A stretch of DNA of 51,114 bases from Candidatus Fimenecus sp. (GTDB lineage: Bacteria > Bacillota > Clostridia > Oscillospirales > Acutalibacteraceae). The DNA lies in NCBI GenBank assembly GCA_045631075.1, contig JAZQUC010000017.1, positions 1 through 51,114 on the forward strand, given 5' to 3'. Both the position numbers and the translations under genes were made by a program. Under the pieces are notes generated by a model. It made no database searches. It saw only the letters and a program-made list of their open reading frames with translations, and was not told where the DNA came from. Numbering within the stretch: the first letter of the stretch is position 1; the number at the start of each line of letters is the position of its first letter. Below are positions 1 through 51,114 of this stretch, piece by piece.

Positions 1-45
1 GAGAAAGCCAAAAAATGCATTGATAAAATGCTTGAACTTGGGTGA
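1..45 (+). CDS. 3' end of an unidentified upstream CDS (partial)
   Basis: Frame 1 is open from the window edge (..EKAKKCIDKMLELG*) and stops at TGA 43-45. It forms a GTGA overlap with the GTG at 42. Too short to identify. Confidence 0.25.
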   Translation, partial: EKAKKCIDKMLELG

Positions 46-1073
46 ATAAAATGAAAAAAGCAGTTATTGCTATGAGTGGCGGAGTTGATAGCTCCGTCGC
101 TGCTTTACTTATTAAAAACGAAGGTTATGATTGTGTCGGTGCTACAATGCAGCTGTATATCGAAGGGGATTGCAGTGATGCAAAAGCAGTTGCCGATAAA
201 CTCAATATGCCTTTCTATATTTATCCACTTAAAGAAGAATTCAAAAAACTTGTTATCGATAAGTTCATTGAATTCTATGAAAATGGTAAAACGCCAAATC
301 CCTGTGTTGAATGTAATCGTACCCTTAAATTCGGTGCTATGATGGATAAAATGCACGAGTTAGATGCTGATTTTGTTGTTACAGGTCATTATGCAAGAGT
401 AGTCTGTGAAAATGGTGAATATAAACTGAAAAAAGCAGTTGACGAAAGCAAAGACCAGAGCTATTTTCTCTATATGCTCACACAAGAGCAACTCAAGCAT
501 ATTAAATTCCCATTGGGTGAATACACAAAGCCTGAAATTCGTGAAATGGCAGAAGAAAACGACCTTATAACTGCTCGAAAAAAGGATAGTCAGGACATTT
601 GCTTTGTACCTGACGGAGATTATGTAAGCTTTATTAAGAGTTATAACAATAAGGACTATCCAAAAGGTGAATTTATTCATAAAACAGGTTTTTCTTTCGG
701 TGAGCATAAAGGTATTGTGAATTACACAATTGGTCAGCGTAAAGGACTTGGAATTGCATATAAAAATCCACTTTATGTAATGAACATTGATCCTGAAACC
801 AATAATGTTGTTTTGGGTGATAATGAAGATTTGTTTACAGATACAGTTGTAGCTAAAAATGTAAATATAATCAGCGGAAAAGAGATAAAAGAACCAATTC
901 GTGTACTTGCTCGTGTCCGTTATAGACACAAGGAACAACCTGCAACCGCATGGCAGACAGAAGACGGATTTTTACATGTAAAATTCGACGAACCACAACG
1001 AGCAATCACCAAGGGTCAATCACTCGTAATTTTTGATGGTGATACAGTCCTTGGTGGTGGTGAAATTATTTAA
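42..1073 (+). CDS. mnmA: tRNA-specific 2-thiouridylase MnmA
   Basis: N-terminal PP-loop AMSGGVDSSVAA, conserved CVECN and DSQDICF motifs, length ~340 aa. Start is either GTG 42 or ATG 51. Confidence 0.95.
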   Translation: MNKMKKAVIAMSGGVDSSVAALLIKNEGYDCVGATMQLYIEGDCSDAKAVADKLNMPFYIYPLKEEFKKLVIDKFIEFYENGKTPNPCVECNRTLKFGAMMDKMHELDADFVVTGHYARVVCENGEYKLKKAVDESKDQSYFLYMLTQEQLKHIKFPLGEYTKPEIREMAEENDLITARKKDSQDICFVPDGDYVSFIKSYNNKDYPKGEFIHKTGFSFGEHKGIVNYTIGQRKGLGIAYKNPLYVMNIDPETNNVVLGDNEDLFTDTVVAKNVNIISGKEIKEPIRVLARVRYRHKEQPATAWQTEDGFLHVKFDEPQRAITKGQSLVIFDGDTVLGGGEII

Positions 1074-1165
1074 GTATAAATTAATAAATTTGAATTAGTT
1101 TAAGTATGACGGGGTCTTGATCTCGCCGTTATTGTTTTATATGAAATTAACCTAAATGAATTAAC

Positions 1166-1468
1166 CGCGTAGTGGCAGGCTTCCACGCCTGCATTGTCAT
1201 TTGATTACGCAAATTATAATTTATCGGTGAGTTTTTCGTAGGGGCTGGCGTCCCCGACGACCCGTTTTCAATATAATCATTAAAATTATAATTTGTTGGG
1301 ATGATATCAAATTAAAATAGAAACAAAAACCTTGTAGGGGTCATTCACGAATGACCCGTTCCAAAGTGTGATGGTAACCTTATTCGGGCGATTCTTGAAT
1401 CGCCCCTACATTACAATCAAACTAATAATATTGTAGGGGACGATGCTTCATCGTCTCTTTATTTTTTT
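1166..1468. repeat. Cluster of five GTAGGGG-hairpin repeats (GC-rich stem-loops in AT-rich spacer)
   Basis: Copies at 1166-1193, 1236-1264, 1333-1358, 1383-1410 (inverted orientation) and 1433-1457. Each has YGTAG(G/T)GG followed by a 6-9 bp stem whose sequence differs between copies but stays complementary. Confidence 0.75.
1211..1299 (+). repeat. ~90-bp composite direct repeat, copy A (partner at 2448-2538)
   Basis: AAATTATAATTTATCGG ... CGTAGGGG-hairpin ... CCCGTTTTCAATATAATCATT-AAATTATAATTTGTYGG. Roughly 85% identical by eye to 2448-2538 in the same orientation. Confidence 0.8.
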
Positions 1469-1498
1469 ACCGAATATATTCGTAAAATTACCGAACAT
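1467..1498 (+). promoter_or_regulatory. Two TTACCGAA(T/C)AT direct repeats spaced 21 bp, candidate LytTR binding site
   Basis: TTACCGAATAT at 1467 and TTACCGAACAT at 1488, exactly 21 bp apart and just upstream of the -35 at 1509. A third ACCGAA lies at 1515-1520. Confidence 0.45.
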
Positions 1499-1508
1499 CT
1501 TTAATACA

Positions 1509-1537
1509 TTGCAAACCGAAAAATGAGATGATATTAT
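1509..1537 (+). promoter_or_regulatory. Sigma-70-type promoter of the LytTR operon (TTGCAA-17-TATTAT)
   Basis: TTGCAA 1509-1514, 17-nt spacer, TATTAT 1532-1537. AGGAGG RBS lies before ATG 1559. Confidence 0.55.
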
Positions 1538-1558
1538 ACACTTGCAAGGAGGAATTTC

Positions 1559-1990
1559 ATGAAACTCAGAATTGTAATTGATAAAAATCGTGACGAAGAA
1601 ATTCTTATATATGCTCACGAAAAAACAGAGTTAATCTGCGAAATTGAACAACTCGTCAATAATGACTCCTTTGACTTGACAGGGTATGGTGAAACAGAAA
1701 CAATAAAGCTTAATTTAAATGAAATTTACTGTTTTATCACAGAGGATAGCAAGGTGTATGCACTGACTGAAAAGGGCAAATATAGGGTGAAATCAAGGCT
1801 TTATCAGATAGAGGGGAATTTAAATGATAACTTTGTTAAAATCAATCAGTCCTGTATTGCAAATATCAAAAAGATTGATAAATTCAAAGCCAGCGTCGGC
1901 GGAGCATTGACAGTTGTTTTTAAAAATGGCTATGTAGATTTTGTGTCGCGAAGAAATCTCAAAAATGTAAAAGAAAGGTTAGGTTTGTAA
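1559..1990 (+). CDS. LytTR-family DNA-binding protein lacking a receiver domain
   Basis: 143 aa. The C-terminal half matches the LytTR pattern (NLNEIYCF..E..KVY..T..G.Y.VK.RLYQIE..L...FVKINQSCIANI.KI). Strong RBS. No response-regulator receiver domain. Confidence 0.85.
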   Translation: MKLRIVIDKNRDEEILIYAHEKTELICEIEQLVNNDSFDLTGYGETETIKLNLNEIYCFITEDSKVYALTEKGKYRVKSRLYQIEGNLNDNFVKINQSCIANIKKIDKFKASVGGALTVVFKNGYVDFVSRRNLKNVKERLGL

Positions 1991-1991
1991 T

Positions 1992-2408
1992 ATGAATAAA
2001 TATGTAAAGGGGTTTATTCATCGAGGACTCATATTCGGTGGCTTTGGACCCATTATTTTAGGAATTATATATTTTATACTTTCAAAAACTGTTGATGGTT
2101 TTATACTGAGTGGTTTGGAAGTGATGACGGGTATAATTTCAATTTATTTGTTGGCATTTGTTCACGCTGGCGCAAGTATATTTAATCAAATTGAGCATTG
2201 GGGAATATCGAAATCATTGCTTTGTCATTTATCGACACTTTATGTTGCATATTCTCTGTGCTATGTGATAAATACATGGATTCCTTTTGAACCAAAAGTA
2301 CTTTTGTTGTTTACTGCAGTTTTTATGATAATATACTTTGCAGTGTGGTGTACGGTTTACTTTGTTATCAGAATGACAAGTAAAAACTTTAATGCAAAAC
2401 TGAAATGA
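1992..2408 (+). CDS. Small 4-TM membrane protein, DUF3021-like partner of the LytTR protein
   Basis: 138 aa with about four hydrophobic helices. Starts 1 nt after the LytTR stop (TAATATG). LytTR plus small membrane protein is the recurrent LytTR regulatory system arrangement. Confidence 0.6.
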   Translation: MNKYVKGFIHRGLIFGGFGPIILGIIYFILSKTVDGFILSGLEVMTGIISIYLLAFVHAGASIFNQIEHWGISKSLLCHLSTLYVAYSLCYVINTWIPFEPKVLLLFTAVFMIIYFAVWCTVYFVIRMTSKNFNAKLK

Positions 2409-2410
2409 TA

Positions 2411-2443
2411 TGTAAGGGACGATGTTCACATCGTCCTTTTTTA
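2411..2443 (+). terminator. Intrinsic terminator of the LytTR operon (also a GTAGGGG-family hairpin)
   Basis: TGTAAGGGACGATG-TTCA-CATCGTCC followed by TTTTTT. Confidence 0.8.
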
Positions 2444-2447
2444 TATA

Positions 2448-2538
2448 AAATTATAATTTATCGGGGAAAACAATTCGTAGGGGTCGGCGTCCTCGACGAC
2501 CCGTTTTCAATATAATCATTCAAATTATAATTTGTCGG
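2448..2538 (+). repeat. ~90-bp composite direct repeat, copy B (partner at 1211-1299)
   Basis: Same architecture as copy A, including an internal CGTAGGGG hairpin at 2475-2503. Confidence 0.8.
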
Positions 2539-2673
2539 GGAAAAAGCGCCCCTTGTCAAAGGGGAGAGGGCCACGAAGTGGCGAGGGGATTCTTGTTGTT
2601 GTATAATGAATCCCTCCACCGCTAACGCGGTCCCACTCCCTTTAACAAGGGAGGCTTATATCTCCCCGACAAA
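2531..2673. repeat. 143-bp imperfect palindrome made of two inverted copies of a GC-rich two-hairpin element
   Basis: The left arm TTTGTCGGGGA..CCCCTTGTCAAAGGGG..GCCACGAAGTGGC..GAGGGGATTC matches the reverse complement of the right arm GAATCCCTCC..ACCGCTAACGCGGT..CCCTTTAACAAGGGAGG..TCCCCGACAAA. Confidence 0.8.
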
Positions 2674-2746
2674 CTTCAATTTATCGAAATGTTTTTCTTT
2701 CTGACCGAAGGGAAAATCTCGTGAACCAACAAAATAAAACTTAATA

Positions 2747-2775
2747 TTGAATAATTGCAAAATATATGGTAAACT
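2747..2775 (+). promoter_or_regulatory. Candidate orphan promoter (TTGAAT-17-TAAACT)
   Basis: TTGAAT 2747-2752, 17-nt spacer, TAAACT 2770-2775. No credible ORF follows it. Confidence 0.4.
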
Positions 2776-2781
2776 TATAAT

Positions 2782-2995
2782 TGCCAAACCAATTGAATAT
2801 AAAAATGAGGGCGATTTCTATTTTTTTATAGGGATATTTTACTCGTATTTGCATAATCATAATCGTGTTATGAATTTGATAAAAACGCAAATTCTATCAA
2901 TACGATTGTGGTTAATTGCCCTTTATATTGAATTGGTTTGGCGACTATCGGAGTTTGCGTTTTTTGTGCGGCTGCTTCGGTGGTCGCACTTTTTG
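2782..2995 (+). ncRNA. Candidate ~210-nt structured small RNA of unknown family
   Basis: A 20-23 bp closing stem pairs 2781/2784-2803 with 2922-2941/2944, with one G.G mismatch. Inner helices are 2809-2816/2914-2921 and 2856-2865/2903-2912; the latter has three G.U pairs valid only on the + strand. An apical hairpin is GAATTTG..CAAATTC. It ends in a 10-bp UUCG-capped terminator at 2966-2989 plus TTTTT. Confidence 0.4.
2966..2995 (+). terminator. Strong intrinsic terminator with UUCG tetraloop, not preceded by any CDS
   Basis: GTGCGGCTGC-TTCG-GTGGTCGCAC followed by TTTTTG. It sits 190 bp upstream of the next start codon. Confidence 0.7.
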
Positions 2996-3112
2996 TATTT
3001 GTGGAGGGGATTTTTGTGAGATAATTTTATTCATAAAATTACTTGTCAAGATGTTTTATGAAATATTTTTTTGCAATTTTAACAAAAAAATCTGCAATAT
3101 TGCATTTTCTAT

Positions 3113-3140
3113 TGTAATTTATATAAAAATGCAATATACT
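3113..3140 (+). promoter_or_regulatory. Candidate promoter of the LRR surface protein gene (TTGTAA-16-TATACT)
   Basis: TTGTAA 3113-3118 and TATACT 3135-3140. AGGAGG RBS at 3171-3176 lies before ATG 3185. Confidence 0.4.
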
Positions 3141-3184
3141 TATTTTGAGAAAAATAATTTTTAAATATAAAGGAGGAAATTATT

Positions 3185-6100
3185 ATGAAAAAAACAAATA
3201 AAATCTTAGCAATTATCCTCGCAATACTTATGGTTGTATCCATTACACCAATCACAGCAAGTGCTGCTATTACGGGTACTGCCGGTAAAGACATCACATG
3301 GGAGTTGGATAGCTCTACAGGTACACTAACATTTTCAGGTTCAGGTGAAATGTATGGTTACTATGGTGATGGTAGTACTCCACCATGGGACTATGAGTCT
3401 AAAGTTAAAACAGTTATTATAGAAGAAGGAATTACAACTATTGGTTCACGCGCATTTATAGGATTTTATAATCTTACAAATGTGACAATTCCCAATAGTG
3501 TAACAATAATCGACGATAATGCTTTTTATAAATGTACTAAACTTACCAATATAATAATTCCTGAAGGTGTAAGACAAATTGGTGAATATGCATTTTCAAA
3601 CTGTTCTAATCTTACAAGTATAACTTTACCTGAAAGTTTATTGTGGATAGACACAGATGCATTTGCAAAATGTACCGCCCTGACAGATGTTAATTATTTA
3701 GGTACATTAGAAGATTGGTACGGTATTGGTATAGCTGAAGGAAATGGTAATCTTTATGTTGTTGACATTACCTCTCTCCCAAGCAAAAATTTTACATGGG
3801 AGTTCGATGAAGAAACAGCAACATTAACTATTACAGGTAGCGGTGAGATAGTTGATTTTCGTTATGAAGATGATTGGGGCGGTTATTATTGTGGCACTCG
3901 TCCATGGGAAGACATAATAGAAAATGATGTTAAGCATGTGGTTATCAACGAGGGTATAACAAGTATCGGTGCGTATGCCTTTGCTTATTCTAATTCCCTT
4001 GAAACAGTAACTATGAGTAGTGTAAAGACTATCAGTACTGATGCATTTTGTAGTTGTGTTAATCTTAAGGCTGTAACCACAAGTAATAGCTTAAAGGTTA
4101 TTGGAGACGATGCTTTTTATAAATGTGATAAATTAACTTATATTTATTATTCAGGCACACAAAATGAATGGGACCATGTTAAAATAGGAGACCATTGGAA
4201 CGATGAAATGGATACTGTAAAGGTTTATCCAAGTGATTATGTAGTCTATTCTGACTATGGTAATGGTGTTATATTAATTGCAGATGATACAATAACATGG
4301 GTCTTTGATGCCAATTCATATACTTTAACAGTTTCCGGTGAAGGCGATACTTTTGATGATTACATGGTTGACGAAAAGTTTCATTCTAAAACTTGTTATA
4401 AGTTCTTCGGATATAGAGGTTGGGATTATTACAAATACGATACCAAAAAAATTGTTGTAGATAACGGTATAAACTATATTGGTAATAACTCATTTCGTTT
4501 CTTCCTTAATGCTACAGATGTTGTAATTCCTTTAAGTGTAACAGAAATCGGAAAGATGGCATTCAGAACATGCGATTCTATTACTGATGTTTATTATGCA
4601 GGTACAGAAGTACAGTGGAAAAATATTGTAATAGGTACAGATAATGACGCACTTTTAAACGCAAATATTCATTATAACTATGTTGAATGTGAACATAACT
4701 ACGAAACAACAGTGGTAACAGAGCCAACTTGCATAAATCGTGGTTATACAACACACATCTGTTCAAAATGTAATGAAAGCTATGTTGACAGTTTTCTTGA
4801 ATTTACTGAATGTCCTGACTATGTTGAGGTTATATGGCCACCAACATGCACAGAACAAGGATACATAGCACATGAATGTCCTATTTGTCATACGGGATAT
4901 GTTGAAAAATATCTTGACCCGACTCACAAATATGAACAAACTTCTGTAACACAGCCAACTTGTACAACACAAGGCTATACAACATATACATGTACTGCAT
5001 GTGGCAAGGTTGCTAAAGATGACTATACTTCTTCATTAGGTCACGATTATGGTGATGCAATAGAAATATCTGCTCCGACTTGTACTGAAAAAGGCTATAC
5101 AAAACAGATATGTGCAAGATGTGAATATGAATTTATATCCAACAAGGTTCCAGCTTTGGGACACGATTATATTGAAGTGTCAACAATAGCTCCGACATGT
5201 ACTGAACAGGGTTATACAACATATGTGTGTTCAGTATGTGGTGCTGAAAGCATGGATAATTATATTGAAGCAACAGGACATAATTGTGAAGAATGGACAA
5301 CGGTTGTTGAGCCACAATGTGGTGTTAAAGGAAAAGAAAAGGCTGTTTGTACAGTATGTGAAGAAGAAATAGAACAGGATATTTCAAGCCTTAGTCACGA
5401 TTATGGTGAATTAGAGATCGACTATGATGCAACTTGTACAGAAACGGGTCGAATGGCTCAAAAATGTTCAAGATGTGAAAGCAAAACAGGTTTTAAAACA
5501 ATCCCTGCAAAAGGTCATACTTATGGTGAGTGGGTAGTTATAACACCTGCAACATGTCAGACATATGGACTGATGAGACGCCAATGCTTGTATTGCGATA
5601 CCAACGAGAGTGTTTCTGCAATAGGTGAACACGATTACTCAATTGAACATAATGTTGTTGAAGCAACTTGTATTACAGATGGAAGCAAAACAGTTGAATG
5701 TTCATTATGCGGAGATACAAAAAATGAAGTGACACCTGCAACAGGGCACAGTTACACAACAGAAATCACAACTCCTGCAACTCATACACAAACAGGCATT
5801 GAAACATTCACTTGTGCTTGTGGTGATACATACACAGAAGTAATTGAAAAACTTGAAAAACATAATTATGAATCAGTTGTAACAGCACCTACTTGCACAG
5901 AACAAGGTTACACAACATACACCTGCGGATGTGGTAACAGCTATGTTGTTGACTATATAGATGCAACAGGTCATATTTCTGCGGATGCAGTTGAAGAAAA
6001 TTATGTTGCTCCAACTTGTACAGAAACTGGTAGCAAAGATGTGGTTGTTTACTGCTCAATATGTGATGCGGAAATTAGCAGAGAAACAAAAACGATTGAA

Positions 6101-6427
6101 GAAGCTGAACATACAGTTGTTACTTATGAAAAGATAACTCTTGCACCGACTTGTACGGAAAATGGAGCGAAAGAAATTGCACATTGTTGTACTGAATGTA
6201 ACACAGTTATCAGCAAAGAAAATGTAACAATTGATGCAACAGGTCACGCAGACAATGACAATGACGGATACTGCGATGCAGATAACGAGATTCTTGACCC
6301 ATCAGTTGAATGTGAATGTAATTGCCATAAAACAGGCGTTTCAAATTTCTTCTTCAAGCTGATTCTTTTCTTCCAGAAGATTTTTGGCTCAAATAATGTC
6401 TGTGATTGTGGTGTATCACATTACTAA
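3185..6427 (+). CDS. Large secreted protein: signal peptide, BspA-type leucine-rich repeats, 13 Cys/His mini-repeats, Cys-flanked C-terminal motif
   Basis: 1080 aa. The N-terminus MKKTNKILAIILAILMVVSITPITASA is signal-like. Repeated I..AF..C..L..V.IP..V..I motifs are typical of BspA-like LRRs. The C-terminal half is an array of PTCTEQGYTTYTC..CG units. Confidence 0.85.
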   Translation: MKKTNKILAIILAILMVVSITPITASAAITGTAGKDITWELDSSTGTLTFSGSGEMYGYYGDGSTPPWDYESKVKTVIIEEGITTIGSRAFIGFYNLTNVTIPNSVTIIDDNAFYKCTKLTNIIIPEGVRQIGEYAFSNCSNLTSITLPESLLWIDTDAFAKCTALTDVNYLGTLEDWYGIGIAEGNGNLYVVDITSLPSKNFTWEFDEETATLTITGSGEIVDFRYEDDWGGYYCGTRPWEDIIENDVKHVVINEGITSIGAYAFAYSNSLETVTMSSVKTISTDAFCSCVNLKAVTTSNSLKVIGDDAFYKCDKLTYIYYSGTQNEWDHVKIGDHWNDEMDTVKVYPSDYVVYSDYGNGVILIADDTITWVFDANSYTLTVSGEGDTFDDYMVDEKFHSKTCYKFFGYRGWDYYKYDTKKIVVDNGINYIGNNSFRFFLNATDVVIPLSVTEIGKMAFRTCDSITDVYYAGTEVQWKNIVIGTDNDALLNANIHYNYVECEHNYETTVVTEPTCINRGYTTHICSKCNESYVDSFLEFTECPDYVEVIWPPTCTEQGYIAHECPICHTGYVEKYLDPTHKYEQTSVTQPTCTTQGYTTYTCTACGKVAKDDYTSSLGHDYGDAIEISAPTCTEKGYTKQICARCEYEFISNKVPALGHDYIEVSTIAPTCTEQGYTTYVCSVCGAESMDNYIEATGHNCEEWTTVVEPQCGVKGKEKAVCTVCEEEIEQDISSLSHDYGELEIDYDATCTETGRMAQKCSRCESKTGFKTIPAKGHTYGEWVVITPATCQTYGLMRRQCLYCDTNESVSAIGEHDYSIEHNVVEATCITDGSKTVECSLCGDTKNEVTPATGHSYTTEITTPATHTQTGIETFTCACGDTYTEVIEKLEKHNYESVVTAPTCTEQGYTTYTCGCGNSYVVDYIDATGHISADAVEENYVAPTCTETGSKDVVVYCSICDAEISRETKTIEEAEHTVVTYEKITLAPTCTENGAKEIAHCCTECNTVISKENVTIDATGHADNDNDGYCDADNEILDPSVECECNCHKTGVSNFFFKLILFFQKIFGSNNVCDCGVSHY
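4682..6250 (+). repeat. Coding tandem array of 13 units of ~38-42 aa (H-x-Y ... P-T-C-T-E-x-G-Y ... C-x2-C)
   Basis: Units are centred on TCINRGY, TCTEQGY (x3), TCTTQGY, TCTEKGY, QCGVKGK, TCTETGR, TCQTYGL, TCITDGS, THTQTGI, TCTETGS and TCTENGA. The DNA copies differ mainly at synonymous positions. Confidence 0.85.
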
Positions 6428-6448
6428 TTTTAATACGCAAACTTTTTC

Positions 6449-6502
6449 GGCTCCCTCTGACGAGGGAGCTGTCATTTTTGCAAAAAAATGACTGAGGGAG
6501 AG
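6449..6502 (+). repeat. GC-rich two-hairpin element (variant copy) just downstream of the LRR gene stop
   Basis: GGCTCCCTC-TGAC-GAGGGAGC, then GTCATTTTT-GCA-AAAAATGAC, then TGAGGGAGAG. Same architecture as 2531-2673 and 20266-20315. Confidence 0.65.
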
Positions 6503-6551
6503 ATAGATAATAAACAGAACTTATTTATTATCATTAAATTTCTTTTACCCC

Positions 6552-6580
6552 TTGCAAAATCTGTTACATAAGTATAAAAT
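6552..6580 (+). promoter_or_regulatory. Candidate ilvD promoter (TTGCAA-17-TAAAAT)
   Basis: TTGCAA 6552-6557 and TAAAAT 6575-6580. AGGAGG RBS lies before ATG 6624. Confidence 0.5.
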
Positions 6581-6623
6581 ATAGTGTATTATTGTAAATC
6601 TACTTTGTGTAGGAGGACTCATT

Positions 6624-8297
6624 ATGAATTTAAGAAGTGAAAATGTATTAAGAGGTGCAGAAAGAGCACCTAACAGAAGCCTTTTCTATGCAATGGGCTA
6701 TACTAAAGAAGAAATTGAAAGACCATTAATTGCAGTTGTTTCTGCACACAGTGAAATTGTTCCTGGTCATATTCATCTTGATAAAATTACAGAGGCTGTA
6801 AAAGCTGGTGTTCGTATGGCAGGTGGTACTCCTGTTATGGTTCCTGCAATCGGCGTTTGTGACGGTATTGCAATGGGACATGTTGGTATGAAATATTCAC
6901 TTGCATCCCGTGAACTTATTGCTGACAGCGTTGAAACAATGATTATGGCTCATGGTTTTGATGGTGCAGTTCTTGTTCCTAACTGTGATAAGATTGTTCC
7001 TGGTATGATTATGGCTGCTGTTCGCCTTAATATCCCTGCAGTTGTATGCTCAGGCGGACCTATGATGTCAGGTCTTGTTGATGGTGTTGAAACATCACTT
7101 TCAAAGATGTTTGAAGCAGTAGGTGCTCGTAAAGCAGGTCTTATTGATGATTGTAAGCTCTGTGAATTTGAAGAAAATGTTTGTCCGGGCTGTGGCTCTT
7201 GTTCAGGTATGTATACTGCTAACTCAATGAACTGTCTTGCAGAAGCAGTTGGTATTGCTCTTCCAGGTAACGGTACAATCCCTGCGGTACATAGCGGTCG
7301 TATTCAGCTTGCAAAGCATGCAGGTATGGCAATTATGAACCTTGTTAAAAATGATATTAAAGCTCGTGATATTATCAACGAAAAGTCAATCCGTAATGCT
7401 CTTGCTTGTGATATGGCTCTTGGTTGCTCATCAAACAGTGTTCTTCATCTTCTTGCTATTGCTAACGAAGCTGAAGTTCCTGTTGACCTTGAATTATTCA
7501 ACGAAATCAGTGCAAAAGTTCCTAACCTTTGTCATTTAGCTCCTGCAGGTGGAACACATATGCACGACCTTAACAATGCAGGTGGTATTCCTGCTGTTCA
7601 GGCTGAACTTGCAAAGAAAGACCTTCTTGATTTGTCACTTATTACTGCAACAGGTAAAACTGTTGGTGAAAATATTGAAAGTGCATATATTAAGAATACT
7701 GATGCTATTCGTCCTATTGATAACCCATACAGCGAAACAGGTGGTATCGCAATTCTTTGGGGCAATATCGCAAAAGACGGTTGCGTAGTAAAGAGAAGTG
7801 CAGTTGCATCTGAAATGCTTGTTCATTCAGGACCTGCAAGAGTATTTGACTCTGAAGACGAAGCTATTGATGCAATTTACAATGGCAAAATCACTCACGG
7901 TGATGTTGTTGTTATTCGTTACGAAGGTCCTATGGGTGGTCCTGGTATGAGAGAAATGCTTAACCCAACATCAGCACTTGCTGGTATGGAACTTGACAAG
8001 ACTGTTGCTCTTATTACTGACGGTCGTTTCAGTGGTGCATCTCGTGGTGCGTCAATTGGTCATGTTTCACCTGAAGCGGCTGCGGGCGGTGAAATTGGTC
8101 TTATTTATGAAGGTGATATTATTGAAATTAATATCCCTGAAAGCAAAATCAATGTTCAGGTTTCAAACGAAGAACTTGATGAAAGAAGAAAAGCTTATGT
8201 TAAGCCTGAACCAAAAGTTAAGTCAGGATGGCTTGCTCGTTATTCAACACTTGTTTCATCTGCAAAAGACGGTGCAGTTATGAAAAAGGTATTTTAA
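6624..8297 (+). CDS. ilvD: Dihydroxy-acid dehydratase
   Basis: 557 aa. The N-terminus [14 protein letters not shown] and the [17 protein letters not shown] and [16 protein letters not shown] motifs are diagnostic. Confidence 0.97.
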
Positions 8298-8300
8298 TCT

Positions 8301-9053
8301 ATGCCAAAGGTTGTAAAAATCAAATCGCAACTGAAAAAAGAAAAAAATAAGGAATTTATAAAAGTTTCTTTTTCCTTTTTGTTTGTATTGTTATTTGCAG
8401 GCATAGGATTCGGAATGCTATTTGCAATTCTCCTGAAAAAGTCCACAGTACATATTTCAATTCCTGTTATATTTATTGTGCTTGGTTTAATTGGATTTGT
8501 TTCGTTTGTTATATTTAAAAAGAAATATAACATTTTGCAATCGGGTGTGCATGGGGAAGAAATTACACTTAAAATTTTACGAAAACTGCCTAAGGATTTT
8601 ACTGTGCTTACTAATCCTGTAATTCTCAATCGCGGTATTACAATGGAGCTTGACTTTGTTGTTGTTAGCAAAAATGGTGTTTTCATTGTTGAAAGCAAAA
8701 ATTATCGTGGAATTGTTTATGGTAAAACATCGAATTCAAACTGGAAACAAGTTAAACATGGTAAAAACGGTAAAACATATGAAAAGTTAGTTTCTAATCC
8801 CGCTAAACAGTCATTCCGTCAGAAACGAAGACTTGAAGAACTGTTCAGAGATTTAAAGATAAGTGCAAATGTTTATTCAATTCTTTATTTTGTTGATGAC
8901 AGAACAGAGTTGAAAATTCAGGATGATGCAAATCTGAATATTGCAATAATCAATAATGAAGATTCTTTACTTGATTTTATAGAGAATACTAAAGGTAGAG
9001 AAAAAGTAAGTTCAGAAGAACTTACAAAAATTATCCGACAATTTAAAAGATAA
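8301..9053 (+). CDS. Membrane-anchored NERD-domain protein
   Basis: 250 aa with two N-terminal TM helices. The NERD-like core is GEEITLKILRKLPKDFTVLTN..LDFVVVSKNGVFIVESKNYRG. Starts 3 nt after the ilvD stop. Confidence 0.75.
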   Translation: MPKVVKIKSQLKKEKNKEFIKVSFSFLFVLLFAGIGFGMLFAILLKKSTVHISIPVIFIVLGLIGFVSFVIFKKKYNILQSGVHGEEITLKILRKLPKDFTVLTNPVILNRGITMELDFVVVSKNGVFIVESKNYRGIVYGKTSNSNWKQVKHGKNGKTYEKLVSNPAKQSFRQKRRLEELFRDLKISANVYSILYFVDDRTELKIQDDANLNIAIINNEDSLLDFIENTKGREKVSSEELTKIIRQFKR

Positions 9054-9095
9054 CATATTGTCTATAATATCAGCATAAAATTAAGTGGTGATATT

Positions 9096-9833
9096 ATGGA
9101 CAATGATTTTTATGAAAGAAGTTCAACAAGTAATAAAAAAAGAGAACAAAAAAAGCAGAATGTAATGACAAAAGTTATTGTTGTTCAGCTTGTTTTATCT
9201 CTTGTGGTGTCAGGAATTATTTTTGTAGTTTGCAAAACAGAAAGTAATCTTTCAAAAAATATTAAATTATTTTATACTGAAATATCAAAAACCGATATCG
9301 TAGTTTCTACTATCATAGATGTATTTAAAAATGTAGCGAAACAAACCTTTGCACCGACTATTATTGAAGAAACTGCATCAGGAGAAACAACAGAAGAATC
9401 AGGGGAAAAGGCAGACTTTTCTCCTGTTTTTTTAACAGTTGATATTACTAATCCAATTGAAAAAGGATATATTTCATCATATTTCGGATATCGTGTAAGT
9501 CCGATTACAAATAAATATTCATTACATAAAGGGATTGATATTCCTGCAGAGGAAAATACAAAAATATATACAATATATGATGGTACAGTCGAAATAGCAG
9601 ATTATAACAGCATAAACGGGAATTACATTGTTATAAAGCATAGCAATACATTTAAAACAACCTACAATCATTGTAATAAATTGTTCTTTAAAAAAGGAGA
9701 TAAGGTAAAAAAAGGAGAGTGTATAGCACTTGTTGGTGCAACAGGTTATGCAACGGGAAATCATTTGCATTTTGAATTGATTATCAATGGCAAATATATA
9801 AATCCCGTATGGGTATTAGACTATGATTTTTAA
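9096..9833 (+). CDS. M23 family metallopeptidase (membrane anchored; SpoIVFA-like position)
   Basis: One TM helix. LytM/M23 motifs are HKGIDI, NGNYIVIKH and GATGYATGNHLHFE. Confidence 0.85.
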   Translation: MDNDFYERSSTSNKKREQKKQNVMTKVIVVQLVLSLVVSGIIFVVCKTESNLSKNIKLFYTEISKTDIVVSTIIDVFKNVAKQTFAPTIIEETASGETTEESGEKADFSPVFLTVDITNPIEKGYISSYFGYRVSPITNKYSLHKGIDIPAEENTKIYTIYDGTVEIADYNSINGNYIVIKHSNTFKTTYNHCNKLFFKKGDKVKKGECIALVGATGYATGNHLHFELIINGKYINPVWVLDYDF

Positions 9834-10428
9834 TATAAAAGGAATCAAGATTGAAATAACATTTCTTTTTGTAGCATTTATTTCATTTGTTATTTTAATT
9901 GATGTATCGTCAAATGTGCTTATAACTGTTTTATCATCAATGTTGCACGAAATTGGTCATTTATTTACAATGATTTCATTGGGTAATAAACCGCAAAAGG
10001 TAAGATTTGAACTTACAGGCATAAATATTATACGAAATCAGGAAATAGCAATCAGCACTAAAAATGAAATATTAATTTCTTTTGGTGGACCTTTCGTAAA
10101 TGCTTTGATGACTCTTGCAAGTAGCGTTATTTTAGTGTTTTTTAATAATGAGGTGTTACTTACCTTTGCTTGTATCAATCTTATATTAATGACTTTCAAT
10201 CTTTTACCGGTTAAAAAACTTGACGGTGGAAGAATATTATATTTTTTATTGTCAACAAGGCTTGATTTTACAGTTTGCTCAAAGGTGTTAAATGTAACAT
10301 CATTATGTTTCATTTTCTTGATATTTGTATGGGGAATATATATATTTGTGGCAAGTCGTTATAATTTCTCTTTGATTATAATTGCCGTTTTTCTTTTTAT
10401 TTCGTACTTTAACGATAATGAATATTGA
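9823..10428 (+). CDS. M50 (site-2 protease) family membrane metalloprotease, SpoIVFB-like but without a CBS domain
   Basis: 201 aa polytopic protein. HEIGH motif (LHEIGHLF) and NLLPVKKLDGGRILY motif. Overlaps the M23 gene by 11 nt. Confidence 0.7.
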   Translation: MIFNIKGIKIEITFLFVAFISFVILIDVSSNVLITVLSSMLHEIGHLFTMISLGNKPQKVRFELTGINIIRNQEIAISTKNEILISFGGPFVNALMTLASSVILVFFNNEVLLTFACINLILMTFNLLPVKKLDGGRILYFLLSTRLDFTVCSKVLNVTSLCFIFLIFVWGIYIFVASRYNFSLIIIAVFLFISYFNDNEY

Positions 10429-10482
10429 AAAAAATTATGAATTATAGTAAAATAATACGAATAACTTTTTGTGAGGTCTGTT

Positions 10483-12327
10483 ATGGTTAAAAAAGAAGTT
10501 GAAAAATTACTGAAAAAAGTTCAAAAACCTGCAAGATATACAGGTGGTGAACTTAATAGTGTTATAAAAAATAAAGAAGATGTAAAACTTCGATATGCTT
10601 TCTGTTTTCCTGATAACTACGAAATCGGTATGTCGCATCTTGGTATGAAAATACTTTATAGTGTTGTAAATGAACGAAACGATGCTTGGTGTGAAAGAGT
10701 TTTTGCACCTTGGGACGATATGGAAGCACTTATGCGTGAAAACGACATTAAGCTTTATGCTCTTGAAAGTGGCGACAGTCTTGATGAGTTTGACTTAATC
10801 GGCTTTTCATTACAATACGAATTATGTTATACAAATGTACTTAATATGCTTGATTTAGGTGGTGTTCCTGTACTTAAAAAGGACAGAACAAGTCTTACGC
10901 CTATTGTTATTGCAGGCGGACCTTGTGCATGTAATGCTGAACCAATGGTTGATTTTGTTGACATTTTCTTACCTGGTGAGGGTGAAGAAGTAACAAATGA
11001 CCTTGTTGATTTGCTTGTTAAACATAAAGAGTTAGGCTCAACAAAGCTCGAGTTCTTAAAGGAAGCTGCACAGATACAGGGTGTTTATGTTCCTGAATTT
11101 TATGATGTTAAATACAATGAAGACGGAACAATTAAATCCATTGATAATACAGAAAATGCTCCTGAAAAAGTAACAAAAAGAATTGTATCAGACCTTGATA
11201 AAGCACATTATCCAAAAGACTTTATTGTTCCGTTTATTGATGTTGTTCAGGACAGAACAGTAGGGGAAGTGTTCCGTGGTTGTACTCGTGGATGCCGTTT
11301 CTGTCAGGCATGCTTTATCACAAGACCAATTCGTGAAAAATCACCTGAAACTATCAATGAACAATGCCGTAGTATTAGTGATTCAACAGGCTATGATGAA
11401 ATTTCTCTTTGCTCACTTTCAACAAGTGACTATACTAAAATTGAAAAACTCATTCCAATGCTTTTTGATTGGGCATTGAAAGAGAATATCAATGTTTCTT
11501 TACCATCTTTGCGAGTTGACAATTTCTCTGACGAGCTTATGGAAGAACTTAAAAAGGTGCGTCGTAGTGGTCTTACATTTGCTCCTGAAGCAGGTACTCA
11601 AAGACTTCGTGATGCTATCAATAAAAATGTTACTGAAGAAGAGGTACTTCGTACTGCACTTAAAGCCTTTGATGGTGGATGGACAAGCGTCAAGCTTTAC
11701 TTTATGATGGGACTTCCAACAGAAACAATGGAAGATATTGCTGGAATTGCTGACCTTGCACAAAAAGTTGTTGATGCGTTCTATCGTAATCCTAATAAAC
11801 CAAAGGGTAAGGGCGTTCAGGTGAGTGTAAGCTGTGCATCATTCGTTCCAAAGCCATTTACGCCTTTCCAGTGGGAACCACAGGACACTATGGAAAGTCT
11901 TACTGAAAAGCAAAAACATCTTCTCAGTAGTACAACAAGCCGTAAAATCACAATCAGCTATCATCAGTCTGAAACATCAGTTCTTGAAGGTGTGTTTGCG
12001 CGTGGTGACCGTCGTCTTGGTGAAGTAATTTATAAGGCTTGGCAAAAGGGCTGTAAGTTTGATGCTTGGGATGAATTCTTTGATTTTTCAAAGTGGTCAG
12101 AAGCGTTTAATGAATGTGGACTTACAACAGAATTTTACGCTAATCGTCGTCGTGAATACAATGAAATTCTTCCTTGGGATGTTATGGATTATGGTATTCG
12201 TAAAGAATTCCTTATTGAAGAAAACAAAAAAGCACACGAGAGCGTAACAACTCCACAATGTAGAATTAAATGTGCTGCTTGTGGTGCAAATAAATTGAAT
12301 GGAGGTAAATGTGATGCCAGAATTTAA
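10483..12327 (+). CDS. B12-binding-domain radical SAM protein (TIGR03960-type)
   Basis: GCTRGCRFCQA (CxxxCxxC) cluster motif, about 614 aa, and characteristic pairing with the next gene. ATG 10483 is preferred over GTG 10471 because of GAGGT spacing. Confidence 0.85.
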   Translation: MVKKEVEKLLKKVQKPARYTGGELNSVIKNKEDVKLRYAFCFPDNYEIGMSHLGMKILYSVVNERNDAWCERVFAPWDDMEALMRENDIKLYALESGDSLDEFDLIGFSLQYELCYTNVLNMLDLGGVPVLKKDRTSLTPIVIAGGPCACNAEPMVDFVDIFLPGEGEEVTNDLVDLLVKHKELGSTKLEFLKEAAQIQGVYVPEFYDVKYNEDGTIKSIDNTENAPEKVTKRIVSDLDKAHYPKDFIVPFIDVVQDRTVGEVFRGCTRGCRFCQACFITRPIREKSPETINEQCRSISDSTGYDEISLCSLSTSDYTKIEKLIPMLFDWALKENINVSLPSLRVDNFSDELMEELKKVRRSGLTFAPEAGTQRLRDAINKNVTEEEVLRTALKAFDGGWTSVKLYFMMGLPTETMEDIAGIADLAQKVVDAFYRNPNKPKGKGVQVSVSCASFVPKPFTPFQWEPQDTMESLTEKQKHLLSSTTSRKITISYHQSETSVLEGVFARGDRRLGEVIYKAWQKGCKFDAWDEFFDFSKWSEAFNECGLTTEFYANRRREYNEILPWDVMDYGIRKEFLIEENKKAHESVTTPQCRIKCAACGANKLNGGKCDARI

Positions 12328-12997
12328 AAAATGGGCAATGGACGTGAGAATGTCTTTCGAAAAAACAGGTATGGCAAAGTTTATCTCTCACCTTGATACA
12401 GTTCGTTGTATTACAAGAGCAATGAAAAGAGCCTGTGTGCCAATCTGGTTTACGGAAGGCTTTAACCCTCATGCTTTCCTTACGTTTGCAATGCCACTTT
12501 CATTAGGTTTTGAAAGCCTTTGTGAAACTGTTGACTTCCGTCTTATGGAAGAAGTCGATTTAACCGAACTTAAGGAAAGACTTAATAATGCTTTACCAGT
12601 TGATATTACAGTCAAGGAAATCTATGTTTATGAAACTTCACCTAATGATATTCGTTGGGCTGAATATAAGATTATTTTTAATAATCCCGATTCATTACTT
12701 TTAGAAAAGGCTGAAACAGTTCTTTCTGCTGATGAAATTCTTGTTCTCAAAAAAGGAAAACAGGGCAGGAAAAAGGTTGATAAGGAAGTTAATATTAAAG
12801 AACACATTAAATCATTTGAATTAGAAAATGATAATGGTAAGCTCGTGCTTAAAACAGTACTTTCTTCAGGTACAAGCATAAATATCAATCCAATGCTTTT
12901 AATCGGTGCATTAGTAAAAGATACTGAAACTGATGAGCAGGATGTGGATATTATTAAAATCCAATCTTATAAAGAAGATATGGAAATATTCAAATAA
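12314..12997 (+). CDS. Radical-SAM-associated protein (TIGR03936/DUF2344-type)
   Basis: F.K.G.AKFISHLD..R...RA.KRA..P..FTEGFNPH pattern. Overlaps the preceding radical SAM gene. GGAGGT RBS lies before ATG 12314. Confidence 0.8.
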   Translation: MPEFKKWAMDVRMSFEKTGMAKFISHLDTVRCITRAMKRACVPIWFTEGFNPHAFLTFAMPLSLGFESLCETVDFRLMEEVDLTELKERLNNALPVDITVKEIYVYETSPNDIRWAEYKIIFNNPDSLLLEKAETVLSADEILVLKKGKQGRKKVDKEVNIKEHIKSFELENDNGKLVLKTVLSSGTSININPMLLIGALVKDTETDEQDVDIIKIQSYKEDMEIFK

Positions 12998-13011
12998 ATG
13001 CAAAAAAACAC

Positions 13012-13040
13012 TTGCATTTCCTATTGACTTATGATATTAT
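13012..13040 (+). promoter_or_regulatory. Candidate rplS promoter (TTGCAT-17-TATTAT)
   Basis: TTGCAT 13012-13017 and TATTAT 13035-13040. Confidence 0.55.
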
Positions 13041-13046
13041 ATATGG

Positions 13047-13144
13047 GCATTTGTGGGAAACTGCAAAAAAATAACTATTATCTCGGGTGGTCCTCTGCTG
13101 ACATTCGGTACGAACACTTGAAAAATTTTTATCGGAGGTTAGTT
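13047..13144 (+). promoter_or_regulatory. ~100-nt rplS leader, possible ribosomal-protein (L19-type) autoregulatory leader
   Basis: Long untranslated leader between the promoter and RBS. GGTCCTCTGC can pair with the GGAGG Shine-Dalgarno. L19 leaders are known in Firmicutes, but I cannot verify the consensus by eye. Confidence 0.3.
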
Positions 13145-13486
13145 ATGGACGCATTAAGATTTATGGCACAGGATTGCATCAAAGAAGCAAATCCAGCAAT
13201 CAGAGTCGGTGACGTTGTTAAAGTACACGTTAAGATTCGTGAAGGCGAAAGAGAAAGAATTCAGGTATTCGAAGGAACAATCATTGCTCGCAAGGGTGCT
13301 GGTGTTTCTGAAACATTCACAGTACGTCGTGTATCATACGGTGTTGGTGTTGAAAGAGTATTCCCTGTAAATTCACCAAATGTTGCAAAGGTAGAGACAG
13401 TAAGACGCGGTAAGGTACGCAGAAGCAAGCTCTATTATCTTCGTGACAGAGTTGGTAAGGCTGCTAAAGTTAAAGAGCAGATATAA
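13145..13486 (+). CDS. rplS: 50S ribosomal protein L19
   Basis: VGD.V.V...I.EG.RERIQ.FEG..I...G.G..ETFTVR....GVGVER.FP..SP pattern, 113 aa. GGAGG RBS lies before ATG 13145. The upstream part of the tracked ORF is leader. Confidence 0.95.
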
Positions 13487-13508
13487 TCGAATCGTCAAAA
13501 AACAAACA

Positions 13509-13537
13509 AGGCAGAGAGTAATCTCTGCTTTTTGTTT
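13509..13537 (+). terminator. rplS intrinsic terminator
   Basis: GCAGAGA-GTAA-TCTCTGC followed by TTTTTGTTT. Confidence 0.8.
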
Positions 13538-13544
13538 ATTATCT

Positions 13545-13707
13545 GTAACCACTTCTTAAATCTTGCTCATAATTCTCAGTGGCTACTTTTTCGTCATAAC
13601 TCGTCCAAAATACTCGTTAATACACAAAGTATTGCCTGCGTTTTTTGACGGTTCTGACAAAAAAACTATCTCACTGATAATCATAACCCGATTTAATCAG
13701 CTGTTAC
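13545..13707. repeat. Long imperfect palindrome (~55-bp arms plus partly palindromic centre)
   Basis: GTAACCACTTCTTAAATCTTGCTCATAATTCTCAGTGGCTACTTTTTCGTCATAA resembles the reverse complement of 13652-13707 (GTAACAGCTGATTAAATCGGGTTATGATTATCAGTGAGATAGTTTTTTTGTCAGAA). Identity is roughly three quarters by eye. Confidence 0.55.
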
Positions 13708-13759
13708 TTTATTTCTCCTGAGTATATGGAGGAGTATTTATTGTGGAGGGATTCATATT

Positions 13760-14683
13760 ATGGACTGGACAGAAATTAAAATTGAAATAGATGCCGAAAA
13801 TATTGACCGTGCAGCCGATATTGCAAGTATGGCTGTACCTTACGGTATTTATATTGAAGATTATCGAACACTTGAACAGGAAGCTTGGGAAATTGCTAAT
13901 ATTGACCTTATTGATGAAGAATTATTAGCAAAAGACAGAACAAAGGGTTGTGTGCATATTTACATTTCACCTGAAGAAAACTATAAGGAAGCAATTTCAT
14001 TCTTAACAGAAAGATATGAAAGTGAAAAAATTCCTCATTCAATCGAATATAAGCCATGCAGAAATGAAGACTGGGAAAATAACTGGAAAGAATATTTTAA
14101 GCCAATGAAAATTGGTGAAAAACTTCTTATCCGTCCACTTTGGATTGACGATTATGATGCAGATGGCAGGGCAGTATTAAGCATCGAGCCTGGTCTTGCA
14201 TTTGGAAGTGGTGGACACAACACAACTCGTCTTTGTCTTGAAACACTTGAAAAGCATGTTAAAACAGGTGATAGTGTCCTTGACTGTGGTTGTGGTAGTG
14301 GTATTTTGTCAGTTGCATCTCTTTTAATGGGTGCTGACAATGCAACAGGTGTTGATATCGATAAGTTAGCTGTTAAAACTGCTATTGAAAATGGTAAGGT
14401 TAACGGTTTTGAAGCACCAAAATACAATATTCTCAATGGTAACCTTGTTGATAAGGTAACAGGCACTTTTGATGTTGTTGTTGCTAATATTGTTGCTGAT
14501 ATTATCATTCTTTTTTCTTCACAGGTTGGTGAATTCTTAAAGGATGACGGTGTTTTCATCACATCAGGTATTATCGAGCCTCGTGAGGAAGAGGTAATAA
14601 AAGCATTCCACGAAAACAACTTCGAAATAGTTGAAAGATATGAAGACGGCGGATGGCTTTGCTTCGTTTGTAAAAAGAAATAA
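13760..14683 (+). CDS. prmA: Ribosomal protein L11 methyltransferase
   Basis: Typical W.EI.I N-terminus, LAFGSGGHNTTRLCLE and the SAM motif VLDCGCGSGILS. 307 aa. Confidence 0.93.
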   Translation: MDWTEIKIEIDAENIDRAADIASMAVPYGIYIEDYRTLEQEAWEIANIDLIDEELLAKDRTKGCVHIYISPEENYKEAISFLTERYESEKIPHSIEYKPCRNEDWENNWKEYFKPMKIGEKLLIRPLWIDDYDADGRAVLSIEPGLAFGSGGHNTTRLCLETLEKHVKTGDSVLDCGCGSGILSVASLLMGADNATGVDIDKLAVKTAIENGKVNGFEAPKYNILNGNLVDKVTGTFDVVVANIVADIIILFSSQVGEFLKDDGVFITSGIIEPREEEVIKAFHENNFEIVERYEDGGWLCFVCKKK

Positions 14684-14692
14684 GGTGTAATT

Positions 14693-15043
14693 ATGCTTTT
14701 TATTGAATATCCTAAATGTACAACTTGTCAGAAGGCAAAGAAATTTCTTACAGAGAATAATGTGAATTTTACAGCTCGTCACATTAAAGAAGATAATCCA
14801 TCATATGATGAGCTTAAAAGCTGGTACGAAAAAAGTGGTTTACCATTAAAACGCTTTTTCAATACAAGTGGACTTTTGTACAAGTCAATGGACTTGAAAA
14901 ATAAACTTCCACAAATGAGTGAAGACGAGCAGTTAAAGCTTCTCTCAACCGACGGAATGCTTGTTAAACGACCAATTTTAATTACAGAAACTAAAATTCT
15001 TGTTGGCTTTCGTGAAAACGAATGGCTTGACGAAATAAAATAA
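14693..15043 (+). CDS. ArsC/Spx-family (arsenate reductase-like, thioredoxin fold) protein
   Basis: 116 aa. YPKCTTCQKAKKFL N-terminal motif and LVKRPIL near the C-terminus. Confidence 0.85.
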   Translation: MLFIEYPKCTTCQKAKKFLTENNVNFTARHIKEDNPSYDELKSWYEKSGLPLKRFFNTSGLLYKSMDLKNKLPQMSEDEQLKLLSTDGMLVKRPILITETKILVGFRENEWLDEIK

Positions 15044-15048
15044 TTTTA

Positions 15049-15082
15049 TAACCGCTTCAGATTGAGGCGGTTTTTCTTTTTG
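15049..15082 (+). terminator. Intrinsic terminator after the ArsC-family gene
   Basis: AACCGCTTCA-GAT-TGAGGCGGTT followed by TTTCTTTTT. Confidence 0.75.
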
Positions 15083-15135
15083 TATTGAAAAATGAAATGA
15101 TATCCAATATAATAAGTAAAAAGGAGAGATATTAT

Positions 15136-16389
15136 ATGAAGATTTTCACATCAATTTCTTTAATTGTTTCAGTTCTACTTTCTTTATTAGGTATGGGAAA
15201 AACACCAGATGTAAAAACTTTATCAGAATATAACCATGACAACACATATGAAATGACTATGCTTTCAGTTAATAAACAGGGCTATGTTGTAAATAAAGAT
15301 GGTGAAAAGATAGTTCTTGAAGGTGTAAATATCGGCAATTGGCTTTTGTGGGAAACATGGATGGGCTTTGTTCCTGAATATACTGACAATTGGGCTCATT
15401 ATGATACCCTTGAAGTCTTAATTAAACGATTCGGTGAAGAAAAAACAGCCGAAATCGAAAAGACATTCATGGATAATTTTATTACTGAGGATGATATTGC
15501 ACAAATTGAAAAACTTGGCTTTAATTGCGTTCGTGTGCCGTTTTGGTATCGTAATTTTATGAATGAAGATGGCAGTTGGATTACAATGAATCACGATAAT
15601 AATCCAGGTTTTAAACGAATAGATTGGCTTGTTGAAACTTGTGAAAAATATGGTATATATATTATCTTGGATATGCATGGTGCACCGGGTGGACAGAGTA
15701 AAAATCATAGTACAGGTAAAGCGGGACGAAATGAACTTTACGAAGTAAAGGAAAAAATGGATGCTTGTGTTGAACTTTGGACAGCAATTGCCCAAAGATA
15801 TAAAAATAATGAAATAATTGCTGTATATGACCTTTTGAATGAACCTCAAAATAATGGTGGATATACTGGTGACTATTCGTGGGAGGCAGGTTCACCTGAG
15901 GCTGTTGCACAGACTAACAAAGCATATGATATTCTATATAAAGCAATTAGAGAAATCGATGAAAATCACATAATTTCTTTTGAGGGTATCTGGTCAACAG
16001 ATGTTTTACCAAATCCTGAAGAGCTTGGATACGAAAATGTTATGTATCAGTTACACGTTTACGACAAGGATAGAAATATGATTAACTATCGTGTAAATGA
16101 ACTTCGAAAAATTAGAAAAAACTGGAATGTAGCTGTTTACAATGGCGAATATAACAACGGTGAAAACGAATATTTTGCTCAGATGCTTTATGAATTCTGT
16201 GACATAAATCGTACAAAATGGAATTACAAAACATTTAATGCAGGTAGTCAATGGGGAATTTTTAATCAGAAAGTTTCACGAATTGATATAAAAACTGCAT
16301 CTTATGATGAGATACTTGAATTTGTTAAAAATATTACCCCTACAAGTAAGTTTAATTTTAATGACGTTGAAATGAGCTATTTAGTTTAA
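15136..16389 (+). CDS. Secreted glycoside hydrolase family 5 enzyme
   Basis: Signal-like N-terminus from ATG 15136 (RBS AGGAGA). GFNCVRVPFWY, ILDMHGAPGGQS and the catalytic-acid motif DLLNEP. Confidence 0.85.
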   Translation: MKIFTSISLIVSVLLSLLGMGKTPDVKTLSEYNHDNTYEMTMLSVNKQGYVVNKDGEKIVLEGVNIGNWLLWETWMGFVPEYTDNWAHYDTLEVLIKRFGEEKTAEIEKTFMDNFITEDDIAQIEKLGFNCVRVPFWYRNFMNEDGSWITMNHDNNPGFKRIDWLVETCEKYGIYIILDMHGAPGGQSKNHSTGKAGRNELYEVKEKMDACVELWTAIAQRYKNNEIIAVYDLLNEPQNNGGYTGDYSWEAGSPEAVAQTNKAYDILYKAIREIDENHIISFEGIWSTDVLPNPEELGYENVMYQLHVYDKDRNMINYRVNELRKIRKNWNVAVYNGEYNNGENEYFAQMLYEFCDINRTKWNYKTFNAGSQWGIFNQKVSRIDIKTASYDEILEFVKNITPTSKFNFNDVEMSYLV

Positions 16390-16394
16390 TTCTA

Positions 16395-16423
16395 TTGCGA
16401 AAATTACATTAAAGTGATATAAT
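16395..16423 (+). promoter_or_regulatory. Candidate arabinose operon promoter (TTGCGA-17-TATAAT)
   Basis: TTGCGA 16395-16400 and TATAAT 16418-16423. Confidence 0.55.
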
Positions 16424-16458
16424 AATATGAAATTTTTTACAGTCAGGAGATGTGTAAA

Positions 16459-18060
16459 ATGGATATTCAAGCAATAAAATCTACAATTGAAAACGGTAAC
16501 GTTGTTCTTGGTATTGAAATGGGTTCAACAAGAATTAAAGCCGTTTTGATTGACGAAAAACATAATCCTGTTGCAAGTGGCTCTCACGGATGGGAAAATC
16601 GTTTTGAAAACGGTGTCTGGACATATCATATGGATGATGTTTGGACAGGCCTTCAGGATGCTTATAAAAATCTTAAAGATGAAGTATTCGAGAAATACGG
16701 TGTAAAGCTCACTAAGTTCAAATCTATGGGCTTTTCAGCTATGATGCACGGCTATCTTCCATTCTCAAAGGATGGAAAACAGCTTGCAGAATTCAGAACT
16801 TGGAGAAATACAATTACTGAACAGGCAGCACAGGAACTTACTGAATTATTTAAATTCAATATTCCTCAGCGTTGGAGCATTGCTCATTTGTATCAGGCAA
16901 TCCTTAATGGAGAAGACCATCTTCCACAGATTGATTTCCTTACAACACTTGAAGGTTATGTTCATTGGATGCTTACAGGTGAAAAAGTAATCGGTATCGG
17001 TGAAGCAGCAGGTATGTTCCCAATTGATAGTACAAGAAATTGCTATGATGAAAAAATGGTAGCAGATTTTGATGCTAAAATATCTGATAAAGGATATAGC
17101 TGGAAACTTCTTGATATTTTGCCTAAAATCCTTGTTGCAGGTGATAATGCAGGTGCACTTACAAAAGATGGTGCATTACTTCTTGACCCAACAGGTGAGT
17201 TGGAAGCAGGTTGTCCTCTTTGTCCTCCTGAAGGTGATGCAGGTACTGGTATGGTTGCTACAAACAGTGTTGCTGCAAAAACTGGTAATATTTCAGCGGG
17301 TACATCAATTTTTGGTATGATTGTTCTCGATAAAGCACTCTCAGATGTTTATACAGAAATTGATATGGTTACAACACCAACAGGTAAGCCAGTTGCGATG
17401 GTACACTGTAATACTTGTACATCAGACCTTGATGCTTATGTAAAACTCTTTGCAGAAGTTTTGGTAAATAGCGGTGTAGAGGTTAATAAACCAGCACTTT
17501 ACGATATGCTTTATGCCCAAGCTCTTAAGGGTGATGCAGATTGTAACGGAATCATAAGCTTTAATTATTATTCAGGTGAGCCTGTAACAGATACTGCTGA
17601 AGGCAGACCATTACTTGTGAGAATGCCTGATACTAAATTCAGCCTTGCAAACTTTATGAGAGCACAACTTTATGGCACAATGGCAACACTTCGTCTTGGT
17701 ATGAACATTCTTTTTGATAAAGAAAACGTTAAAATCGAGAAACTTTTAGGTCATGGTGGACTTTTCAAGACTCCGGTTGTAGGACAAAAGCTTATGGCAG
17801 GTGCACTTAATACTCCTGTTGCTGTTATGGAAACAGCAGGTGAAGGTGGTGCTTGGGGAATCGCTCTTCTCGCTTCATATATGGTAAACAAAAACGAAAA
17901 TGAAGCACTTGAAGATTACCTTGAAAACAAAGTTTTTGCTGATTATAAAGCATCTGTAATTGAGCCTGATATAGCAGATGTTGATGGTTTCAATAAATAT
18001 ATTAAGAGATATGAGTCAGCAGTTGCAGTTGAAAAATCTGCTATTGCTAATTTAAAATAA
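16459..18060 (+). CDS. FGGY-family sugar kinase, probable L-ribulokinase (clostridial AraK type)
   Basis: N-terminal actin-fold ATPase motif [14 protein letters not shown] and C-terminal GHGGLFK. First gene of an operon with araA and araD. ATG 16459 is preferred because of AGGAG spacing. Confidence 0.75.
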
Positions 18061-18072
18061 GGAGAAAATATT

Positions 18073-19551
18073 ATGAGTTTAAAAAATTATGAATTTTGGT
18101 TTGTGGTTGGTAGTCAGTTCCTTTATGGTCCTGAAGTTTTAGAAACAGTTGCAGCTCGTGCACAGGAAATGGTTGATGAGCTTAATGCATCAGGCACTCT
18201 TCCTTGCAAAGTTGTTTATAAAGTAACTGCAAAGACAAATAAGGAAATCACAGCTGTTGTAAGAGAAGCAAACTACGACAAAAAGTGTGCAGGTATCATT
18301 ACTTGGTGCCATACATTCAGCCCATCAAAAATGTGGATTAACGGCTTTGTAGATTTACAGAAGCCATATTGCCATCTTGCAACACAGTATAATACAGAAA
18401 TTCCAAATGACGAAATTGATATGGACTTTATGAACCTTAATCAGGCTGCTCACGGTGACCGTGAACACGGATTTATTGCAGCAAGACTTCGTATGCCTCG
18501 TAAAGTAATCGCAGGTCATTGGACAAAAGAGTCAGTTCGTACTCGTCTTGGTGACTGGATGCGTTCAGCAGTTGGTGTTGCTGTTAGTAAAGAACTTAAA
18601 GTTATGCGTTTCGGTGACAATATGCGTGAAGTTGCTGTTACTGAAGGTGATAAGGTAGAAGTACAGGCAAAACTCGGTTGGCAGGTTAATACTTGGGCAG
18701 TTGGTGACCTTGTAAAGGTTATGAATGAAGTTACTGATGCTGAAATCGACGCATTAATGGATGTTTATAAGGCTGAATATGATTTCAATACAGATAATAT
18801 AGATGCAATCCGTTATCAGGCTCGTGAAGAAATCGCAATGAAGAAAATGCTTGACGCTGAAGGTTGTATGGCATTTTCAAATACATTCCAGGACCTTTAT
18901 GGTATGGAACAGCTTCCTGGTCTTGCAAGTCAGCATTTGATGGCTCAGGGCTATGGCTACGGTGGTGAAGGTGACTGGAAGGTTGCTGCCATGACTGCTA
19001 TTATGAAAGCAATGGCAGAAGGAAAAAATGGTGGTACAGGCTTTATGGAAGACTATACATACCATCTTGTTGAAGGTGAAGAATATAGCCTTGGTGCACA
19101 TATGCTTGAAGTTTGTCCTTCAATGGCAGCTGATAGACCAAGAATTGAAACTCATCACCTTGGAATCGGTATGAATGAAAAAGACCCTGCAAGACTTGTT
19201 TTCGAAGGTAAAGCAGGTAGTGCTATTGTAGTTAGCCTTGTTGATATGGGTGGTCGTCTTCGTCTTATCTGTCAGGACATCGAATGTGTTAAACCAATTA
19301 TGGAAATGCCAAATCTTCCTGTTGCTCGTGTAATGTGGAGAGCGGAGCCATCGCTTGAAACAGGTATCGAATGCTGGATTACAGCCGGTGGTGCTCATCA
19401 TACTGTTCTCAGTTATGATGTTACAGCAGAGCAGATGAAAGACTGGGCAAATATGATGGATATCGAATTTGTTCATATCAATAAAGACACAACAGTTGCA
19501 GGTCTTGAAAAAGATTTATTCCTTGCTGACCTTGCTTGGAAACTTAAATAA
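18073..19551 (+). CDS. araA: L-arabinose isomerase
   Basis: 492 aa. FWFV.GSQ.LYG, the WCHTFSP.KMWI region and MLEVCPS motifs are typical of AraA. Confidence 0.95.
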   Translation: MSLKNYEFWFVVGSQFLYGPEVLETVAARAQEMVDELNASGTLPCKVVYKVTAKTNKEITAVVREANYDKKCAGIITWCHTFSPSKMWINGFVDLQKPYCHLATQYNTEIPNDEIDMDFMNLNQAAHGDREHGFIAARLRMPRKVIAGHWTKESVRTRLGDWMRSAVGVAVSKELKVMRFGDNMREVAVTEGDKVEVQAKLGWQVNTWAVGDLVKVMNEVTDAEIDALMDVYKAEYDFNTDNIDAIRYQAREEIAMKKMLDAEGCMAFSNTFQDLYGMEQLPGLASQHLMAQGYGYGGEGDWKVAAMTAIMKAMAEGKNGGTGFMEDYTYHLVEGEEYSLGAHMLEVCPSMAADRPRIETHHLGIGMNEKDPARLVFEGKAGSAIVVSLVDMGGRLRLICQDIECVKPIMEMPNLPVARVMWRAEPSLETGIECWITAGGAHHTVLSYDVTAEQMKDWANMMDIEFVHINKDTTVAGLEKDLFLADLAWKLK

Positions 19552-19563
19552 GGAGCAGAATAT

Positions 19564-20259
19564 ATGCTTGAACAGTTAAAAAAAGAAGTATTTGAAGCAA
19601 ATATGCTTTTGCCTAAATACGGATTGATTACATTTACATGGGGTAATGTTTCAGGTGTTGACCGTGAAAAAGGGCTAATGGTTATCAAAGCATCAGGTGT
19701 TGAATATGATACGATGAAAGCCGAAGATATGGTTGTTGTTGACCTGAGCACTGGTAAAAAGGTTGAGGGCGACCTAAACCCATCATCTGACACAGACACT
19801 CATGTAGCACTGTATAACGCTTTCCCTGATATAAAAGGTGTTGTTCATACTCATTCTCGTTGGGCAACAACTTTTGCTCAGGCTGGAATGGGTATTCCTG
19901 CACTTGGTACTACTCATGGTGACTATTTCTATGGTGAAATTCCTTGCACAAGAAAAATGACACCTGAAGAAATTGGTGGAAAATACGAGCTCGAAACAGG
20001 TAATGTGATTATTGAAACATTTAATGATAAAGAACCTAACGATATTCCTGCAGTTCTTGTTTACAGTCACGGACCATTCACATGGGGTACTGACCCACAT
20101 AATGCAGTTCATAACGCTGTTGTTTTAGAAGAACTTGCATTTATGGCATGGCACAATATTATGATGAATCCACAGATTCAGCCAATGCAACAGGAACTTC
20201 TCGATAAGCATTATCTCCGTAAGCACGGTGCAAATGCATACTACGGACAAAAGAAATAA
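19564..20259 (+). CDS. araD: L-ribulose-5-phosphate 4-epimerase
   Basis: 231 aa class II aldolase fold. TWGNVSG.DRE..L.VIKASGV.Y and VVHTHS motifs. Confidence 0.93.
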
Positions 20260-20265
20260 CCTCTT

Positions 20266-20315
20266 GAGCCTCCCTTGTCAAAGGGAGGGGGACCGCGACA
20301 GCGGTGGAGGGATTC
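20266..20315 (+). repeat. GC-rich two-hairpin element (single arm) immediately after the araD stop
   Basis: GCCTCCCTT-GTCA-AAGGGAGG, then ACCGC-GACA-GCGGT, then GGAGGGATTC. Near-identical to the reverse complement of the right arm of 2531-2673. Confidence 0.8.
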
Positions 20316-20356
20316 AAAAAAACGGATATTCCATTCTTGGAATATCCGTTTTTTTA
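20316..20356. terminator. Bidirectional intrinsic terminator between araD and the convergent permease gene
   Basis: AAAAAAA-CGGATATTCCA-TTCT-TGGAATATCCG-TTTTTTT. Confidence 0.85.
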
Positions 20357-20359
20357 TGT

Positions 20360-21466
20360 TTATTTAATTATTAACCATAATCCTAAATTTAATATTAAGA
20401 ACACAATATTCATAATTGTGAATGTCAGTATATACTTCGCTGTACTGACTTTTTCTTTTGCAATAAACTTAAATGAGATAAGACTTGCCATTGATGCAAT
20501 TAAAGTACCAAGTCCACCAAGGTTTACACCAATAAGTAAATCTCGTGCATTTTCAGTAAATTTTGAAAGAAGAATTGCTGCAGGAACATTTGAAAATACC
20601 TGACTTGAAACAACACCAACAATAACCTCATTGTCATTTACTATGCTTTTCAAAAAGTCACTGATAGGCTTAATTTCACCAAGATTTCCGATGAAAATGA
20701 ACAAAAATGTAAAAGTGAGAAGTAAACTGTAATCAACTTTTGTTATCACATTTCTGTTAAAAATAAGTAAAGCAATAACAGTAATAATTACAGTTGCAAT
20801 ATATGGAATAACACGAAAAACAGTTAACAATGAAAGAATAAATAAAACAGCAAAAATTACAATATGTAATTTTGAAAAAGTGTATTTATCTTCTGTTGAA
20901 CCTGATTTGATTTCACCTTTTCTGGTTATAAAGCAAGATATAATAACAAGAACAAGCGATAACAAAGCATAGGGGAGTATTGTAACTAAAAAATCATTCA
21001 TATTCATGTTGAATGCAGAGAATAAATATAAATTCTGTGGATTGCCGATAGGTGTCAGCATGCTTCCAAGGTTTGCAGCTATAGTTTCAACAGTCACAAT
21101 CCATATAAGCTTATCTGTTTTACCGGATAATTTTAATGCAGTAATTGTAAAAGGCACAAATGTAATCAGAGCCACATCATTAGTAATAATCATTGATGAA
21201 AAGAAACAAAGCAATCCTAATATAAGAGAAAGTCCAGAAATGCTTTTTACTTTTGAAAGCATCTTTTTTGCTATGAATTTAAAAACACCCATATTGTTAA
21301 GTCCTGCCATAACAGCCATAAGGCAAAATAACAGACCTAATGTTCTGAAATCAATATATTCCAGGTATTCTTTGTTTGGCGTAACAAAAAACGCTGAAAC
21401 CACTGCAAGAACAAAAGATAATATGAGCACAATTTCATTTTTTATAAATTCTTTAACTTTAAGCAT
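20360..21466 (-). CDS. YbiR/ArsB-NhaD-superfamily anion permease
   Basis: Polytopic protein. ITNDVALITFVPFT and ANLGSMLTPIGNPQNLYLF motifs. The real start is MLKVKEF at 21466 (RBS AGGTGG). The tracked ORF runs further upstream through the tRNA. Confidence 0.8.
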   Translation of the reverse strand: MLKVKEFIKNEIVLILSFVLAVVSAFFVTPNKEYLEYIDFRTLGLLFCLMAVMAGLNNMGVFKFIAKKMLSKVKSISGLSLILGLLCFFSSMIITNDVALITFVPFTITALKLSGKTDKLIWIVTVETIAANLGSMLTPIGNPQNLYLFSAFNMNMNDFLVTILPYALLSLVLVIISCFITRKGEIKSGSTEDKYTFSKLHIVIFAVLFILSLLTVFRVIPYIATVIITVIALLIFNRNVITKVDYSLLLTFTFLFIFIGNLGEIKPISDFLKSIVNDNEVIVGVVSSQVFSNVPAAILLSKFTENARDLLIGVNLGGLGTLIASMASLISFKFIAKEKVSTAKYILTFTIMNIVFLILNLGLWLIIK

Positions 21467-21485
21467 AATATAACCACCTAAAATA

Positions 21486-21515
21486 AATGACCTTTCTTTT
21501 TTTTGAAAGGTCATT
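21486..21515 (-). terminator. Terminator downstream of tRNA-Ser
   Basis: AATGACCTTTC / GAAAGGTCATT stem with an 8-nt loop directly after the tRNA 3' end on the minus strand. Confidence 0.55.
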
Positions 21516-21517
21516 TC

Positions 21518-21609
21518 TGGCGGAGATGAAGAGATTTGAACTCTTGCGCCGCTATTCACGACCTACCGCATTTCGAGTGCGGACCCTTCAACCACTTGGG
21601 TACATCTCC
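21518..21609 (-). tRNA. tRNA-Ser (anticodon CGA) with encoded CCA
   Basis: The reverse complement folds as a cloverleaf: acceptor GGAGATG/CATCTCC, anticodon arm CCGCA-CTCGAAA-TGCGG, long variable arm, T arm AAGAG-TTCAAAT-CTCTT, and 3' GCCA. Confidence 0.9.
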
Positions 21610-21652
21610 GTAACTAACTTCATAATTTTATCAAATCGAATGTTTGTTGTCA

Positions 21653-21682
21653 ACAAAAAACAGTAGGTGAGTACCTACTGTT
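21653..21682 (-). terminator. Intrinsic terminator of the GH43 gene
   Basis: CAGTAGGT-GAGT-ACCTACTG, with a T-run on the minus strand (A-run at 21655-21660). Confidence 0.75.
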
Positions 21683-21689
21683 TTAAACA

Positions 21690-22637
21690 TTATATATGGT
21701 CTTTATATCTTTCTGCTGTGATAATGCCGTCTTCAACATTTAATTTACAGATTCTTGCATTTCTTGCATCAAAAGCACTTGCATTAAGTCCGTCATCATA
21801 ATCACGAGCGTGATAAATTGCATACCACTGACCATCTTCTTTTATCATTGAGTGATGACCTGTACCTTCTTCAAATTCATTTGCCTTAAGAATAGGGAAG
21901 TATGTAGTATCATCAGGATATTTCTCAAATTTAATCTTTGTAAGGTCAGTTTCGTCAGTTTTTGCTCTTGCATAACCAATGTAATACGTAGGCTGTTCAA
22001 AGCAGTTTCCTGAATACATAAGATACTGCCAATCGCCCTCTTTGAAATAGAAAGCGCCTTCAATTGTGTGCCAATGCTGACCTTTCTTATATCTGTCACG
22101 ACAGTAAATGTCTTCGTCAAGAGTAGGCTCAACAACTAAAACAGGGTTTCCTGCTGGTGTGAATGGGTCAAGCATCTTGTCAACATAAATACATGTACCG
22201 ATTCTATCTCCTTCAAAACGATTTGCAGAATAGAAAAGGAAAAGCCCAGCTTCATTCTGTACAATATGTGAGTCAATTGAGAATGGGTGAAGAATCTGCT
22301 TTGTGCCTGTGAAAGGTCCGAGTGGATTATCGGCAACCGAAACGTGCATAGCACCTCTGTGACCACCCTTATCAGGTGTATCGTTGTAAATTTCAATGGA
22401 ATTATACATATAGAATTTGCCATCTAATTCAATAACGCTTGGTGCCCAGAATGAATCGTGATTTGGCATTGTCATAACAACACCATAATACTCCCAACCG
22501 TCAAAAAGGTTGTCTGAATGATAAGCATATATTGCATCGTGACCTGTAACATAGATGTAATATCTGCCATTTGATTTCAAAATATATGGGTCAGCCTGAC
22601 CAACATAATGAGTTTTGTCAACTTTTAATAAATGCAT
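21690..22637 (-). CDS. Glycoside hydrolase family 43 (arabinofuranosidase/xylosidase-type), cytoplasmic
   Basis: 315 aa with no signal peptide. QADPYILK..GRYYIY N-terminal catalytic-base motif, FWAPSV and five-bladed propeller-like repeats. Confidence 0.85.
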   Translation of the reverse strand: MHLLKVDKTHYVGQADPYILKSNGRYYIYVTGHDAIYAYHSDNLFDGWEYYGVVMTMPNHDSFWAPSVIELDGKFYMYNSIEIYNDTPDKGGHRGAMHVSVADNPLGPFTGTKQILHPFSIDSHIVQNEAGLFLFYSANRFEGDRIGTCIYVDKMLDPFTPAGNPVLVVEPTLDEDIYCRDRYKKGQHWHTIEGAFYFKEGDWQYLMYSGNCFEQPTYYIGYARAKTDETDLTKIKFEKYPDDTTYFPILKANEFEEGTGHHSMIKEDGQWYAIYHARDYDDGLNASAFDARNARICKLNVEDGIITAERYKDHI

Positions 22638-22809
22638 ATTATTTCCTCCAAAAGCATAACATTTACTATTGAATTATATAATGATAAAGCAATTATTTCA
22701 ATAGTTACAATAAATTTTGTTATACTTAATTCCAACATTTGGACTATTAACATATTTTCTGACCTCTGTTATACTGTGTATGCATATATGCAGAATAAAG
22801 AGGTGACTT

Positions 22810-23781
22810 ATGAAAAAAATATTATCAATTACTTTAATTATTACAATTATACTGTCGTTATTTATTTTTCCTATTAAATCTTATGGTGCAACTCTTACAT
22901 CACAAGCAGGTGTTGTATCTCTTACAAGTGGAAAATTAAATGTGCGTAAAAGTGCATCAACAAGTAGTACAGTGTTAACATCCTTGTCAAACGGCTCGTA
23001 TATTACTTTGATTTCACTTTCGGCAAATTGGTACTATGTAGAGTACGCTGACGGAAAATATGGATATTGCCATAAGGATTATATTAAACTTGATTCAGGC
23101 AAAACAGCTACTGTCAATACAATTTCAACATCACTTAATGTCCGTTCAGGTGCAGGAACGAACTATCTAGTTAAAGATTCAGTTAAGAAAAGTGATATAG
23201 TAATAATACTTTCAACTTCAGGAAGCTGGAGTAAAATTTTATATGATGGCACAAATACAGGATATGTAAGCAGTCAGTATCTTAAAATAAACCAATCAAC
23301 AAACGCTTATCCGTCAATTTCATTGAGTGTACCTGATTTTAAACAGACAGATTCCCGTTGGGCAAATGTTATAATCGGCAATTCAGGTAAAACAATAGGA
23401 AAAATCGGTTGTGCAACAACAGGTATTGCAATGATGGAATCTTATCGTACAGGTGAAACGATTTATCCAGATGCAATGTCTAAAAAGTTGAGTTATTCAT
23501 CAACAGGTAACTTGTATTGGCCAAGTGATTATGTAGTAGTGACAAGTAGTTCCGATTATCTAAATAAAATTTATCAAAAGCTTAAAGATGGCAAACCTGT
23601 ACTTTTTGGTGCGAAAAATTCTTCAGGTACTCAGCATTGGGTTGTAATTAAAGGATATTCAGGTGGCAACTTATTGAGTGCATCAGGATTTTTAATTAAC
23701 GACCCAGGTACTAAATACAGAACAAATCTTCAACAATTTCTGAATGAATATCCGACATTTTATAAATATTTTTATTATTAA
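22810..23781 (+). CDS. Secreted protein with two SH3b domains and a C-terminal C39-like cysteine-peptidase-type domain
   Basis: Signal peptide. Two LNVR...S....VL..L..G..I copies resembling SH3_3. The C-terminal PDFKQTDSRW....G.SGKTIGKIGCATTGIAMM pattern has a candidate nucleophile Cys and a later HWVVIKGY. Confidence 0.6.
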   Translation: MKKILSITLIITIILSLFIFPIKSYGATLTSQAGVVSLTSGKLNVRKSASTSSTVLTSLSNGSYITLISLSANWYYVEYADGKYGYCHKDYIKLDSGKTATVNTISTSLNVRSGAGTNYLVKDSVKKSDIVIILSTSGSWSKILYDGTNTGYVSSQYLKINQSTNAYPSISLSVPDFKQTDSRWANVIIGNSGKTIGKIGCATTGIAMMESYRTGETIYPDAMSKKLSYSSTGNLYWPSDYVVVTSSSDYLNKIYQKLKDGKPVLFGAKNSSGTQHWVVIKGYSGGNLLSASGFLINDPGTKYRTNLQQFLNEYPTFYKYFYY

Positions 23782-23784
23782 GAA

Positions 23785-23822
23785 AATAAACTGTATCAAA
23801 ATTTATGATACAGTTTATTTTG
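23785..23822 (+). terminator. Intrinsic terminator after the SH3b protein gene
   Basis: AAATAAACTGTATCA ... TGATACAGTTTATTT long stem followed by a T-rich run. Confidence 0.75.
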
Positions 23823-23953
23823 CTATACACTTTATGCTAATGTGTTCAATATTTCTTCAATCTATTGTAATATAATAGTAGTAATGGTAAAATGACTTAT
23901 TAAATATTTTAATATTTTATTCATAATTGTGTATTTAAATTGAGGTGAAATCC

Positions 23954-26900
23954 ATGAAGAAACTTTTGTCTGTTATTCTTATAATGACTATGCTTTTCAT
24001 ATCTGTTTCTCAGGGGGTTATTGCTGTTGCAAAAGATTATAAAGACGATACAGCTATATATAAATTTGCGGATGATATATCGAGAATAATTCGTGAAAAC
24101 AGTATTGAAAATGAGTCGGAAGGCACTGCTTCATCACTTGATGATATGTTGTATAGAATTGAATATTTTTTCAATAAGACACAGTCTTCTTCGATTTATG
24201 ATAGTTTATATGAAGACGCATTTGAAACAAAAAGACTTATTGTTAAGGCAGATAAACTTAATGATTACAAAGGCGCTATCGACTGTGTTAGTGGCTACAA
24301 TGATTTGTATGTTTTACAGTATGATAGTCAGTTGTCAGCAAAAAAAGCGTATGAATATTATCTTAAATCATCTTCAATTGAATATGTTGAGCCTGATTCT
24401 ATATATGTTTCACAAGAAGAGGAAGATTTGGGCGTAGTCATTCCTGATGATGAGGCTAATGAATATGATGAATTTACCGCAGCGGCTATTCAGTGGATGA
24501 CAGATAAAATCGGATTTACAGATATAAAAGAAAAACTTGCAGAAAGAATTGAAGATGATTATGTTCTTGTTGCAGTTATTGATAGTGGTGTTGATACTGA
24601 CCACGACCTTCTCAAAAACAGACTTGTTGAAAGTAATGTGAATTTGAGTGGTTCGGGTATTTTAAATTCTTCAGAGGATGATTATGGTCACGGAACTCAT
24701 GTTGCTGGTATTGTTGCAAGTTGCTCATTGGATAATGTAAAAATTAAACCTTATAAAGTTCTTAATAATGAGGGTAAGTGTTCTTTAATAACCATTGCGA
24801 CTGCTGTTGATATGGCGGTATCAGATGGCGCAGATGTAATTAATATAAGTATTTCAGGTAAAGTGGAAAGTCCAACCTTGACAACTGCAATTGATAATGC
24901 TGTGGCAAACGATGTTAATGTTGTTGTTGCAGCAGGTAACAACAAACTTGACCTTACAAAAAATTATGTTTCTCCTGCTTGTGTTGAGTCAGCAATTACA
25001 GTCAGTGCAACTGATGCAAATGATAATTTAGCATCATTTTCAAATTATAATGGAACTATAGATATTGCTGCACCTGGTGTTGATATTGAAAGTAGCTATC
25101 TCAATAACACATACATTCAGTTGAGTGGTACATCTATGGCAACTCCACAGGTTTCTGCAGGACTTGCAATTCTTCAATCAATATCAAAGGATATTTCAGC
25201 GTCTGCATGTGAAGCAAAGATTGAAGAATTTGCTATTAAAGCTAAAGGCGAAGACGGGAAAAATTATTTTGGTGCTGGTATATTGTTCTTGAAGTATATT
25301 CTTGATGAAAAGCCAACAACTGCCGACCCTGTTTTCAGTGTCCCAAGTGGTACATTTGAACAGACATTTACAGTAGATATTACTTGTCCTGATGAAGATG
25401 CAAAAATATATTATATTATTTATGATACGGATTTAAAGTCTGTAAATTGGTTTGATAGTTTTATTTATAGCGGACCGATTACTGTTTCAATTGATACTAA
25501 GATTTCAGCATTTGCTTGGTTGGATGGATGTAAACCAAGCTCTATTGTAACCGTTGAATACGATAGAATCGGACAGACTGAGGATGACTATTACGAAATC
25601 AATTCTCTTGGTTATATAACAAATTACTATGGTTCCGAAGTGAATCTTTTTGTTCCTGATGTGATAAAGGGAATTGTTGTTAAGGGTATCGGTATAGAAG
25701 CATTCAGCAATAATAGGAGAACTGAAAGCATCATTCTTCCAGACACTTGTAAAAAGATTAATGCTTCAGCATTTAATAATTGTTTATCATTAAAGTCTGT
25801 TTCTGGTAATGGAATTGAAGATGTTTCTATGCATGCATTTGAAAACTCTTCTGTTGAAGCAATCGATTTTCCTAATATGACAACTGTCGGTATGTATGCT
25901 TTTTCAGGATGTTCAGAACTTAATCAGATTACCCTTTCAAATGTAGAAACTATTGGTACTTATGCATTTACAGGTACAACAAGTCTTGGTCCTGTTATCT
26001 GTGATAATCTTACCACGCTTGGGACAGAGGCGTTTGCACAATCAGGTGTATCTCTTTTCAGTGCGCCAAAATTAACCTCAATAGGCAATAATGCTTTTGT
26101 TGATTGTACAGACCTTGTTTCAGTCTCTGTTCCGTTACTTACTGTTCTTGAACTTGGTGTGTTTAAGAATTGTTCTTCACTGGTTGAAGTGAATTTTGAT
26201 TCTGTTGTTGAAATCAAAGCAAATGCATTAAGAAATACTGCAATTGATAAATTTGTAGGAATGAATGTTGAAAAAGTAGGTAACTATGCTTTTGCTGATA
26301 ATCCTCATCTTGTTGCTTGTGCGTTGATGAAAAACACATCAACAGGTAGTTATGTTTTTCAAAATTGTTCTTCCTTAAAAATCGTTATGCTTCCTGTTTT
26401 AGAAGAATTAAATAGTAATGCATTTTCTAATTGTTCATCCCTTTTGAATTTATATTTGCCAAATGTAAAAACAGTCGCAAAGGACGCGTTTAAGAATTCA
26501 TCGGTTGAATTTTTAATGTTCGATAAAGTAAAGACTATCAAGAGTTTACCTAATACCTTGAAAGGTATCTTGTTGCCTGGAACAACCACATCCATTACAT
26601 CAGTACCGACAAGTGACTTTGTTGTTTATGGCTTTGAAGACACATATGCTCATGAGTTTGCTTTAACTAATAACAAAAAATTTGTGAAGGTTCCTTCTGT
26701 ATACGAAGATTCAGCACAGGTAACAGTTGGTGACAAATATATTGTTATATATGCTTTTGGATTTAATTGTGAGTATCAATGGTACCGAAATGATATTATT
26801 TCCAATGTTGGCGGAACACCTATTGAAGGTGCAACAAACTTCTATTATGAACCATCTCAGGATGATGATTCTGCAGCATTTTATTGTGTTGTAACTAGTC

Positions 26901-27343
26901 GAAATGGTGAAAATGTAAGTTCTAGTACATCGGTTCCGATTGTTAACGCTCCTGAATACAGAAAAGCTGACTATTCACAATATAACAAACTTCAACAAGA
27001 GATTTATTCGTTGAATCGTATTTTATATGATGAGGAACTTCTTCGTCAGCTTGATGAGTTGTTGAAAGTTGATATGACAGGTTTGAAACTTTCAGAACAA
27101 CATGTTCTTGATAACTATGTTCAACAGTTAGGAGAAATGTTAGCACTTGTTAAGGAGTCATTTGTGTTGGGCGACCTTAATTCTGATGGTTTTATTTCAG
27201 CTATTGATGCGCGAATTGTGTTGTTAGCTACAGTTAATCTTCAATCACTTGTCGGCAGACAAATCTATTCAGCTGATATGGATGGTAATGGTGAAATTAC
27301 AGCCGTTGATGCAAGAATGATTTTACAAAAAACAGTTGAATAA
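23954..27343 (+). CDS. Multidomain secreted S8 (subtilisin-family) serine protease with BspA-type LRR region, Ig-like module and C-terminal dockerin
   Basis: Signal peptide from ATG 23954 (RBS GAGGTG). I9-like propeptide. Catalytic triad contexts VAVIDSGVD, HGTHVAG and GTSMATP. LRR motifs (AF..C..L..V). The tail is GDLNSDGFISAIDA ... ADMDGNGEITAVDA. Confidence 0.88.
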   Translation: MKKLLSVILIMTMLFISVSQGVIAVAKDYKDDTAIYKFADDISRIIRENSIENESEGTASSLDDMLYRIEYFFNKTQSSSIYDSLYEDAFETKRLIVKADKLNDYKGAIDCVSGYNDLYVLQYDSQLSAKKAYEYYLKSSSIEYVEPDSIYVSQEEEDLGVVIPDDEANEYDEFTAAAIQWMTDKIGFTDIKEKLAERIEDDYVLVAVIDSGVDTDHDLLKNRLVESNVNLSGSGILNSSEDDYGHGTHVAGIVASCSLDNVKIKPYKVLNNEGKCSLITIATAVDMAVSDGADVINISISGKVESPTLTTAIDNAVANDVNVVVAAGNNKLDLTKNYVSPACVESAITVSATDANDNLASFSNYNGTIDIAAPGVDIESSYLNNTYIQLSGTSMATPQVSAGLAILQSISKDISASACEAKIEEFAIKAKGEDGKNYFGAGILFLKYILDEKPTTADPVFSVPSGTFEQTFTVDITCPDEDAKIYYIIYDTDLKSVNWFDSFIYSGPITVSIDTKISAFAWLDGCKPSSIVTVEYDRIGQTEDDYYEINSLGYITNYYGSEVNLFVPDVIKGIVVKGIGIEAFSNNRRTESIILPDTCKKINASAFNNCLSLKSVSGNGIEDVSMHAFENSSVEAIDFPNMTTVGMYAFSGCSELNQITLSNVETIGTYAFTGTTSLGPVICDNLTTLGTEAFAQSGVSLFSAPKLTSIGNNAFVDCTDLVSVSVPLLTVLELGVFKNCSSLVEVNFDSVVEIKANALRNTAIDKFVGMNVEKVGNYAFADNPHLVACALMKNTSTGSYVFQNCSSLKIVMLPVLEELNSNAFSNCSSLLNLYLPNVKTVAKDAFKNSSVEFLMFDKVKTIKSLPNTLKGILLPGTTTSITSVPTSDFVVYGFEDTYAHEFALTNNKKFVKVPSVYEDSAQVTVGDKYIVIYAFGFNCEYQWYRNDIISNVGGTPIEGATNFYYEPSQDDDSAAFYCVVTSRNGENVSSSTSVPIVNAPEYRKADYSQYNKLQQEIYSLNRILYDEELLRQLDELLKVDMTGLKLSEQHVLDNYVQQLGEMLALVKESFVLGDLNSDGFISAIDARIVLLATVNLQSLVGRQIYSADMDGNGEITAVDARMILQKTVE
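27166..27340 (+). other. Type I dockerin module (two Ca-binding F-hand repeats) within the S8 protease
   Basis: DLNSDGFISAIDARIVL and DMDGNGEITAVDARMIL duplicated segments about 30 aa apart. Confidence 0.85.
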
Positions 27344-27345
27344 GC

Positions 27346-27381
27346 AAAAAATTAGCCTTGAAAAATCAAGGCTAATTTTTA
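27346..27381. terminator. Bidirectional terminator between convergent genes
   Basis: AAAAAA-TTAGCCTTGA-AAAA-TCAAGGCTAA-TTTTT. It overlaps the stop codon of the minus-strand gene. Confidence 0.8.
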
Positions 27382-28304
27382 TATAACATTTCAATTATTC
27401 TGTCAATGTTTTCATCTGAATATTCTATTTCAGATGAATACAAACGACAATATTCTACAATATCATCACTTGTTAAAATTCCGTAATTTTTAATGTGCAT
27501 TTTACAAAGCAATTCAATCATATGGTAACTTGTTAATATGAAATAAATCATCTCTGAATCATTTTCTACTGTAATGTGTCTGTATATGAAATACATTATC
27601 AGATTTTCAAATTGTTTATTGTATTCTTCAGGAACAATAACGTTTGAAATATCGGTATCTTTTAAATTTTTTAATACAACACTCCAGTAATCATCAAGTC
27701 TTTCGAGTGATAAATATAAATCAACCAAATCACTTTTATTATATTTAGGTACTTTCATTTCGCAGTATGATGAGAATTTATTTTTTTTCTCATTTAATGT
27801 AAGTGATTCATTATTTAATATTTTAAATAAATTTTCTCTATAAGTGAAAAAATCAAAATTGCATTCATCTGTTTCATCTGTATTACTATCATCCGAAAGC
27901 AATTCGAGCGTAAAAGGAATATCTTGACCAAGAATTATTCGTCCTGCTTCTTCGCAACAAAGACCTAATCCCATCTCAATACGGTCAGAATAGTAATTTC
28001 TGAATCGAGGATGGTCACTGCAAATCTGACAAAGTGAGTCTTCACCTAAATTAATAATAATGTCACACAAGTTTTTATCATTAAGAAATACACAACGACC
28101 TTTTCCGTCAAGTCTGAAACTTGCACAGTTATTATTGTATTCTATACCTTGCTTGATTTTTCTGCTGAATTTTCCCTTAAGATTTTCATAATAAGATAAT
28201 GTATCTTCGTCGATATCAATTTCCCAACCGATACAGCAGTTGTGCTTGCATTCCTTGGAAATACATTTAAAATCTTTATAATAATTCGGAACATAAGTTT
28301 TCAT
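27372..28304 (-). CDS. Cys-rich FliB-like (flagellin lysine-N-methylase family / CxxCxxCC-type) protein
   Basis: N-terminal F.C....C.HNCCIGWEIDID..T...Y, then GRCVFL...NLC.I....GE..LC..C..HPR. Markedly AT-rich gene. Confidence 0.5.
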   Translation of the reverse strand: MKTYVPNYYKDFKCISKECKHNCCIGWEIDIDEDTLSYYENLKGKFSRKIKQGIEYNNNCASFRLDGKGRCVFLNDKNLCDIIINLGEDSLCQICSDHPRFRNYYSDRIEMGLGLCCEEAGRIILGQDIPFTLELLSDDSNTDETDECNFDFFTYRENLFKILNNESLTLNEKKNKFSSYCEMKVPKYNKSDLVDLYLSLERLDDYWSVVLKNLKDTDISNVIVPEEYNKQFENLIMYFIYRHITVENDSEMIYFILTSYHMIELLCKMHIKNYGILTSDDIVEYCRLYSSEIEYSDENIDRIIEMLYKN

Positions 28305-28384
28305 ACAATCTCTCCATTATCCATATGAGATGATTATAAAATAAATCAGATATTATTTCAATGAGTTTTTATTATTTGTTATCG

Positions 28385-28413
28385 TTGAAAATAAAAATAT
28401 TATATGCTAAAAT
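28385..28413 (+). promoter_or_regulatory. Candidate MFS gene promoter (TTGAAA-17-TAAAAT)
   Basis: TTGAAA 28385-28390 and TAAAAT 28408-28413. This places the tracked ATG 28414 upstream of the likely transcription start. Confidence 0.5.
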
Positions 28414-28440
28414 ATGTTAATTAAAATTTTAGGAGTAATT

Positions 28441-29604
28441 ATGGTTATTATTTTAGCAGTAATTTATGTTGTTTTCATATCATTAGGACTTCCTGATTCA
28501 CTGTTTGGTGCCGCTTGGCCGGTTGTTCATAAGGACTTTGGAATTGAAGAAAGTTTTGCATCTCTTTACGGTATAATTACAGGTTTTTGTGTCGGTGGTG
28601 TAAGCTTTGTTGCAGGTAAGGTTATACGAAAGTTTGGTACACCATTAGTGACTTTGGTTTCAACTTTACTTACAGTGTTTGGTCTTTTGATAATGAGCAT
28701 TTCACCTAATATTGTCATTATGATGCTTGGTGCAGTAGTTTTAGGATATGGTGCAGGTGTAATTGATACTGCACTTAATAACTTTGTGTCGCTTCATTAT
28801 AAAGCTCAACATATGAATTGGTTACATGCTTTTTGGGGTATAGGTGTTACAATAAGTCCGCTTATATTATCGTTTTTCTTAACAGATGAAATGGGCTCTT
28901 GGCGTAATGGGTATCGTGTGGTTGCTTTGTTACAACTTTTTGTAGCAATTATTATAGCTTTTTCACTAAAAAAATGGCAAGCAGTTAAAGAAGATGACCA
29001 ACCAGAAGAAATTTCAAATGAAAATAAAAAAGGATTTCTTGAGATATTCAAGATGAAAGGTGTGCTTACAAGCCTTCTTTCGCAAGGGTTTTATTGTGGT
29101 ATGGAGTTTACAATCGGAACATGGGGTGCATCGTTTATTGTTCATGTTCACGCATTAGAGCCTGATGAAGCTGCAAAATGGATTTCTTTATATTTTTGTG
29201 GAATAACAGTAGGTAGAATTATATCAGGATTTGTATCAATGAAAGCATCTGATAACACTATGATTCGTTCAGGTATTGCAATTTCATTTTTAGGGATGAT
29301 TCTGTTAGCTCTTCCGATTGGTAAAATATCTCTTTTAGGGTTATTACTTATTGGTGTAGGCTTTGGACCGATTTTCCCAAGTGTGTTGCATAGTGTTCCT
29401 GACCGTTTTGGGAAAGAATATTCAGCAGATATAACAGGTTTTCATATGGGTGGGGCGTATGGAATAGGTTTTGGTATCCAATTGATTTTTGGTTTTATTG
29501 CAACAGCAACAACATTTGAAATTACGACTTTTGTTTTGATGGCAATTGCAATTGGGACTTTTATTGCAAACGAAATAACAATATCATTAGTAAAGAAAAA
29601 ATAA
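28441..29604 (+). CDS. MFS transporter
   Basis: About 12 TM segments. GLPDSLFGAAWP motif near TM1. AGGAG RBS lies before ATG 28441. Confidence 0.8.
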   Translation: MVIILAVIYVVFISLGLPDSLFGAAWPVVHKDFGIEESFASLYGIITGFCVGGVSFVAGKVIRKFGTPLVTLVSTLLTVFGLLIMSISPNIVIMMLGAVVLGYGAGVIDTALNNFVSLHYKAQHMNWLHAFWGIGVTISPLILSFFLTDEMGSWRNGYRVVALLQLFVAIIIAFSLKKWQAVKEDDQPEEISNENKKGFLEIFKMKGVLTSLLSQGFYCGMEFTIGTWGASFIVHVHALEPDEAAKWISLYFCGITVGRIISGFVSMKASDNTMIRSGIAISFLGMILLALPIGKISLLGLLLIGVGFGPIFPSVLHSVPDRFGKEYSADITGFHMGGAYGIGFGIQLIFGFIATATTFEITTFVLMAIAIGTFIANEITISLVKKK

Positions 29605-29657
29605 TTATAGTTGAAGTACATATAATAATCAAAAGACATTAAAAGGATGTGATTGTT

Positions 29658-30629
29658 ATGTGTACTTCTGTTTCTTTTTTGACGAAGGAACACTACTTTG
29701 GCAGAACACTTGATATGGAAATCTCTTATAATGAAAAAGTGATAATAACGCCTAGAAATTTCAATTTGAAATTTAGATTATCAAATGATTTGAATAATCA
29801 TTATGCTATTATTGGAATGGGTATAGTGGTTGATAATTACCCGTTGTATTATGATGCAACCAATGAAAAAGGATTGTCGGTTGCAGGGTTAAATTTTCCC
29901 GTAACAGCAAGGTACAATGAGCCTGTAAATGACAAAAATAATATTGGTGTTTTTGAATTGATACCATGGATATTAGGAAATTGTTCATCTGTTGATGAAA
30001 CTCGTGAATTGCTTACCGAAACCAATATTATCAATATAGATTTTAACGAAAAATATAAATCAGCACAGCTTCATTGGATGATTTCTGACAGAGATTATTC
30101 CATTGTTCTTGAATGCACAGAAAATGGTATGAAAATTTATTATAATCCCGTTCATATTCTTACAAATAATCCTGAATTTCCTTTGCAGGTATTTAATATT
30201 AATAATTTTATGAATATTACTCGTGAAGAGCCTGAAACACGGTTTGCAGAAGGCTTTGACCTAAATAAATACAGCAGGGGAATGGGCGCTATTGGTTTGC
30301 CAGGTGATTTGTCATCAATGTCACGATTTGTCCGAGCATCATTTACAAGATTAAATTCAGTTTGTGGAAACACAGAAAGTGAGAGTATAAGTCAGTTTTT
30401 TCATATACTTGATACCGTTTCACAGACAAATGGTTGCGTCAGAGTTGGCGATAGCTTCGAAAAAACAGTGTACACTTCTTGTTGCAATACAGACAAAGGA
30501 ATTTATTATTATAAAACTTATAATAATAGTCAAATTTCAGCAGTAGATTTGTATCGTGAAAATCTTGACAGAAATGATTTGATATTATATAATCTCGTTG
30601 ATGAACAACAAATAAAATTTTATAATTAA
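29658..30629 (+). CDS. Choloylglycine hydrolase family protein (bile salt hydrolase / penicillin V acylase type Ntn hydrolase)
   Basis: Met-Cys start (MCTSVSF..HYFGRTLD), with the Ntn nucleophile Cys2. NEKGL..AGLNFP and later conserved blocks. About 323 aa. Confidence 0.88.
   Translation: MCTSVSFLTKEHYFGRTLDMEISYNEKVIITPRNFNLKFRLSNDLNNHYAIIGMGIVVDNYPLYYDATNEKGLSVAGLNFPVTARYNEPVNDKNNIGVFELIPWILGNCSSVDETRELLTETNIINIDFNEKYKSAQLHWMISDRDYSIVLECTENGMKIYYNPVHILTNNPEFPLQVFNINNFMNITREEPETRFAEGFDLNKYSRGMGAIGLPGDLSSMSRFVRASFTRLNSVCGNTESESISQFFHILDTVSQTNGCVRVGDSFEKTVYTSCCNTDKGIYYYKTYNNSQISAVDLYRENLDRNDLILYNLVDEQQIKFYN
30565..30593 (+). promoter_or_regulatory. Perfect consensus promoter TTGACA-17-TATAAT inside the 3' end of the hydrolase gene
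   Basis: TTGACA 30565-30570, 17-nt spacer, TATAAT 30588-30593. Confidence 0.6.
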
Positions 30630-30726
30630 ATATACTGCCACCGGGTAGTGTGATGCAAAGCATCCATTTGATACATCGTTAGGTCTTTGAAGATGTATCA
30701 GTGGGTGTTATTTTTATGAGGTTTTT
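30600..30726 (+). promoter_or_regulatory. pnuC leader with terminator-type hairpin abutting the RBS (candidate attenuator/riboswitch)
   Basis: Small hairpin GATGC-AAA-GCATC. A 10-12 bp stem pairs CCATTTGATACATC (30664-30677) with GATGTATCAGTGGG (30692-30705). TGTTATTTTTA follows, running into GAGG and ATG 30727. Confidence 0.4.
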
Positions 30727-31413
30727 ATGAAAAAGATACTTAATTATTTTACAAAATTTGAAATCGGACTTTGGTCTGTATCTGTCTTGTTAATTATTAT
30801 TTCATTTTTTATGCTTAAACAAACTGATTACCTAACTCTTTCAGCCTCTTTAATAGGTGCAACATTCTTAATTTTCAATGCAAAAGGAAATCCTATTGGT
30901 CAATTTTTAACAATTATATTCAGCTTACTTTATGGAATTATTTCATATAGATTTTCATATTACGGTGAAATGATTACATACCTTGGAATGTCAATGCCTA
31001 TGGCATTTCTTGCACTTGTTTCATGGCTTAAAAATCCTTACAAAAACAAATCTCAAGTTAAAGTGAATAGGCTAAAAAGAAAAGAAACTATTTTAATGTT
31101 CCTGTTGACAGGCATAGTAACTGTTATTTTCTATTTTATTTTAAAGCATTTCAATACTGCAAATCTTATTCAAAGTACTATTTCGGTAACAACCAGTTTT
31201 TTAGCTGTTTATCTCACATTCAGACGAAGTCCGTATTTTGCTCTTGCATATGCTTTGAACGACTTGGTATTGATTGTTTTGTGGGTGTTGGCAAGTATTA
31301 CTGACATTACATACATTTCTGTTGTCATATGTTTTATTGTATTCTTTGTGAATGATTTGTATAGTTTTGTAAATTGGAAGAAAATGGAGAAAAATCAAAA
31401 ATTAAATATGTAA
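30727..31413 (+). CDS. pnuC: Nicotinamide riboside transporter PnuC family
   Basis: 228 aa with about 7 TM segments. Characteristic L..A.G....Q...I..S..Y....Y....YGE and W.KN blocks. Confidence 0.85.
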   Translation: MKKILNYFTKFEIGLWSVSVLLIIISFFMLKQTDYLTLSASLIGATFLIFNAKGNPIGQFLTIIFSLLYGIISYRFSYYGEMITYLGMSMPMAFLALVSWLKNPYKNKSQVKVNRLKRKETILMFLLTGIVTVIFYFILKHFNTANLIQSTISVTTSFLAVYLTFRRSPYFALAYALNDLVLIVLWVLASITDITYISVVICFIVFFVNDLYSFVNWKKMEKNQKLNM

Positions 31414-31441
31414 AAAGCCGATGATTATCATCGGCTTTTTA
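31412..31441. terminator. Bidirectional terminator between pnuC and the convergent lipoprotein gene
   Basis: AAAAA-GCCGATGA-TTA-TCATCGGC-TTTTT. Confidence 0.85.
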
Positions 31442-31444
31442 CTT

Positions 31445-31765
31445 TTACTTGGTCATATCTTTAAAACCTTTTCCAATGCCGTTTGCAACATCTGATGCTG
31501 CCTCACCAACACCACCAATTACATTTGATGCTGCTTCACCAACATTATCTGCAAGGTTACTTGCACCATCACCGATATCAGTAGCAGCATTATTAGTTGT
31601 ACTGTCATTTCGTGTTGTACTTGTCGAACTGCTTTGGTTTGTTGTTGAAGTTGAACTCTGGTTGTTGTCACTTGTTACTTTTCCGTCTTCAGGATTACTG
31701 CATCCCGTCATAAATACACTGAGTAACGCAATAACAACAAGTGAAATAATAATTACTTTTTTCAT
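31445..31765 (-). CDS. Small lipoprotein with Ser/Thr/Asn-rich linker and GEAAS.V repeats
   Basis: Signal peptide with lipobox (FMTGC). Low-complexity linker. Repeated NVGEAASNVIGGVGEAASDVANGIG tail. GGAGG-type RBS. Confidence 0.6.
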   Translation of the reverse strand: MKKVIIISLVVIALLSVFMTGCSNPEDGKVTSDNNQSSTSTTNQSSSTSTTRNDSTTNNAATDIGDGASNLADNVGEAASNVIGGVGEAASDVANGIGKGFKDMTK

Positions 31766-31823
31766 TTTGTACCTCCTATAAATATTGGTAATAATATTAT
31801 TTGTAATTAAATTTGTTTTTATT

Positions 31824-33170
31824 CTATTTTGTCAAAACTCCGCCATCGCTGTACAAAAGAAGTAAAATATTATTTTCCTCACCGCTTTCGCAATCTATAT
31901 ATACAAGCAATTCTTGTCTTGAATCTGTCTTACAATGAAATTCATAACAAAGCTGTTCTGTTTTCCATTCTGTAGGTATAACACAAATTTGTGAATCAAT
32001 AACTGTGAGATGATTGTTTAACTTATTCTCTGCGTCTTTAAGCGACAACTTTCTATTAAGTTTTTGTCTTTCAGTATGATTTGAAATGTATCCTGAAGCA
32101 TCAAAGGATATAATATTACCAGTTTCAAGGCATACGCTGACTTTAATAAGGTCAGGATACATTGTTACATCGTCTTCTTCAAATGCAAAATTTATAGTAC
32201 ATATTCCGTCATCAGTAAAATAATAGCTTTCTTCCATATCGTCATATCCAATTTTTTCAAGGAAATCATCAGCATATCTTATTGCATCTTCATATTTTAC
32301 TTTCATTTCACCTGAAAACTCTGAACTCAACATATAACAAGGCTTACCGCCTTGCTTTGTTATTGCAACAGTGTATTTTTCTCCTTTAAAAACATAACAG
32401 GGAATATCACCGTCTTCTTCGTGCGAAAAAGAAAGAATATCTTTTTCCATATTACAAACAGTCTTTGCAATTTTCAAAGCATCCTCTTTACTGATTTCTT
32501 TAAGACCTTCTAAAAACTTTGGTTTACTTTGAGTAAGATGGTCAGAAAAAGGACCGTCATAAATAAGTGTTGGAATATCTGTCATAGCTTGTTCTGTATC
32601 ATCAAAGCTATTACCAATTGACTGTATTTCAGTGCTTGTATTTAATAGAGTAGAAGATGAATCATCAAAGAGAAAGTTTCCGTTCTGCATATCGTGGCAC
32701 ATTTGATTTACTTTATCGTTCAGATTTCTACAAAGGGAATTTAGTTGTTTAAGTTGTTCTCGTTCTTTATCGGTCAACTGTTCGCCTAATGCACTTTTTC
32801 GTTCAAGAGACATTACAAATTCTCCGATTTGTGATAAAAATTTGTAAGTGTTACTTATTGTGTTTTCACCTGTTGGTAAAATTGAAAGATTATTTTTGGC
32901 ACCTGATGCCTCTCGCCATAATTCAGCAGAAAGTTTTGATAGCATTGTGGGAGTGCTGACATAAATAGTTTTTTCAAGATTTGTCGAAATGTTGTTAAGG
33001 TTTTCATCCAAAGCTATCAGTGCCATTTGTCTTAGTATCATTGTTTCTTTTTCATATCTGTTTGCTTTTACAGTTTGAACAATTGAAAATATACCTAAAA
33101 CAACAATCAGTGTAGTTGAATATAGTATAATTCGTGCTTTGACGCGTGTTGAAATGTTGATTTTTTCCAT
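31824..33170 (-). CDS. ypeB: Germination protein YpeB-like (N-terminal TM helix, PepSY-type C-terminal repeats)
   Basis: About 448 aa from MEKINIST (RBS AAGGAG). Single TM helix. The conserved region LSKLSAELWREASGAKNNLSILP and overall architecture resemble YpeB. Confidence 0.6.
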   Translation of the reverse strand: MEKINISTRVKARIILYSTTLIVVLGIFSIVQTVKANRYEKETMILRQMALIALDENLNNISTNLEKTIYVSTPTMLSKLSAELWREASGAKNNLSILPTGENTISNTYKFLSQIGEFVMSLERKSALGEQLTDKEREQLKQLNSLCRNLNDKVNQMCHDMQNGNFLFDDSSSTLLNTSTEIQSIGNSFDDTEQAMTDIPTLIYDGPFSDHLTQSKPKFLEGLKEISKEDALKIAKTVCNMEKDILSFSHEEDGDIPCYVFKGEKYTVAITKQGGKPCYMLSSEFSGEMKVKYEDAIRYADDFLEKIGYDDMEESYYFTDDGICTINFAFEEDDVTMYPDLIKVSVCLETGNIISFDASGYISNHTERQKLNRKLSLKDAENKLNNHLTVIDSQICVIPTEWKTEQLCYEFHCKTDSRQELLVYIDCESGEENNILLLLYSDGGVLTK

Positions 33171-33299
33171 TAAAATGAACTCCTTTAAACATTTGGAAAT
33201 ATTATTCACAAAAAATTTAAATTTATGCCTAAAAATATTCAATTTTTATTTGCCAAATCATAGTTTTTGTAGTATAATTACTATGTTTAAGTATGTAAA

Positions 33300-34442
33300 A
33301 TGGGGGCGAAGAATTTGAGCGTTTATCTTGATAATAGTGCAACAACAAAACCGTGTGAAAAATCGGTGAAAAAAGCACTTGAAATGATGAACGAGAAATT
33401 CGGTAATCCGTCATCACTTCATTTGTGTGGCTTTAATGCTAAAAAAGAAATTGACACTGCTCGTCATACAATTTCTTCATTTTTAGGGTGCGAGGATAAA
33501 GAAATTTTCTTTACTCCAAGTGGCACTGTTGCCAATAATACCGCAATTTTTGGTACGGCTAAAGCAAAATGTCGTGAAGGCAAAAAAGTAATAACAACTA
33601 TGTTGGAACACCCAAGCGTGCTTAAATGCTTTGAAAATCTTGGTGAACAGGGCTTTGATGTTGTTTATCTTAAGCCTGATATTAACGGAAAAATCAATCT
33701 TGATGAGTTATCAAATACTGTTGATGAAAACACGATTCTTGTAAGTATTATGGCAGTTAATAATGAGGTTGGTTCCATTCAGGATTTTGCAAAAGTAAAA
33801 AGTATTATTAAAAACAAAAAATCAAAGGCATATTTTCATTGTGATGCTGTTCAGGCTTTTGGTAAGATTCAAATAAAACCTAAAAAACTTGGAATTGACC
33901 TTATGAGTATGAGTGCTCATAAAATTCACGGAGTGAAAGGTTCTGGTGCATTGTTTGTTAACAGCAATGTCCGTATTTCACCATATATCTTTGGTGGTGG
34001 TCAGGAAAATGGAATGGTTTCTGGTACTGAATCAACTCCAATGATATGTGCTTTTGCTGAAGCAGTAGGGGATATTGGTAATGTTGAGAGAAATCTTCAC
34101 AATGTTACGGCTGTAAGGAATTACTTTGTTAATAAAATTAATGATGTTGACAAGGTTTATATAAATTCTCCACAGGACGCCTTACCATATATTATCAACA
34201 TTTCCGTTGAGGGTGTACCATCACAGGTTATGCTCAATTCACTTTCTTCAATGGGGATTTATGTTTCAGCAGGTTCTGCCTGTGCTAAGGGTCACAGAAG
34301 TGATGTTTTGACAGCAATGGGCGTATCACCAGCAGGAATAGACAGTGCTATAAGAATAAGTTTGTCAAAATTTACCACGGAAAATGATATGGATTTGTTG
34401 TATAATGGAATAATCGAAACCATTAACCGTGTCAGGAGATGA
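33300..34442 (+). CDS. Cysteine desulfurase (NifS/IscS-like, class V aminotransferase)
   Basis: YLDNSATT N-terminus, SAHKIHG.KG PLP-lysine motif and GSACA..H active-site Cys loop. Confidence 0.9.
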   Translation: MGAKNLSVYLDNSATTKPCEKSVKKALEMMNEKFGNPSSLHLCGFNAKKEIDTARHTISSFLGCEDKEIFFTPSGTVANNTAIFGTAKAKCREGKKVITTMLEHPSVLKCFENLGEQGFDVVYLKPDINGKINLDELSNTVDENTILVSIMAVNNEVGSIQDFAKVKSIIKNKKSKAYFHCDAVQAFGKIQIKPKKLGIDLMSMSAHKIHGVKGSGALFVNSNVRISPYIFGGGQENGMVSGTESTPMICAFAEAVGDIGNVERNLHNVTAVRNYFVNKINDVDKVYINSPQDALPYIINISVEGVPSQVMLNSLSSMGIYVSAGSACAKGHRSDVLTAMGVSPAGIDSAIRISLSKFTTENDMDLLYNGIIETINRVRR

Positions 34443-34444
34443 AT

Positions 34445-35617
34445 ATGAAAGAGATTATATTAATTAAGAACGGTGAGTTAGCTTTAAAGGGTCTTAACCG
34501 TTCCACATTTGAAGATATTTTAATTAAAAATATTCGCAAACGCATTAAACCTTTAGGTGAATTTGAATATAGAAAAGAGCAATCAACAATTTCTGTTGTT
34601 CCTATGGATGATTACATAGATATGGATGAAGTCAGTGACAGAATTAGTCGTGTTTTCGGTATTGCAGCATATTCAAGAGCCTTACAGGTCGAAAAAGATA
34701 TGTCAGTCATTCTTGAGAATGCGCCTGATTATCTTGCTGAACAGTTAAGAGAAGCAAAAACATTTAAGGTTGAGGGTAAGCGTTCTGATAAAAAATTCCC
34801 TCTTAAATCACCTGAGATTTCTGCTGAAGTTGGTGGAGCAATTTTAAGTAAATTCCCTCACTTGAAGGTTGATGTTAAAAATCCTGATATCCTTGTTACG
34901 ATTGAGATAAGAGAAAAATTTGCTTTTATCCGTGGTAATCAGACAAAGGGTGCTGGTGGTATGCCAACAGGTACAGCAGGAAAATCAGCAATCTTAATTT
35001 CTGGTGGAATTGATAGTCCTGTTGCTGCATATATGATGGCAAAGCGTGGACTTGTGCTTAATGCAATTCATTTTGCTTCACCACCATATACATCACCACA
35101 GTCTGAGGAAAAGGTTCACAATCTTCTTCGTAAGGTTTCAAGATACAGCGGAAATATCTGTTTATTTACAGTCGGATTTACAGAAATTCAGGAAGAAATA
35201 AGAGATAAATGTCCTGAGGAATTGTTTACTCTTATTATGCGTCGTTTTATGATGCGAATTTCTAACCGAATTGCCGAGCGTGAAGATTGCAAAGCACTTA
35301 TAACCGGTGAAAGTCTTGGTCAAGTAGCAAGTCAGACACTCAATGCTCTTGCTTGTACTGATGCAGTTGTTGAAATGCCTGTATTCAGACCATTGATTGG
35401 TCTTGATAAGGATGAAATTATTAAGGTTTCAAGAAAGATTGATACATTTAATATTTCTATCGAGCCTTATGAAGATTGCTGTACAGTATTTACTCCAAAG
35501 CATCCTAAAACAAGACCACAGATATCAATTATTGAAACAGCTGAACAAGCACTTGATATTGAAGGTCTTATTGAAAGAGCAATAGCAAATACAACAATCA
35601 ATAATATTTGTTTTTAA
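34445..35617 (+). CDS. thiI: tRNA 4-thiouridine synthase ThiI
   Basis: MKEIILIKNGELALKG start, THUMP region and PP-loop LISGGIDSPVAAY. It follows the cysteine desulfurase, as usual. Confidence 0.93.
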   Translation: MKEIILIKNGELALKGLNRSTFEDILIKNIRKRIKPLGEFEYRKEQSTISVVPMDDYIDMDEVSDRISRVFGIAAYSRALQVEKDMSVILENAPDYLAEQLREAKTFKVEGKRSDKKFPLKSPEISAEVGGAILSKFPHLKVDVKNPDILVTIEIREKFAFIRGNQTKGAGGMPTGTAGKSAILISGGIDSPVAAYMMAKRGLVLNAIHFASPPYTSPQSEEKVHNLLRKVSRYSGNICLFTVGFTEIQEEIRDKCPEELFTLIMRRFMMRISNRIAEREDCKALITGESLGQVASQTLNALACTDAVVEMPVFRPLIGLDKDEIIKVSRKIDTFNISIEPYEDCCTVFTPKHPKTRPQISIIETAEQALDIEGLIERAIANTTINNICF

Positions 35618-35627
35618 GAGGTAGTTT

Positions 35628-36107
35628 ATGAAACTTGAAGAAAAGGTTGTAAAACTGCTTCGTGAAAAAAATCTTGTGCTGTCTTGTGCTGAATCATGCA
35701 CTGGTGGTCTTATAGCAAAGAGAATTACAGATGTCAGTGGTTCATCTGCAGTTTTTAATTGTGGAATAGTCAGTTACAGTAATGAGATTAAAGAAAAAGT
35801 TCTTAATGTTAAGAATGATACGTTAAAAGAGTTTGGTGCAGTCAGTGAACAAACTGTTCGTGAAATGGTGAACGGAGTTCTCACTGTTTCAGGTGCTGGT
35901 ATTGCAGTTTCAGTATCAGGGATTGCAGGACCAAATTCTGATAATACCGATAAACCTGTCGGTTTAATTTATTTAGCAGTTTCCAACGGTGAAACAACCG
36001 TTGTTAAGAAATTGAATAATCAGTTCACAACTGATGTTAGAAACAGTAACAGAATAAGTGCTTCAGATGAAGCTCTTAAAATGATTATAGAAATGATAGG
36101 AGAATAA
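35628..36107 (+). CDS. Stand-alone CinA C-terminal domain protein (nicotinamide-nucleotide amidase PncC type)
   Basis: 159 aa. LSCAESCTGGLIA..IT...GSS.VF.CG.V.YSNE.K and SGIAGP motifs. No N-terminal MoCF-like domain. Confidence 0.88.
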   Translation: MKLEEKVVKLLREKNLVLSCAESCTGGLIAKRITDVSGSSAVFNCGIVSYSNEIKEKVLNVKNDTLKEFGAVSEQTVREMVNGVLTVSGAGIAVSVSGIAGPNSDNTDKPVGLIYLAVSNGETTVVKKLNNQFTTDVRNSNRISASDEALKMIIEMIGE

Positions 36108-36109
36108 CT

Positions 36110-37015
36110 ATGGAAAAGAAAAATAATGCTGTTGTAAAAAAAGTCATTATTGCAGTTGTAGTTGCTATATTACTTATTTCTGCAATATTTTTGACAAAAT
36201 TCTTTATTGACCAGAAGAACGAACCATCAAATGGTGATGATGTTACAAATTCATCACAGGTACAAACAACTGAACCTGTTGCAAAACCTGACTATTCAGA
36301 ATATGTTGAACAGAATCCTGAAACAGTAGGTTGGATTTCAATTCCTGGTACACAAATTAACTTCCCTGTTGTTCAGTCAGTAGATAATGAATATTATCTT
36401 TCACACACATTTGACCATAAGTCAGATAAACGTGGTGCAATTTATATGGACTATCGTAACAATGCTGTTGACCTTGACGCAAATACTATTATTTATGGTC
36501 ACAACGATTACAAAGCTGGTAGTGTTTTCTCAGAAATTGCTTACTACGATGATATTGAATATTATAAAGAACACCCAATTATTGAGTTTAATACACTTGA
36601 AAGCTATTATCAGTGGAAAATCTATGCTGTGTTTATCACAAATCAGCAGGCATATGATGATAATGGATATATTTTCAACTTCATTTGGCCACAGATGGAA
36701 GGACCAAACTTCAAAGGTTATGTTGAAGAATTGAATAAGCGTACACTTTATTACACAGGCGTTGACATCAAGGATGGTGACAGAATTCTTACATTGTCAT
36801 CATGTGCAAGAAATCTTGATACAGCTGGAAATCGTGCGAAAACAAGTATCGTTGTTGTTGCCCGTGCAGTAAGACCAGGTGAAGATGCAACAGTTGATGT
36901 ATCAAGAGCATATGTAAATGAAAATCCAAAATATCCACAGCTTTATTACAACATAAAGGGTATTGCAAATCCATATAAGAATGATAAAAAGTGGTATCCT
37001 GTGGTGATTGACTAA
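36110..37015 (+). CDS. srtB: Class B sortase
   Basis: N-terminal TM anchor. GWISIPGTQINFPVVQ..DNEYYL.H, TIIYGHN (catalytic His), LTLSSC (catalytic Cys) and VVVARAVR (Arg). Confidence 0.85.
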   Translation: MEKKNNAVVKKVIIAVVVAILLISAIFLTKFFIDQKNEPSNGDDVTNSSQVQTTEPVAKPDYSEYVEQNPETVGWISIPGTQINFPVVQSVDNEYYLSHTFDHKSDKRGAIYMDYRNNAVDLDANTIIYGHNDYKAGSVFSEIAYYDDIEYYKEHPIIEFNTLESYYQWKIYAVFITNQQAYDDNGYIFNFIWPQMEGPNFKGYVEELNKRTLYYTGVDIKDGDRILTLSSCARNLDTAGNRAKTSIVVVARAVRPGEDATVDVSRAYVNENPKYPQLYYNIKGIANPYKNDKKWYPVVID

Positions 37016-38289
37016 TGGATAATAAAGAAAATAATTCAATGCTTTCTTTTGATAAACTTCGTGAGGGCTTAGGTATAGAAGGCGAATTACCGCAGGTTAA
37101 CGAACCTGAAAGACCTAAAGTTGTTGAAGATGTGAAATCGGTTTCAAAAAGTGATACACCAACAGGTGGTAAATCTGTTATTGAAAACGGTATTAAGTTT
37201 ATTGATATTACTGAACAATATACATCTTTTAATCAACCGACCGAAAAAGCAGAAGAAATTCCTGTAAAACAAGAGGAGAAAGTGGAACAGGTTATAGCAT
37301 CTGTTCCTGAAACACCTAAAAAGCGTGTTAAAACATTTGATGAAATATTTTCTGATTTTTTTGCAGTATTTCTTCCTGTTAAGAATGATAGCAGTAAAGA
37401 AAAAATCAGAAAAATCATAATGGATTTTTCAATTATTCTTATAATTGCTTGTTTTATAGGTTTTGTTCAACTTTTTATAGAACGAAGTGAACAATCATCT
37501 TTGGGCTCAGTTAATAACGCTGAATTAACTGACAAATTAAGTATTAATTCCTATAATGAGTCATGGAATGAAATTCTTTCTGATAGTTCATCAGTTTCTT
37601 TTCCTCAAGGTATGAAATCTCAATTTTCATATTTTTATAGTTCCAATAATGATATGGCAGGTTGGATTAAAATCAGCAACACCAATCTTGATGCTCAGGT
37701 TGTTCAAGGTGATAACAACGAATACTATAAAAATAAGGATTTCTATGGAAATGATAACAAATCAGGATGTCCGTATATTGATTACAAAAACGAAACATAT
37801 GAACTTGATGATAATACAATAATTTATGGACAAAATTCCAACAATAATCTTATGTTTTCTGTTCTTGAACAGTATAAGACTATTGAAGGATATAAAAATT
37901 CACCAATTATTGAATTCAGTACCTTATATAAATCATATACATTCAAGGTTTTTGCGGTGTTTATTGCGACTGACAGCCCTGTAAGTGATAATGGTTTTAG
38001 TTATACTGTTACTGATTTTATGTCTGACAATAAATTCGGTGAATTTATCAATGAAGTTAAAGTCAGAAGTCTTATTAATACGGATGTATCAGTACAGACT
38101 GATGATAAAATTTTGACTCTTGTTACTCCAACTCGTGAATTTGATAATGCACGACTTGTTGTAATGGGAAGAATGGTTCGTGAAAACGAATCACCTAATG
38201 TGAATGTGGATGGTGCAACTATTAATACATCACCAAAATATCCACAGGTTTGGTATGATAAAAAAGGTGAAAGCAATCCTTTTGCATAA
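37015..38289 (+). CDS. Sortase-B-like paralogue lacking catalytic His and Cys, with a long N-terminal cytoplasmic extension
   Basis: Start overlaps the srtB stop (TAATG). It aligns with SrtB as AGWIKISNTNLDAQVVQGDNNEYY, but has TIIYGQN (His to Gln) and LTLVTPT (Cys to Pro/Thr). Arg is retained (VVMGRMVR). Confidence 0.7.
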   Translation: MDNKENNSMLSFDKLREGLGIEGELPQVNEPERPKVVEDVKSVSKSDTPTGGKSVIENGIKFIDITEQYTSFNQPTEKAEEIPVKQEEKVEQVIASVPETPKKRVKTFDEIFSDFFAVFLPVKNDSSKEKIRKIIMDFSIILIIACFIGFVQLFIERSEQSSLGSVNNAELTDKLSINSYNESWNEILSDSSSVSFPQGMKSQFSYFYSSNNDMAGWIKISNTNLDAQVVQGDNNEYYKNKDFYGNDNKSGCPYIDYKNETYELDDNTIIYGQNSNNNLMFSVLEQYKTIEGYKNSPIIEFSTLYKSYTFKVFAVFIATDSPVSDNGFSYTVTDFMSDNKFGEFINEVKVRSLINTDVSVQTDDKILTLVTPTREFDNARLVVMGRMVRENESPNVNVDGATINTSPKYPQVWYDKKGESNPFA

Positions 38290-38333
38290 TAATTTAGCAG
38301 GTAAAAAGTAGGGAAAAGAGAGGTTATTTGAAT

Positions 38334-40403
38334 ATGAGAACAAAAGTGTTATCACTTAATGTTGACAGAAGTATGTCTTTTGCTCGTTTTCAGGCTCGTG
38401 TTGAAAGTAGTATAAACAACTATACTGATGATTGCGTCTTCCAGCAATTTGAAGATATCAGAGAAATGTTTGTTGCTTTACAGAGTGCACTTGAAAACGA
38501 TGAATTAATTCTCACTGCTGTTGATGTTAAAAATTATTTAAAATTTAAAAATGCGTTAATTCAGGCTTTTGGCACAGAGGTTGTATATAATTCAACTGTG
38601 TCAAAACGAGTTGAAAAATTAAGCCTTGATGATAAAAAGAAGCAAGCCTTTTCCGCTTTCCCTGAACCTGCAACTGTGTTTGCATCTGATGATGGACTTT
38701 ATTCAGGTTTTGCAATGGCTAACGGAAATCAGCATCTTATTCTTTTACCTATAGACAATTATAGAATTGATGAAATTTTAAGAAATGGTGTAATTCCTTA
38801 TCTTAATGAACAGTTAATGGCTAAATATGATGACATTGTTTTATCAACTGAAAAGCCTCCATTTTTCGATAAGGTTTCATTTGCTGTAAACAGTATTCTT
38901 GAATGTGATTCATTGGTTGCTGTTAACGGTACAAGAAATGCAGAGGTTTTAAAGAGCTGTGGCGATGAAGTTGTAGGTTTTGATAAAGCATTTGTATTTA
39001 CACCTTATGTTGAGGATAAAGGTAAGATTAATCCTACTGAATATACTGCACAGCTTGCAAGAGTAAGCCTTGATTTATCATCTGCAAAACTTGGTGCTTG
39101 CATCAGTGATATTTATACATCAAATGATGCTAAATATATTTGTATTGCAGTTTCTGATGGTGATTCAGCACTTGTAAGAAAACTTTATATGTCAGATAAT
39201 GAAACTGAACATGAGTTTGTTGAAAGTGCAGCAGTTGAGCTCATTGAACTTGTTGGTGAAAAGGTATCTGGTAAGAGAAGTGTTGGAATTGAAATTTCCG
39301 ATTCACAGGATAATGTTATTACAGATGATGATAAGAAAATTGCAAAGAAAAAGCCTCTTGCCATCCTTGCAATTGTTATAGGTCTTGTATTCATAGTTTG
39401 TGCAATCTTTGCTTTTATTTTCCAGCAGAATGTAAAAGACGATAATAAAGGTGATACACCAACTGAATCAACAACTAATCCTATAATTTCAACTACTGAA
39501 CCTACAACAGTTGGTTCTACAGCATATGATGAAAATATGATGAAACTTTCTGATTATCTTGTTTCAGCAATTATGAGTATGGATGAGGCAACAATTCAGA
39601 ATAATATTTCAGAGTATAGTAAAGATGTACCGGAGTTTATTACTGTTAATGGTAAACAAATTCCTGCAAAACAGGCACTTGCTCGTCTTGTTACAGCAGA
39701 AATTTCTAACGGATATAACTTTGATGTTGTAAAGGCATATACAGTTGCTACATATACTTGTCTTAAAGTAATCGGCAATGATTTTGTTCTTGATAATGTA
39801 AGAATTTCACAGGCAGCAAATGGTGTTGTTACTCGTGCTGTTGAAGATGTTTTTGGTGAATATCTTACATATAATAATTTCCTTGCTGTTCCTTTGTTCC
39901 ATAATCTTACAGCAGTAAATACTCTTGATATGTCAGCAAAATTACCATATCTTAAGAGCGTAAAATTAGAACGTCATCAGGATGTTAATGTTAGAACTTA
40001 CCAATCAAGCAAGGTTTATTCTCTTGATGAAATGAAAGCAATCTTGCTTAAAAACAACAGTTCTGTTGTTCTTTCTGAAAACCCTGCTGAATGGGTAGTA
40101 ATTAAAGAGCACGATGCTTCTGTTTCAGCAGATGTAGGTAATGTTAAATCTGTTGTTTTCAATGGTACTGAAATGACAGGTATTGAATTTAAAATGAAGG
40201 TAATGGGTGATGATAAGTTAGCGTCAATCTGTTTCCAGATTGTTTATAATGCAGAAACATCATCATTTATCGTTACAACATATGGTCAAGGATACGGAAT
40301 TGGTATGGGTCAGATTGGTGCAAAATATCTTTCAGTAAATGACCATGACTATACAGCAATTCTCACAAAGTATTATGAGGGAACAACAGTTACAAAGGGG
40401 TAA
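38334..40403 (+). CDS. Bitopic membrane protein: ~330-aa cytoplasmic domain, one TM helix, extracellular SpoIID/LytB-like domain
   Basis: TM helix PLAILAIVIGLVFIVCAIFAFIF. The C-terminal end YGQGYGIGMGQIGAKYLS....YT.IL.KYYEGTTV matches the SpoIID/LytB terminal motif. LARLVTAEIS resembles the catalytic-Glu block. Confidence 0.5.
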   Translation: MRTKVLSLNVDRSMSFARFQARVESSINNYTDDCVFQQFEDIREMFVALQSALENDELILTAVDVKNYLKFKNALIQAFGTEVVYNSTVSKRVEKLSLDDKKKQAFSAFPEPATVFASDDGLYSGFAMANGNQHLILLPIDNYRIDEILRNGVIPYLNEQLMAKYDDIVLSTEKPPFFDKVSFAVNSILECDSLVAVNGTRNAEVLKSCGDEVVGFDKAFVFTPYVEDKGKINPTEYTAQLARVSLDLSSAKLGACISDIYTSNDAKYICIAVSDGDSALVRKLYMSDNETEHEFVESAAVELIELVGEKVSGKRSVGIEISDSQDNVITDDDKKIAKKKPLAILAIVIGLVFIVCAIFAFIFQQNVKDDNKGDTPTESTTNPIISTTEPTTVGSTAYDENMMKLSDYLVSAIMSMDEATIQNNISEYSKDVPEFITVNGKQIPAKQALARLVTAEISNGYNFDVVKAYTVATYTCLKVIGNDFVLDNVRISQAANGVVTRAVEDVFGEYLTYNNFLAVPLFHNLTAVNTLDMSAKLPYLKSVKLERHQDVNVRTYQSSKVYSLDEMKAILLKNNSSVVLSENPAEWVVIKEHDASVSADVGNVKSVVFNGTEMTGIEFKMKVMGDDKLASICFQIVYNAETSSFIVTTYGQGYGIGMGQIGAKYLSVNDHDYTAILTKYYEGTTVTKG

Positions 40404-40409
40404 ATTAAT

Positions 40410-41429
40410 ATGAGTATTTTAGTTACAGGTGGCGCAGGTTTTATTGGTTCACACACTTGCGTTGAGCTTTTAAATGCAGGTTATGATGTTGTTGTTGTAG
40501 ATAATCTTTACAACTCAAGTGAAAAATCTCTTGACAGAGTAAAAGAATTAACAGGAAAAGATTTTTCATTCTATCCTTATGATATCCGTGATAAGGAGAA
40601 TATGAGAAAGGTTTTTGAAAATCATAATATTGATGCTTGTATTCATTTTGCAGGTCTTAAGGCGGTTGGAGAAAGCTGTGCAAAACCATTGGAATATTAT
40701 GATAATAATATTGGTGGCACACTTGCTCTTTGTGAAGTTATGAGAGAATACAATTGTAAAAAAATTGTTTTCAGTTCATCAGCGACAGTTTATGGTAGCA
40801 GTAACATTTCTCCACTTAAGGAAGATATGAAAACAGGTGGTACAACAAATCCATACGGTACTACAAAATATATGATTGAAATTATTCTTGATGATTTCCA
40901 TAAGGGTGATAATGAATGGGCAGTAACTCTTCTTCGTTATTTTAATCCAATCGGAGCACATAAGAGTGGTCGTATTGGTGAAAATCCAAATGGTATTCCA
41001 AATAATCTTATGCCATATATTACACAGGTTGCTATCGGTAAATTACCTTGCCTTAATGTATTTGGTGATGATTATGATACACATGATGGTACAGGTGTAA
41101 GAGACTATATTCACGTTGTTGACTTGGCGCTTGGTCACGTTAAAGCTGTTGAAAAAATCCTTAAGGATGAACCAAAGGTTAATATTTATAATCTTGGTAC
41201 AGGTAATGGATACAGCGTTCTTGATATTGTTAAGGCTTTTGAACAAGCTTCAGGACAGAAAATTAATTATAAAATTGCTCCTCGTCGTCCTGGCGACCTT
41301 GATGTTTGTTATTCAGATGCAACAAAAGCATTCAATGAACTTGGTTGGAAAGCTGAACGTGACCTTCTTGAAATGTGTGAAGATTCATGGAGATGGCAGA
41401 GCAATAATCCAAACGGTTTTGATGAATAA
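40410..41429 (+). CDS. galE: UDP-glucose 4-epimerase
   Basis: [13 protein letters not shown] Rossmann motif and YG.TK catalytic motif ([10 protein letters not shown]). 339 aa. Confidence 0.95.
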
Positions 41430-41442
41430 TTTAGTTTAAAGG

Positions 41443-42018
41443 GTGATTTTTGTGAAAAAAGGTTTAATTGTTGTTATTGCTATTGTTGCAGTAATTGCAA
41501 TTTTAGGCGGAAGTTTAGTTTCATCTTACAATGGTCTTGTTGATAAACAGGCAAATGTTGAAAATGCAGATGCACAGATTCAGGTACAGCTTCAACGCAG
41601 AGCTGATTTGATTCCTAACCTTGTAAATACAGTAAAAGCGTATGCATCTCATGAAGAAGATGTCTATACAGCACTTGCTGATGCTCGTGCTAAGCTTAAT
41701 TCTGCATCAAACCCTGAAGAATATAAGGAAGCAACAGATAGCTTTGATTCAGCTCTTTCAAGACTTTTAGTTGTTGTTGAAAATTATCCTGAACTTAAAG
41801 CAGACAAGAATTTTATTGCATTACAGGATGAACTTGCAGGTACAGAAAACAGACTTTCAACTGCAAGAAAGGATTACAATGATGTTGCAACAGAATATAA
41901 TGCTTCAATCAAAAAGTTCCCAACAGTAATTTTTGCTGGAATGTTTGGTTTTGAAAAAGTTGACTTATTCGAGGCATCAAGTGAATCACAGACTGCTCCA
42001 ACAGTAAACTTTGATTGA
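41443..42018 (+). CDS. lemA: LemA family protein
   Basis: N-terminal TM helix. YN.LV......V....A.I.VQLQRRADLIPNLV.TVK.YA.HE pattern. Start is GTG 41443 or GTG 41452. Confidence 0.88.
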   Translation: MIFVKKGLIVVIAIVAVIAILGGSLVSSYNGLVDKQANVENADAQIQVQLQRRADLIPNLVNTVKAYASHEEDVYTALADARAKLNSASNPEEYKEATDSFDSALSRLLVVVENYPELKADKNFIALQDELAGTENRLSTARKDYNDVATEYNASIKKFPTVIFAGMFGFEKVDLFEASSESQTAPTVNFD

Positions 42019-42029
42019 TTTTTAAAGAT

Positions 42030-42845
42030 ATGAAAAAGATAATTGTACTTTTATGTACCTTATTTTTAATTTCTTCACTGACTTTTTCATCTTATGCAAT
42101 ATCATTGCCTGAACCAACAAATGATTTCTTTGTGAATGATTTTGTTAATATTATTGATGATATTGATGAATCAGAGATTATGAAGATTGGTGCTGATTTA
42201 TACGAACAAACCAATGCTCAGATTGTTGTTGTCACAATTGATTCACTCGATGGGTACGATGTTGATGAGTATGCACTTGAGCTTGGCCGTAAATGGGGCG
42301 TAGGAAACGAAGATAGTGATAACGGTGTTGTTATCTTACTTTCTCTTTCTGACCGTCAAATCTCAATTCAGGTCGGATATGGCTTAGAAGGTTGTCTTAA
42401 TGATGGTAAGGTCGGCAGAATTCTTGATGATTATGCTATTCCATATTTAACCGTTGATGATTTTTCAACAGGGCTTACAGAAGCATATAAAGCAGTTGCT
42501 TATGTTGTTTGTGAGGAATATGGTGTTGAGTTAAATGCTGAATATGAAATTCAGAATTATGATACTTATGAATCTGATTCAGAAGACATTGGTGAAGATG
42601 TACTTGGTGGACTTTTTATTGTAATTATAATTATTATAATTACAATAGTTGTTCTTAATAAATCCTTTGATGGAGACTCTAATAATGGTGGCTCGCATCA
42701 CGGTGGTGGAAGATATTATGGTGGTCCAACAATATACCGTGGAGGATTTTCAGGTGGCTCACGAGGTGGATTTTCCGGCGGAGGTGGTGGCTTCCGTGGT
42801 GGTGGAGGTTCATTCGGTGGCGGTGGCGCATCAAGAGGGTTCTGA
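42030..42845 (+). CDS. TPM-domain (YgcG-like) membrane protein with Gly-rich tail
   Basis: Signal/TM N-terminus, then V.D.....I......I.......L....T.AQIVVVTI.SL and GVVILLS..DR.I.IQVGYGLEG. A TM helix is followed by a GGFSGG-rich C-terminus. Classical LemA-TPM gene pair. Confidence 0.8.
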   Translation: MKKIIVLLCTLFLISSLTFSSYAISLPEPTNDFFVNDFVNIIDDIDESEIMKIGADLYEQTNAQIVVVTIDSLDGYDVDEYALELGRKWGVGNEDSDNGVVILLSLSDRQISIQVGYGLEGCLNDGKVGRILDDYAIPYLTVDDFSTGLTEAYKAVAYVVCEEYGVELNAEYEIQNYDTYESDSEDIGEDVLGGLFIVIIIIIITIVVLNKSFDGDSNNGGSHHGGGRYYGGPTIYRGGFSGGSRGGFSGGGGGFRGGGGSFGGGGASRGF

Positions 42846-42848
42846 TTT

Positions 42849-43436
42849 ATGAGAGTATTTGATTTTGATAATACGATTTATGATGGCGAAAGTATAATGG
42901 ATGTTTTTCTTTATTTTTTAAAGAAGGATTTTAAAACCATTATAAGATTTGCACCAAAATTTATTAAGGATTTTATCCGTTATAAATTAGATAAAATCAC
43001 TGTTGAAGAAGCAATGGAAAGCTACGGAAAAGCTTTTAAAGAATATTGCCAGAAATATGATAATATCTATGATGAATTTGAAAAGTTCTGGGATTTGAAC
43101 GAGCATAAAGTAAAAGATTTTTATGCTCAAATTCAGGATGAAGAAGATATTGTAGTTTCAGGTTGTCCATATTGTCTTTTAAAAATTATATGTGACAGAA
43201 TTGGCATAAAACATTACATAGGTTCTGATATTGACCCTATTAAGGGTGAAATAAACAGTATATGCTATAAGGAACATAAACTTGAAGTTTTTCGTTCTGT
43301 ATATGGTGATGTCATTATCGATGATTTTTATACAGATTCAATGGCTGATAAACCTATGATGGATATTTCAAAAAATGTCTTTATGGTAAAGGGTAATCAG
43401 ATTACTCAAACTAAAAAAGACGGTATTACAATATAA
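42849..43436 (+). CDS. HAD-superfamily (IB-like) hydrolase
   Basis: Motif I FDFDNTIY at the N-terminus. C-terminal DS..D motif (YTDSMADKPM). Confidence 0.7.
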   Translation: MRVFDFDNTIYDGESIMDVFLYFLKKDFKTIIRFAPKFIKDFIRYKLDKITVEEAMESYGKAFKEYCQKYDNIYDEFEKFWDLNEHKVKDFYAQIQDEEDIVVSGCPYCLLKIICDRIGIKHYIGSDIDPIKGEINSICYKEHKLEVFRSVYGDVIIDDFYTDSMADKPMMDISKNVFMVKGNQITQTKKDGITI

Positions 43437-43441
43437 TAAAT

Positions 43442-43770
43442 ATGAGTAAATTGGGCAGTTGCGTAAGTGTTTACTTGTGAGGAAAGTCCGAGCATCATAC
43501 AGCAGGGTAACGGCTAACAGCCGCCGAGGGTGACCTTAGGGAAAGTGCATAGAGAATAACCGCCGTTTTTACGGTAAGGGTGGAAAGGCGAGGTAAGAGC
43601 TCACCAGCGTTGCAGAGATGTAACGGCTGAGCAAACCCTACCCGATGCAACATCGACTGGAGTTGTCAGCTGGGCAGATACTCCGAAAGATGGCTTCAGG
43701 TATGTGGCAACACATATCGCAGATAGATAATTGCCTTAAACGACAGAACTCGGCTTACAGATTTACTCAT
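43442..43770 (+). ncRNA. rnpB: RNase P RNA (bacterial; class-A-like features)
   Basis: The P4 strands GAGGAAAGTCCG (43479-43490) and ACAGAACTCGGCTTAC are present. GGTAAGGGTGGAAAGGCGAGGTAAGAGCTCACC resembles the class A P10-P12 region. P1 is formed by TGAGTAAAT / ATTTACTCA. Confidence 0.9.
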
Positions 43771-43775
43771 TTTTA

Positions 43776-43808
43776 TAACAGAGTGCTTATGTGCTCTGTT
43801 ATTTTTTT
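43776..43808 (+). terminator. Terminator after rnpB
   Basis: AACAGAG..CTCTGTT stem followed by ATTTTTTT. Confidence 0.65.
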
Positions 43809-43860
43809 CTTTCAAAACAATATTTTTCTTATATTATGTTGTCTAAGATATATATATAGG

Positions 43861-43889
43861 TTGACAAAAATCAAAATGATTTTTAAAAT
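43861..43889 (+). promoter_or_regulatory. Candidate lipase promoter (TTGACA-17-TAAAAT)
   Basis: TTGACA 43861-43866 and TAAAAT 43884-43889. Confidence 0.6.
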
Positions 43890-43912
43890 ATATATAAGAA
43901 AGGATGATTATT

Positions 43913-45217
43913 ATGAAAAAAGTATTAGTTGTTATGTTGACGATTGCTGTTGTGTTTTCAATAGCAGTGATTCCCGCATCTGCTTGTACTGGGGTGAATA
44001 ATGATGTTCAGTTTCGTCCTGTGAATAAAAACAGTTTTGTGACTGACTACCCTTATGTATTTGTTCACGGAATGGGTGGTTGGGGACCAACAAATAAGTT
44101 TTATAAATTTTCACCTTACTGGGGTGGAGGACTCTCTCTTTCTAATAACGACTTTGTGAAAATGTTAAATGACCAAGGCGTTGAAGCTTATGCTGCTGCA
44201 GTTGGTCCTTTGAACAGTGCTTGGGATAGAGCTTGTGAACTTTATGCTCAACTTACAGGTACAGTTGTTGATTATGGTGAAGCACATTCAAAAGCACATA
44301 ACCATGACAGATATGGATTTTCATACGAAGGTGTTCCATTAATGGGAAAAGAATGGAATCCTAATGATAAAATCAATCTCGTTGGACATTCATTCGGTGG
44401 TGAAACAATCAGACTTTTCACTTCTCTTATGACTTATGGTTGTGAAGAAGAAATTGATGCAACAGGTGATGCTACAAGTCCTTTGTTTATTGGTGGTTAT
44501 GATAGTGTTCATTCGTGTATTACACTTTCAAGTCCTCACAATGGTACACAAGTGGCAAATATCTTATATGACCCAGGATACCCACTTTATGGAGTTGTAT
44601 TTCTTTATAATGTAATCGGCTCAACTCTTGGTAATAATTTTCTTGTTTTTTCATTACAAATGAGTCATTTTGGACTTACACCTGCACAGGGTGAAAGAAA
44701 AGCCAATATCAATATGCAGAGTGTATCAAATTACTATTACGCAGAGGATAATTGCTATTACGATTTGACCATTCGTGGAGCTAAAGAACTTAACGAAAAA
44801 ATTAAACTTTCACCAAATACATATTATTATTCATATACTACATCTGCGACAAATCAGATTAGTGAAAATGGTCCACAGATTATAAATAAAACTGTTACGC
44901 CTATTTTCTATATCTCATCTGGAATGATGTTCTTGTCAGAAGGGAAAACTTATGATGGAGTTACAATAGAAGGTAATTGGGCGGCCCATGATGGCATTGT
45001 GCCACTTGCAAGCGCATTATATCCTGAATGTGATGCTGCAACTGCAAAAAGTTATGAAGAAAGTATCGCAAGTGGTGAAATTATTGAGCCTGGCAGATGG
45101 TATTATATGAAAACATTAGAGGGTACTGACCATTTCGATTTTTGTGGTACAAAGGATTACCCAACAAGTGCTGATGATTTTTATTTATCAATGGTTGAAA
45201 CGGCAAATAGCAGATAA
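43913..45217 (+). CDS. Secreted alpha/beta-hydrolase lipase/esterase
   Basis: Signal peptide. YPYVFVHGMGGWG oxyanion region, GHSFGG nucleophile elbow and C-terminal GTDHFDF (His). Confidence 0.8.
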   Translation: MKKVLVVMLTIAVVFSIAVIPASACTGVNNDVQFRPVNKNSFVTDYPYVFVHGMGGWGPTNKFYKFSPYWGGGLSLSNNDFVKMLNDQGVEAYAAAVGPLNSAWDRACELYAQLTGTVVDYGEAHSKAHNHDRYGFSYEGVPLMGKEWNPNDKINLVGHSFGGETIRLFTSLMTYGCEEEIDATGDATSPLFIGGYDSVHSCITLSSPHNGTQVANILYDPGYPLYGVVFLYNVIGSTLGNNFLVFSLQMSHFGLTPAQGERKANINMQSVSNYYYAEDNCYYDLTIRGAKELNEKIKLSPNTYYYSYTTSATNQISENGPQIINKTVTPIFYISSGMMFLSEGKTYDGVTIEGNWAAHDGIVPLASALYPECDAATAKSYEESIASGEIIEPGRWYYMKTLEGTDHFDFCGTKDYPTSADDFYLSMVETANSR

Positions 45218-45223
45218 AATTGA

Positions 45224-45256
45224 AAGGACTGTCATTGACGGTCCTTTTTAACATTG
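45224..45256 (+). terminator. Intrinsic terminator after the lipase gene
   Basis: GGACTGTC-ATT-GACGGTCC followed by TTTTT. Confidence 0.8.
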
Positions 45257-45292
45257 TAATAATTATTACATATAATGAGTCGAGGTGATTTT

Positions 45293-45637
45293 ATGTTCGA
45301 CTCTATAATTTGGTTTGTTTTTGTTGTTCTTATACTGCTTGGAACAGTTGCAATTTGTTACCTTATTATGTTAAAATTGTTATTATCAAAAATGTATAAT
45401 GCTTATTATGTTATTTTGCCTTGCAATGAAAATTCAAAAGATGTTCGAAAAAAAGCATACGGAATGCGAATTAAATTAAATTTCATAAATGAAGATATAA
45501 ACAGTAAAATTGTTGTTCTTGATTATGGGATGAATAATGATGAAAAAGAAGATTTACTGAATATTTGCAAAGAGTGTAATGGCATATATTATGTGAAAAA
45601 TGAGTGCTTAAAGGATTTTTTAGATGGAAGAATTTGA
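45293..45637 (+). CDS. Small membrane-anchored hypothetical protein
   Basis: 114 aa from ATG 45293 (RBS GAGGTG) with one N-terminal TM helix. Overlaps the recD2 start by 14 nt. No family recognised. Confidence 0.45.
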   Translation: MFDSIIWFVFVVLILLGTVAICYLIMLKLLLSKMYNAYYVILPCNENSKDVRKKAYGMRIKLNFINEDINSKIVVLDYGMNNDEKEDLLNICKECNGIYYVKNECLKDFLDGRI

Positions 45638-47825
45638 ATCAAAAATCAAATTAAAAGGTATTGTAACTGATATAACCTTTCGTAATGATATGAATGGTTA
45701 TACGGTTTTCCTTGTCGATACAAGCGATGAAGAAATAACCGTAGTTGGTATAACACCTGATTTGAAAATGGGTGACAAAGTCGAACTTGTAGGAGATTAT
45801 ACATATCATTCAGTTTACGGAAGACAGTTTAAAGCTGACTTCTGCAATGCCTTGTTGCCTGAAACAGTAGAAGACTTATATCACTATCTTGCAAGTGGTG
45901 TTATTAAGGGTATTCGTGAATCAACTGCATTAAAAATTATTGATAAATTTGGTGAAAAGACATTTGATGTTCTTGAAAACGAACCTGAAAGACTTGCTGA
46001 AATCAAGGGCATTTCATTGGAAAAAGCCAAAAAAATCGGGAAAGAATACAAAAGACAAGCATCCACAAGAATGCTCATTATTAATCTTTCAAAATATGGT
46101 CTTAATACTAACGAATGTCTTATTGCATTTGATAAATTAGGTGCAAGTGCTGTTGAAATAATCGAAAATAATCCATATGTTCTTTGTGAAGGTGATAAAA
46201 GAATTTCATTTGAACGAGTAGAGCAAATAGCAGATATGTTGCCTAATAAGCCTGACTCAAAGCACAGAATTGAAGCAGGAATCTTGTATGTTATAAGACA
46301 TAATTATCTTAATGGTCATACTTGTCTTCCACTTGAAAAAATTTATACACCATCAGGTGAACTTTTAAATGAAACAAGAGAAAACATAGAAATTGCTGTG
46401 GAAAACCTTGTTTCAAATAAAAGGGTTATTGTTGAAAAAATTGGTAAAAAAGATTTTGTTTTTTTGCCTGAAAGTTATATTGCTGAAAAAAGTATTGCAA
46501 GCAGATTGAGAGTTTTATTAAAGTTTCCGCCTGAAAATCCAATTGACGTAGTATCGTATATTTCTAAAATTGAAAAAAGACATAACATTGAATATGCAGA
46601 ACTTCAGAAAGAGGCAATAATTACTGCAGTAAATAAGGGAATTCTTATTCTGACAGGTGGTCCGGGTACAGGTAAAACAACAACACTTAATGGTATTATT
46701 AGTATGTTCGAAAAGGATTTTCTTGATATTGCACTTTGTGCACCGACAGGTCGTGCAGCACAAAGAATGACGGAAACAACAGGACGAACAGCAACAACAA
46801 TTCATAGACTTTTAGAAGTTGAATGGGGAGAAGGGGATAAACCGGTTTTTAAACGAAATCTTCGTAACCCTCTTGATTGTCAGGCTCTTATAGTTGATGA
46901 AATGTCTATGGTTGATATTTTCTTGTTTTCAAGTCTTCTTGATGCACTTCCTTTTGGTTGCAGACTGATTATGGTTGGGGATAGTGACCAGTTGCCATCT
47001 GTAAGTCCGGGTAATGTTCTTAAAGATTTAATTGAAAGTGGTCTTTTACCTGTTGTACAGTTGAAGGAAATTTTTCGTCAATCAATGGACAGTAACATTG
47101 TAAAGAATGCGCATGCCATTGTTAATGGTGAATATATTGAAACCGATAACAAAACAGGCGATTTTTATATGATGCAAAGAGCTTTTGCACTTGATGCCGT
47201 TCGTACCATAAAGGAACTTTCAATAACAAGACTTACTAATGCATATGGTTTTGACCCTGCAACACAGATTCAGGTACTTTGTCCATCAAAAAAAGGTGAA
47301 ACAGGTACGGTAAACCTTAATAATGTATTGCAAGAAGCACTTAATTCACCATCACAGAATAAAAGAGAACATAATACAGGTTATCGTCTTTTCCGTGAAG
47401 GTGATAAGGTAATGCAGACGCGTAATAATTATAACATTCACTGGGAATCTGATGATGGTGATGGTGACGGAATTTTCAATGGTGATATTGGTTTTATTGA
47501 AACTATTGATATGCGTAATGATGCTGTTATCATTGATTTTTCAGGAAAACGTGCTACATATTCTAAAGAGCAATTGCAGGAAATTGAACTTGCATACGCC
47601 ATAACTGTTCATAAAAGTCAGGGTAGTGAATTTGATGCAGTAATTATGCCTGTAATCTCAGTTAACAGCAGACTTTGTTATAGAAATCTTTTGTATACTG
47701 CAGTTACACGAGCAAAAAAGTTGATGATTCTTGTTGGTACAACAGGGTGTCTTAACAGTATGATTGATAATAATAAGACTCAATTAAGATATTCATCACT
47801 TAAACATTTTTTGCTTGACAATTAA
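45624..47825 (+). CDS. recD2: SF1B ATP-dependent RecD-like DNA helicase (RecD2)
   Basis: 733 aa. N-terminal OB/HhH region, Walker A LTGGPGTGKTT, Walker B LIVDEMSMVD, and AITVHKSQGSE / YTAVTRAK C-terminal motifs. Confidence 0.92.
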   Translation: MEEFESKIKLKGIVTDITFRNDMNGYTVFLVDTSDEEITVVGITPDLKMGDKVELVGDYTYHSVYGRQFKADFCNALLPETVEDLYHYLASGVIKGIRESTALKIIDKFGEKTFDVLENEPERLAEIKGISLEKAKKIGKEYKRQASTRMLIINLSKYGLNTNECLIAFDKLGASAVEIIENNPYVLCEGDKRISFERVEQIADMLPNKPDSKHRIEAGILYVIRHNYLNGHTCLPLEKIYTPSGELLNETRENIEIAVENLVSNKRVIVEKIGKKDFVFLPESYIAEKSIASRLRVLLKFPPENPIDVVSYISKIEKRHNIEYAELQKEAIITAVNKGILILTGGPGTGKTTTLNGIISMFEKDFLDIALCAPTGRAAQRMTETTGRTATTIHRLLEVEWGEGDKPVFKRNLRNPLDCQALIVDEMSMVDIFLFSSLLDALPFGCRLIMVGDSDQLPSVSPGNVLKDLIESGLLPVVQLKEIFRQSMDSNIVKNAHAIVNGEYIETDNKTGDFYMMQRAFALDAVRTIKELSITRLTNAYGFDPATQIQVLCPSKKGETGTVNLNNVLQEALNSPSQNKREHNTGYRLFREGDKVMQTRNNYNIHWESDDGDGDGIFNGDIGFIETIDMRNDAVIIDFSGKRATYSKEQLQEIELAYAITVHKSQGSEFDAVIMPVISVNSRLCYRNLLYTAVTRAKKLMILVGTTGCLNSMIDNNKTQLRYSSLKHFLLDN

Positions 47826-47861
47826 TTTGTCAGGTGTATAATGTAATCAAGCCAAGTAAAT

Positions 47862-47955
47862 ATAGTTATGGGTGCTGACGGGTAAGTCGGCTGAGATTGA
47901 GGGTAATCCACCTCTGACCATTGAACCTGATACGGATAATGCCGGCGTAGGAAAT
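47862..47955 (+). promoter_or_regulatory. TPP (THI-box) riboswitch aptamer
   Basis: GGGTGCTG...GGCTGAGA...ACC..TGAACCTGATACGGATAATGCCGGCGTAGGAA matches the THI-element consensus. It lies upstream of a thiamine transporter gene. Confidence 0.9.
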
Positions 47956-47957
47956 TT

Positions 47958-47996
47958 TCATTCAGCCTTGCGGTATTCCTTGGCTGAATTTTTTAT
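47958..47996 (+). terminator. Expression-platform terminator of the TPP riboswitch
   Basis: ATTCAGCC ... GGCTGAAT stem followed by TTTTTT, just upstream of the thiT RBS (GGAGG). Confidence 0.8.
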
Positions 47997-48012
47997 TTGG
48001 AGGTAAAAGAGA

Positions 48013-48669
48013 ATGAAAAAGAAAAATCTATATTGGTTGGTAGAAAGTGCAGTTATGATTGCACTTGCAGCAGTTCTTGAACTTGTTGCAAAAATGGTAA
48101 TACCCGAAATGCCATTCGGTGGACAGGTTACAATAGTAAGTATGTTACCTATTGTGCTTGTTGGTTGGAAATATGGTATTGGAAAAGGTATTGTTACAGG
48201 TTTTGTTTATTCACTTGTACAGATGGCTTTGGGTGTAAAGACAATAAGCAGTCTTATTTTACCTTCATCTGATGACTATCTTGGTGGCCTTGGCAACATT
48301 GTATTGATGTTTATTTTTGATTATATTGTTGCTTATACTGTACTTGGCCTTGGTGCAATATATAAACAAAGAATCAGGAATAACAGCGTATCTCTTACTT
48401 TAGGTGCATTCACAGTTTTAACACTGCGATACATTTCACATATTATTTCAGGCTATATTCTTTATGGTGCATGGGCAGAATGGTTTTTTACACAGGAAGG
48501 TTTCTACTCATGGGGACAAACAATAATGAATACATATACAGGAAATGCTCTTTCTCTTGTTTACTCGATAATATATAACGGATTTTATATGATTCCAGAA
48601 ATTATTATCACAACTGTCGTCGCGGTAATTATAGGCAAAATTCCTCAAATCACAAAGGTTAAAAATTAA
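48013..48669 (+). CDS. thiT: Thiamine transporter ThiT (ECF S-component)
   Basis: 218 aa with 6 TM segments. The N-terminus E.AVMIALA.VL and the preceding TPP riboswitch support the call. Confidence 0.85.
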   Translation: MKKKNLYWLVESAVMIALAAVLELVAKMVIPEMPFGGQVTIVSMLPIVLVGWKYGIGKGIVTGFVYSLVQMALGVKTISSLILPSSDDYLGGLGNIVLMFIFDYIVAYTVLGLGAIYKQRIRNNSVSLTLGAFTVLTLRYISHIISGYILYGAWAEWFFTQEGFYSWGQTIMNTYTGNALSLVYSIIYNGFYMIPEIIITTVVAVIIGKIPQITKVKN

Positions 48670-48674
48670 AACAA

Positions 48675-48712
48675 AAGACTCCCTTGATGGTTTTCAAGGG
48701 AGTTTAATCTTT
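48675..48712. terminator. Bidirectional terminator between thiT and the convergent comM-like gene
   Basis: GACTCCCTTGA-TGGTTT-TCAAGGGAGT, flanked by A- and T-rich runs. Confidence 0.8.
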
Positions 48713-50250
48713 TATTCAAAATTTCTGTCAAAGCTTCTGTATTGGATTGCCTCTGTAATATGCTTTGTATCAATTATTTCCGAATGGTCAAGGTCAGCAA
48801 TTGTTCTTGCAATTCTTAATACTTTGTCATATGCTCTTGCAGAAAGTGAAAGTCTTTCGAATGCAGTTTTAAGAATAAGCAAAGCATTTTCAGTTAACTT
48901 GCAGAATTTTCTTGTTGCAGAAGCATCCATTTTTGCATTACAAGTAATCTTTGTACCCACAAATCGTTTGTGTTGTATTTGTCTTGCTAATTCAACGCGC
49001 TTTTTAATATCAGCAGAACATTCAGCCTTACTTGTTCCTGAAAGATTTTCAAAATCTACAGGTGGAACATTTATATGAATATCAAGTCTGTCAATAAGAG
49101 GACCACTTACTCTGTTAAGATATCGTTGCGCAGCACCATTTGAACAGGTACATGGTCTTGTAGGATGTCCATGATAACCACAAGGACATGGATTCATTGC
49201 GCAAATCATCATGACTGAACAAGGATATTGAAATTTTGCAGCAGCACGAGAAATGCTGATAACACCATCTTCAATTGGTTGACGAAGAACTTCAAGTGTA
49301 TTTCTTGTGAATTCAGGTAACTCATCAAGAAACAAAACACCATTATGTGCAAGTGATACTTCGCCTGGTCTTGGAATTGCACCACCACCGGAAAGTCCGG
49401 CAGGGGATACTGTGTGATGTGGTGAGCGGAATGGTCTTGAACGAATAAGTGAAATACCGCTTGGTAATGCACCTGCAATTGAATATATATTTGTTGTTTC
49501 AATTGATTCATCAAATGTCATATCAGGTAAGATTGATGGCATTCGTTTTGCAAGCATACTTTTACCTGAACCAGGAGGTCCGACCATGAGAACATTATGA
49601 CCACCTGCAGCAGCAATTTCTAATGCTCTCTTAACCTCTTCCTGTCCTCTAACATCTGAAAAATCTGGAATGTTGACAGGATTGTAATATTCCTTATATT
49701 CGTCAGTTGTAATAGGTTTAATTTCTTCGATTCCTGTTAAGTGTTTTAATAATTGAAATACGCTTTTAACAGGATAAACTTCAATACCCCTAACAACAGC
49801 GCCCTCACTTATGTTTTCATATGGAATAAAAATTTTTTTGATTCCATTCTTTTTAGCACAAAGAACCATCGGTAAAACACCGTTAACTTTTCTTAACTCA
49901 CCATCTAGAGCCAATTCACCGATAAACGCCATTTCATCGGTAACACCTTTTAACTGTTCGTTTGCACTAAGTAATGCAATTAGAATAGGAAGGTCATAAA
50001 TGGGACCTTCTTTCTTTATATCTGCAGGAGCAAGGTTGACAGTTATTCTGCTGACTGGATATTGTAAATTGGCATTTTTAATTGCTGAACGGACACGTTC
50101 TCTGCTTTCAGATACAGCAGTATCAGGGAGTCCAACAATATCAAAGCGAGGCATTCCGCCTGATATATCAGCCTCAACAATTACCTTGTATGCTTCCATT
50201 CCAAAAAGTCCTAGACTTATAATTCTTGAAAACAAAATATCACATCCCAA
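48712..50250 (-). CDS. comM: YifB/ComM family Mg-chelatase-like AAA+ ATPase
   Basis: The N-terminal Lon-protease-like domain begins G..AY.V.VE.DIS.G. Walker A is GPPGSGKSM. FLDELPEF is also present, and a ChlI-like C-terminus. The tracked start is TTG 50250; an in-frame TTG at 50235 is equally possible. Confidence 0.92.
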   Translation of the reverse strand: MGCDILFSRIISLGLFGMEAYKVIVEADISGGMPRFDIVGLPDTAVSESRERVRSAIKNANLQYPVSRITVNLAPADIKKEGPIYDLPILIALLSANEQLKGVTDEMAFIGELALDGELRKVNGVLPMVLCAKKNGIKKIFIPYENISEGAVVRGIEVYPVKSVFQLLKHLTGIEEIKPITTDEYKEYYNPVNIPDFSDVRGQEEVKRALEIAAAGGHNVLMVGPPGSGKSMLAKRMPSILPDMTFDESIETTNIYSIAGALPSGISLIRSRPFRSPHHTVSPAGLSGGGAIPRPGEVSLAHNGVLFLDELPEFTRNTLEVLRQPIEDGVISISRAAAKFQYPCSVMMICAMNPCPCGYHGHPTRPCTCSNGAAQRYLNRVSGPLIDRLDIHINVPPVDFENLSGTSKAECSADIKKRVELARQIQHKRFVGTKITCNAKMDASATRKFCKLTENALLILKTAFERLSLSARAYDKVLRIARTIADLDHSEIIDTKHITEAIQYRSFDRNFE

Positions 50251-50368
50251 TGTTAATGTAATAATTATACAATATTACGCATAATATTTTCAATATTAAA
50301 TTGAAATCATATTTACATTTGACAAAAAATAGGATAAAATATATACAGATAAATTTGGAGGTTTTATA

Positions 50369-51114
50369 ATGAACGACATAAATAAACTCTATAATTTGTG
50401 GACTTCTTCTGCTGTTGCAGATAAAGACTTGATTACTGAGCTTGAAAATATTAAAGGTGACGACGAAGCAATTCTTGACCGTTTTTATAAAAATCTTGAG
50501 TTTGGTACTGCAGGACTTCGTGGTGTTATTGGTGCAGGAACAAACAGAATGAACGTATATACTGTTAATCAGGCAACACAGGGATTAGCTGATTATCTTA
50601 ACGAATCGTTTGAAAATCCTTCAGTTGCAATTGCTTATGATTCAAGAATTAAGTCAAAGGAATTTGCAGAAAGTGCAGCCGGTGTTCTTGCAGCGAATGG
50701 AATTAAAGTTTATATTTATCCTGAACTTGTTCCAACTCCTATGCTCTCTTTTGCTGTTAGAAGACTTAATTGTTCATCAGGTATTATTATTACAGCCAGT
50801 CATAATCCATCAAAGTATAATGGTTATAAATGTTATGATCCAAATGGATACCAGATGACTGATGAGGCAGCTGAAAAAACATATAATTATATTCAGAATA
50901 TTGATATGTTCACAGGTGTTAAAACAATGGATTTTGATGATGCACTTGCTGAGGATATGGTTGATTTTATTGAAGATTGGCTTTATGATGAATTTTATGA
51001 GAAAGTTCTTTCTTGTCGTGTAAATCCTGATGCAATCAAAAAATCAGGACTTAAGATTATTTATACACCACTTAACGGTGCAGGTAATAAGCCTGTGCGC
51101 AAGGTGTTTAAAAT
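50369..51114 (+). CDS. Phosphoglucomutase/phosphomannomutase family protein (5' partial, runs off the window)
   Basis: GGAGG RBS lies before ATG 50369. The frame is open to the window end. FGTAGLRG and the phosphoserine loop TASHNPSKYNGYK are present. Not in the supplied ORF track because it has no stop in the window. Confidence 0.9.
   Translation, partial: MNDINKLYNLWTSSAVADKDLITELENIKGDDEAILDRFYKNLEFGTAGLRGVIGAGTNRMNVYTVNQATQGLADYLNESFENPSVAIAYDSRIKSKEFAESAAGVLAANGIKVYIYPELVPTPMLSFAVRRLNCSSGIIITASHNPSKYNGYKCYDPNGYQMTDEAAEKTYNYIQNIDMFTGVKTMDFDDALAEDMVDFIEDWLYDEFYEKVLSCRVNPDAIKKSGLKIIYTPLNGAGNKPVRKVFK

Follow-up and report, generated by a model that had tools for sequence, protein, structure and literature searches.

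The window, a stretch of 51,114 nucleotides from Candidatus Fimenecus sp. (contig JAZQUC010000017.1), contains at 2747-2995 a sigma-A promoter followed by a rod-like hairpin of 160 nt (P1-P4) and a terminator capped by UUCG. A gene for a leucine-rich-repeat (LRR) protein follows downstream. A sequence-only reading had described this unit as a candidate structured RNA in a gene-free gap. We mapped its features as follows, in window coordinates:

2747-2775, + strand: sigma-A-type promoter, with -35 TTGAAT at 2747-2752, a 17-nt spacer and -10 TAAACT at 2770-2775
2767-2768, + strand: extended -10 TG of the same promoter, read from the sequence
2783-2803 with 2922-2942, + strand: helix P1, in which 20 of 21 positions pair (lone mismatch G2795/G2930)
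2809-2816 (GGGCGAUU) with 2914-2921 (AAUUGCCC), + strand: helix P2, with double changes at every pair (alignment helices 6-7)
2817-2853, + strand: U-rich bulge on the 5' strand only, variable and poorly conserved, with one or two small hairpins (P2a; alignment helix 8)
2856-2866 with 2902-2912, + strand: inner helix P3, the most variable helix and the one with the strongest covariation
2872-2878 with 2888-2894, + strand: apical hairpin P4 (GAAUUUG, loop AUAAAAACG, CAAAUUC), nearly invariant
2902-2942, + strand: 3' strands of P3, P2 and P1, an almost uninterrupted strand of the rod
2943-2964, + strand: linker and tail, GACUAUCGGAGUUUGCGUUUUU, invariant alignment columns and the proposed switching sequence
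2966-2994, + strand: intrinsic terminator, with a 10-bp stem 2966-2975/2980-2989, UUCG loop and U-tract 2990-2994 (T5)
3003-3009 and 3016-3024, + strand: Shine-Dalgarno (SD) sequence GGAGGGG and vestigial two-codon mini-ORF GTG AGA TAA
3112-3140, + strand: separate promoter of the LRR gene, TTGTAA-17-TATACT, outside the RNA and kept in seven related loci
3185-6427, + strand: gene for a BspA-type LRR protein with a signal peptide, downstream of the RNA

Every feature described in the sequence-only reading was recovered where it had been placed. The promoter TTGAAT-17-TAAACT lies where it had been placed, with transcription predicted to start at ~2782-2783, and the proposed 10-bp UUCG-capped hairpin with its T-run is the terminator, a stem-loop at 2966-2989 followed by T5. 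The long closing pairing corresponds to P1, the helix 2809-2816/2914-2921 to P2, and the GAATTTG/CAAATTC hairpin to P4. The inner helix proposed at 2856-2865/2903-2912 does pair, but we counted two U.G pairs in it instead of three; the 5' strand of P3 carries a small ATAATC duplication in the window. As had been suggested, a separate promoter serves the LRR gene. MITE-like repeats were noted just upstream of the element, at 2447-2690.

The sequence-only reading had further argued that the structure is specific to one strand, and both folding and homology bear this out. The + strand folds at -80.6 kcal/mol (z = -8.8), a stability reached by none of 200 shuffles, compared with -50.4 kcal/mol (z = -5.8) for the - strand, and a covariance model built from homologues scores the window at 227.6 bits on + and 29.3 bits on -. 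We found no credible ORF within the unit, again as proposed. A mechanically called 90-aa ORF at 2747-3019 has no Pfam match, 144 of 174 homologues have stops in all three frames, and homologue spacer lengths are uniform modulo 3 (62/60/52 and 63/63/48). We therefore rejected a small-protein or type I toxin gene, which has no conserved reading frame here.

Rfam lacks this RNA family, and it did not turn up in the literature that could be searched. The sequence-only reading had recommended an Rfam scan of 2740-3000. A gathering-threshold scan of the whole window against Rfam 15 returned only RNase P, TPP and tRNA, all outside the element; a permissive scan of 2380-3220 gave as its best overlapping hits MicF at 18.5 bits (gathering threshold 79) and MIR8007 at 14.5 bits. 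Nothing was reported over the element at E<=10 in the window or in ten diverse homologues, in keeping with the earlier statement that this is not 6S, SRP, tmRNA or a known riboswitch. The RNA had no match among viral contigs or PLSDB plasmids. The sole match in INPHARED phages, 47 nt at 85% covering tail and terminator in one uncultured phage, is taken as a chance terminator resemblance. Literature searches with characteristic sequence strings retrieved only unrelated primers, and the strings were absent from the first 200 of the 408 supplement files of a human-microbiome structured-RNA survey.

The recommended homologue search, with a 21-mer and a second pattern, yielded ~180 homologues of the ~215-nt RNA from ~90 species-level MAGs plus gut metagenomes. 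The carriers are gut Oscillospirales (Clostridia), namely Acutalibacteraceae, Oscillospiraceae, Ruminococcus and Ca. Fimenecus, and across ~92 assemblies the RNA occurs in one or two copies per genome; the 51-kb window holds one. Some MAG contigs end inside the element. In alignment A4, the unbiased set, 95.6% of cells are paired and 31 pairs show double changes, and the covariation score of 0.485 compares with 0.170 in shuffles and no more than 0.071 in slid controls. All eight pairs of P3 (helices 9-10) show double changes, with both sides changed in up to 47 of 75 sequences. P1 (helix 1) does so at 6 of 12 pairs, for example CG/UA/AU at A4 columns 20, 23 and 24; its base, GCCAAAC/GUUUGGC, is invariant, its distal part covaries, and G2795/G2930 is a conserved non-Watson-Crick position. 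The terminator stem covaries too (column 340/354: GC 28, UG 22, CG 9, AU 6, UA 6). P4 (helix 11) is 100% paired with zero double changes. Invariant nucleotides of the family lie in hairpin P4, at the base of P1 and in the linker; the helices covary, and the junctions are poorly conserved. The promoter keeps its register: 143 of 172 homologues have TAnnnT, 97 an extended TG, and 102 a -35 at 16-18 nt, 97 of these at 17 nt. The window copy is one member of an uncatalogued, strongly conserved RNA family of gut Oscillospirales.

We then considered which genes the family precedes. Within 60 nt past the terminator, an SD and the start of an ORF of >=60 aa were seen at 107 of 162 loci, and 12 further loci have a mini-ORF at the same position; a long ORF directly after the terminator is absent in ~30%. 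The distance from T-run to start codon is mostly 15-23 nt, with a mode of 17-21 nt, which leaves no room for a second promoter, so that adjacent genes can be transcribed only by read-through; on reading 2922-2995, the 3' part of the RNA, we saw no internal promoter for the adjacent ORFs. The first ORF downstream runs in the same direction as the RNA in 131 of 152 loci (86%), compared with 95 of 143 on the upstream side. The family therefore has the arrangement of an attenuation leader: its own promoter, a structured 5' domain and an intrinsic terminator ahead of a co-oriented gene. Where a genome has two copies they precede different genes, and copies in tandem (L030, L144) have a gene each behind them.

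The downstream genes are mutually unrelated. Pfam families among 90 of their proteins include LRR_5 (18), Acyltransferase (8) and Peptidase_S8 (7), followed by AMP-binding, Flg_new, GLUG, Lectin_C, dockerin and CHAP, and BspA-type LRR proteins are the commonest class. Signal-peptide- or TM-like sequences were found in 56% of downstream proteins, as opposed to 18% of background ORFs (p = 2e-22); the exported-looking proteins include BspA-LRR proteins, S8 proteases and lipoproteins. In one genus the RNA occupies a syntenic slot, DUF3021 - RNA - X - ilvD, in which X is a BspA-LRR protein, an AMP-binding enzyme, a 707-aa exported protein or an acyltransferase; the flanks are otherwise non-syntenic. 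We found no linked regulator or conserved neighbour among the flanking ORFs, whose clusters are small except for those of the downstream LRR, AMP-ligase and acyltransferase families. A tRNA-Arg(CCU) gene lies upstream of the RNA in one subgroup only. Judged from gene context, the RNA, with its own promoter and terminator, almost always lies directly in front of variable genes whose products are secreted or surface proteins, and it probably sets the extent of read-through into them. In the window, the SD and mini-ORF at 3003-3024 stand at the place taken in most homologues by a long ORF's SD and start codon, and the SD and ATG are invariant in seven related loci despite an ORF of only two or three codons. 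The window locus is a derived arrangement, in which the leader is followed by a vestigial SD with a two-codon mini-ORF, a second promoter and the LRR gene.

The linker can take part in two alternative pairings:

2943-2954 with 2974-2985, + strand: antiterminator helix AT, in which the linker pairs with the loop and 3' half of the terminator
2881-2895 with 2950-2964, + strand: loop-tail helix LT, in which the loop and 3' strand of P4 are complementary to the tail

AT thus provides a mutually exclusive structure that sequesters one half of the terminator, as in attenuation leaders. Across homologues, 90.9-94.4% of cells are paired for AT and 99.4-99.5% for LT. The segments are nearly invariant, and their covariation support consists of three substitution events: one for AT (L043, A>G with U>C; equalled by 6 of 500 shuffles) and two for LT (L033, G>A with C>U; L052, U>C with A>G, in which the P4 partner changed too; equalled by 4 of 500 shuffles). 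In folding calculations AT is nearly iso-energetic with the terminator, with a median difference of -1.0 kcal/mol in 87 distinct 3' domains; shuffling the linker shifts the median to +6.3, and the real median was reached by 1.4% of shuffles. The full-length minimum free energy fold of the window displays AT and not the terminator. When 2950-2964 is blocked, as LT would block it, the 3' domain of the window switches from AT (-20.8) to the terminator (-15.9). The LT duplex is computed at -16.9, versus -3.2 for P4, in the window; LT is a long-range pseudoknot whose steric feasibility is argued from helix lengths.

Based on these observations, we consider it probable that 2783-2994 is an uncatalogued 5' leader RNA acting by conditional transcription termination, with the terminator and antiterminator as its two outcomes. 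The family itself, its structure and strand, its promoter and terminator, its gene context and the nearly equal energies of the alternative pairings are observed. From these we infer that the pairings are used as a switch, which way it works and that an effector acts on it. In the proposed mechanism, the strong sigma-A promoter would start transcription at ~2783, and the first ~160 nt would fold into the P1-P2-P3-P4 rod with the 5' end buried. In the OFF state, the linker and tail would pair with the apical loop and the P4 3' strand (LT), opening the weak P4, so that the terminator at 2966-2994 is free to form and a stable ~210-nt RNA is released. In the ON state, P4 and its loop would be kept closed or occupied by an effector (a protein, a small ligand, another RNA, or temperature); the linker would then pair with the loop and 3' half of the terminator (AT), and polymerase would read through into the adjoining SD. 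The genes that this SD heads across the family are interchangeable and mostly encode secreted or surface proteins. In the window it heads the two-codon remnant, and read-through would add to transcription of the BspA-LRR gene besides the gene's own promoter. The linker and P4 loop are conserved in sequence without covariation, as expected for a protein site; CsrA, Hfq, a cold-shock protein or the 30S subunit (STAB-SD-like), binding to AUCGGAG, are named as candidate effectors as ideas only. The terminated RNA may also have a role in trans alongside its leader function.

Other explanations of the same unit were weighed. One is that it is a DNA palindrome or MITE with 2783-2803 and 2922-2942 as terminal inverted repeats. 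A long near-perfect inverted repeat folds well on the - strand too (z = -5.8), real MITE-like repeats lie just upstream, and the element is interrupted by contig ends in some MAGs. However, the sequence-only reading had itself named many dispersed copies as the sign of a MITE, and we found the reverse, one copy in 51 kb and one or two per genome, together with abundant compensatory changes. The conserved unit is asymmetric, reaching the promoter and the terminator; compensatory changes, G.U pairs and model score are all strand-specific; and copies are absent from the phage and plasmid collections scanned. We regard a mobile palindrome as extremely improbable and effectively refuted by copy number, strand-specific covariation and model score. 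We find it equally hard to credit that Rfam models missed a divergent 6S-like RNA, which would act as an RNA polymerase decoy, or some other housekeeping RNA, despite the rod shape, the length of ~200 nt, the strong promoter and the usual single copy per genome. There was no match to RF00013 or any other family at E<=10 in the window and ten diverse homologues; a fixed downstream SD and ORF would be unexpected for 6S; and the bulges are all on the 5' strand, with 0-4 unpaired nucleotides on the 3' strand, in place of a two-sided central bubble. A 6S RNA was rejected on the one-sided bulges and the absent RF00013 match.

The sequence-only reading preferred a stand-alone sRNA to a leader. Its view of the unit as having its own promoter and terminator held, but its preference was not supported, given the SD and ORF that follow the terminator in most loci and the antiterminator. 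A trans-acting sRNA would be an abundant ~210-nt RNA in which the single-stranded GACUAUCGGAGUUUGCG serves as seed or protein-binding site and the U6-hairpin-U-tail as a chaperone-binding module, with read-through being incidental. The conserved promoter and strong terminator fit this account, as do the extreme sequence conservation of linker and apical loop with no need for covariation, the usual one or two copies per genome, the ~30% of loci with no long ORF directly downstream, and the RNA's being intact in the window and six relatives despite the ORF of two or three codons and the LRR gene's own promoter. Sequence features of Hfq-type sRNAs (U-rich stretch, terminator hairpin, U-tail and a conserved single-stranded seed-like stretch) are present at 2943-2994, where the AT and LT pairings explain the same nucleotides. 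Against it, two thirds of loci have an SD and a long ORF 15-26 nt past the T-run that could be expressed by read-through alone, 86% have a co-oriented downstream gene, complementarity of the linker to the terminator loop and 3' half is superfluous for a pure sRNA, and we could name no target. We judge it unlikely, and we favor a leader because an SD and long ORF follow the terminator in most loci and the linker encodes an antiterminator. The leader reading has its own difficulties: no conserved multi-helix pocket, as in metabolite riboswitches, is visible; the RNA is fully intact in the window although the LRR gene has a conserved promoter, which a trans role also fits; and its 3' module, U6-hairpin-U5 preceded by a conserved single-stranded stretch, looks like that of classical sRNAs. 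A constitutive expression cassette that senses nothing is, in our analysis, quite improbable. Here a strong promoter, a 5' stem shielding the mRNA from exonucleases that attack its 5' end, a terminator that leaks and a strong SD would form a portable slot, behind which differing exported-protein genes would be recombined by analogy with the leaders of S-layer genes and the single expression sites of variable surface proteins. This might be suggested by the 5' end buried in P1, the conservation of SD and ATG with the unit even before two or three codons, and the syntenic slot that holds differing genes in one genus between otherwise non-syntenic flanks. This account leaves unexplained the invariance of apical loop and linker and the two mutually exclusive, energetically balanced linker pairings, and a simple 5' stabilizer requires neither 160 nt nor a terminator.

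Hardly any RNA regulators are known from the Oscillospirales (Acutalibacteraceae, Ruminococcaceae, Oscillospiraceae), which are plentiful in the gut and for the most part uncultured, and here a large, well-supported RNA family heads genes for proteins displayed to host, phage and substrate. If it is a conditional terminator, it offers a direct handle on control of surface-protein expression, with a defined orphan sensor whose effector can be sought. That the leader is conserved at one syntenic site while the gene behind it is exchangeable also points to a way in which surface proteins are turned over, and once the family is added to annotation resources, 775-bp "gene-free gaps" such as this one would no longer look empty. 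More tentatively, and as a possibility we would not put at even chances, the RNA could be the sensing part of a regulatory system not described before, with an effector that reads its apical hairpin. That effector would be a protein, a second messenger or the RNA terminated at another copy, and its reading would gate an exchangeable expression slot by which Oscillospirales of animal and human guts swap and control the secreted and surface proteins that dominate in them (BspA-LRR adhesins, S8 proteases, lipoproteins, envelope-lipid enzymes); the promoter-leader-SD unit would also be a recombination anchor for gene turnover.

The leader we propose resembles the S-box/SAM-I and T-box leaders of Firmicutes in being a 5' UTR under a sigma-A promoter, with a structured sensor domain followed by an intrinsic terminator whose 3' half can pair with an upstream segment (the antiterminator), itself sequestrable by the sensor domain, and with the SD of the regulated gene coming next. 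Unlike them, it resembles no Rfam family either in sequence or by covariance model. Its sensor is a single ~160-nt rod in which only the base and apical hairpin are invariant, lacking a multi-helix ligand pocket and a tRNA-binding Stem I/T-box bulge, the genes behind it do not form one metabolic pathway, and the RNA itself usually has only one or two copies per genome. In the PyrR/pyr, TRAP/trp, LicT-SacY/RAT and ANTAR attenuators, a short conserved hairpin or single-stranded element likewise chooses between terminator and antiterminator, and conservation at the sequence level rather than covariation, here of the P4 loop and linker, is what a protein site would be expected to show. The defining motifs of these attenuators are the RAT 29-mer, the PyrR ARUCCAGAGAGGYU loop, (G/U)AG repeats and paired hexaloop hairpins, none of which we saw on reading the RNA sequence against them; in contrast to these systems, no cognate regulator gene is linked to the new RNA in the flanking ORFs. 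In C. difficile, c-di-GMP riboswitches (GEMM-I/II) act through transcription termination on a similar kind of genes, those for adhesins, proteases, pili and surface proteins, but the new RNA has no RF01051 or RF01786 match, a different architecture and a much lower copy number. The Lactobacillus slpA leader (slpA/slpB swap) and Campylobacter fetus sapA share with it a fixed strong promoter and structured 5' region, a 5' hairpin expected to stabilize the mRNA, and an exchanged downstream surface gene. There, conservation extends into coding sequence, and genes are exchanged when homologous cassettes of one genome recombine by inversion, whereas conservation of the new RNA ends at the SD/ATG, exchange is seen between species, and the unit includes an intrinsic terminator. 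Finally, its U-rich stretch, GC hairpin and U-tail recall the Hfq-binding 3' module of enteric sRNAs, and, as with Listeria SreA/SreB and Enterococcus EutX, sRNAs that derive from riboswitches or attenuators, the terminated leader would be a discrete, probably abundant RNA that could act in trans.

We recovered in place the promoter, helices, apical hairpin and terminator that the sequence-only reading had proposed upstream of the LRR gene:

2747-2775 (+): sigma-A-type promoter by sequence, TTGAAT (2747-2752), 17 nt, TAAACT (2770-2775); extended -10 TG, 2767-2768
2783-2803 / 2922-2942 (+): helix P1, 20 of 21 positions paired, lone mismatch G2795 versus G2930
2809-2816 / 2914-2921 (+): helix P2
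2856-2865 / 2903-2912 (+): inner helix, with two U.G pairs
2872-2894 (+): apical hairpin P4, GAAUUUG / AUAAAAACG / CAAAUUC
2966-2989 (+): terminator, 10-bp stem with a UUCG cap, then T5

On the + strand the RNA has a folding energy of -80.6 kcal/mol (z = -8.8; 0 of 200 shuffles were as stable), versus -50.4 kcal/mol on the - strand. Under a covariance model of 90 complete homologues, the window copy reaches 227.6 bits (+) versus 29.3 bits (-). Both comparisons bear out the earlier claim of a structure specific to the + strand; the inner helix, credited then with three U.G pairs, has two on recount. We ran the Rfam scan suggested in that reading, and no family matched the RNA, either at gathering thresholds or at E<=10; a 6S-like identity failed this direct test. 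Elsewhere in the window, Rfam matches were RNase P class A (43443-43773), a TPP riboswitch (47858-47970) and a tRNA (21521-21609). Neither of the two mechanical ORFs that overlap this region has a Pfam match, and homologue frames are not conserved, in agreement with the earlier view that the unit holds no credible ORF. A protein-coding reading is ruled out by homologue spacer lengths, which are uniform modulo 3, and by stops in all three frames in 144 of 174 homologues. We are nearly certain that a conserved, structured RNA on the + strand is real.

The RNA has many homologues and forms a family. When one genome per species was scanned with the P1 arm GCCAAACCAATTSAATATAAA, at least 100 stretches were returned, all but two or three of them genuine. 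The matches listed represent about 92 MAG assemblies, assigned to Acutalibacteraceae, Oscillospiraceae, Ruminococcus, Ca. Fimenecus, Faecousia and related 'Clostridia' and mainly from ruminant and other animal guts. A P1-independent pattern, apical loop plus linker, added 89 metagenome contigs, some labelled human gut, and gave no match in the viral contigs scanned. BLAST found no match in plasmids and, in phages, a sole 47-nt, terminator-like match in one phage. This stretch (MT835503.1, 485-531; a human-faecal, unannotated contig) matches query positions 178-224, in the tail and terminator, at 85% identity and is probably a similar terminator. Nearest to the window by flanking genes are Ca. 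Fimenecus MAGs, with 80-87% nucleotide identity in mnmA, LytTR, DUF3021 and ilvD.

The covariance model found no second copy in the 51-kb window; among the matches listed, five assemblies have two copies each, and two contigs (homologous loci L030 and L144) carry tandem copies, each preceding a gene. Many dispersed copies had been named as a sign of a MITE, and we rejected that reading on these low copy numbers, the strand-specific model score and the covariation described below. Upstream of the RNA, the first half of the gap (2447-2690) is built of GC-rich MITE-like repeats unrelated to the RNA, with terminal inverted repeats AAATTATAATTTRTCGGGGA / TCCCCGACAAA, parts of which recur in the window at 1235-1296 and 20267-20316 (92-94% identity). 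Similar GC-rich repeats adjoin the RNA in homologous locus L013 (2470-2620) and break up a degenerate copy in another, L088.

In an alignment of homologues picked by the P1 21-mer, P1 is conserved by ascertainment, and covariation is present in P3 and the terminator stem. The complete rod is supported by an alignment of metagenome homologues picked without P1: 95.6% of cells are paired across the rod, double changes occur in 31 of 55 pairs (683 cells), and the covariation score is 0.485, compared with 0.170 in shuffles and no more than 0.071 in slid controls. The base of P1, GCCAAAC/GUUUGGC, is invariant; its distal half alternates between C-G, U-A and A-U, and the non-Watson-Crick position in mid-P1 (window 2795/2930) persists family-wide: copies of the window type have G.G, other copies U.G or A.C. 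Sizeable bulges lie exclusively on the 5' strand, and the variable P2-P3 bulge carries one or two small hairpins. Three elements are near-invariant beyond the constraint of the search patterns: hairpin P4, whose loop is A-rich; the linker and tail on the 3' side, GGCGACUAUCGGAGUUUGCGUUUUUUGUGCG; and CUUCGG of the terminator loop. The promoter belongs to the conserved unit: among 172 homologues, TAnnnT occurs in register in 143 and the extended TG in 97, and a -35 lies at 16-18 nt in 102, with a distance of 17 nt in 97 of these.

Across the family the flanks lack synteny, but the downstream side follows a pattern. A Shine-Dalgarno (SD) sequence plus an ORF of 60 aa or more begins within 60 nt past the T-run in 107 of 162 evaluable loci (mode 17-21 nt); 12 loci, the window included, have an SD plus a mini-ORF of 1-5 codons in that position, and the remaining evaluable loci have a short ORF (14) or nothing (23). 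Counting ORFs of 90 aa or more, the nearest one downstream shares the RNA's orientation in 131 of 152 loci, and the nearest one upstream in 95 of 143. Since a terminator-to-start gap of 15-25 nt leaves no space for a second promoter, genes this close must depend on read-through for their transcription. Downstream proteins are mutually unrelated (Pfam, n=90: LRR_5 of BspA type 18, Acyltransferase 8, Peptidase_S8 7, AMP-binding 4; also Flg_new, GLUG, C-type lectin, dockerin and CHAP). Exported proteins are enriched among them: a crude predictor assigns a signal-peptide- or TM-like N-terminus to 56%, versus 18% of background ORFs from the same loci (p = 2e-22).

In the window's genus, one site (DUF3021, RNA, X, ilvD) has a different X per genome: a BspA-LRR protein in the window and, in homologous loci, an AMP-binding enzyme (L004), an exported protein of 707 aa (L057) and an acyltransferase (L032). 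The DUF3021-ilvD interval (window 2783-6600 versus these three) is a local gene-replacement hot spot. Immediately upstream of the RNA (window 1559-2408) lies a two-gene module that encodes a 143-aa DNA-binding protein of LytTR type and a 138-aa membrane protein of DUF3021 type. The module and the RNA are syntenic in the same three closest relatives and not family-wide. One subgroup has a co-oriented tRNA-Arg(CCU) 270-380 nt upstream of the RNA, with repeat elements between (loci L005, 5320-5394; L012, 7225-7301; L013, 2347-2423; L094, 1190-1266).

The window itself departs from the common layout downstream of the terminator:

3003-3009 (+): SD GGAGGGG
3016-3024 (+): mini-ORF GTG AGA TAA, two codons, at the site where most homologues begin a long ORF
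160 nt, after the mini-ORF and before the LRR gene (3185): AT-rich spacer
3112-3140 (+): LRR gene promoter TTGTAA-17-TATACT, inside the spacer

Six related loci share this layout of mini-ORF, spacer, second promoter and LRR gene. All seven keep the mini-ORF SD and ATG and the second promoter, the remaining spacer not being conserved; the LRR gene of this clade therefore has its own promoter, as had been proposed. In the clade the leader's original reading frame is reduced to 2-3 codons and the RNA is intact. The SD and mini-ORF (3003-3024) may be vestigial, or may work as a site of ribosome loading or stabilisation. Directly upstream of the LRR promoter (region 3090-3140), a perfect palindrome TGCAATATTGCA (3093-3104) and more TGCAAT copies look like a transcription-factor operator.

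The invariant linker and tail can also pair in two other ways, which compete with this structure. In the antiterminator helix, GACUAUCGGAGU (2943-2954) pairs with GCUUCGGUGGUC (2974-2985), the terminator loop and 3' half; it is present in 91-94% of cells, and should not terminate because it leaves GCAC unpaired ahead of the U-tract. Its median difference from the terminator is -1.0 kcal/mol over 87 distinct 3' domains, versus +6.3 with the linker shuffled; no more than 1.4% of shuffles get to the value of the real median. In the window the antiterminator is the minimum-energy 3' domain (-20.8 versus -15.9 kcal/mol for the terminator). In the loop-tail helix, GGAGUUUGCGUUUUU (2950-2964) pairs with AAAAACGCAAAUUCU (2881-2895), the P4 loop and 3' strand; this pairing is present in 99.4-99.5% of cells, with a duplex of -16.9 versus -3.2 kcal/mol for P4. 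The loop-tail helix competes with the antiterminator for GGAGU and with P4, and the antiterminator with the terminator. Blocking 2950-2964 computationally shifts the 3' domain from antiterminator to terminator. Covariation in both helices is sparse, because the segments hardly vary, yet favourable: two loci, L033 and L052, have compensated substitutions in the loop-tail helix (4 of 500 shuffles match; the P4 partner also changed in L052), and one, L043, in the antiterminator (6 of 500).

We propose a three-helix switch. In the OFF state, the apical region would capture the tail, the terminator would form, and an RNA of ~210 nt would be released. In the ON state, the apical hairpin would be occupied or held closed, the antiterminator would form, and polymerase would continue into the SD. 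Helix lengths suggest that the loop-tail helix may be sterically feasible, provided that the rod doubles back where the large 5'-strand bulge lies and that the 7-nt linker then bridges ~4.5 nm. Judged by sequence conservation, with its invariant hairpin and linker and variable junctions, the RNA would suit binding by a protein or by another RNA better than it would suit a pocket for a metabolite.

The RNA is probably a cis-acting leader with conditional termination. The stand-alone sRNA of the sequence-only reading, taken as trans-acting, draws support from the independent promoter and terminator, the classical 3' end (U-rich/hairpin/U-tail), the conservation of a single-stranded stretch and the fact that copies in the mini-ORF clade are intact; as the sole function we consider it unlikely, as it leaves unexplained both the SD and ORF fixed in two thirds of loci and the antiterminator complementarity. 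A dual role, leader and released sRNA, is possible. An expression slot that senses nothing, with a 5' stabiliser and a leaky terminator, would agree with the gene turnover but does not explain the balanced alternative pairings. A more tentative suggestion, which we regard as possible but doubtful, is that the leader serves a new system as its sensor, with an exchangeable slot for surface-protein expression under the control of that system.

We found no published description of the RNA, with large metagenomic surveys covered in part, and unnamed candidates there may include it. Defining motifs of S-box/T-box leaders, protein-dependent attenuators, c-di-GMP riboswitches and surface-protein expression sites are absent from it and no Rfam model matches; it belongs to none of these families. 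The likenesses are of other kinds: terminator/antiterminator/anti-antiterminator leaders of S-box/T-box style and protein-dependent attenuators share its logic, c-di-GMP riboswitches of Clostridia have a similar regulon, and single expression sites for variable surface proteins show similar locus behaviour. On the leader reading, the RNA would be a new family among the attenuation leaders, a kind that is already known.

What the first reader, a model, noticed from the sequence alone, without database searches (positions are those of the whole stretch)
4682..6250. Thirteen tandem Cys/His mini-domains in an extracellular LRR protein
The C-terminal half of the 1080-aa secreted protein is an array of 13 units of about 40 aa. 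The pattern is G-H-x-Y ... (A/P)-P-T-C-T-E-x-G-Y-x4-C-x2-C-G. Each unit therefore supplies one His and three Cys with zinc-ribbon-like CxxC spacing. That is unusual for an extracytoplasmic repeat. The most similar units (TCTEQGYTTYTC) differ mostly at synonymous sites in the DNA. This suggests an old array maintained by selection rather than a recent amplification. One unit (THTQTGIETFTCACG) has lost the first Cys. I do not recognise this repeat as a named domain family.
Basis: partly seen in the sequence, partly recalled or inferred. Interest (0 to 1): 0.65.

Follow-up and report, generated by a model that had tools for sequence, protein, structure and literature searches.

The report
Metal-stapled Cys3-His stalk repeats
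A secreted surface protein of an uncultured gut Clostridia bacterium carries its leucine-rich binding head on 13 small beta-sheet modules that are most likely pinned end to end by a cysteine/histidine metal (probably zinc) site at each junction. The module is very common, has no database entry, and has been described only in one IgA protease in 2025.

Summary
ORF 3185-6427 encodes a 1080-aa protein: signal peptide, three BspA-type LRR blocks, then 13 units of 36-45 aa carrying His, Cys and a CxxC (CxC in two units). The DNA copies have diverged (no tandem repeat found; identical residues often use different codons).

The Cys/His are almost certainly metal ligands, but not as 13 self-contained zinc ribbons. 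AlphaFold2 (pLDDT 95.5) gives three equal-length strands per unit, which places C1 at the opposite end from H/C2/C3. Statistics on about 6,800 units in 257 proteins support junction sites made of C1(i), H(i+1), C2(i+1) and C3(i+1). The three lines are strand-length coupling, H-x-H compensation when C1 is lost (OR 148 and 63), and C1 loss at uncapped array ends (OR 142).

There is no Pfam, NCBIfam or Foldseek-PDB match. A profile does hit the Thomasclavelia ramosa IgA protease exactly at ZBD1/ZBD2 (=CTD2/CTD4), described in 2025 as zinc-linked "periscope" rods from models and SAXS.

The family has 72,034 clusters and occurs in 55% of sampled genomes of the same order. This scan had already found the module in other genomes. 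Verdict: a new member of a barely described kind. A C-terminal Cys/His-flanked amphipathic tail probably anchors the protein.

The parts
3185..6427 (+). Gene for the 1080-aa secreted LRR/stalk protein (P0001), apparently monocistronic
   Evidence: ORF list and translation. Terminator-like hairpins lie at 2966-2989 upstream and at 6448-6471, 21 nt after the stop.
3185..3265 (+). Signal peptide, aa 1-27 (MKKTNKILAIILAILMVVSITPITASA)
   Evidence: Read directly from the sequence. Nearly the same leader occurs on paralogues and homologues of the same architecture.
3266..4669 (+). Head: three BspA-type leucine-rich-repeat blocks (aa ~28-495)
   Evidence: Pfam LRR_5 PF13306, E 1.4e-53, 3 stretches; LRR_8 is marginal. 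NCBIfam gives partial similarity to the HupY/LrrG LRR adhesin, far below its cut-off.
4688..4696 (+). N-terminal cap C502-E-H504: an extra ligand that stands in for the missing upstream C1 in the first site (C502, H504, C526, C529)
   Evidence: The [CH]-x-[CH] motif is present at 145/354 true array starts versus 149/5124 internal units (OR 23, p 7e-103).
4688..6199 (+). Array of 13 three-stranded units (aa 502-1005) with predicted junction sites 0-12. Each site is C1(i) + H(i+1) + C2(i+1) + C3(i+1). Substitutions: C543 for His in site 1 and H867 for C1 in site 10.
   Evidence: Unit positions. Site list. AF2 of aa 618-750: pLDDT 95.5, strands at aa 637-643, 649-655, 662-668, 676-682, 688-694, 716-722. 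Junction logic.
6245..6283 (+). C-terminal half-unit cap, aa 1021-1033 (H-ADNDNDGY-C-DA-D). It supplies H1021, C1030 and probably D1033 to complete the last site with C990, and it contains a DxDxDG loop.
   Evidence: Array ends in homologues carry H-x4-8-G-x-C-x2-C. In this protein the second Cys is Asp, while paralogues have C-D-x-C. Assigning D1033 as a ligand is inference.
6311..6424 (+). C-terminal tail, aa 1043-1080: C-E-C-N-C-H, a 16-residue amphipathic helix (aa 1052-1067, nt 6338-6385), then C-D-C-G-V-S-H-Y at the C-terminus. Probable envelope anchor.
   Evidence: The same tail is on 40 of 257 family proteins and 9 ORFs of the own genome. AF2 of aa 969-1080: pLDDT 86.7, helix at model residues 84-99. 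No Pfam or Foldseek match. Other family members end instead in SLH, dockerin or a TM helix plus basic tail.
6448..6471 (+). Terminator-like hairpin after the gene
   Evidence: 10-bp stem, 7 GC pairs, T-rich tail.

Best explanation
The C-terminal half of this secreted protein is a rigid stalk. Each ~40-aa unit is a flat three-stranded up-and-down beta-sheet with little or no hydrophobic core. Consecutive sheets are joined end to end by a four-ligand metal site, most likely structural Zn2+. Each site is built from C1 at the far hairpin tip of unit i, the His in the linker that starts unit i+1, and the C2-x2-C3 knuckle at the near hairpin tip of unit i+1. The window protein is predicted to hold 14 such sites. 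The first is completed by an extra Cys (C502-x-H504). The last is completed by a half-unit cap (H1021, C1030, probably D1033). The rod lies between an N-terminal BspA-type LRR head and a C-terminal Cys/His-flanked amphipathic tail that probably holds the protein on the envelope. It therefore acts as a spacer ('periscope') that projects the binding head tens of nanometres from the cell. Shown here: the sequence pattern, the predicted secondary structure, the ligand statistics and the homology to the IgA-protease ZBD modules. Inferred: the 3D clustering of ligands, the identity of the metal, the anchoring and the stalk function.
For: 1. AF2 on aa 618-750 with 77 homologous triple units gives pLDDT 95.5. 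The model is all-beta with three ~7-residue strands per unit, and the strands separate H from C1, C1 from C2, and C3 from the next H.
2. The three inter-ligand spacings co-vary within a unit. H->C1 of 11 goes with C1->C2 of 10 in 692/693 cases, and 15 goes with 12 in 239/245. C1->C2 of 10 goes with C3->H of 13/14 in 1237/1293, and 12 goes with 16 in 229/255. Spacings do not co-vary between neighbouring units. So H, C2 and C3 lie at one end of a sheet, and C1 and the next H lie at the other.
3. When C1 of unit i-1 is not Cys/His, the next linker carries H-x-H or H-x-C. This holds in 62/75 cases versus 60/1921 (OR 148, p 6e-70). It was replicated on 137 other proteins: 33/53 versus 82/3216 (OR 63, p 9e-37).
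4. Terminal units followed by no His or knuckle have lost C1 but keep C2/C3: 45/48 versus 82/2322. Replicated: 51/64 versus 117/4361 (OR 142, p 9e-64).
5. Array starts are enriched in [CH]-x-[CH]. Array ends carry an H...C-x2-C half unit.
6. Cys-to-His swaps occur at ligand positions, here C543 and H867.
7. No DsbA, DsbB, VKOR or Thioredoxin_4 was found in the own genome.
8. A profile of the repeats hits PDB 9qa6 (T. ramosa IgA protease) at chain residues 852-978 and 1090-1142, E 1.4e-6. These are the published ZBD1 and ZBD2. There, AF3 models put tetrahedral Cys/His sites at the interfaces of three-stranded sheets (PMC12237041), and SAXS of CTD2 fits a fully extended rod (PMC12415215).
9. Partner domains in the family are surface modules: SLH, dockerin, cohesin, LRR_5, Big_2, subtilase. 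Unit number varies from 9 to 16 among proteins of the same architecture.
Against: I had no access to model coordinates, so ligand-to-ligand distances were not measured. The junction geometry rests on secondary structure plus sequence statistics. Only 41% of true array starts carry the extra ligand, so three-ligand end sites must be tolerated. No metal has been measured in any member; even for the IgA protease the ZBD sites are 'putative'. The homology to ZBD1/ZBD2 is modest (E 1.4e-6), and Foldseek did not retrieve any PDB chain. The anchoring role of the tail and the passive-spacer role are inferred from architecture only. The genome is 82% complete, so the absence of Dsb genes is weak evidence.
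Confidence: 0.72

Rival explanations
1. Each 40-aa unit is an autonomous zinc-ribbon-like mini-domain whose own His and three Cys bind one zinc, or C1, C2, C3 of one unit plus the following His do so (a zf-BED-like reading).
For: The count is one His and three Cys per unit, with a CxxCG knuckle typical of zinc ribbons. Homologues accumulate weak Pfam hits to zf-BED and several zinc-ribbon families.
Against: AF2 places 7-residue extended strands between C1 and C2 and between C3 and the next His. Compensation for a lost C1 appears in the downstream linker, not in the unit's own upstream His region. Uncapped last units lose C1 yet keep C2/C3. Arrays begin with a His (often [CH]-x-H) and end with an extra H...CxxC half unit; both would be orphans under the C1-C2-C3-Hnext reading. 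The zinc-finger Pfam hits have no stretch that passes on its own.
Confidence: 0.08
2. The cysteines form disulfide bonds (a disulfide knot or inter-unit disulfides), and the His is structural for another reason.
For: Cys-rich extracellular repeats in eukaryotes (EGF, TSR) are disulfide-stabilised. The protein is exported.
Against: There are three Cys per unit. The His is invariant. Cys and His interchange at ligand positions, and a lost Cys is compensated by His, which a disulfide cannot tolerate. No DsbA/DsbB/VKOR was detected in the genome. The relatives are strict gut anaerobes. The IgA protease with 24 Cys shows no disulfides and needs reducing agent to stay monodisperse (PMC12237041).
Confidence: 0.04
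3. The sites bind a metal, but the array is more than a passive spacer. It could be an adhesive or ligand-binding surface, a metal (Zn/Fe) reservoir or sensor, or a metal- or redox-switchable rod whose stiffness changes with zinc availability or oxygen.
For: There are fourteen thiolate-rich sites per molecule and at least 103 units in at least 17 ORFs of this genome. The PNAS authors leave other roles for CTD2/CTD4 open. Cys3His sites can also hold Fe or Co.
Against: Only the ligands, the Gly and a few turn residues are conserved, and surface positions are free to vary. Unit number varies among close relatives. The module is combined with many unrelated heads and anchors. This is the pattern of stalk domains. 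In the IgA protease the ZBDs are dispensable for catalysis.
Confidence: 0.14

Closest known systems
ZBD1/ZBD2 (= CTD2/CTD4) of the Thomasclavelia ramosa M64 IgA protease (PLoS Pathog 2025, PMC12237041; PNAS 2025, PMC12415215; sequence in PDB 9qa6)
   Same: Homologous by profile search: E 1.4e-6, with both matched stretches falling on ZBD1 and ZBD2. Both have three-stranded up-and-down sheets placed end to end, putative tetrahedral Cys/His sites at the interfaces, no disulfides, an extended rod by SAXS, and a proposed 'periscope' role. The IgA-protease units show the rules found here: an H-T-H start and C1-less 'PATATTAG' units.
   Different: The protease has only 3+2 sheets, interrupted by a beta-barrel. 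Its sites are mostly His2Cys2, and it has an LPXTG-type anchor. The window protein has 13 uninterrupted units with canonical Cys3His sites, an LRR head and a different C-terminal tail. The published modules are known only from predicted models and SAXS; neither metal content nor an atomic structure has been determined.
G5-E repeat rods of Staphylococcus SasG / Aap (fibrillar-adhesin or 'periscope' stalks)
   Same: Both work alike: monomeric, elongated rods of single-layer beta-sheets without a normal hydrophobic core. Both project an N-terminal binding domain from the wall and have a variable repeat number (comparison drawn in PMC12415215; unit-number variation).
   Different: There is no sequence or Pfam relationship. 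In SasG/Aap zinc mediates dimerisation through His/acidic surface sites and does not link modules within the chain. SasG/Aap have no Cys.
Classical zinc ribbons (TFIIS / TFIIB / rubredoxin-like knuckle folds)
   Same: Both have a CxxCG zinc knuckle at a beta-hairpin tip and a three-stranded antiparallel sheet. The PLoS Pathog authors note a distant resemblance of ZBD subdomain I to the TFIIS C-terminal domain.
   Different: A zinc ribbon has two CxxC knuckles within one domain, and they meet at one end of the sheet. Here each unit has one CxxC knuckle and a single Cys at the opposite end, and the site is completed by the neighbouring unit. No zinc-ribbon Pfam model reaches significance on this protein. 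The protein is extracellular and its units are tandem.
BspA-type LRR surface proteins (Pfam LRR_5)
   Same: The N-terminal half is a typical member (PF13306, E 1.4e-53).
   Different: That family describes only the head, not the Cys/His array or the tail.

Membership tests
ZBD/CTD2-CTD4 'metal-associated periscope' module of T. ramosa IgA protease | Sequence homology to ZBD1 (UniProt 879-1008) and ZBD2 (1101-1171) | tested here: met
   hmmsearch of profile A1 against PDB sequences hits 9qa6_A at E 1.4e-6. The stretches are 852-978 and 1090-1142 of a 1145-residue chain. With an offset of about +27 (my inference from the construct limits), these map onto ZBD1 and ZBD2.
ZBD/CTD2-CTD4 'metal-associated periscope' module of T. 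ramosa IgA protease | Subdomains are three-stranded antiparallel sheets with up-and-down connectivity | tested here: met
   AF2 with pLDDT 95.5. DSSP shows three ~7-residue strands per unit, and 9-10-residue strands in the long unit 13.
ZBD/CTD2-CTD4 'metal-associated periscope' module of T. ramosa IgA protease | Four Cys/His ligands contributed by adjacent sheets (site at the interface) | tested here: met
   Supported by sequence logic: strand-length coupling, downstream H-x-H compensation, C1 loss at uncapped ends, and start and end caps.
ZBD/CTD2-CTD4 'metal-associated periscope' module of T. ramosa IgA protease | Ligand atoms within bonding distance in 3D (tetrahedral geometry) | not testable with these tools
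   Structure prediction returns pLDDT and DSSP only, and no coordinate file was available in the Python box.
ZBD/CTD2-CTD4 'metal-associated periscope' module of T. ramosa IgA protease | Bound zinc and an extended rod in solution | not testable with these tools
   Needs ICP-MS, anomalous scattering or SAXS on recombinant protein. For the protease, only SAXS of CTD2 has been published.
Classical zinc ribbon (Pfam zinc-ribbon families) | Two CxxC (or CxxH) knuckles within one small domain; match to a curated model | tested here: not met
   There is one CxxC per unit plus a lone Cys 9-11 residues upstream across a full strand. No zinc-ribbon family appears for P0001 at E <= 1. Hits in homologues have 0 independently significant stretches.
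BspA-type LRR protein (PF13306 LRR_5) | Match above Pfam gathering score | tested here: met
   180.5 bits against a cut-off of 27.7, in 3 stretches.
G5 / E-repeat stalk (SasG, Aap) | Match to G5 domain models | tested here: not met
   No G5 hit in the Pfam scan at E <= 1. The resemblance is functional only.
Disulfide-stabilised Cys-rich repeat (EGF/TSR-like) | Even number of invariant Cys that tolerate no His substitution | tested here: not met
   There are three Cys plus one His per unit, with Cys/His interchange and His compensation.

The most novel reading that the evidence does not exclude
The module is a general device of strictly anaerobic gut and rumen Clostridia. It would build extracellular rods of any length from core-less beta-sheets stapled by inter-module Cys3His zinc sites, in place of the disulfides or hydrophobic cores used elsewhere. 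Simple sequence rules (junction sites, H-x-H compensation, start and end caps) would predict metal stoichiometry from sequence. In this protein the rod would be coupled to a second uncatalogued element, a Cys/His-clamped amphipathic C-terminal tail, as a new kind of envelope anchor. If true, tens of thousands of surface proteins would form a large, unrecognised extracellular zinc pool whose integrity depends on anoxia and zinc supply.
Probability: 0.45. Interest if true: 0.65.

Novelty: new member of a known kind. Interest (0 to 1): 0.45.

Why it matters
Thiolate-based structural zinc sites are regarded as intracellular. Here they appear outside the cell, in tandem, in a family of at least 72,000 sequence clusters. 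The family occurs in about 55% of sampled genomes of the host's order. It has no Pfam or NCBIfam model and no experimental structure. A curated model would annotate large parts of many giant 'hypothetical' surface proteins of the gut and rumen microbiota. The junction rule gives testable metal stoichiometries. The dependence on reduced cysteines and zinc suggests that the surface architecture of these anaerobes could be sensitive to oxygen and to host zinc sequestration. This particular gene is one more ordinary member; the value lies in the family.

Tried and rejected
- Tandem Repeats Finder on the DNA found no array, so this is not a recent amplification.
- Pfam and NCBIfam on the whole protein gave no hit in the repeat half.
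- phmmer of the repeat half against PDB sequences gave only a chance hit to CENP-E. The later profile search did find the IgA protease.
- Foldseek against PDB returned nothing better than E 0.12 and TM <= 0.33, for the three-unit model and for the C-terminal model.
- Weak zf-BED, Zn-ribbon, DUF7408 and DUF6400 Pfam hits in homologues were examined and rejected as summed sub-threshold matches to the CxxC...H pattern.
- Literature searches by motif (PTCTE) and by keywords found nothing until the IgA-protease lead from earlier scan notes.
- The search for related loci with the alignment failed because no conserved 7-10-column stretch exists. The single-protein scan found only close relatives.
- I looked for model coordinates to measure distances and none are exposed.
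- The Pearson correlation of C1->C2 with C3->H spacing was low (0.21) because of mis-parsed outliers. The contingency tables show the coupling.
- The disulfide hypothesis and the intra-unit zinc-ribbon hypothesis were considered and rejected (see rivals).
- An Rfam scan found nothing near the gene.
Full report
**What is there.** The window holds one long ORF at 3185-6427 (+) encoding 1080 aa. It begins with a typical Sec signal peptide. Three BspA-type LRR blocks follow (Pfam LRR_5, E 1.4e-53). From aa ~500 there is an array of 13 units of 36-45 aa. The gene looks monocistronic, with terminator-like hairpins at 2966-2989 and 6448-6471. Eleven units read H-x11-15-C-x9-11-C-x2-C. Units 10 and 11 have C-x-C. 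Unit 10 has His in place of the first Cys, and the 'His' before unit 2 is a Cys (C543). No tandem repeat is detectable in the DNA. In the most similar pair of unit cores, 13 of 15 residues are identical but 9 of those 13 use different codons. The observation, including the 'old array under selection' remark, is therefore confirmed with small corrections.

**How common it is.** A search with the repeat half returned 7,889 significant proteins out of a capped 8,000 candidates. Their partner domains are SLH, dockerin, cohesin, LRR_5, Big_2, subtilase, transglutaminase-like and others, all of them surface modules.
- A profile of 77 three-unit segments found 72,034 representative clusters at E <= 1e-3 and 19,085 at E <= 1e-30. 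Some proteins reach 7,583 aa.
- In genome samples it matched 110 of 200 other genomes of the same order (72 of 121 genera, a count that includes the window's own genome) but only 7 of 300 across the phylum.
- The closest relatives are Candidatus Fimenecus and other uncultured gut Clostridia MAGs.
- The window's own 2.1-Mb, 82%-complete genome has at least 17 ORFs with 103 units.
- Neither Pfam nor NCBIfam has a model for it. The zinc-finger 'hits' listed for homologues are sums of sub-threshold matches.

**Structure.** AlphaFold2 on aa 618-750 with 77 homologous segments gave mean pLDDT 95.5. The model is all-beta with three ~7-residue strands per unit. One strand lies between His and C1, one between C1 and C2, and one between C3 and the next His. 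I could not obtain coordinates, so the next step is inference. In a three-stranded up-and-down sheet, H, C2 and C3 sit at one end, and C1 and the next His sit at the other. The four residues that can meet are C1(i), H(i+1), C2(i+1) and C3(i+1), across the junction of two sheets.

**Tests of the junction model from sequence alone.**
- *Spacings.* In 1,807 unit pairs from 120 homologues the three spacings co-vary tightly within a unit. They do not co-vary between the last strand of one unit and the first strand of the next.
- *Compensation.* When C1 of a unit is not Cys/His, the next linker has H-x-H or H-x-C instead of G-H. This holds in 62/75 cases versus 60/1921 (OR 148, p 6e-70).
- *Uncapped ends.* Units at array ends followed by neither His nor a knuckle have lost C1 in 45/48 cases while keeping C2 and C3.
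- *Replication.* Both effects replicated in an independent set of 137 proteins and 4,428 units (OR 63, p 9e-37; OR 142, p 9e-64).
- *Caps.* True array starts carry an extra ligand ([CH]-x-[CH]) in 41% of cases versus 2.9% of internal units. The window protein has C502-E-H504. Many arrays end in a half unit H-x4-8-G-x-C-x2-C. The window protein has H1021...C1030-D-A-D1033.

Loss of a Cys is compensated by a His, and ligand positions swap between Cys and His. This points to a four-coordinate metal site and argues against disulfides. No DsbA, DsbB, VKOR or Thioredoxin_4 gene was found in the (incomplete) genome. The 14 predicted sites of this protein are listed.

**Comparison with what is known.** Single-sequence and fold searches of the PDB found nothing. 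Notes from earlier windows of this scan pointed to the Thomasclavelia ramosa IgA protease, and I checked that lead.
- The repeat profile hits PDB 9qa6 (IgA protease) at E 1.4e-6, in exactly two regions.
- Those regions correspond to ZBD1/ZBD2 of PMC12237041 and CTD2/CTD4 of PMC12415215.
- Those papers, from AF2/AF3 models and SAXS, describe three-stranded sheets placed end to end. Putative tetrahedral Cys/His zinc sites lie at the interfaces, there are no disulfides, and the rod is extended.
- The protease units obey the rules found here, with an H-T-H start and C1-less units.

The window's array is therefore a member of a kind first described in 2025 for one protein. No solved structure, metal analysis or curated family exists. 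It works like the SasG/Aap G5-E stalks but is unrelated to them. It borrows the CxxCG knuckle of zinc ribbons but fails the defining two-knuckle, one-domain feature.

**Function.** The order is signal peptide, LRR head, rod, C-terminal tail. Unit number varies from 9 to 16 among proteins of identical architecture. Surface positions of the units are free to vary. All of this fits a passive, length-adjustable stalk.

The last 38 residues are C-E-C-N-C-H, a 16-residue amphipathic helix, then C-D-C-G-V-S-H-Y (AF2 pLDDT 86.7 for aa 969-1080). This is a separate conserved module on 40 of 257 family proteins and 9 ORFs of this genome, including ORFs in which the unit profile found no repeats. Other family members carry SLH, dockerin or TM-helix anchors at the same position. 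I therefore read the tail as an envelope anchor. This is inference, and the same reading appears in an earlier scan note.

**Verdict.** The feature is real, ancient and selected. The metal-binding idea is supported, but the sites are inter-unit junction sites and not 13 autonomous zinc ribbons. The module is uncatalogued but not unpublished, and this scan has met it repeatedly in other genomes. I rate it a new member of a known (barely characterised) kind, of moderate interest. Most of the value lies in the family-wide rules and in the missing database model.

Noticed in passing
window 6311-6424 (aa 1043-1080): Conserved C-terminal tail: C-x-[CH]-x-C-H-K-x-G, a 16-aa amphipathic helix (FFxKIxxFFxKLFG type), then N-K-x-C-x-C-G-x-x-H-Y at the very C-terminus. 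It is found on 40 of 257 family proteins and 9 ORFs of the own genome, some carrying no units that the repeat profile detected. It has no Pfam or Foldseek match. It is probably an envelope anchor with one or two Cys/His metal sites clamping the helix.
   Followed up: partly
window 6245-6283 (aa 1021-1033): The array's end cap contains a D-x-D-x-D-G-x-C-D loop that resembles EF-hand, dockerin or thrombospondin-type-3 calcium-binding loops. In this protein the second Cys of the cap (C-D-x-C in paralogues) is Asp.
   Followed up: no
window 3185-3265 and paralogues on contigs C220, C112, C23: The signal peptide MKK(T/L)NKILAIILAILMV(V/I)SI(T/I)PITASA is almost identical across paralogues and across homologues from other MAGs. 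It is much more conserved than the mature N-termini.
   Followed up: no
own genome, contig C50, ORF of 1275 aa (26 units): The largest array in this genome sits in an ORF whose N-terminus does not look like a signal peptide (…MRKIPDEFQRDDVNGEHL…). This may be a membrane-tethered protein with a cytoplasmic N-terminal domain, as an earlier scan note described for an XRE-type regulator elsewhere.
   Followed up: no
window 2409-3184: A 777-nt gene-free stretch lies upstream of the gene. It has three terminator-like hairpins (2414-2439, 2636-2653, 2966-2989). No Rfam family matched.
   Followed up: partly
window 43443-43773, 47858-47970, 21521-21609: RNase P RNA class A (255 bits), a TPP riboswitch (58 bits) and one tRNA. 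All are ordinary.
   Followed up: no
homologues P0014, P0028, P0015, P0043, P0078 etc.: Variant units in which the CxxC knuckle is replaced by C-x-x-x-G-C, C-x-N-D-x-x-H or similar (for example CTRTGCTASE, CKNDSKHTY). These suggest further sub-types of the junction site.
   Followed up: no

What the first reader, a model, noticed from the sequence alone, without database searches (positions are those of the whole stretch)
30565..30726. Perfect consensus promoter inside the hydrolase gene feeding a terminator-containing pnuC leader
TTGACA-17-TATAAT (6/6 and 6/6 with optimal spacing) lies in the last 65 nt of the choloylglycine-hydrolase-family gene. Transcripts from it would carry a ~125-nt leader. 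In that leader, a 10-12 bp hairpin (30664-30705) is followed by a T-rich run ending 2-3 nt before the pnuC Shine-Dalgarno. There is no room for another promoter downstream of the hairpin. pnuC expression must therefore depend on read-through, which is the layout of a riboswitch or attenuator. Known pnuC-linked RNA elements exist (the NAD+-II or pnuC motif in streptococci), and Pnu-family genes are found behind TPP and FMN riboswitches. I cannot match this leader to any of them. The GATGC-AAA-GCATC hairpin (part of TGTGATGCAAAGCATCCA) could alternatively be a protein operator.
Basis: partly seen in the sequence, partly recalled or inferred. Interest (0 to 1): 0.7.

Follow-up and report, generated by a model that had tools for sequence, protein, structure and literature searches.

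The report
Guanidine-IV riboswitch before PnuC-like transporter
The leader in front of the "pnuC" gene is an ordinary member of the known guanidine-IV riboswitch class, which lets transcription run through a terminator when guanidine is present, so the gene is probably a guanidine-related transporter and not a vitamin B3 importer.

Summary
A 12/12 TTGACA-17-TATAAT promoter (30565-30593) lies in the last codons of the choloylglycine-hydrolase gene. It is followed by a structured leader whose terminator abuts the Shine-Dalgarno of a PnuC-family gene. The leader (30634-30717) is not a new or NAD-related element. It is a canonical guanidine-IV riboswitch (mepA motif, GGAM-1; Lenkeit 2020, Salvail 2020). 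It has the P1 hairpin with the CC-ACCG-GG loop. It has a terminator hairpin whose 14-nt loop carries UAGGUC...GAAG, including the three bases whose mutation abolished guanidine binding in the validated Lactococcus lactis RNA. A U-run follows. 76 of 80 orthologous pnuC-like loci carry it, with strong covariation. The same core sits upstream of SugE, MATE, NimA-like, GNAT and EamA genes, which is essentially the published guanidine-IV gene set (PnuC-like is 25% of that class). It lacks the features seen in the three published Gd4v variant constructs. By analogy with tested members it is an ON switch: guanidine promotes a loop-loop pseudoknot that blocks completion of the terminator. The ligand family, the implied polarity and the operator alternative were wrong. 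Small extras: the embedded promoter is invariant at synonymous sites in 32 loci, and the transporter lacks both tryptophans of the PnuC ligand-binding motif.

The parts
30565..30570 (+). -35 hexamer TTGACA, embedded in codons Leu-Asp-(Arg) of the CBAH gene
   Evidence: 12 of 12 promoter. CTT GAC A is invariant in 32 distinct orthologous loci, including synonymous third positions.
30588..30593 (+). -10 hexamer TATAAT, embedded in codons Tyr-Asn. The predicted transcription start is near 30600 (inferred).
   Evidence: TAT is 32 of 32 and AAT is 31 of 32, while a neighbouring Asn codon and a neighbouring Leu codon vary.
30598..30626 (+). Second promoter-like site, TTGATG-17-TATAAT (10 of 12). Its -35 is not conserved in relatives. 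Possibly a minor or accidental promoter.
   Evidence: the -35 positions are variable in orthologues.
30634..30649 (+). P1 hairpin ACUGCC-ACCG-GGUAGU, the 5' half of the split guanidine aptamer
   Evidence: The CUGCC/GGUAG core is nearly invariant. The basal pair covaries (AU 42, GU 7, GC 5, UA 5, CG 1). C-G to U-A is a double change in 3 loci. The same CC-ACCG-GG is in the validated 95 Lla RNA.
30640..30642 (+). ACC in the P1 loop, the proposed 5' strand of the ligand-dependent loop-loop pseudoknot
   Evidence: Complementarity to GGU at 30682-30684 read from the sequence. The pseudoknot between the two loops is described in PMC7736828 and the Salvail preprint. The bases are invariant here, so no covariation is available.
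30652..30664 (+). Linker hairpin GAUGC-AAA-GCAUC. Its 3' arm (30660-30664) is also the start of the terminator 5' shoulder.
   Evidence: A linker hairpin overlapping the terminator 5' shoulder occurs in 156 of 165 distinct elements, with 63 different stem sequences. Mean z against shuffles is -1.4.
30660..30708 (+). Intrinsic terminator hairpin: lower stem 30660-30668/30700-30708, bulge 30669, upper stem 30670-30677/30692-30699
   Evidence: MFE; helix 95.6% paired, 11 of 17 pairs with changes on both sides. RNAalifold independently predicts it.
30678..30691 (+). Conserved terminator loop GUUAGGUCUUUGAA, the 3' half of the split aptamer. G30683, U30684 and G30689 correspond to Lla G66, U67 and G72.
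   Evidence: TAGGTC.T.GAAGA is invariant in 71 leaders. G66C, U67A and G72C abolish guanidine-dependent modulation in 95 Lla; alignment.
30709..30717 (+). U-tract of the terminator (UAUUUUUAU)
30718..30729 (+). Shine-Dalgarno GAGG (30718-30721) and ATG start (30727-30729) of the regulated gene
30727..31413 (+). PnuC-family (PF04973) transporter gene, of the subfamily that is regulated by guanidine-IV riboswitches
   Evidence: In the alignment to 4QTN the WxxW(x)3N ligand motif is replaced by FALAYALN. F171, A174 and N178 are invariant in 21 orthologues.
31410..31442 (.). Bidirectional terminator that closes the pnuC-like transcription unit

Best explanation
Bases 30634-30717 encode a canonical guanidine-IV riboswitch (mepA motif, GGAM-1). 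It controls, by transcription termination, a PnuC-family transporter gene.

Proposed sequence of events:
1. Transcription starts from the consensus promoter embedded in the last codons of the upstream CBAH gene. The start near 30600 is inferred. Read-through from that gene is also possible.
2. Without guanidine, the long hairpin 30660-30708 plus the U-tract terminates transcription a few bases before the Shine-Dalgarno.
3. With guanidine, the conserved P1 loop (ACCG) and the conserved terminator loop (UAGGUC...GAAG) form a ligand-stabilised loop-loop pseudoknot while the polymerase is still at the U-tract.
4. The pseudoknot prevents the lower terminator stem from closing, so the polymerase reads into the gene. 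This is an ON switch.
5. The short linker hairpin (30652-30664) shares its 3' arm with the terminator's 5' shoulder. It probably helps hold that shoulder back during the decision window (inferred).

The regulated PnuC-like protein is therefore most likely a guanidine-related (detoxification) transporter and not a nicotinamide riboside importer. That last point is inferred; it was proposed in PMC7736828 and has not been tested.

Shown here: conserved sequence, structure, covariation, gene associations, and identity of the core to a validated member. Taken from the literature: guanidine binding, ON polarity and the pseudoknot mechanism. Inferred: that this copy behaves the same way, the transcription start site, the role of the linker hairpin, and the transporter's substrate.
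For: (1) Core identity to a biochemically validated member. 95 Lla is ...ACUCC-ACCG-GGAGU...CAGUAGGUCUGAGAAG... The window is ACUGCC-ACCG-GGUAGU...CGUUAGGUCUUUGAAG. The three Lla positions whose mutation abolishes guanidine response (G66, U67, G72) are present here and invariant in 71 orthologous leaders.
(2) The architecture is as published: a P1 hairpin, a variable linker, then a terminator whose loop is highly conserved, then a U-run.
(3) Conservation and covariation on a plain MAFFT alignment: 96.1% of cells paired, 13 pairs with changes on both sides, covariation score 0.345 against 0.189 in shuffles (0 of 500 reach it), and 0.04-0.08 when the partners are slid. RNAalifold gives the same fold.
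(4) 76 of 80 orthologous pnuC-like loci from many Clostridia genera carry it.
(5) Gene associations. A metagenome pattern scan, pooled with the 80 genome loci and the window, gave 195 motifs. 161 are followed by a PnuC-like gene. Most of the others with an identifiable product are followed by SMR/SugE, MatE, Pyridox_ox_2 (NimA-like), GNAT or EamA genes. The published set is SugE 31%, PnuC 25.2%, MATE 22.6%, NimA 10.5%, GNAT 2.5%.
(6) Not the Gd4v variant. There is no hairpin inside the terminator loop, and the loop has AGGUC, not the AGGUA of the three published Gd4v constructs. SugE-associated copies L107 and L123 share its P1 core and the UAGGUC/GAAG loop residues; L107's loop is identical throughout.
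(7) ON-switch behaviour and the kissing-loop mechanism are documented for the class.
(8) The promoter hexamers are invariant at synonymous sites in 32 distinct loci.
Against: No experiment on this copy or on any PnuC-associated copy was found. All binding and termination data are from sugE- or mepA-associated RNAs. The pseudoknot bases (ACC and GGU) are invariant in my set, so the tertiary pairing has no covariation support here, and only 3 Watson-Crick pairs are evident. Rfam 15 returned no match. However, it also returned nothing for the sugE-, MATE- and NimA-associated copies, so this is probably a gap in the library and not evidence against membership. A characterized Pnu family member (PnuT) works by facilitated diffusion (PMC5749112). 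Such a carrier would not obviously export a cation against a negative-inside potential, so the exporter role of the regulated gene is uncertain. The transcription start is only predicted.
Confidence: 0.9

Rival explanations
1. The element has the guanidine-IV fold but has diverged in specificity, like the Gd4v variant. It would sense another small molecule that is the true substrate of the PnuC-like transporter, for example a substituted guanidine or a nicotinamide-related compound.
For: PnuC-like genes are almost exclusive to class IV among guanidine riboswitches: 25.2% against 0.09% or less in classes I-III. No PnuC-associated representative has been tested biochemically. A precedent exists for a guanidine-IV-like RNA with another ligand. 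Validated class IV RNAs also respond, less effectively, to methyl- and aminoguanidine.
Against: The copies upstream of bona fide SugE genes (L107, L123) and MatE (L144) have the same P1 core and the same UAGGUC/GAAG loop residues as the window (L107 and L144 have an identical loop). No D2 hairpin is present. The loop has AGGUC, not AGGUA. All residues shown to be needed for guanidine binding are present.
Confidence: 0.05
2. The hairpin is only the intrinsic terminator of the upstream MFS-CBAH transcription unit, and pnuC is expressed by leaky read-through with no ligand sensing.
For: There is no other terminator between the CBAH stop (30629) and pnuC. The hairpin plus U-run is a competent terminator.
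Against: A plain terminator does not need an invariant 14-nt loop or an invariant upstream hairpin. Both are conserved across genera in which the upstream gene differs and a promoter sits in the intergenic region. The same element precedes unrelated genes.
Confidence: 0.02
3. The near-palindrome TGTGATGCAAAGCATCCA is the operator of a repressor protein such as NiaR or NrtR, which would control pnuC in response to niacin or NAD metabolites.
For: The arms GATGC/GCATC are palindromic. pnuC genes in other Firmicutes are NiaR-regulated (title and abstract of PMC5343564, listed).
Against: The sequence of this segment is the least conserved part of the leader. At least 63 different stem sequences occur and the loop length varies from 3 to more than 15 nt, yet a hairpin is kept and its 3' arm always overlaps the terminator shoulder. 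That is the signature of an RNA-level constraint, not of a DNA-binding site. It also lies about 50 nt downstream of the promoter.
Confidence: 0.01
4. It is a riboswitch for NAD+, NMN, NR, TPP or FMN, or a ribosome-mediated attenuator.
For: The Pfam and NCBIfam naming of the downstream gene.
Against: No match to any Rfam riboswitch family even at E up to 10, whereas the TPP riboswitch elsewhere in the window is found. No leader peptide ORF of 40 aa or more is listed that starts within the leader on the + strand. The transporter lacks the WxxW ligand motif. The associated gene set is the guanidine set.
Confidence: 0.01

Closest known systems
Guanidine-IV riboswitch (mepA motif, GGAM-1; Lenkeit et al. 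2020 NAR, PMC7736828; Salvail et al. 2020)
   Same: P1 hairpin with a CC-ACCG-GG loop. A terminator hairpin with a conserved UAGGUC...GAAG loop. A variable linker and a U-tract. Location immediately upstream of a PnuC-like gene (25% of the class). The same core upstream of SugE, MATE, NimA and GNAT genes. A gut Firmicutes host.
   Different: Nothing that defines the class differs. [quoted passage not shown] The linker folds into a small hairpin that overlaps the terminator shoulder; the L. lactis sequence also allows this, whereas Salvail describes the linker as possibly fully single-stranded. The promoter is embedded in the preceding coding sequence.
Gd4v motif (guanidine-IV variant with unknown ligand; Lenkeit et al. 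2022, PMC9788692)
   Same: The overall two-hairpin plus pseudoknot architecture, the CACCGG loop, a terminator, and enrichment in the gut.
   Different: [quoted passage not shown] Its three published constructs have AGGUA where the window has AGGUC. It is associated with transaminase genes and never with sugE. The window element has none of these features.
NAD+-II riboswitch (pnuC motif of Streptococcus; PMC7749635)
   Same: It is found upstream of PnuC-family genes.
   Different: It has an unrelated sequence and structure (an internal bulge plus a pseudoknot with the RBS) and is a translational OFF switch. The leader gives no Rfam match to it.
HMP-PP (thiS) riboswitch
   Same: Aptamer nucleotides are embedded in the loop region of an intrinsic terminator. 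Salvail et al. draw this analogy.
   Different: A different ligand and a different conserved sequence. It has no upstream P1 partner hairpin.
Guanidine-II (mini-ykkC) riboswitch
   Same: Two hairpins whose loops kiss on guanidine binding. It is an ON switch for guanidine-related transporter genes.
   Different: Guanidine-II has ACGR tetraloops and acts on translation. Here the loops are ACCG and a 14-nt loop, and control is by termination.

Membership tests
Guanidine-IV riboswitch (mepA/GGAM-1) | 5' hairpin (P1) with highly conserved loop nucleotides (CC-ACCG-GG) | tested here: met
   30634-30649. Identical loop and closing pairs to the validated 95 Lla RNA. Invariant in 71 leaders except for a compensated C-G to U-A change in 3.
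Guanidine-IV riboswitch (mepA/GGAM-1) | 3' hairpin that is a Rho-independent terminator, with a highly conserved loop (UAGGUC...GAAG) and a U-run | tested here: met
   30660-30717. Loop residues equivalent to Lla G66, U67 and G72 are present and invariant.
Guanidine-IV riboswitch (mepA/GGAM-1) | Pseudoknot (kissing interaction) between the P1 loop and the terminator loop | tested here: inconclusive
   ACC (30640-30642) and GGU (30682-30684) are complementary. Both are invariant in my set, so there is no covariation. The exact published pairs are in figures that are not held.
Guanidine-IV riboswitch (mepA/GGAM-1) | Association with the guanidine gene set (SugE, PnuC-like, MATE, NimA, GNAT) | tested here: met
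   Of 195 motifs, 161 precede a PnuC-like gene. Others precede SMR, MatE, Pyridox_ox_2, GNAT or EamA genes. This matches Supplementary Table S4 of PMC7736828.
Guanidine-IV riboswitch (mepA/GGAM-1) | Selective binding of guanidine and guanidine-dependent antitermination (ON switch) | not testable with these tools
   Known only for L. lactis, R. timonensis and C. botulinum representatives.
Guanidine-IV riboswitch (mepA/GGAM-1) | Match to a curated covariance model | tested here: inconclusive
   Rfam 15 gives no hit for the window. It also gives none for the sugE-, MATE- and NimA-associated copies L107, L123, L144 and L091. The library used apparently has no model that recognises this class.
Gd4v motif | [quoted passage not shown] | tested here: not met
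   The terminator loop is a 14-nt unpaired loop with no insertion in any of the 71 leaders. Gd4v constructs carry a 16-22 nt insert there.
Gd4v motif | D1: a G that is strictly conserved in sugE-associated guanidine-IV RNAs is replaced | tested here: not met
   The exact D1 position is only in a figure. However, the window's terminator loop is identical to that of the SugE-associated copy L107, and L123 shares all loop G positions. All G residues tested by mutation in Lla are present.
Gd4v motif | Association with PRK07324 transaminase genes, never with sugE | tested here: not met
   No transaminase was seen downstream of the motif among the 195 hits. SugE was seen.
NAD+-II (pnuC motif), NAD+-I, TPP and FMN riboswitches | Match to the family covariance model | tested here: not met
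   No hit at E up to 10 on the leader. The TPP model does find the window's real TPP riboswitch at 47858-47970.
PnuC nicotinamide riboside transporter (functional sense) | WxxW(x)3D/N ligand-binding motif in TM6 (PMC5749112) | tested here: not met
   In the alignment to 4QTN, QWALWIVVN aligns with YFALAYALN. Both Trp are replaced (F171, A174) and Asn178 is kept. These residues are invariant in 21 orthologues. Alignment confidence in this stretch is moderate.
Pnu transporter family (fold, Pfam PF04973) | Significant match to the family profile over its full length | tested here: met
   PF04973 E 5.4e-33, profile positions 2-175 of 175. TIGR01528 scores 69.5 bits against a cut-off of 42.45. 4QTN E 1.8e-14.

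The most novel reading that the evidence does not exclude
The PnuC-like proteins under guanidine-IV control form a functionally new branch of the Pnu (SWEET-like) family that moves guanidinium or a small guanidino compound instead of a B vitamin. The replacement of the ligand-binding WxxW(x)3N motif by an invariant FAxAYAxN(D) would mark the change of substrate. A characterized Pnu carrier (PnuT) is a uniporter, so this branch would need a different coupling mechanism to export a cation. Alternatively, it imports a guanidine-related compound for use. A secondary possibility is that the conserved linker hairpin is a true antiterminator element, which would make the class IV mechanism more conventional than currently described.
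Probability: 0.4. Interest if true: 0.5.

Novelty: already known. Interest (0 to 1): 0.2.

Why it matters
For annotation, this corrects a likely mis-call. The gene will be named "nicotinamide riboside/NMN transporter PnuC" by automated pipelines (TIGR01528 passes its cut-off). Its regulation places it in guanidine biology, and its ligand motif differs from that of characterized Pnu transporters.

For riboswitch biology, it is one more ordinary guanidine-IV representative from an uncultured gut Clostridia genus (Candidatus Fimenecus and relatives). Two modest additions come out of the work. First, there is comparative evidence that a sigma-70-type consensus promoter can be maintained inside the last codons of the preceding gene through selection on synonymous sites. 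Second, a linker hairpin competing with the terminator's 5' shoulder is present in about 95% of the elements collected.

The open question it points to, already raised in the literature, is what the PnuC-like transporters of this regulon actually carry.

Tried and rejected
- Rfam 15 cmscan of the leader at permissive thresholds, twice, and of the whole window. No riboswitch family matched the leader. I first read this as possible novelty. I rejected that reading once the same scan also failed on the sugE-, MATE- and NimA-associated copies and the literature supplied a validated sequence with the same core.
- NAD+-II/pnuC motif. The description in PMC8632094 shows a different architecture (internal bulge, RBS pseudoknot, Streptococcus). 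Rejected.
- Protein operator at GATGC-AAA-GCATC. Rejected because the sequence is variable while the pairing is kept.
- The second promoter at 30598-30626 as the main promoter. Its -35 is not conserved. It is kept only as a possible minor start.
- A second riboswitch copy in the window. The CM hit at 20290-20371 (22 bits) is an ordinary terminator without the conserved loops.
- Riboswitch further upstream in the four orthologous loci that lack it (L022, L050, L066, L079). None within 3 kb.
- Covariation for the loop-loop pseudoknot. This was impossible because both strands are invariant in my set, and the metagenome search pattern fixed them.
- A literature search for experimental work on PnuC-like guanidine transporters. 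Only the 2020 speculation was found.
- I did not use structure prediction or the large protein searches beyond one call, since they would not change the verdict.
Full report
**1. The observation**

- TTGACA-17-TATAAT lies at 30565-30593 with 12 of 12 matches. It is the only perfect match in the window. Chance expectation is 0.08, and 8 of 100 shuffles have at least one, so on its own it is only suggestive.
- It sits in the last 65 nt of ORF 29649-30629. That ORF is a choloylglycine-hydrolase/CBAH family protein (PF02275, E 9e-104; NF038245, 454 bits).
- The next gene, 30727-31413, is a PnuC-family protein (PF04973, E 5e-33; TIGR01528, 69.5 bits).
- The intervening RNA folds very stably: -38.1 kcal/mol, z = -4.76, 0 of 200 shuffles as stable.
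- The fold is a small 5' hairpin (30634-49) and a long hairpin (30660-30708) followed by UAUUUUUAU. GAGG (30718-21) and the ATG (30727) come directly after. There is indeed no space for another promoter.
- A weaker promoter-like site lies at 30598-30626.

**2. Is it conserved?**

A protein search showed thousands of close relatives of the transporter. I fetched 80 orthologous loci from species-representative genomes. They are Candidatus Fimenecus, Acutalibacteraceae, Ruminococcus, Blautia, Lachnospiraceae and other gut Clostridia.
- The upstream 170 nt showed that nearly all carry the same leader: CTGCCACCGGGTAG, a variable segment, ATCGTTAGGTCTT(T/A)GAAGAT flanked by covarying arms, and a T-run.
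- 76 of 80 loci have it. The four without it have none within 3 kb.
- On a plain MAFFT alignment of 71 distinct leaders (A2) I counted pairs for P1 plus the terminator. 96.1% of cells are paired, against 88.3% in shuffles. 13 pairs show changes on both sides. The covariation score is 0.345, against 0.189 in shuffles (0 of 500 reach it) and 0.04-0.08 for slid partners.
- RNAalifold independently predicts P1 and the terminator.
That criterion is clearly not met: this is a selected RNA structure.

**3. What it is**

Rfam 15 gave no match to any riboswitch family, so I looked for other gene contexts.
- A pattern made of the two invariant blocks was scanned against metagenome contigs.
- Pooled with the genome loci and the window, this gave 195 motifs. 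161 are followed by a PnuC-like gene.
- Most of the rest with an identifiable product are followed by SMR/SugE proteins (L107, L123), a MatE pump (L144), Pyridox_ox_2/NimA-like proteins (L091, L108, L111, L173), a GNAT (L154) and small EamA-type proteins (L113, L152, L155, L193). One representative of each class was confirmed with Pfam.

This is the characteristic gene set of the guanidine-IV riboswitch.
- Lenkeit et al. 2020 (PMC7736828) list the genes downstream of GGAM-1: SugE 31%, PnuC-like 25.2%, MATE 22.6%, NimA 10.5%, B3/B4 5%, GNAT 2.5%.
- They explicitly note that PnuC- and MATE-class genes are newly implicated in guanidine biology.
- Their validated L. lactis construct (95 Lla, Supplementary Table) reads ...ACUCC-ACCG-GGAGU-[linker hairpin]-GCAUUU-UCAGUAGGUCUGAGAAG-AAAUGU... 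The window reads ACUGCC-ACCG-GGUAGU-[linker hairpin]-...ACAUC-GUUAGGUCUUUGAA-GAUGU... (alignment A3).
- The Lla mutations G66C and U67A (in UAGGUC) and G72C (in GAGAAG) abolish the guanidine response in vitro and in vivo. The equivalent bases G30683, U30684 and G30689 are invariant in my 71 leaders.

The mepA/guanidine-IV motif was first reported in 2020 from a GC-IGR search. The Rfam copy available here finds nothing even in the sugE-, MATE- and NimA-associated copies. The Rfam negative therefore says nothing about membership.

**4. Canonical or variant?**

A guanidine-IV-like variant, Gd4v, with an unknown ligand exists and is enriched in gut metagenomes (PMC9788692).
- It is associated with a transaminase and never with sugE.
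- The three published Gd4v constructs have AGGUA followed by an inserted hairpin.
- The window has AGGUC, an uninterrupted 14-nt loop and no transaminase association.
- The SugE-associated copies L107 and L123 share its P1 core and the UAGGUC/GAAG loop residues, and L107's loop is identical throughout.

It is therefore the canonical class.

**5. How it most likely works**

For tested members, guanidine increases read-through of the terminator. EC50 is 260 uM for L. lactis and about 69 uM for C. botulinum, and a reporter was induced 80-fold.

The accepted model is a split aptamer. The P1 loop and the terminator loop form a guanidine-stabilised pseudoknot or kissing loop. This is sterically incompatible with closing the lower terminator stem during a narrow co-transcriptional window.

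In the window the candidate pairs are ACC 30640-42 with GGU 30682-84. I could not test them by covariation because they never vary.

One feature stands out in my data. The linker is not simply single-stranded. In 156 of 165 distinct elements it forms a small hairpin whose 3' arm is the terminator's 5' shoulder. There are 63 different stem sequences, and mean z against shuffles is -1.4. I read it as an RNA-level helper that delays closure of the terminator. This is inferred. It is not a protein operator.

**6. The promoter**

In the 32 distinct loci where the CBAH gene precedes the riboswitch, the hexamers are embedded in the codons Leu-Asp and Tyr-Asn.
- Their synonymous positions are frozen: CTT 32 of 32, GAC 32 of 32, TAT 32 of 32, AAT 31 of 32.
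- A nearby conserved Leu uses C or T at the first position 16:16 and all four third bases. A nearby Asn is AAT 26 and AAC 6.
- This supports a functional internal promoter with a start near 30600 (predicted).
- In other genera the promoter is intergenic and closer to P1.
- The 30598-30626 site is not conserved in its -35.
- There is no other terminator after the CBAH gene, so the riboswitch terminator also ends that transcription unit when guanidine is absent.

**7. The regulated gene**

The protein is a true Pnu-family member (4QTN, E 1.8e-14).
- The WxxW(x)3D/N motif contacts the ligand in PnuC and PnuT (PMC5749112). It aligns to YFALAYALN here. Both tryptophans are gone, and F171, A174 and N178 are invariant in 21 orthologues.
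- Together with ON regulation by guanidine, this argues against a nicotinamide riboside importer. It favours a guanidine-related transporter, as speculated in 2020. No experimental test was found.
- PnuT, the one Pnu transporter characterized mechanistically, is a facilitator that lets cations accumulate under a negative-inside potential. How such a protein would export guanidinium is unclear. This is the real open point.

**8. Verdict**

The ligand, polarity and operator ideas are wrong. The element is a plain member of a known, experimentally validated class in a known gene context. Novelty: already known. Interest is low, with a modest residual in the unresolved function of the PnuC-like transporters.

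Noticed in passing
window 47858-47970 (+) and ORF 48013-48669: A TPP riboswitch (RF00059, 58.1 bits) lies directly upstream of a ThiT/YuaJ-type thiamine transporter gene (PF09515). This is an ordinary arrangement.
   Followed up: partly
window 43443-43773 (+); 21521-21609 (-): RNase P RNA class A (255 bits) and a tRNA gene.
   Followed up: no
window 20290-20371 (+): A weak hit of my covariance model (22 bits). It is an ordinary intrinsic terminator (AAAAACGGATATTCC...GGAATATCCGTTTTT) preceded by a GC-rich hairpin, and it lacks the ACCG and UAGGUC core. It is not a riboswitch.
   Followed up: yes
window 30565-30593 and 32 orthologous loci (e.g. L001-L021, about 110-140 nt upstream of the pnuC-like start): Synonymous codon positions inside the -35 and -10 hexamers embedded in the CBAH gene are invariant (CTT, GAC, TAT, AAT), while neighbouring synonymous sites vary. 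This is evidence of selection for a promoter within coding sequence.
   Followed up: yes
window 30727-31413, residues 170-179 of the protein: The PnuC ligand-binding motif WxxW(x)3N is FALAYALN in this subfamily and is invariant in 21 orthologues. This suggests a substrate other than nicotinamide riboside.
   Followed up: partly
window 30652-30664 and 156 of 165 related elements: The linker between P1 and the terminator forms a hairpin whose 3' arm is the terminator's 5' shoulder. In two loci (L032, L075) the linker hairpin is absent and P1 abuts the terminator.
   Followed up: partly
L113, L152, L155, L193: The riboswitch core precedes a 141-aa EamA-type half-transporter (PF00892, E 1e-7 for the L113 product; the other three products are visibly similar). 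In these cases the 3' side of the terminator and the U-run look degenerate or absent, which suggests a different expression platform.
   Followed up: no
L022, L050, L066, L079: Four orthologous pnuC-like genes (67-72% identity) have no riboswitch within 3 kb. In L022 and L079 the gene overlaps the end of an upstream ORF, so it is probably co-transcribed with it.
   Followed up: partly
window 31410-31442: A perfect 15-bp bidirectional terminator lies between the pnuC-like gene and the convergent small Ser/Thr/Asn-rich putative lipoprotein ORF 31445-31765.
   Followed up: no
Rfam 15 library as provided: No family in the library recognises guanidine-IV/mepA RNAs, even sugE- and MATE-associated ones. 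Negative cmscan results for this class are therefore uninformative.
   Followed up: yes

What the first reader, a model, noticed from the sequence alone, without database searches (positions are those of the whole stretch)
35628..40403. Conserved-looking cluster: PncC-only CinA, sortase pair, and a bitopic protein with a possible degenerate CinA-N domain fused to a SpoIID-like domain
Four tightly packed co-directional genes have gaps of 2, -1 and 44 nt. They link a stand-alone CinA C-terminal (PncC) domain, the sortase pair and a 689-aa protein. That protein ends in the SpoIID/LytB signature (YGQGYGIGMGQIGA...YT.IL.KYYEGT) outside the membrane. Its cytoplasmic N-terminal ~170 aa show a pattern-level resemblance to the CinA N-terminal MoCF-type domain: ELILTAVDV....L..AFG.EVVYN, KKQAFSAFPEPATVF and NQHLILLP. 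The GGLGPT motif is missing. If this holds, CinA has been split and its N-domain repurposed as the cytoplasmic module of an envelope-remodelling protein. The combination may constitute an uncharacterised cell-wall or spore-cortex processing system. The N-domain resemblance is my weakest claim.
Basis: inference. Interest (0 to 1): 0.7.

Follow-up and report, generated by a model that had tools for sequence, protein, structure and literature searches.

The report
Dead CinA–SpoIID protein with sortases
An uncultured gut Clostridium encodes a membrane protein that joins a catalytically disabled copy of the NAD-recycling enzyme CinA (inside the cell) to a SpoIID-type cell-wall-cutting domain (outside). 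It is always encoded next to a pair of class-B sortases, which points to a conserved but unstudied cell-envelope system.

Summary
In detail: four co-directional ORFs with gaps of 2, -1 and 44 nt.

- **ORF1** is an intact PncC-only CinA.
- **ORF2** is a class-B sortase with its His/Cys/Arg triad.
- **ORF3** is a class-B sortase fold with His->Gln and Cys->Pro. It is a pseudo-sortase under purifying selection.
- **ORF4** (689 aa) has a complete SpoIID fold outside the membrane with the catalytic Glu retained.

The whole cytoplasmic part (residues 1-332) is a two-domain CinA homologue (MoCF-like plus PncC-like, KH linker deleted). The evidence is Foldseek E 8e-12 to T. thermophilus CinA and hhalign 99.6 % against genuine CinAs. 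The defining catalytic motifs of both domains are replaced.

The "split CinA" reading is wrong. Distant relatives keep a full-length CinA upstream of the same sortase-sortase-X unit, so ORF4 carries a diverged paralogue, and the window's PncC-only gene is a secondary truncation.

The conserved core is sortase paralogue(s) plus the CinA-like module. It was found in 9 of 10 distant contexts, with SpoIID fused, encoded separately or absent.

The family has 231 clusters at 50 % identity, no Pfam or NCBIfam model, and no literature that I could find. Function is inferred only.

The parts
35628..36107 (+). ORF1: stand-alone PncC (CinA C-terminal domain), a predicted active NMN deamidase
   Evidence: Pfam CinA 7.3e-52; TIGR00199 at 142.8 bits against a cut-off of 68.9. 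Alignment to Agrobacterium CinA (2a9s, E 1.8e-29) shows S31, C32, G46, S48, Y58, K63, S/T105-G106 and R145 all conserved (residue roles from PMC5384747).
36110..37015 (+). ORF2: class-B sortase with a short cytoplasmic N-terminus, one TM and an extracellular catalytic domain carrying His131 (YGHN), Cys232 (TLSSC) and Arg252
   Evidence: TIGR03064 at 156.1 bits against a cut-off of 153.75. PDB SrtB structures match at E 3e-30 to 1e-25. The triad was seen in alignments.
37015..38289 (+). ORF3: pseudo-sortase. It has a 135-aa cytoplasmic tail, a TM and a class-B sortase fold with His->Gln273 and Cys->Pro372; Arg380 is kept
   Evidence: S. aureus SrtB 1qwz at E 7e-33, with 'iiyGQn' aligned to 'ilyGHh' and 'tlvTPt' aligned to 'tlsTCe'. 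Pairwise alignment with ORF2. His/Cys loss is confined to the window's sub-clade. dN/dS of the sortase-fold part is 0.08-0.16.
37372..37413 (+). Juxtamembrane cytoplasmic motif of ORF3 (LPVKNDSSKEKIRK), immediately before the TM (about 37414-37479)
   Evidence: The same P-x-(K/R)-G-D-(S/T/N/G)-x-x-(E/Q)-x-x-(R/W)-K + TM pattern occurs in the sortase paralogue next to the CinA-like gene in L081, L083, L084, L087 and L089. It also occurs in the domain-less 238-aa protein of L088. This comes from direct reading of the sequences.
38334..38843 (+). ORF4 residues 1-170: MoCF/COG1058-like domain of the CinA-like module, with catalytic motifs lost
   Evidence: AF2 pLDDT 85. Foldseek: TtCinA 4uux at 8e-12, 3kbq at 1e-5, plus MogA/MoaB. 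hhalign 99.6 %. GGLGP->AV--D, Asp76->Tyr68, Glu156->Arg144 (residue roles from PMC3680494 and PMC4246079).
38865..39278 (+). ORF4 residues ~178-315: PncC-like domain of the CinA-like module, with catalytic and phosphate-binding residues replaced
   Evidence: Foldseek hits to PncC-only structures 5kvk, 5vu3, 6l19 and 2a9s. hhalign. Ser31->Thr200, Ser48->Asp217, Gly106->Asp259, Arg145->Glu290.
39357..39422 (+). ORF4 transmembrane helix (residues 342-363), preceded by a Lys-rich stretch (DKKIAKKKP), implying N-in/C-out topology
   Evidence: Hydrophobicity scan and sequence. The topology follows from the positive-inside rule and is an inference.
39534..40403 (+). ORF4 residues 401-689: complete SpoIID-type lytic-transglycosylase fold with catalytic Glu456 (nt 39699-39701). 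The motif reads GQGYGIGMGQ instead of GHGVGMSQ, and the Zn-binding turn of C. difficile SpoIID is absent
   Evidence: AF2 pLDDT 89.7, pTM 0.87. Foldseek 5i1t at 2.4e-16, TM 0.70; only SpoIID structures match. Profile against 5i1t at 1.3e-32 with Glu in register with E101 (role of E101 from PMC6221140).
33250..33278 (+). Best sigma-70-like promoter match, upstream of iscS; a possible start of the 10-gene array that contains the cluster
   Evidence: 11 of 12 matches. This is a consensus match only, and the total number of matches is not above the shuffles.
43775..43802 (+). Strongest intrinsic-terminator-like hairpin (12-bp stem plus a T run), after the last co-directional gene

Best explanation
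The locus encodes a conserved three-part membrane system of Oscillospirales-type Clostridia, sitting downstream of an ordinary NAD-salvage gene (pncC/cinA).

The parts are:
1. A class-B sortase (ORF2).
2. A second class-B sortase paralogue with a long cytoplasmic tail and a conserved juxtamembrane motif (ORF3). In this lineage it has lost its catalytic His and Cys but is kept by selection.
3. A bitopic protein (ORF4). Its cytoplasmic part is a diverged, catalytically disabled paralogue of the whole CinA enzyme. Its extracellular part is a SpoIID-type glycan-strand-cleaving domain that keeps its catalytic glutamate.

Shown: the homologies, the residue states, the topology elements, the conserved gene linkage across distant lineages, and the fused, split and SpoIID-less variants.

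Inferred: the three proteins form one complex. The dead-CinA module acts as a non-enzymatic cytoplasmic scaffold or regulator; CinA proteins are dimers. It would dock on the cytoplasmic tail or juxtamembrane motif of the ORF3-type paralogue. This would position or gate the extracellular activities: local cleavage or binding of peptidoglycan glycan strands by the SpoIID domain, and sortase-catalysed attachment of an unidentified substrate. The result would be coupled wall opening and protein anchoring at a defined site.

A specific role in sporulation is possible because the organism is a spore-former, but it is not indicated by any test made here.
For: **Homology of the cytoplasmic module to full CinA.**
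- Foldseek 4uux/4ct8 at E 8e-12 to 2e-10, spanning ~400 columns, followed by N-domain-only and PncC-only CinA structures.
- hhalign of a 132-sequence family profile against genuine CinAs: 99.6 %, E 1e-23, over both domains with the KH domain deleted.
- 3 of 80 family members still hit Pfam CinA_KH (3.3e-08) and 5 hit CinA.

**Loss of catalytic features family-wide**.

**SpoIID ectodomain.** Full fold with catalytic Glu. Glu is kept in 37 of 40 ectodomains of the wider family.

**Sortases**. Purifying selection on the pseudo-sortase, omega 0.08-0.16.

**Linkage.**
- 80 syntenic loci.
- In 10 contexts of distant family members, sortase-family genes lie immediately upstream in 9 (L081/82, L083, L084, L086, L087, L088, L089, L090, L091) although the other flanks differ.
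- Split forms with a separate SpoIID gene right after the CinA-like gene (L087, L089) give Rosetta-stone support for the fusion.
- L088 keeps only the cytoplasmic and membrane parts: a tail + motif + TM protein, a pseudo-sortase and a tail-anchored CinA-like protein. This points to a cytoplasmic/membrane core.
- The juxtamembrane motif is conserved across lineages.
Against: - No physical interaction has been tested.
- No sortase substrate with a C-terminal sorting signal is present in the window.
- In the window the cluster is embedded in a 10-gene array without internal terminators, so co-transcription is not specific to these genes.
- One distant family member (L085) has no sortase neighbour.
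- The CinA-like module keeps several strongly conserved polar residues (K72, D120, Q133, S/T258, E290; Thr at the nucleophile position in 59 %) and could still be an enzyme or a ligand sensor rather than a passive scaffold.
- In the window's clade the SpoIID motif His is replaced (GQGYG), so ectodomain activity is uncertain.
Confidence: 0.5

Rival explanations
1. ORF4 is simply this lineage's sporulation SpoIID (the engulfment lytic transglycosylase) with an accessory cytoplasmic domain, and the neighbouring sortases and pncC are functionally unrelated.
For: The ectodomain is a complete SpoIID fold with the catalytic Glu. It has bitopic N-in/C-out topology like SpoIID. The organism is a spore-former: ypeB lies next door and an M23+M50 pair resembling spoIVFA/FB is in the window.
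Against: - TIGR02870 (the SpoIID equivalog model) scores 74 bits against a cut-off of 234.75, and identity to solved SpoIIDs is only 20-22 %.
- The SpoIID domain is dispensable in the family, which includes tail-anchored and soluble forms in the same gene context.
- The ectodomain evolves faster than the cytoplasmic module.
- The sortase linkage persists across lineages with different flanks.
- No spoIIP or spoIIM lies nearby.

I could not check whether a canonical spoIID exists elsewhere in these genomes.
Confidence: 0.12
2. The adjacency is inherited gene order in a conserved housekeeping operon (iscS-thiI-cinA-...-galE-lemA) with no functional coupling among the sortases and ORF4.
For: Within Ca. 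Fimenecus the whole 11-gene block, not just the four genes, is syntenic. All intergenic gaps are small and there is no internal terminator.
Against: - In distant lineages the downstream and far-upstream flanks differ (EF-G, GFO/IDH, lexA, rRNA adenine dimethylase), yet sortase paralogue(s) plus the CinA-like gene stay adjacent.
- Domain fusion and fission between the CinA-like and SpoIID parts.
- Correlated loss of all extracellular catalytic parts in L088.
Confidence: 0.13
3. The CinA-like module is not a pseudoenzyme. It is a neofunctionalised hydrolase or a small-molecule sensor (for example of an NAD-derived or cell-wall-precursor nucleotide) that transduces cytoplasmic metabolic state to the extracellular domains.
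For: - The module is the best-conserved part of ORF4 (75 % mean column identity against 56 % for the ectodomain).
- Thr occupies the PncC nucleophile position in 59 % of the family, S/T is at the T105 position in 97 %, and a basic residue is near the Lys63 position in 67 %. K72 is 97 % and E290 86 % conserved.
- Genomic neighbours are NAD-salvage genes: pncC, or cinA in relatives, and pnuC 4 kb upstream.
Against: Residues whose mutation abolishes the known activities are replaced: Asp76->Tyr/Phe in 111 of 114, the GGLGP glycines->Val/Ala, Arg145->Glu/Asp in 96 % (PMC3680494, PMC5384747). Phosphate-binding positions have become acidic, which argues against a nucleotide ligand of the ancestral type.
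Confidence: 0.25

Closest known systems
CinA, the bifunctional COG1058 ADP-ribose pyrophosphatase / PncC NMN deamidase (Thermus thermophilus CinA, PDB 4CT8/4UUX; PMC4246079)
   Same: Same two catalytic-domain folds in the same order (MoCF-type then PncC-type). It is the top Foldseek hit and gives hhalign 99.6 %. Some family members still carry the CinA KH linker domain. A genuine cinA is the usual upstream neighbour.
   Different: - In ORF4 the KH domain is deleted.
- The GGL/IGPxxxD motif, Mg-binding Asp76 and ribose-binding Glu156 are lost.
- The PncC Ser nucleophile is Thr, and phosphate-binding Ser48 and Arg145 are Asp and Glu.
- No Pfam or NCBIfam model detects it.
- It is membrane-tethered and fused to an extracellular domain, which is not described for CinA.
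SpoIID, the sporulation engulfment lytic transglycosylase (C. difficile 5I1T, B. anthracis 4RWR; PMC6221140), and the septal SpoIID homologue of Waddlia (PMC6635528)
   Same: Bitopic topology, the full SpoIID fold (TM 0.70) and the catalytic Glu in register with E101.
   Different: - It scores far below the SpoIID equivalog and domain cut-offs.
- The GHGVGMSQ His is replaced in the window's clade.
- The Zn-binding turn of C. difficile SpoIID is absent.
- It has a 330-aa cytoplasmic CinA-like module instead of a short tail.
- It is linked to sortases rather than to SpoIIP/SpoIIM.
- In many relatives the SpoIID domain is circularly permuted, encoded separately or missing.
Class-B sortases (S. 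aureus SrtB 1NG5/1QWZ, B. anthracis 1RZ2, L. monocytogenes 5JCV, C. difficile 4UX7/5GYJ)
   Same: ORF2 and ORF3 are clear homologues (E 1e-22 to 1e-33), membrane-anchored by an N-terminal TM. ORF2 has the His-Cys-Arg triad.
   Different: - They occur as a paralogue pair.
- ORF3-type members carry 135- to 700-aa cytoplasmic extensions with a conserved juxtamembrane motif.
- One paralogue has independently lost His and Cys in at least three lineages: the window's clade, L081 and L088.
- No substrate gene with a sorting signal accompanies them, whereas the isd-type loci encode SrtB next to its substrate (from my own knowledge of those loci).
Catalytically inactive relatives used as precedent: the plant COG1058 subfamily lacking catalytic residues (PMC3680494) and the degenerate LytM domain of B. 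subtilis SpoIIQ in the engulfment complex (abstract of PMC4982068)
   Same: Enzyme folds are retained without catalytic residues and, in the SpoIIQ case, used as structural parts of a trans-envelope complex.
   Different: They differ in fold (SpoIIQ) or kingdom (plants). No membrane-tethered dead CinA has been described in the literature I could search.

Membership tests
PncC / NMN deamidase (CinA C-terminal domain) - ORF1 | Profile match above the curated threshold (PF02464; TIGR00199) | tested here: met
   175.5 bits against 23.5; 142.8 bits against 68.9
PncC / NMN deamidase - ORF1 | Ser31/Lys63 catalytic dyad, Arg145, Tyr58, Gly46/Ser48, Thr(Ser)105-Gly106 (AtCinA numbering, PMC5384747) | tested here: met
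   All positions are conserved in the alignment to 2a9s: 'AESCTGG', 'SGSS', 'YSNEIK', 'SGIAGP', 'DVR'
PncC / NMN deamidase - ORF1 | NMN deamidase activity | not testable with these tools
   Needs an enzyme assay
Full-length CinA (COG1058 + KH + PncC) - ORF1 | N-terminal MoCF/COG1058 domain and KH domain present | tested here: not met
   ORF1 is 159 aa and PncC only. thiI ends 10 nt upstream, leaving no room for a remnant. Relatives L083, L084, L086, L089 and L091 have the 411-422-aa three-domain form.
COG1058 / MoCF-type CinA N-terminal domain - ORF4 residues 1-170 | Fold | tested here: met
   Foldseek: TtCinA at 8e-12, 3kbq at 1e-5 (TMt 0.64-0.67), MogA/MoaB at 1e-3; hhalign 99.6 %
COG1058 / MoCF-type CinA N-terminal domain - ORF4 residues 1-170 | Signature motif GGL/IGPxxxD including Mg-binding Asp76 (PMC3680494, PMC4246079) | tested here: not met
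   'TAV--DVKNY': the glycines are Val/Ala, and Asp76 is Tyr68 (Tyr/Phe in 111 of 114 family representatives)
COG1058 / MoCF-type CinA N-terminal domain - ORF4 residues 1-170 | Signature motif GxExxxG (Glu12) and Asp45 | tested here: inconclusive
   ORF4 has N9-V-D11 and E40/D41 at roughly these places, but residues 1-38 lie outside the confident hhalign block and the positions vary across the wider family
COG1058 / MoCF-type CinA N-terminal domain - ORF4 residues 1-170 | Ribose-binding Glu156 of the LPGxPxE motif | tested here: not met
   'LPIDNYR': Arg144, and Arg/Lys in 75 % of the family
PncC domain - ORF4 residues ~178-315 | Fold and profile-profile homology | tested here: met
   Foldseek 5kvk, 5vu3, 6l19 and 2a9s at 3e-4 to 8e-4, TMt 0.53-0.70; hhalign. 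No Pfam or NCBIfam hit even at E<=1.
PncC domain - ORF4 residues ~178-315 | Ser31 nucleophile | tested here: not met
   Thr200. Family-wide: Thr 59 %, Asn 11 %, Ser 8 %
PncC domain - ORF4 residues ~178-315 | Lys63 general base | tested here: inconclusive
   hhalign pairs it with Glu227, but Lys229 (Arg/Lys in 67 % of the family) lies two residues away in a gapped region
PncC domain - ORF4 residues ~178-315 | Phosphate-binding Arg145 and Ser48 | tested here: not met
   Arg145->Glu290 (Glu/Asp in 96 % of the family); Ser48->Asp217
SpoIID/LytB lytic transglycosylase - ORF4 residues 401-689 | Fold | tested here: met
   Foldseek 5i1t at 2.4e-16, TM 0.70/0.71 over 296 columns; 4rwr at 1e-15. No other fold matches.
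SpoIID/LytB lytic transglycosylase - ORF4 residues 401-689 | Catalytic glutamate (E101 in C. difficile, PMC6221140) | tested here: met
   Glu456 is in register ('lvtaE' against 'vlagE'). It is conserved in 37 of 40 ectodomains of the family.
SpoIID/LytB lytic transglycosylase - ORF4 residues 401-689 | Curated model thresholds (TIGR02669 domain at 83.3 bits; TIGR02870 SpoIID equivalog at 234.75 bits) | tested here: not met
   65.9 and 74.1 bits
SpoIID/LytB lytic transglycosylase - ORF4 residues 401-689 | Conserved G-H-G-V-G-M-S-Q segment | tested here: inconclusive
   The window has YGQGYGIGMGQ, with His replaced and a 2-residue insertion. Distant family members keep GHGVGMSQ. I found no source stating whether this His is required.
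SpoIID/LytB lytic transglycosylase - ORF4 residues 401-689 | Role in engulfment together with SpoIIP/SpoIIM | not testable with these tools
   Needs genetics. No spoIIP or spoIIM is in the window.
Class-B sortase - ORF2 | Equivalog model threshold and the His-Cys-Arg triad | tested here: met
   TIGR03064 at 156.1 bits against 153.75; YGH131N, TLSSC232, R252
Class-B sortase - ORF2 | Substrate with a C-terminal sorting signal encoded nearby | tested here: not met
   No ORF of the 51-kb window has a motif + hydrophobic stretch + basic tail that is not simply a polytopic membrane protein. Substrates may be encoded elsewhere.
Class-B sortase - ORF3 | Homology and fold | tested here: met
   1qwz at 7e-33. 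TIGR03064 at 144.1 bits, just under the cut-off of 153.75.
Class-B sortase - ORF3 | Catalytic His and Cys | tested here: not met
   Gln273 and Pro372. Orthologues of the near sub-clade carry Q/N/P/S and P/T/S/D at these positions. More distant orthologues keep His and Cys: 141 of 154 sequences in the alignment (152 sortase-like ORFs from the 80 loci plus the two window proteins) are His/Cys.

The most novel reading that the evidence does not exclude
The sortase(-like) pair plus the dead-CinA module is a previously unrecognised trans-membrane device of gut Clostridia. In it, former enzymes serve as receptor or scaffold parts: a CinA fold inside the cell and a sortase fold outside. The cytoplasmic CinA-derived module would sense a metabolite or partner and control where and when the wall is cut (SpoIID domain) and proteins are anchored (active sortase). 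L088, where every catalytic ectodomain is gone but the cytoplasmic and membrane core is kept, would mean the core has a function of its own, independent of cell-wall enzymology, such as signalling or membrane-site marking.
Probability: 0.2. Interest if true: 0.8.

Novelty: new variant of a known kind. Interest (0 to 1): 0.62.

Why it matters
CinA is widespread but its cellular role beyond NAD recycling is poorly understood. A large family (231 clusters at 50 % identity) of membrane-tethered, catalytically disabled CinA paralogues, hard-wired to sortases and often to a SpoIID-type glycan cleaver, would be a new use of this fold.

It also gives a new handle on how Gram-positive anaerobes coordinate events on the two sides of the membrane during wall remodelling or surface-protein anchoring. 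It adds a case of repeated, independent conversion of sortases into maintained pseudoenzymes.

Practically, the family has no Pfam or NCBIfam model. These proteins are annotated 'hypothetical' or 'SpoIID/LytB domain-containing', which could inflate counts of sporulation genes in gut MAGs.

Tried and rejected
- **Narrow-profile PDB search.** A profile of only close homologues (A2) against PDB sequences gave no CinA hit, only importin noise at E>0.2. Homology became visible only with structure and with a wide family profile.
- **Direct family scans.** Pfam and NCBIfam scans of ORF4 show nothing for residues 1-400.
- **Split-CinA reading.** Rejected (see the first-reader verdict).
- **Sortase substrates.** I looked for sorting-signal proteins in the window. 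The only C-terminally hydrophobic ORFs are polytopic membrane proteins, and the two giant LRR proteins end in a Cys-rich tail and a dockerin.
- **Taxonomy.** The third homology search with the broad profile and two cluster look-ups were meant to give taxonomy or cultured hosts. They returned almost only unnamed MAG proteins.
- **Promoter scan.** Not informative: 64 matches against 56 +/- 6 in shuffles.
- **Literature.** Searches for SpoIID+sortase+CinA, pseudo-sortase and Fimenecus found no description of this system.
- **Lost script output.** One script call returned no output; its files were recovered.

Full report
**1. Observation.**
The four ORFs are real and at the stated coordinates:
- ORF1: 35628-36107, 159 aa.
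- ORF2: 36110-37015, 301 aa.
- ORF3: 37015-38289, 424 aa.
- ORF4: 38334-40403, 689 aa from the ATG. A GAGAGG RBS lies 10 nt upstream.

The tight packing is not special to these four genes. They lie inside a 10-gene co-directional array (iscS, thiI, ORF1-4, galE, lemA, a TPM-domain gene and a HAD gene; 33300-43436) with equally small gaps. The best promoter-like site is before iscS and the best terminator-like hairpin is at 43775-43802.

**2. The individual genes.**

*ORF1.* This is a PncC-only CinA (Pfam 7e-52; TIGR00199 above cut-off). Aligned to the mutagenised Agrobacterium enzyme (2a9s), it keeps Ser31, Lys63, Arg145, Tyr58, Gly46/Ser48 and Ser/Thr105-Gly106 (residue roles from PMC5384747). 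It is predicted to be active.

*ORF2.* This passes the SrtB equivalog threshold (156.1 against 153.75 bits). It matches solved SrtB structures at about 1e-30 and has the His-Cys-Arg triad.

*ORF3.* This is an equally clear SrtB homologue (1qwz, 7e-33), but Gln273 and Pro372 align with the catalytic His and Cys; Arg380 is kept. Across the 80 related loci, 141 of the 154 aligned sequences (152 sortase-like ORFs plus the two window proteins) keep His and Cys. Both are lost only in the ORF3 orthologues of the window's near sub-clade, with varied replacements (Q/N/P/S and P/T/S/D). The ORF remains intact, and its sortase-fold part has dN/dS of 0.08-0.16, like the active paralogue. It is therefore a maintained pseudoenzyme. 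ORF3 has a 135-aa cytoplasmic tail that ends in a juxtamembrane motif (LPVKNDSSKEKIRK) before its TM.

**3. ORF4 ectodomain.**
Residues 401-689 model confidently (pLDDT 89.7, pTM 0.87). In the PDB they match only SpoIID structures (5i1t at 2.4e-16, TM 0.70 over the full length). A profile of the ectodomain hits 5i1t at 1.3e-32, and Glu456 is in register with the catalytic E101 of C. difficile SpoIID (PMC6221140).

It is nevertheless far from canonical SpoIID:
- It scores 74 bits against the 234.75-bit cut-off of the SpoIID equivalog model.
- It is 20-22 % identical to solved SpoIIDs.
- The Zn-binding turn is absent.
- The motif reads GQGYGIGMGQ instead of GHGVGMSQ.

**4. ORF4 cytoplasmic part.**
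Residues 1-332 are the best-conserved part of the protein, yet they hit nothing in Pfam, NCBIfam or PDB by sequence. An AF2 model (pLDDT 85) gives these Foldseek hits, in order:
- Full-length Thermus thermophilus CinA (4uux, 4ct8; E 8e-12 to 2e-10), aligned across both domains.
- The N-domain-only CinA 3kbq.
- PncC-only structures (5kvk, 5vu3, 6l19, 2a9s).
- MogA and MoaB.

An exhaustive profile search found 231 cluster representatives of this module. A 132-sequence alignment of them compared with genuine CinAs gives hhalign 99.6 %, E 1e-23. It covers the MoCF-type and PncC-type domains, with the KH linker deleted in ORF4. Three of 80 members still hit Pfam CinA_KH (3.3e-08) and five hit CinA. 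Homology to the whole of CinA is therefore established, not just to its N-domain.

Measured against the defining residues (PMC3680494, PMC4246079, PMC5384747), both active sites are gone:

| CinA feature | State in ORF4 | State across the family |
|---|---|---|
| GGLGP motif | AV--D | glycines are Val/Ala |
| Mg-binding Asp76 | Tyr68 | Tyr/Phe in 111 of 114 |
| Ribose-binding Glu156 | Arg144 | Arg/Lys in 75 % |
| PncC Ser31 nucleophile | Thr200 | Thr 59 %, Ser 8 % |
| Ser48 | Asp217 | not determined |
| Gly106 | Asp259 | Asn/Asp |
| Arg145 | Glu290 | Glu/Asp in 96 % |

The Lys63 equivalent is ambiguous. The family has its own conserved set: K72, P110, D120-G121, S124-G125-F126, Q133, P139, G254 and E290.

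**5. Comparative genomics.**
Eighty loci from species-level genomes carry the block ypeB<- iscS thiI [pncC] srt srt ORF4 galE lemA tpm. They come from Ca. Fimenecus, 'Eubacterium sp. CAG:180', and Ruminococcaceae, Oscillospiraceae and Acutalibacter MAGs. Six loci (L012-L017) lack pncC, and some have three sortase paralogues.

I sampled ten contexts of distant family members. Sortase-family genes lie immediately upstream in nine of them:

| Locus | Arrangement |
|---|---|
| L083, L084, L091 | iscS-thiI-full-length CinA-Srt-Srt-X |
| L086 | the same, plus a coiled-coil protein; X is tail-anchored (363 aa) |
| L081/82 | CinA-pseudo-sortase (no His/Cys)-960-aa sortase-X |
| L087 | Srt-Srt-soluble X (329 aa)-separate membrane SpoIID-like gene-galE |
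| L089 | CinA-Srt-X (KH retained)-separate SpoIID gene |
| L088 | PncC-only CinA; a 238-aa protein that is only a tail + motif + TM; a pseudo-sortase (His->Gln, Cys->Ala); tail-anchored X without SpoIID |
| L090 | Srt-soluble X |
| L085 | no sortase neighbour |

These comparisons lead to four conclusions:
- (a) The conserved core is sortase paralogue(s) plus the CinA-like module.
- (b) SpoIID can be fused, separate or absent.
- (c) A genuine cinA usually lies upstream. Full-length is the common state, so the window's PncC-only gene is a secondary truncation.
- (d) Sortase paralogues have become pseudoenzymes independently at least three times.

The ORF3-type paralogue carries a conserved juxtamembrane motif in all these lineages.

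**6. Interpretation.**
The 'split CinA' idea is refuted, because ORF4 has both domains and coexists with full-length CinA in relatives.

My best explanation is a membrane complex of three proteins: an active class-B sortase, a second (here dead) sortase paralogue, and a bitopic protein. The bitopic protein's dead-CinA module would serve as a cytoplasmic scaffold or regulator, plausibly docking on the ORF3 tail and motif. Its SpoIID domain would cut or bind glycan strands outside. Everything about the interaction and the mechanism is inference.

Rivals:
- ORF4 is the lineage's real SpoIID. This is disfavoured by the model scores and by the dispensability of the SpoIID domain, but I could not look for a canonical spoIID elsewhere in the genome.
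- The gene order is mere inherited synteny. This is disfavoured by the varying flanks and by the fusion and fission events.
- The CinA-like module is a neofunctionalised enzyme or sensor. This remains open.

**7. Novelty.**
Every domain belongs to a known superfamily. The following have no Pfam or NCBIfam model, and I found no paper describing them:
- the dead-CinA family itself;
- its membrane tethering and fusion to SpoIID;
- its obligate linkage to sortase paralogues that repeatedly lose catalysis.

NCBI names these proteins 'hypothetical' or 'SpoIID/LytB domain-containing'. I rate it a new variant of known kinds with a real chance of being a new type of envelope system.

Noticed in passing
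window 30727-31413 (+): A PnuC-type nicotinamide riboside/NMN transporter gene (Pfam NMN_transporter, 5e-33) lies about 4 kb upstream of the PncC gene, separated from it by ypeB, iscS and thiI. Together with pncC this gives a local NAD-salvage theme.
   Followed up: no
L084 7001-9292 (P0151); also P0134, P0144, P0161, P0250; L087 8018-9370; L089 6470-7549: In many distant family members the SpoIID domain is circularly permuted. The 'GYGHGVGMSQ...YYPGT' segment, which is C-terminal in canonical SpoIID and in the window's ORF4, comes first. The catalytic-Glu part follows, and the protein ends at '...RSHCFxFxY'.
   Followed up: partly
L088 3053-7332: A minimal version of the system with no extracellular catalytic part. 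It has a 238-aa acidic tail + PLKGDG motif + TM protein without a sortase domain, a 737-aa pseudo-sortase (His->Gln, Cys->Ala), and a tail-anchored CinA-like protein without SpoIID. All lie downstream of a PncC-only CinA.
   Followed up: partly
L081 967-2961: This 664-aa protein, unannotated by Pfam, is a sortase-fold protein lacking both His and Cys, with a ~380-aa Lys/Glu-rich cytoplasmic region. It is an independent pseudo-sortase, and here it is the first rather than the second paralogue.
   Followed up: partly
L061, L064, L065, L067 (about 6400-9950 in L061): These loci carry three consecutive sortase paralogues, all with His and Cys, instead of two upstream of the ORF4 homologue.
   Followed up: no
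L012-L017 (e.g. L012 7761-7787): A sub-clade has lost the pncC gene altogether; thiI is followed directly by the first sortase gene. In the same sub-clade the second sortase keeps His and Cys.
   Followed up: partly
window 9096-10428 (+): Adjacent M23 peptidase-domain (245 aa) and M50 site-2-protease-domain (201 aa) genes resemble a spoIVFA/spoIVFB pair. Together with ypeB (31824-33242, TIGR02889 above cut-off) they indicate a spore-forming organism.
   Followed up: no
window 3185-6427 (+) and 23945-27343 (+): Two very large secreted BspA-type leucine-rich-repeat proteins. The second also carries a subtilase S8 domain and a C-terminal dockerin. The first ends in a Cys-rich tail, not a sortase sorting signal.
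   Followed up: partly
window 29649-30629 (+): A choloylglycine (bile-salt) hydrolase family gene (Pfam CBAH, 9e-104), consistent with a gut habitat.
   Followed up: no
window 41443-42845 (+): A LemA gene overlaps a gene with an N-terminal TM and a long Gly-rich C-terminal tail (GGSHHGGGRYYGG...GGGGFRGGGG). The pair is conserved downstream of ORF4 and galE in most of the 80 loci.
   Followed up: no
L086 4120-6117: A 665-aa Ala/Lys/Glu-rich coiled-coil protein with repeated 'AEKEKAEQEAKLAAQKAQ' units and no TM is inserted between the two sortase genes of this locus. It may be an extra cytoplasmic component.
   Followed up: no
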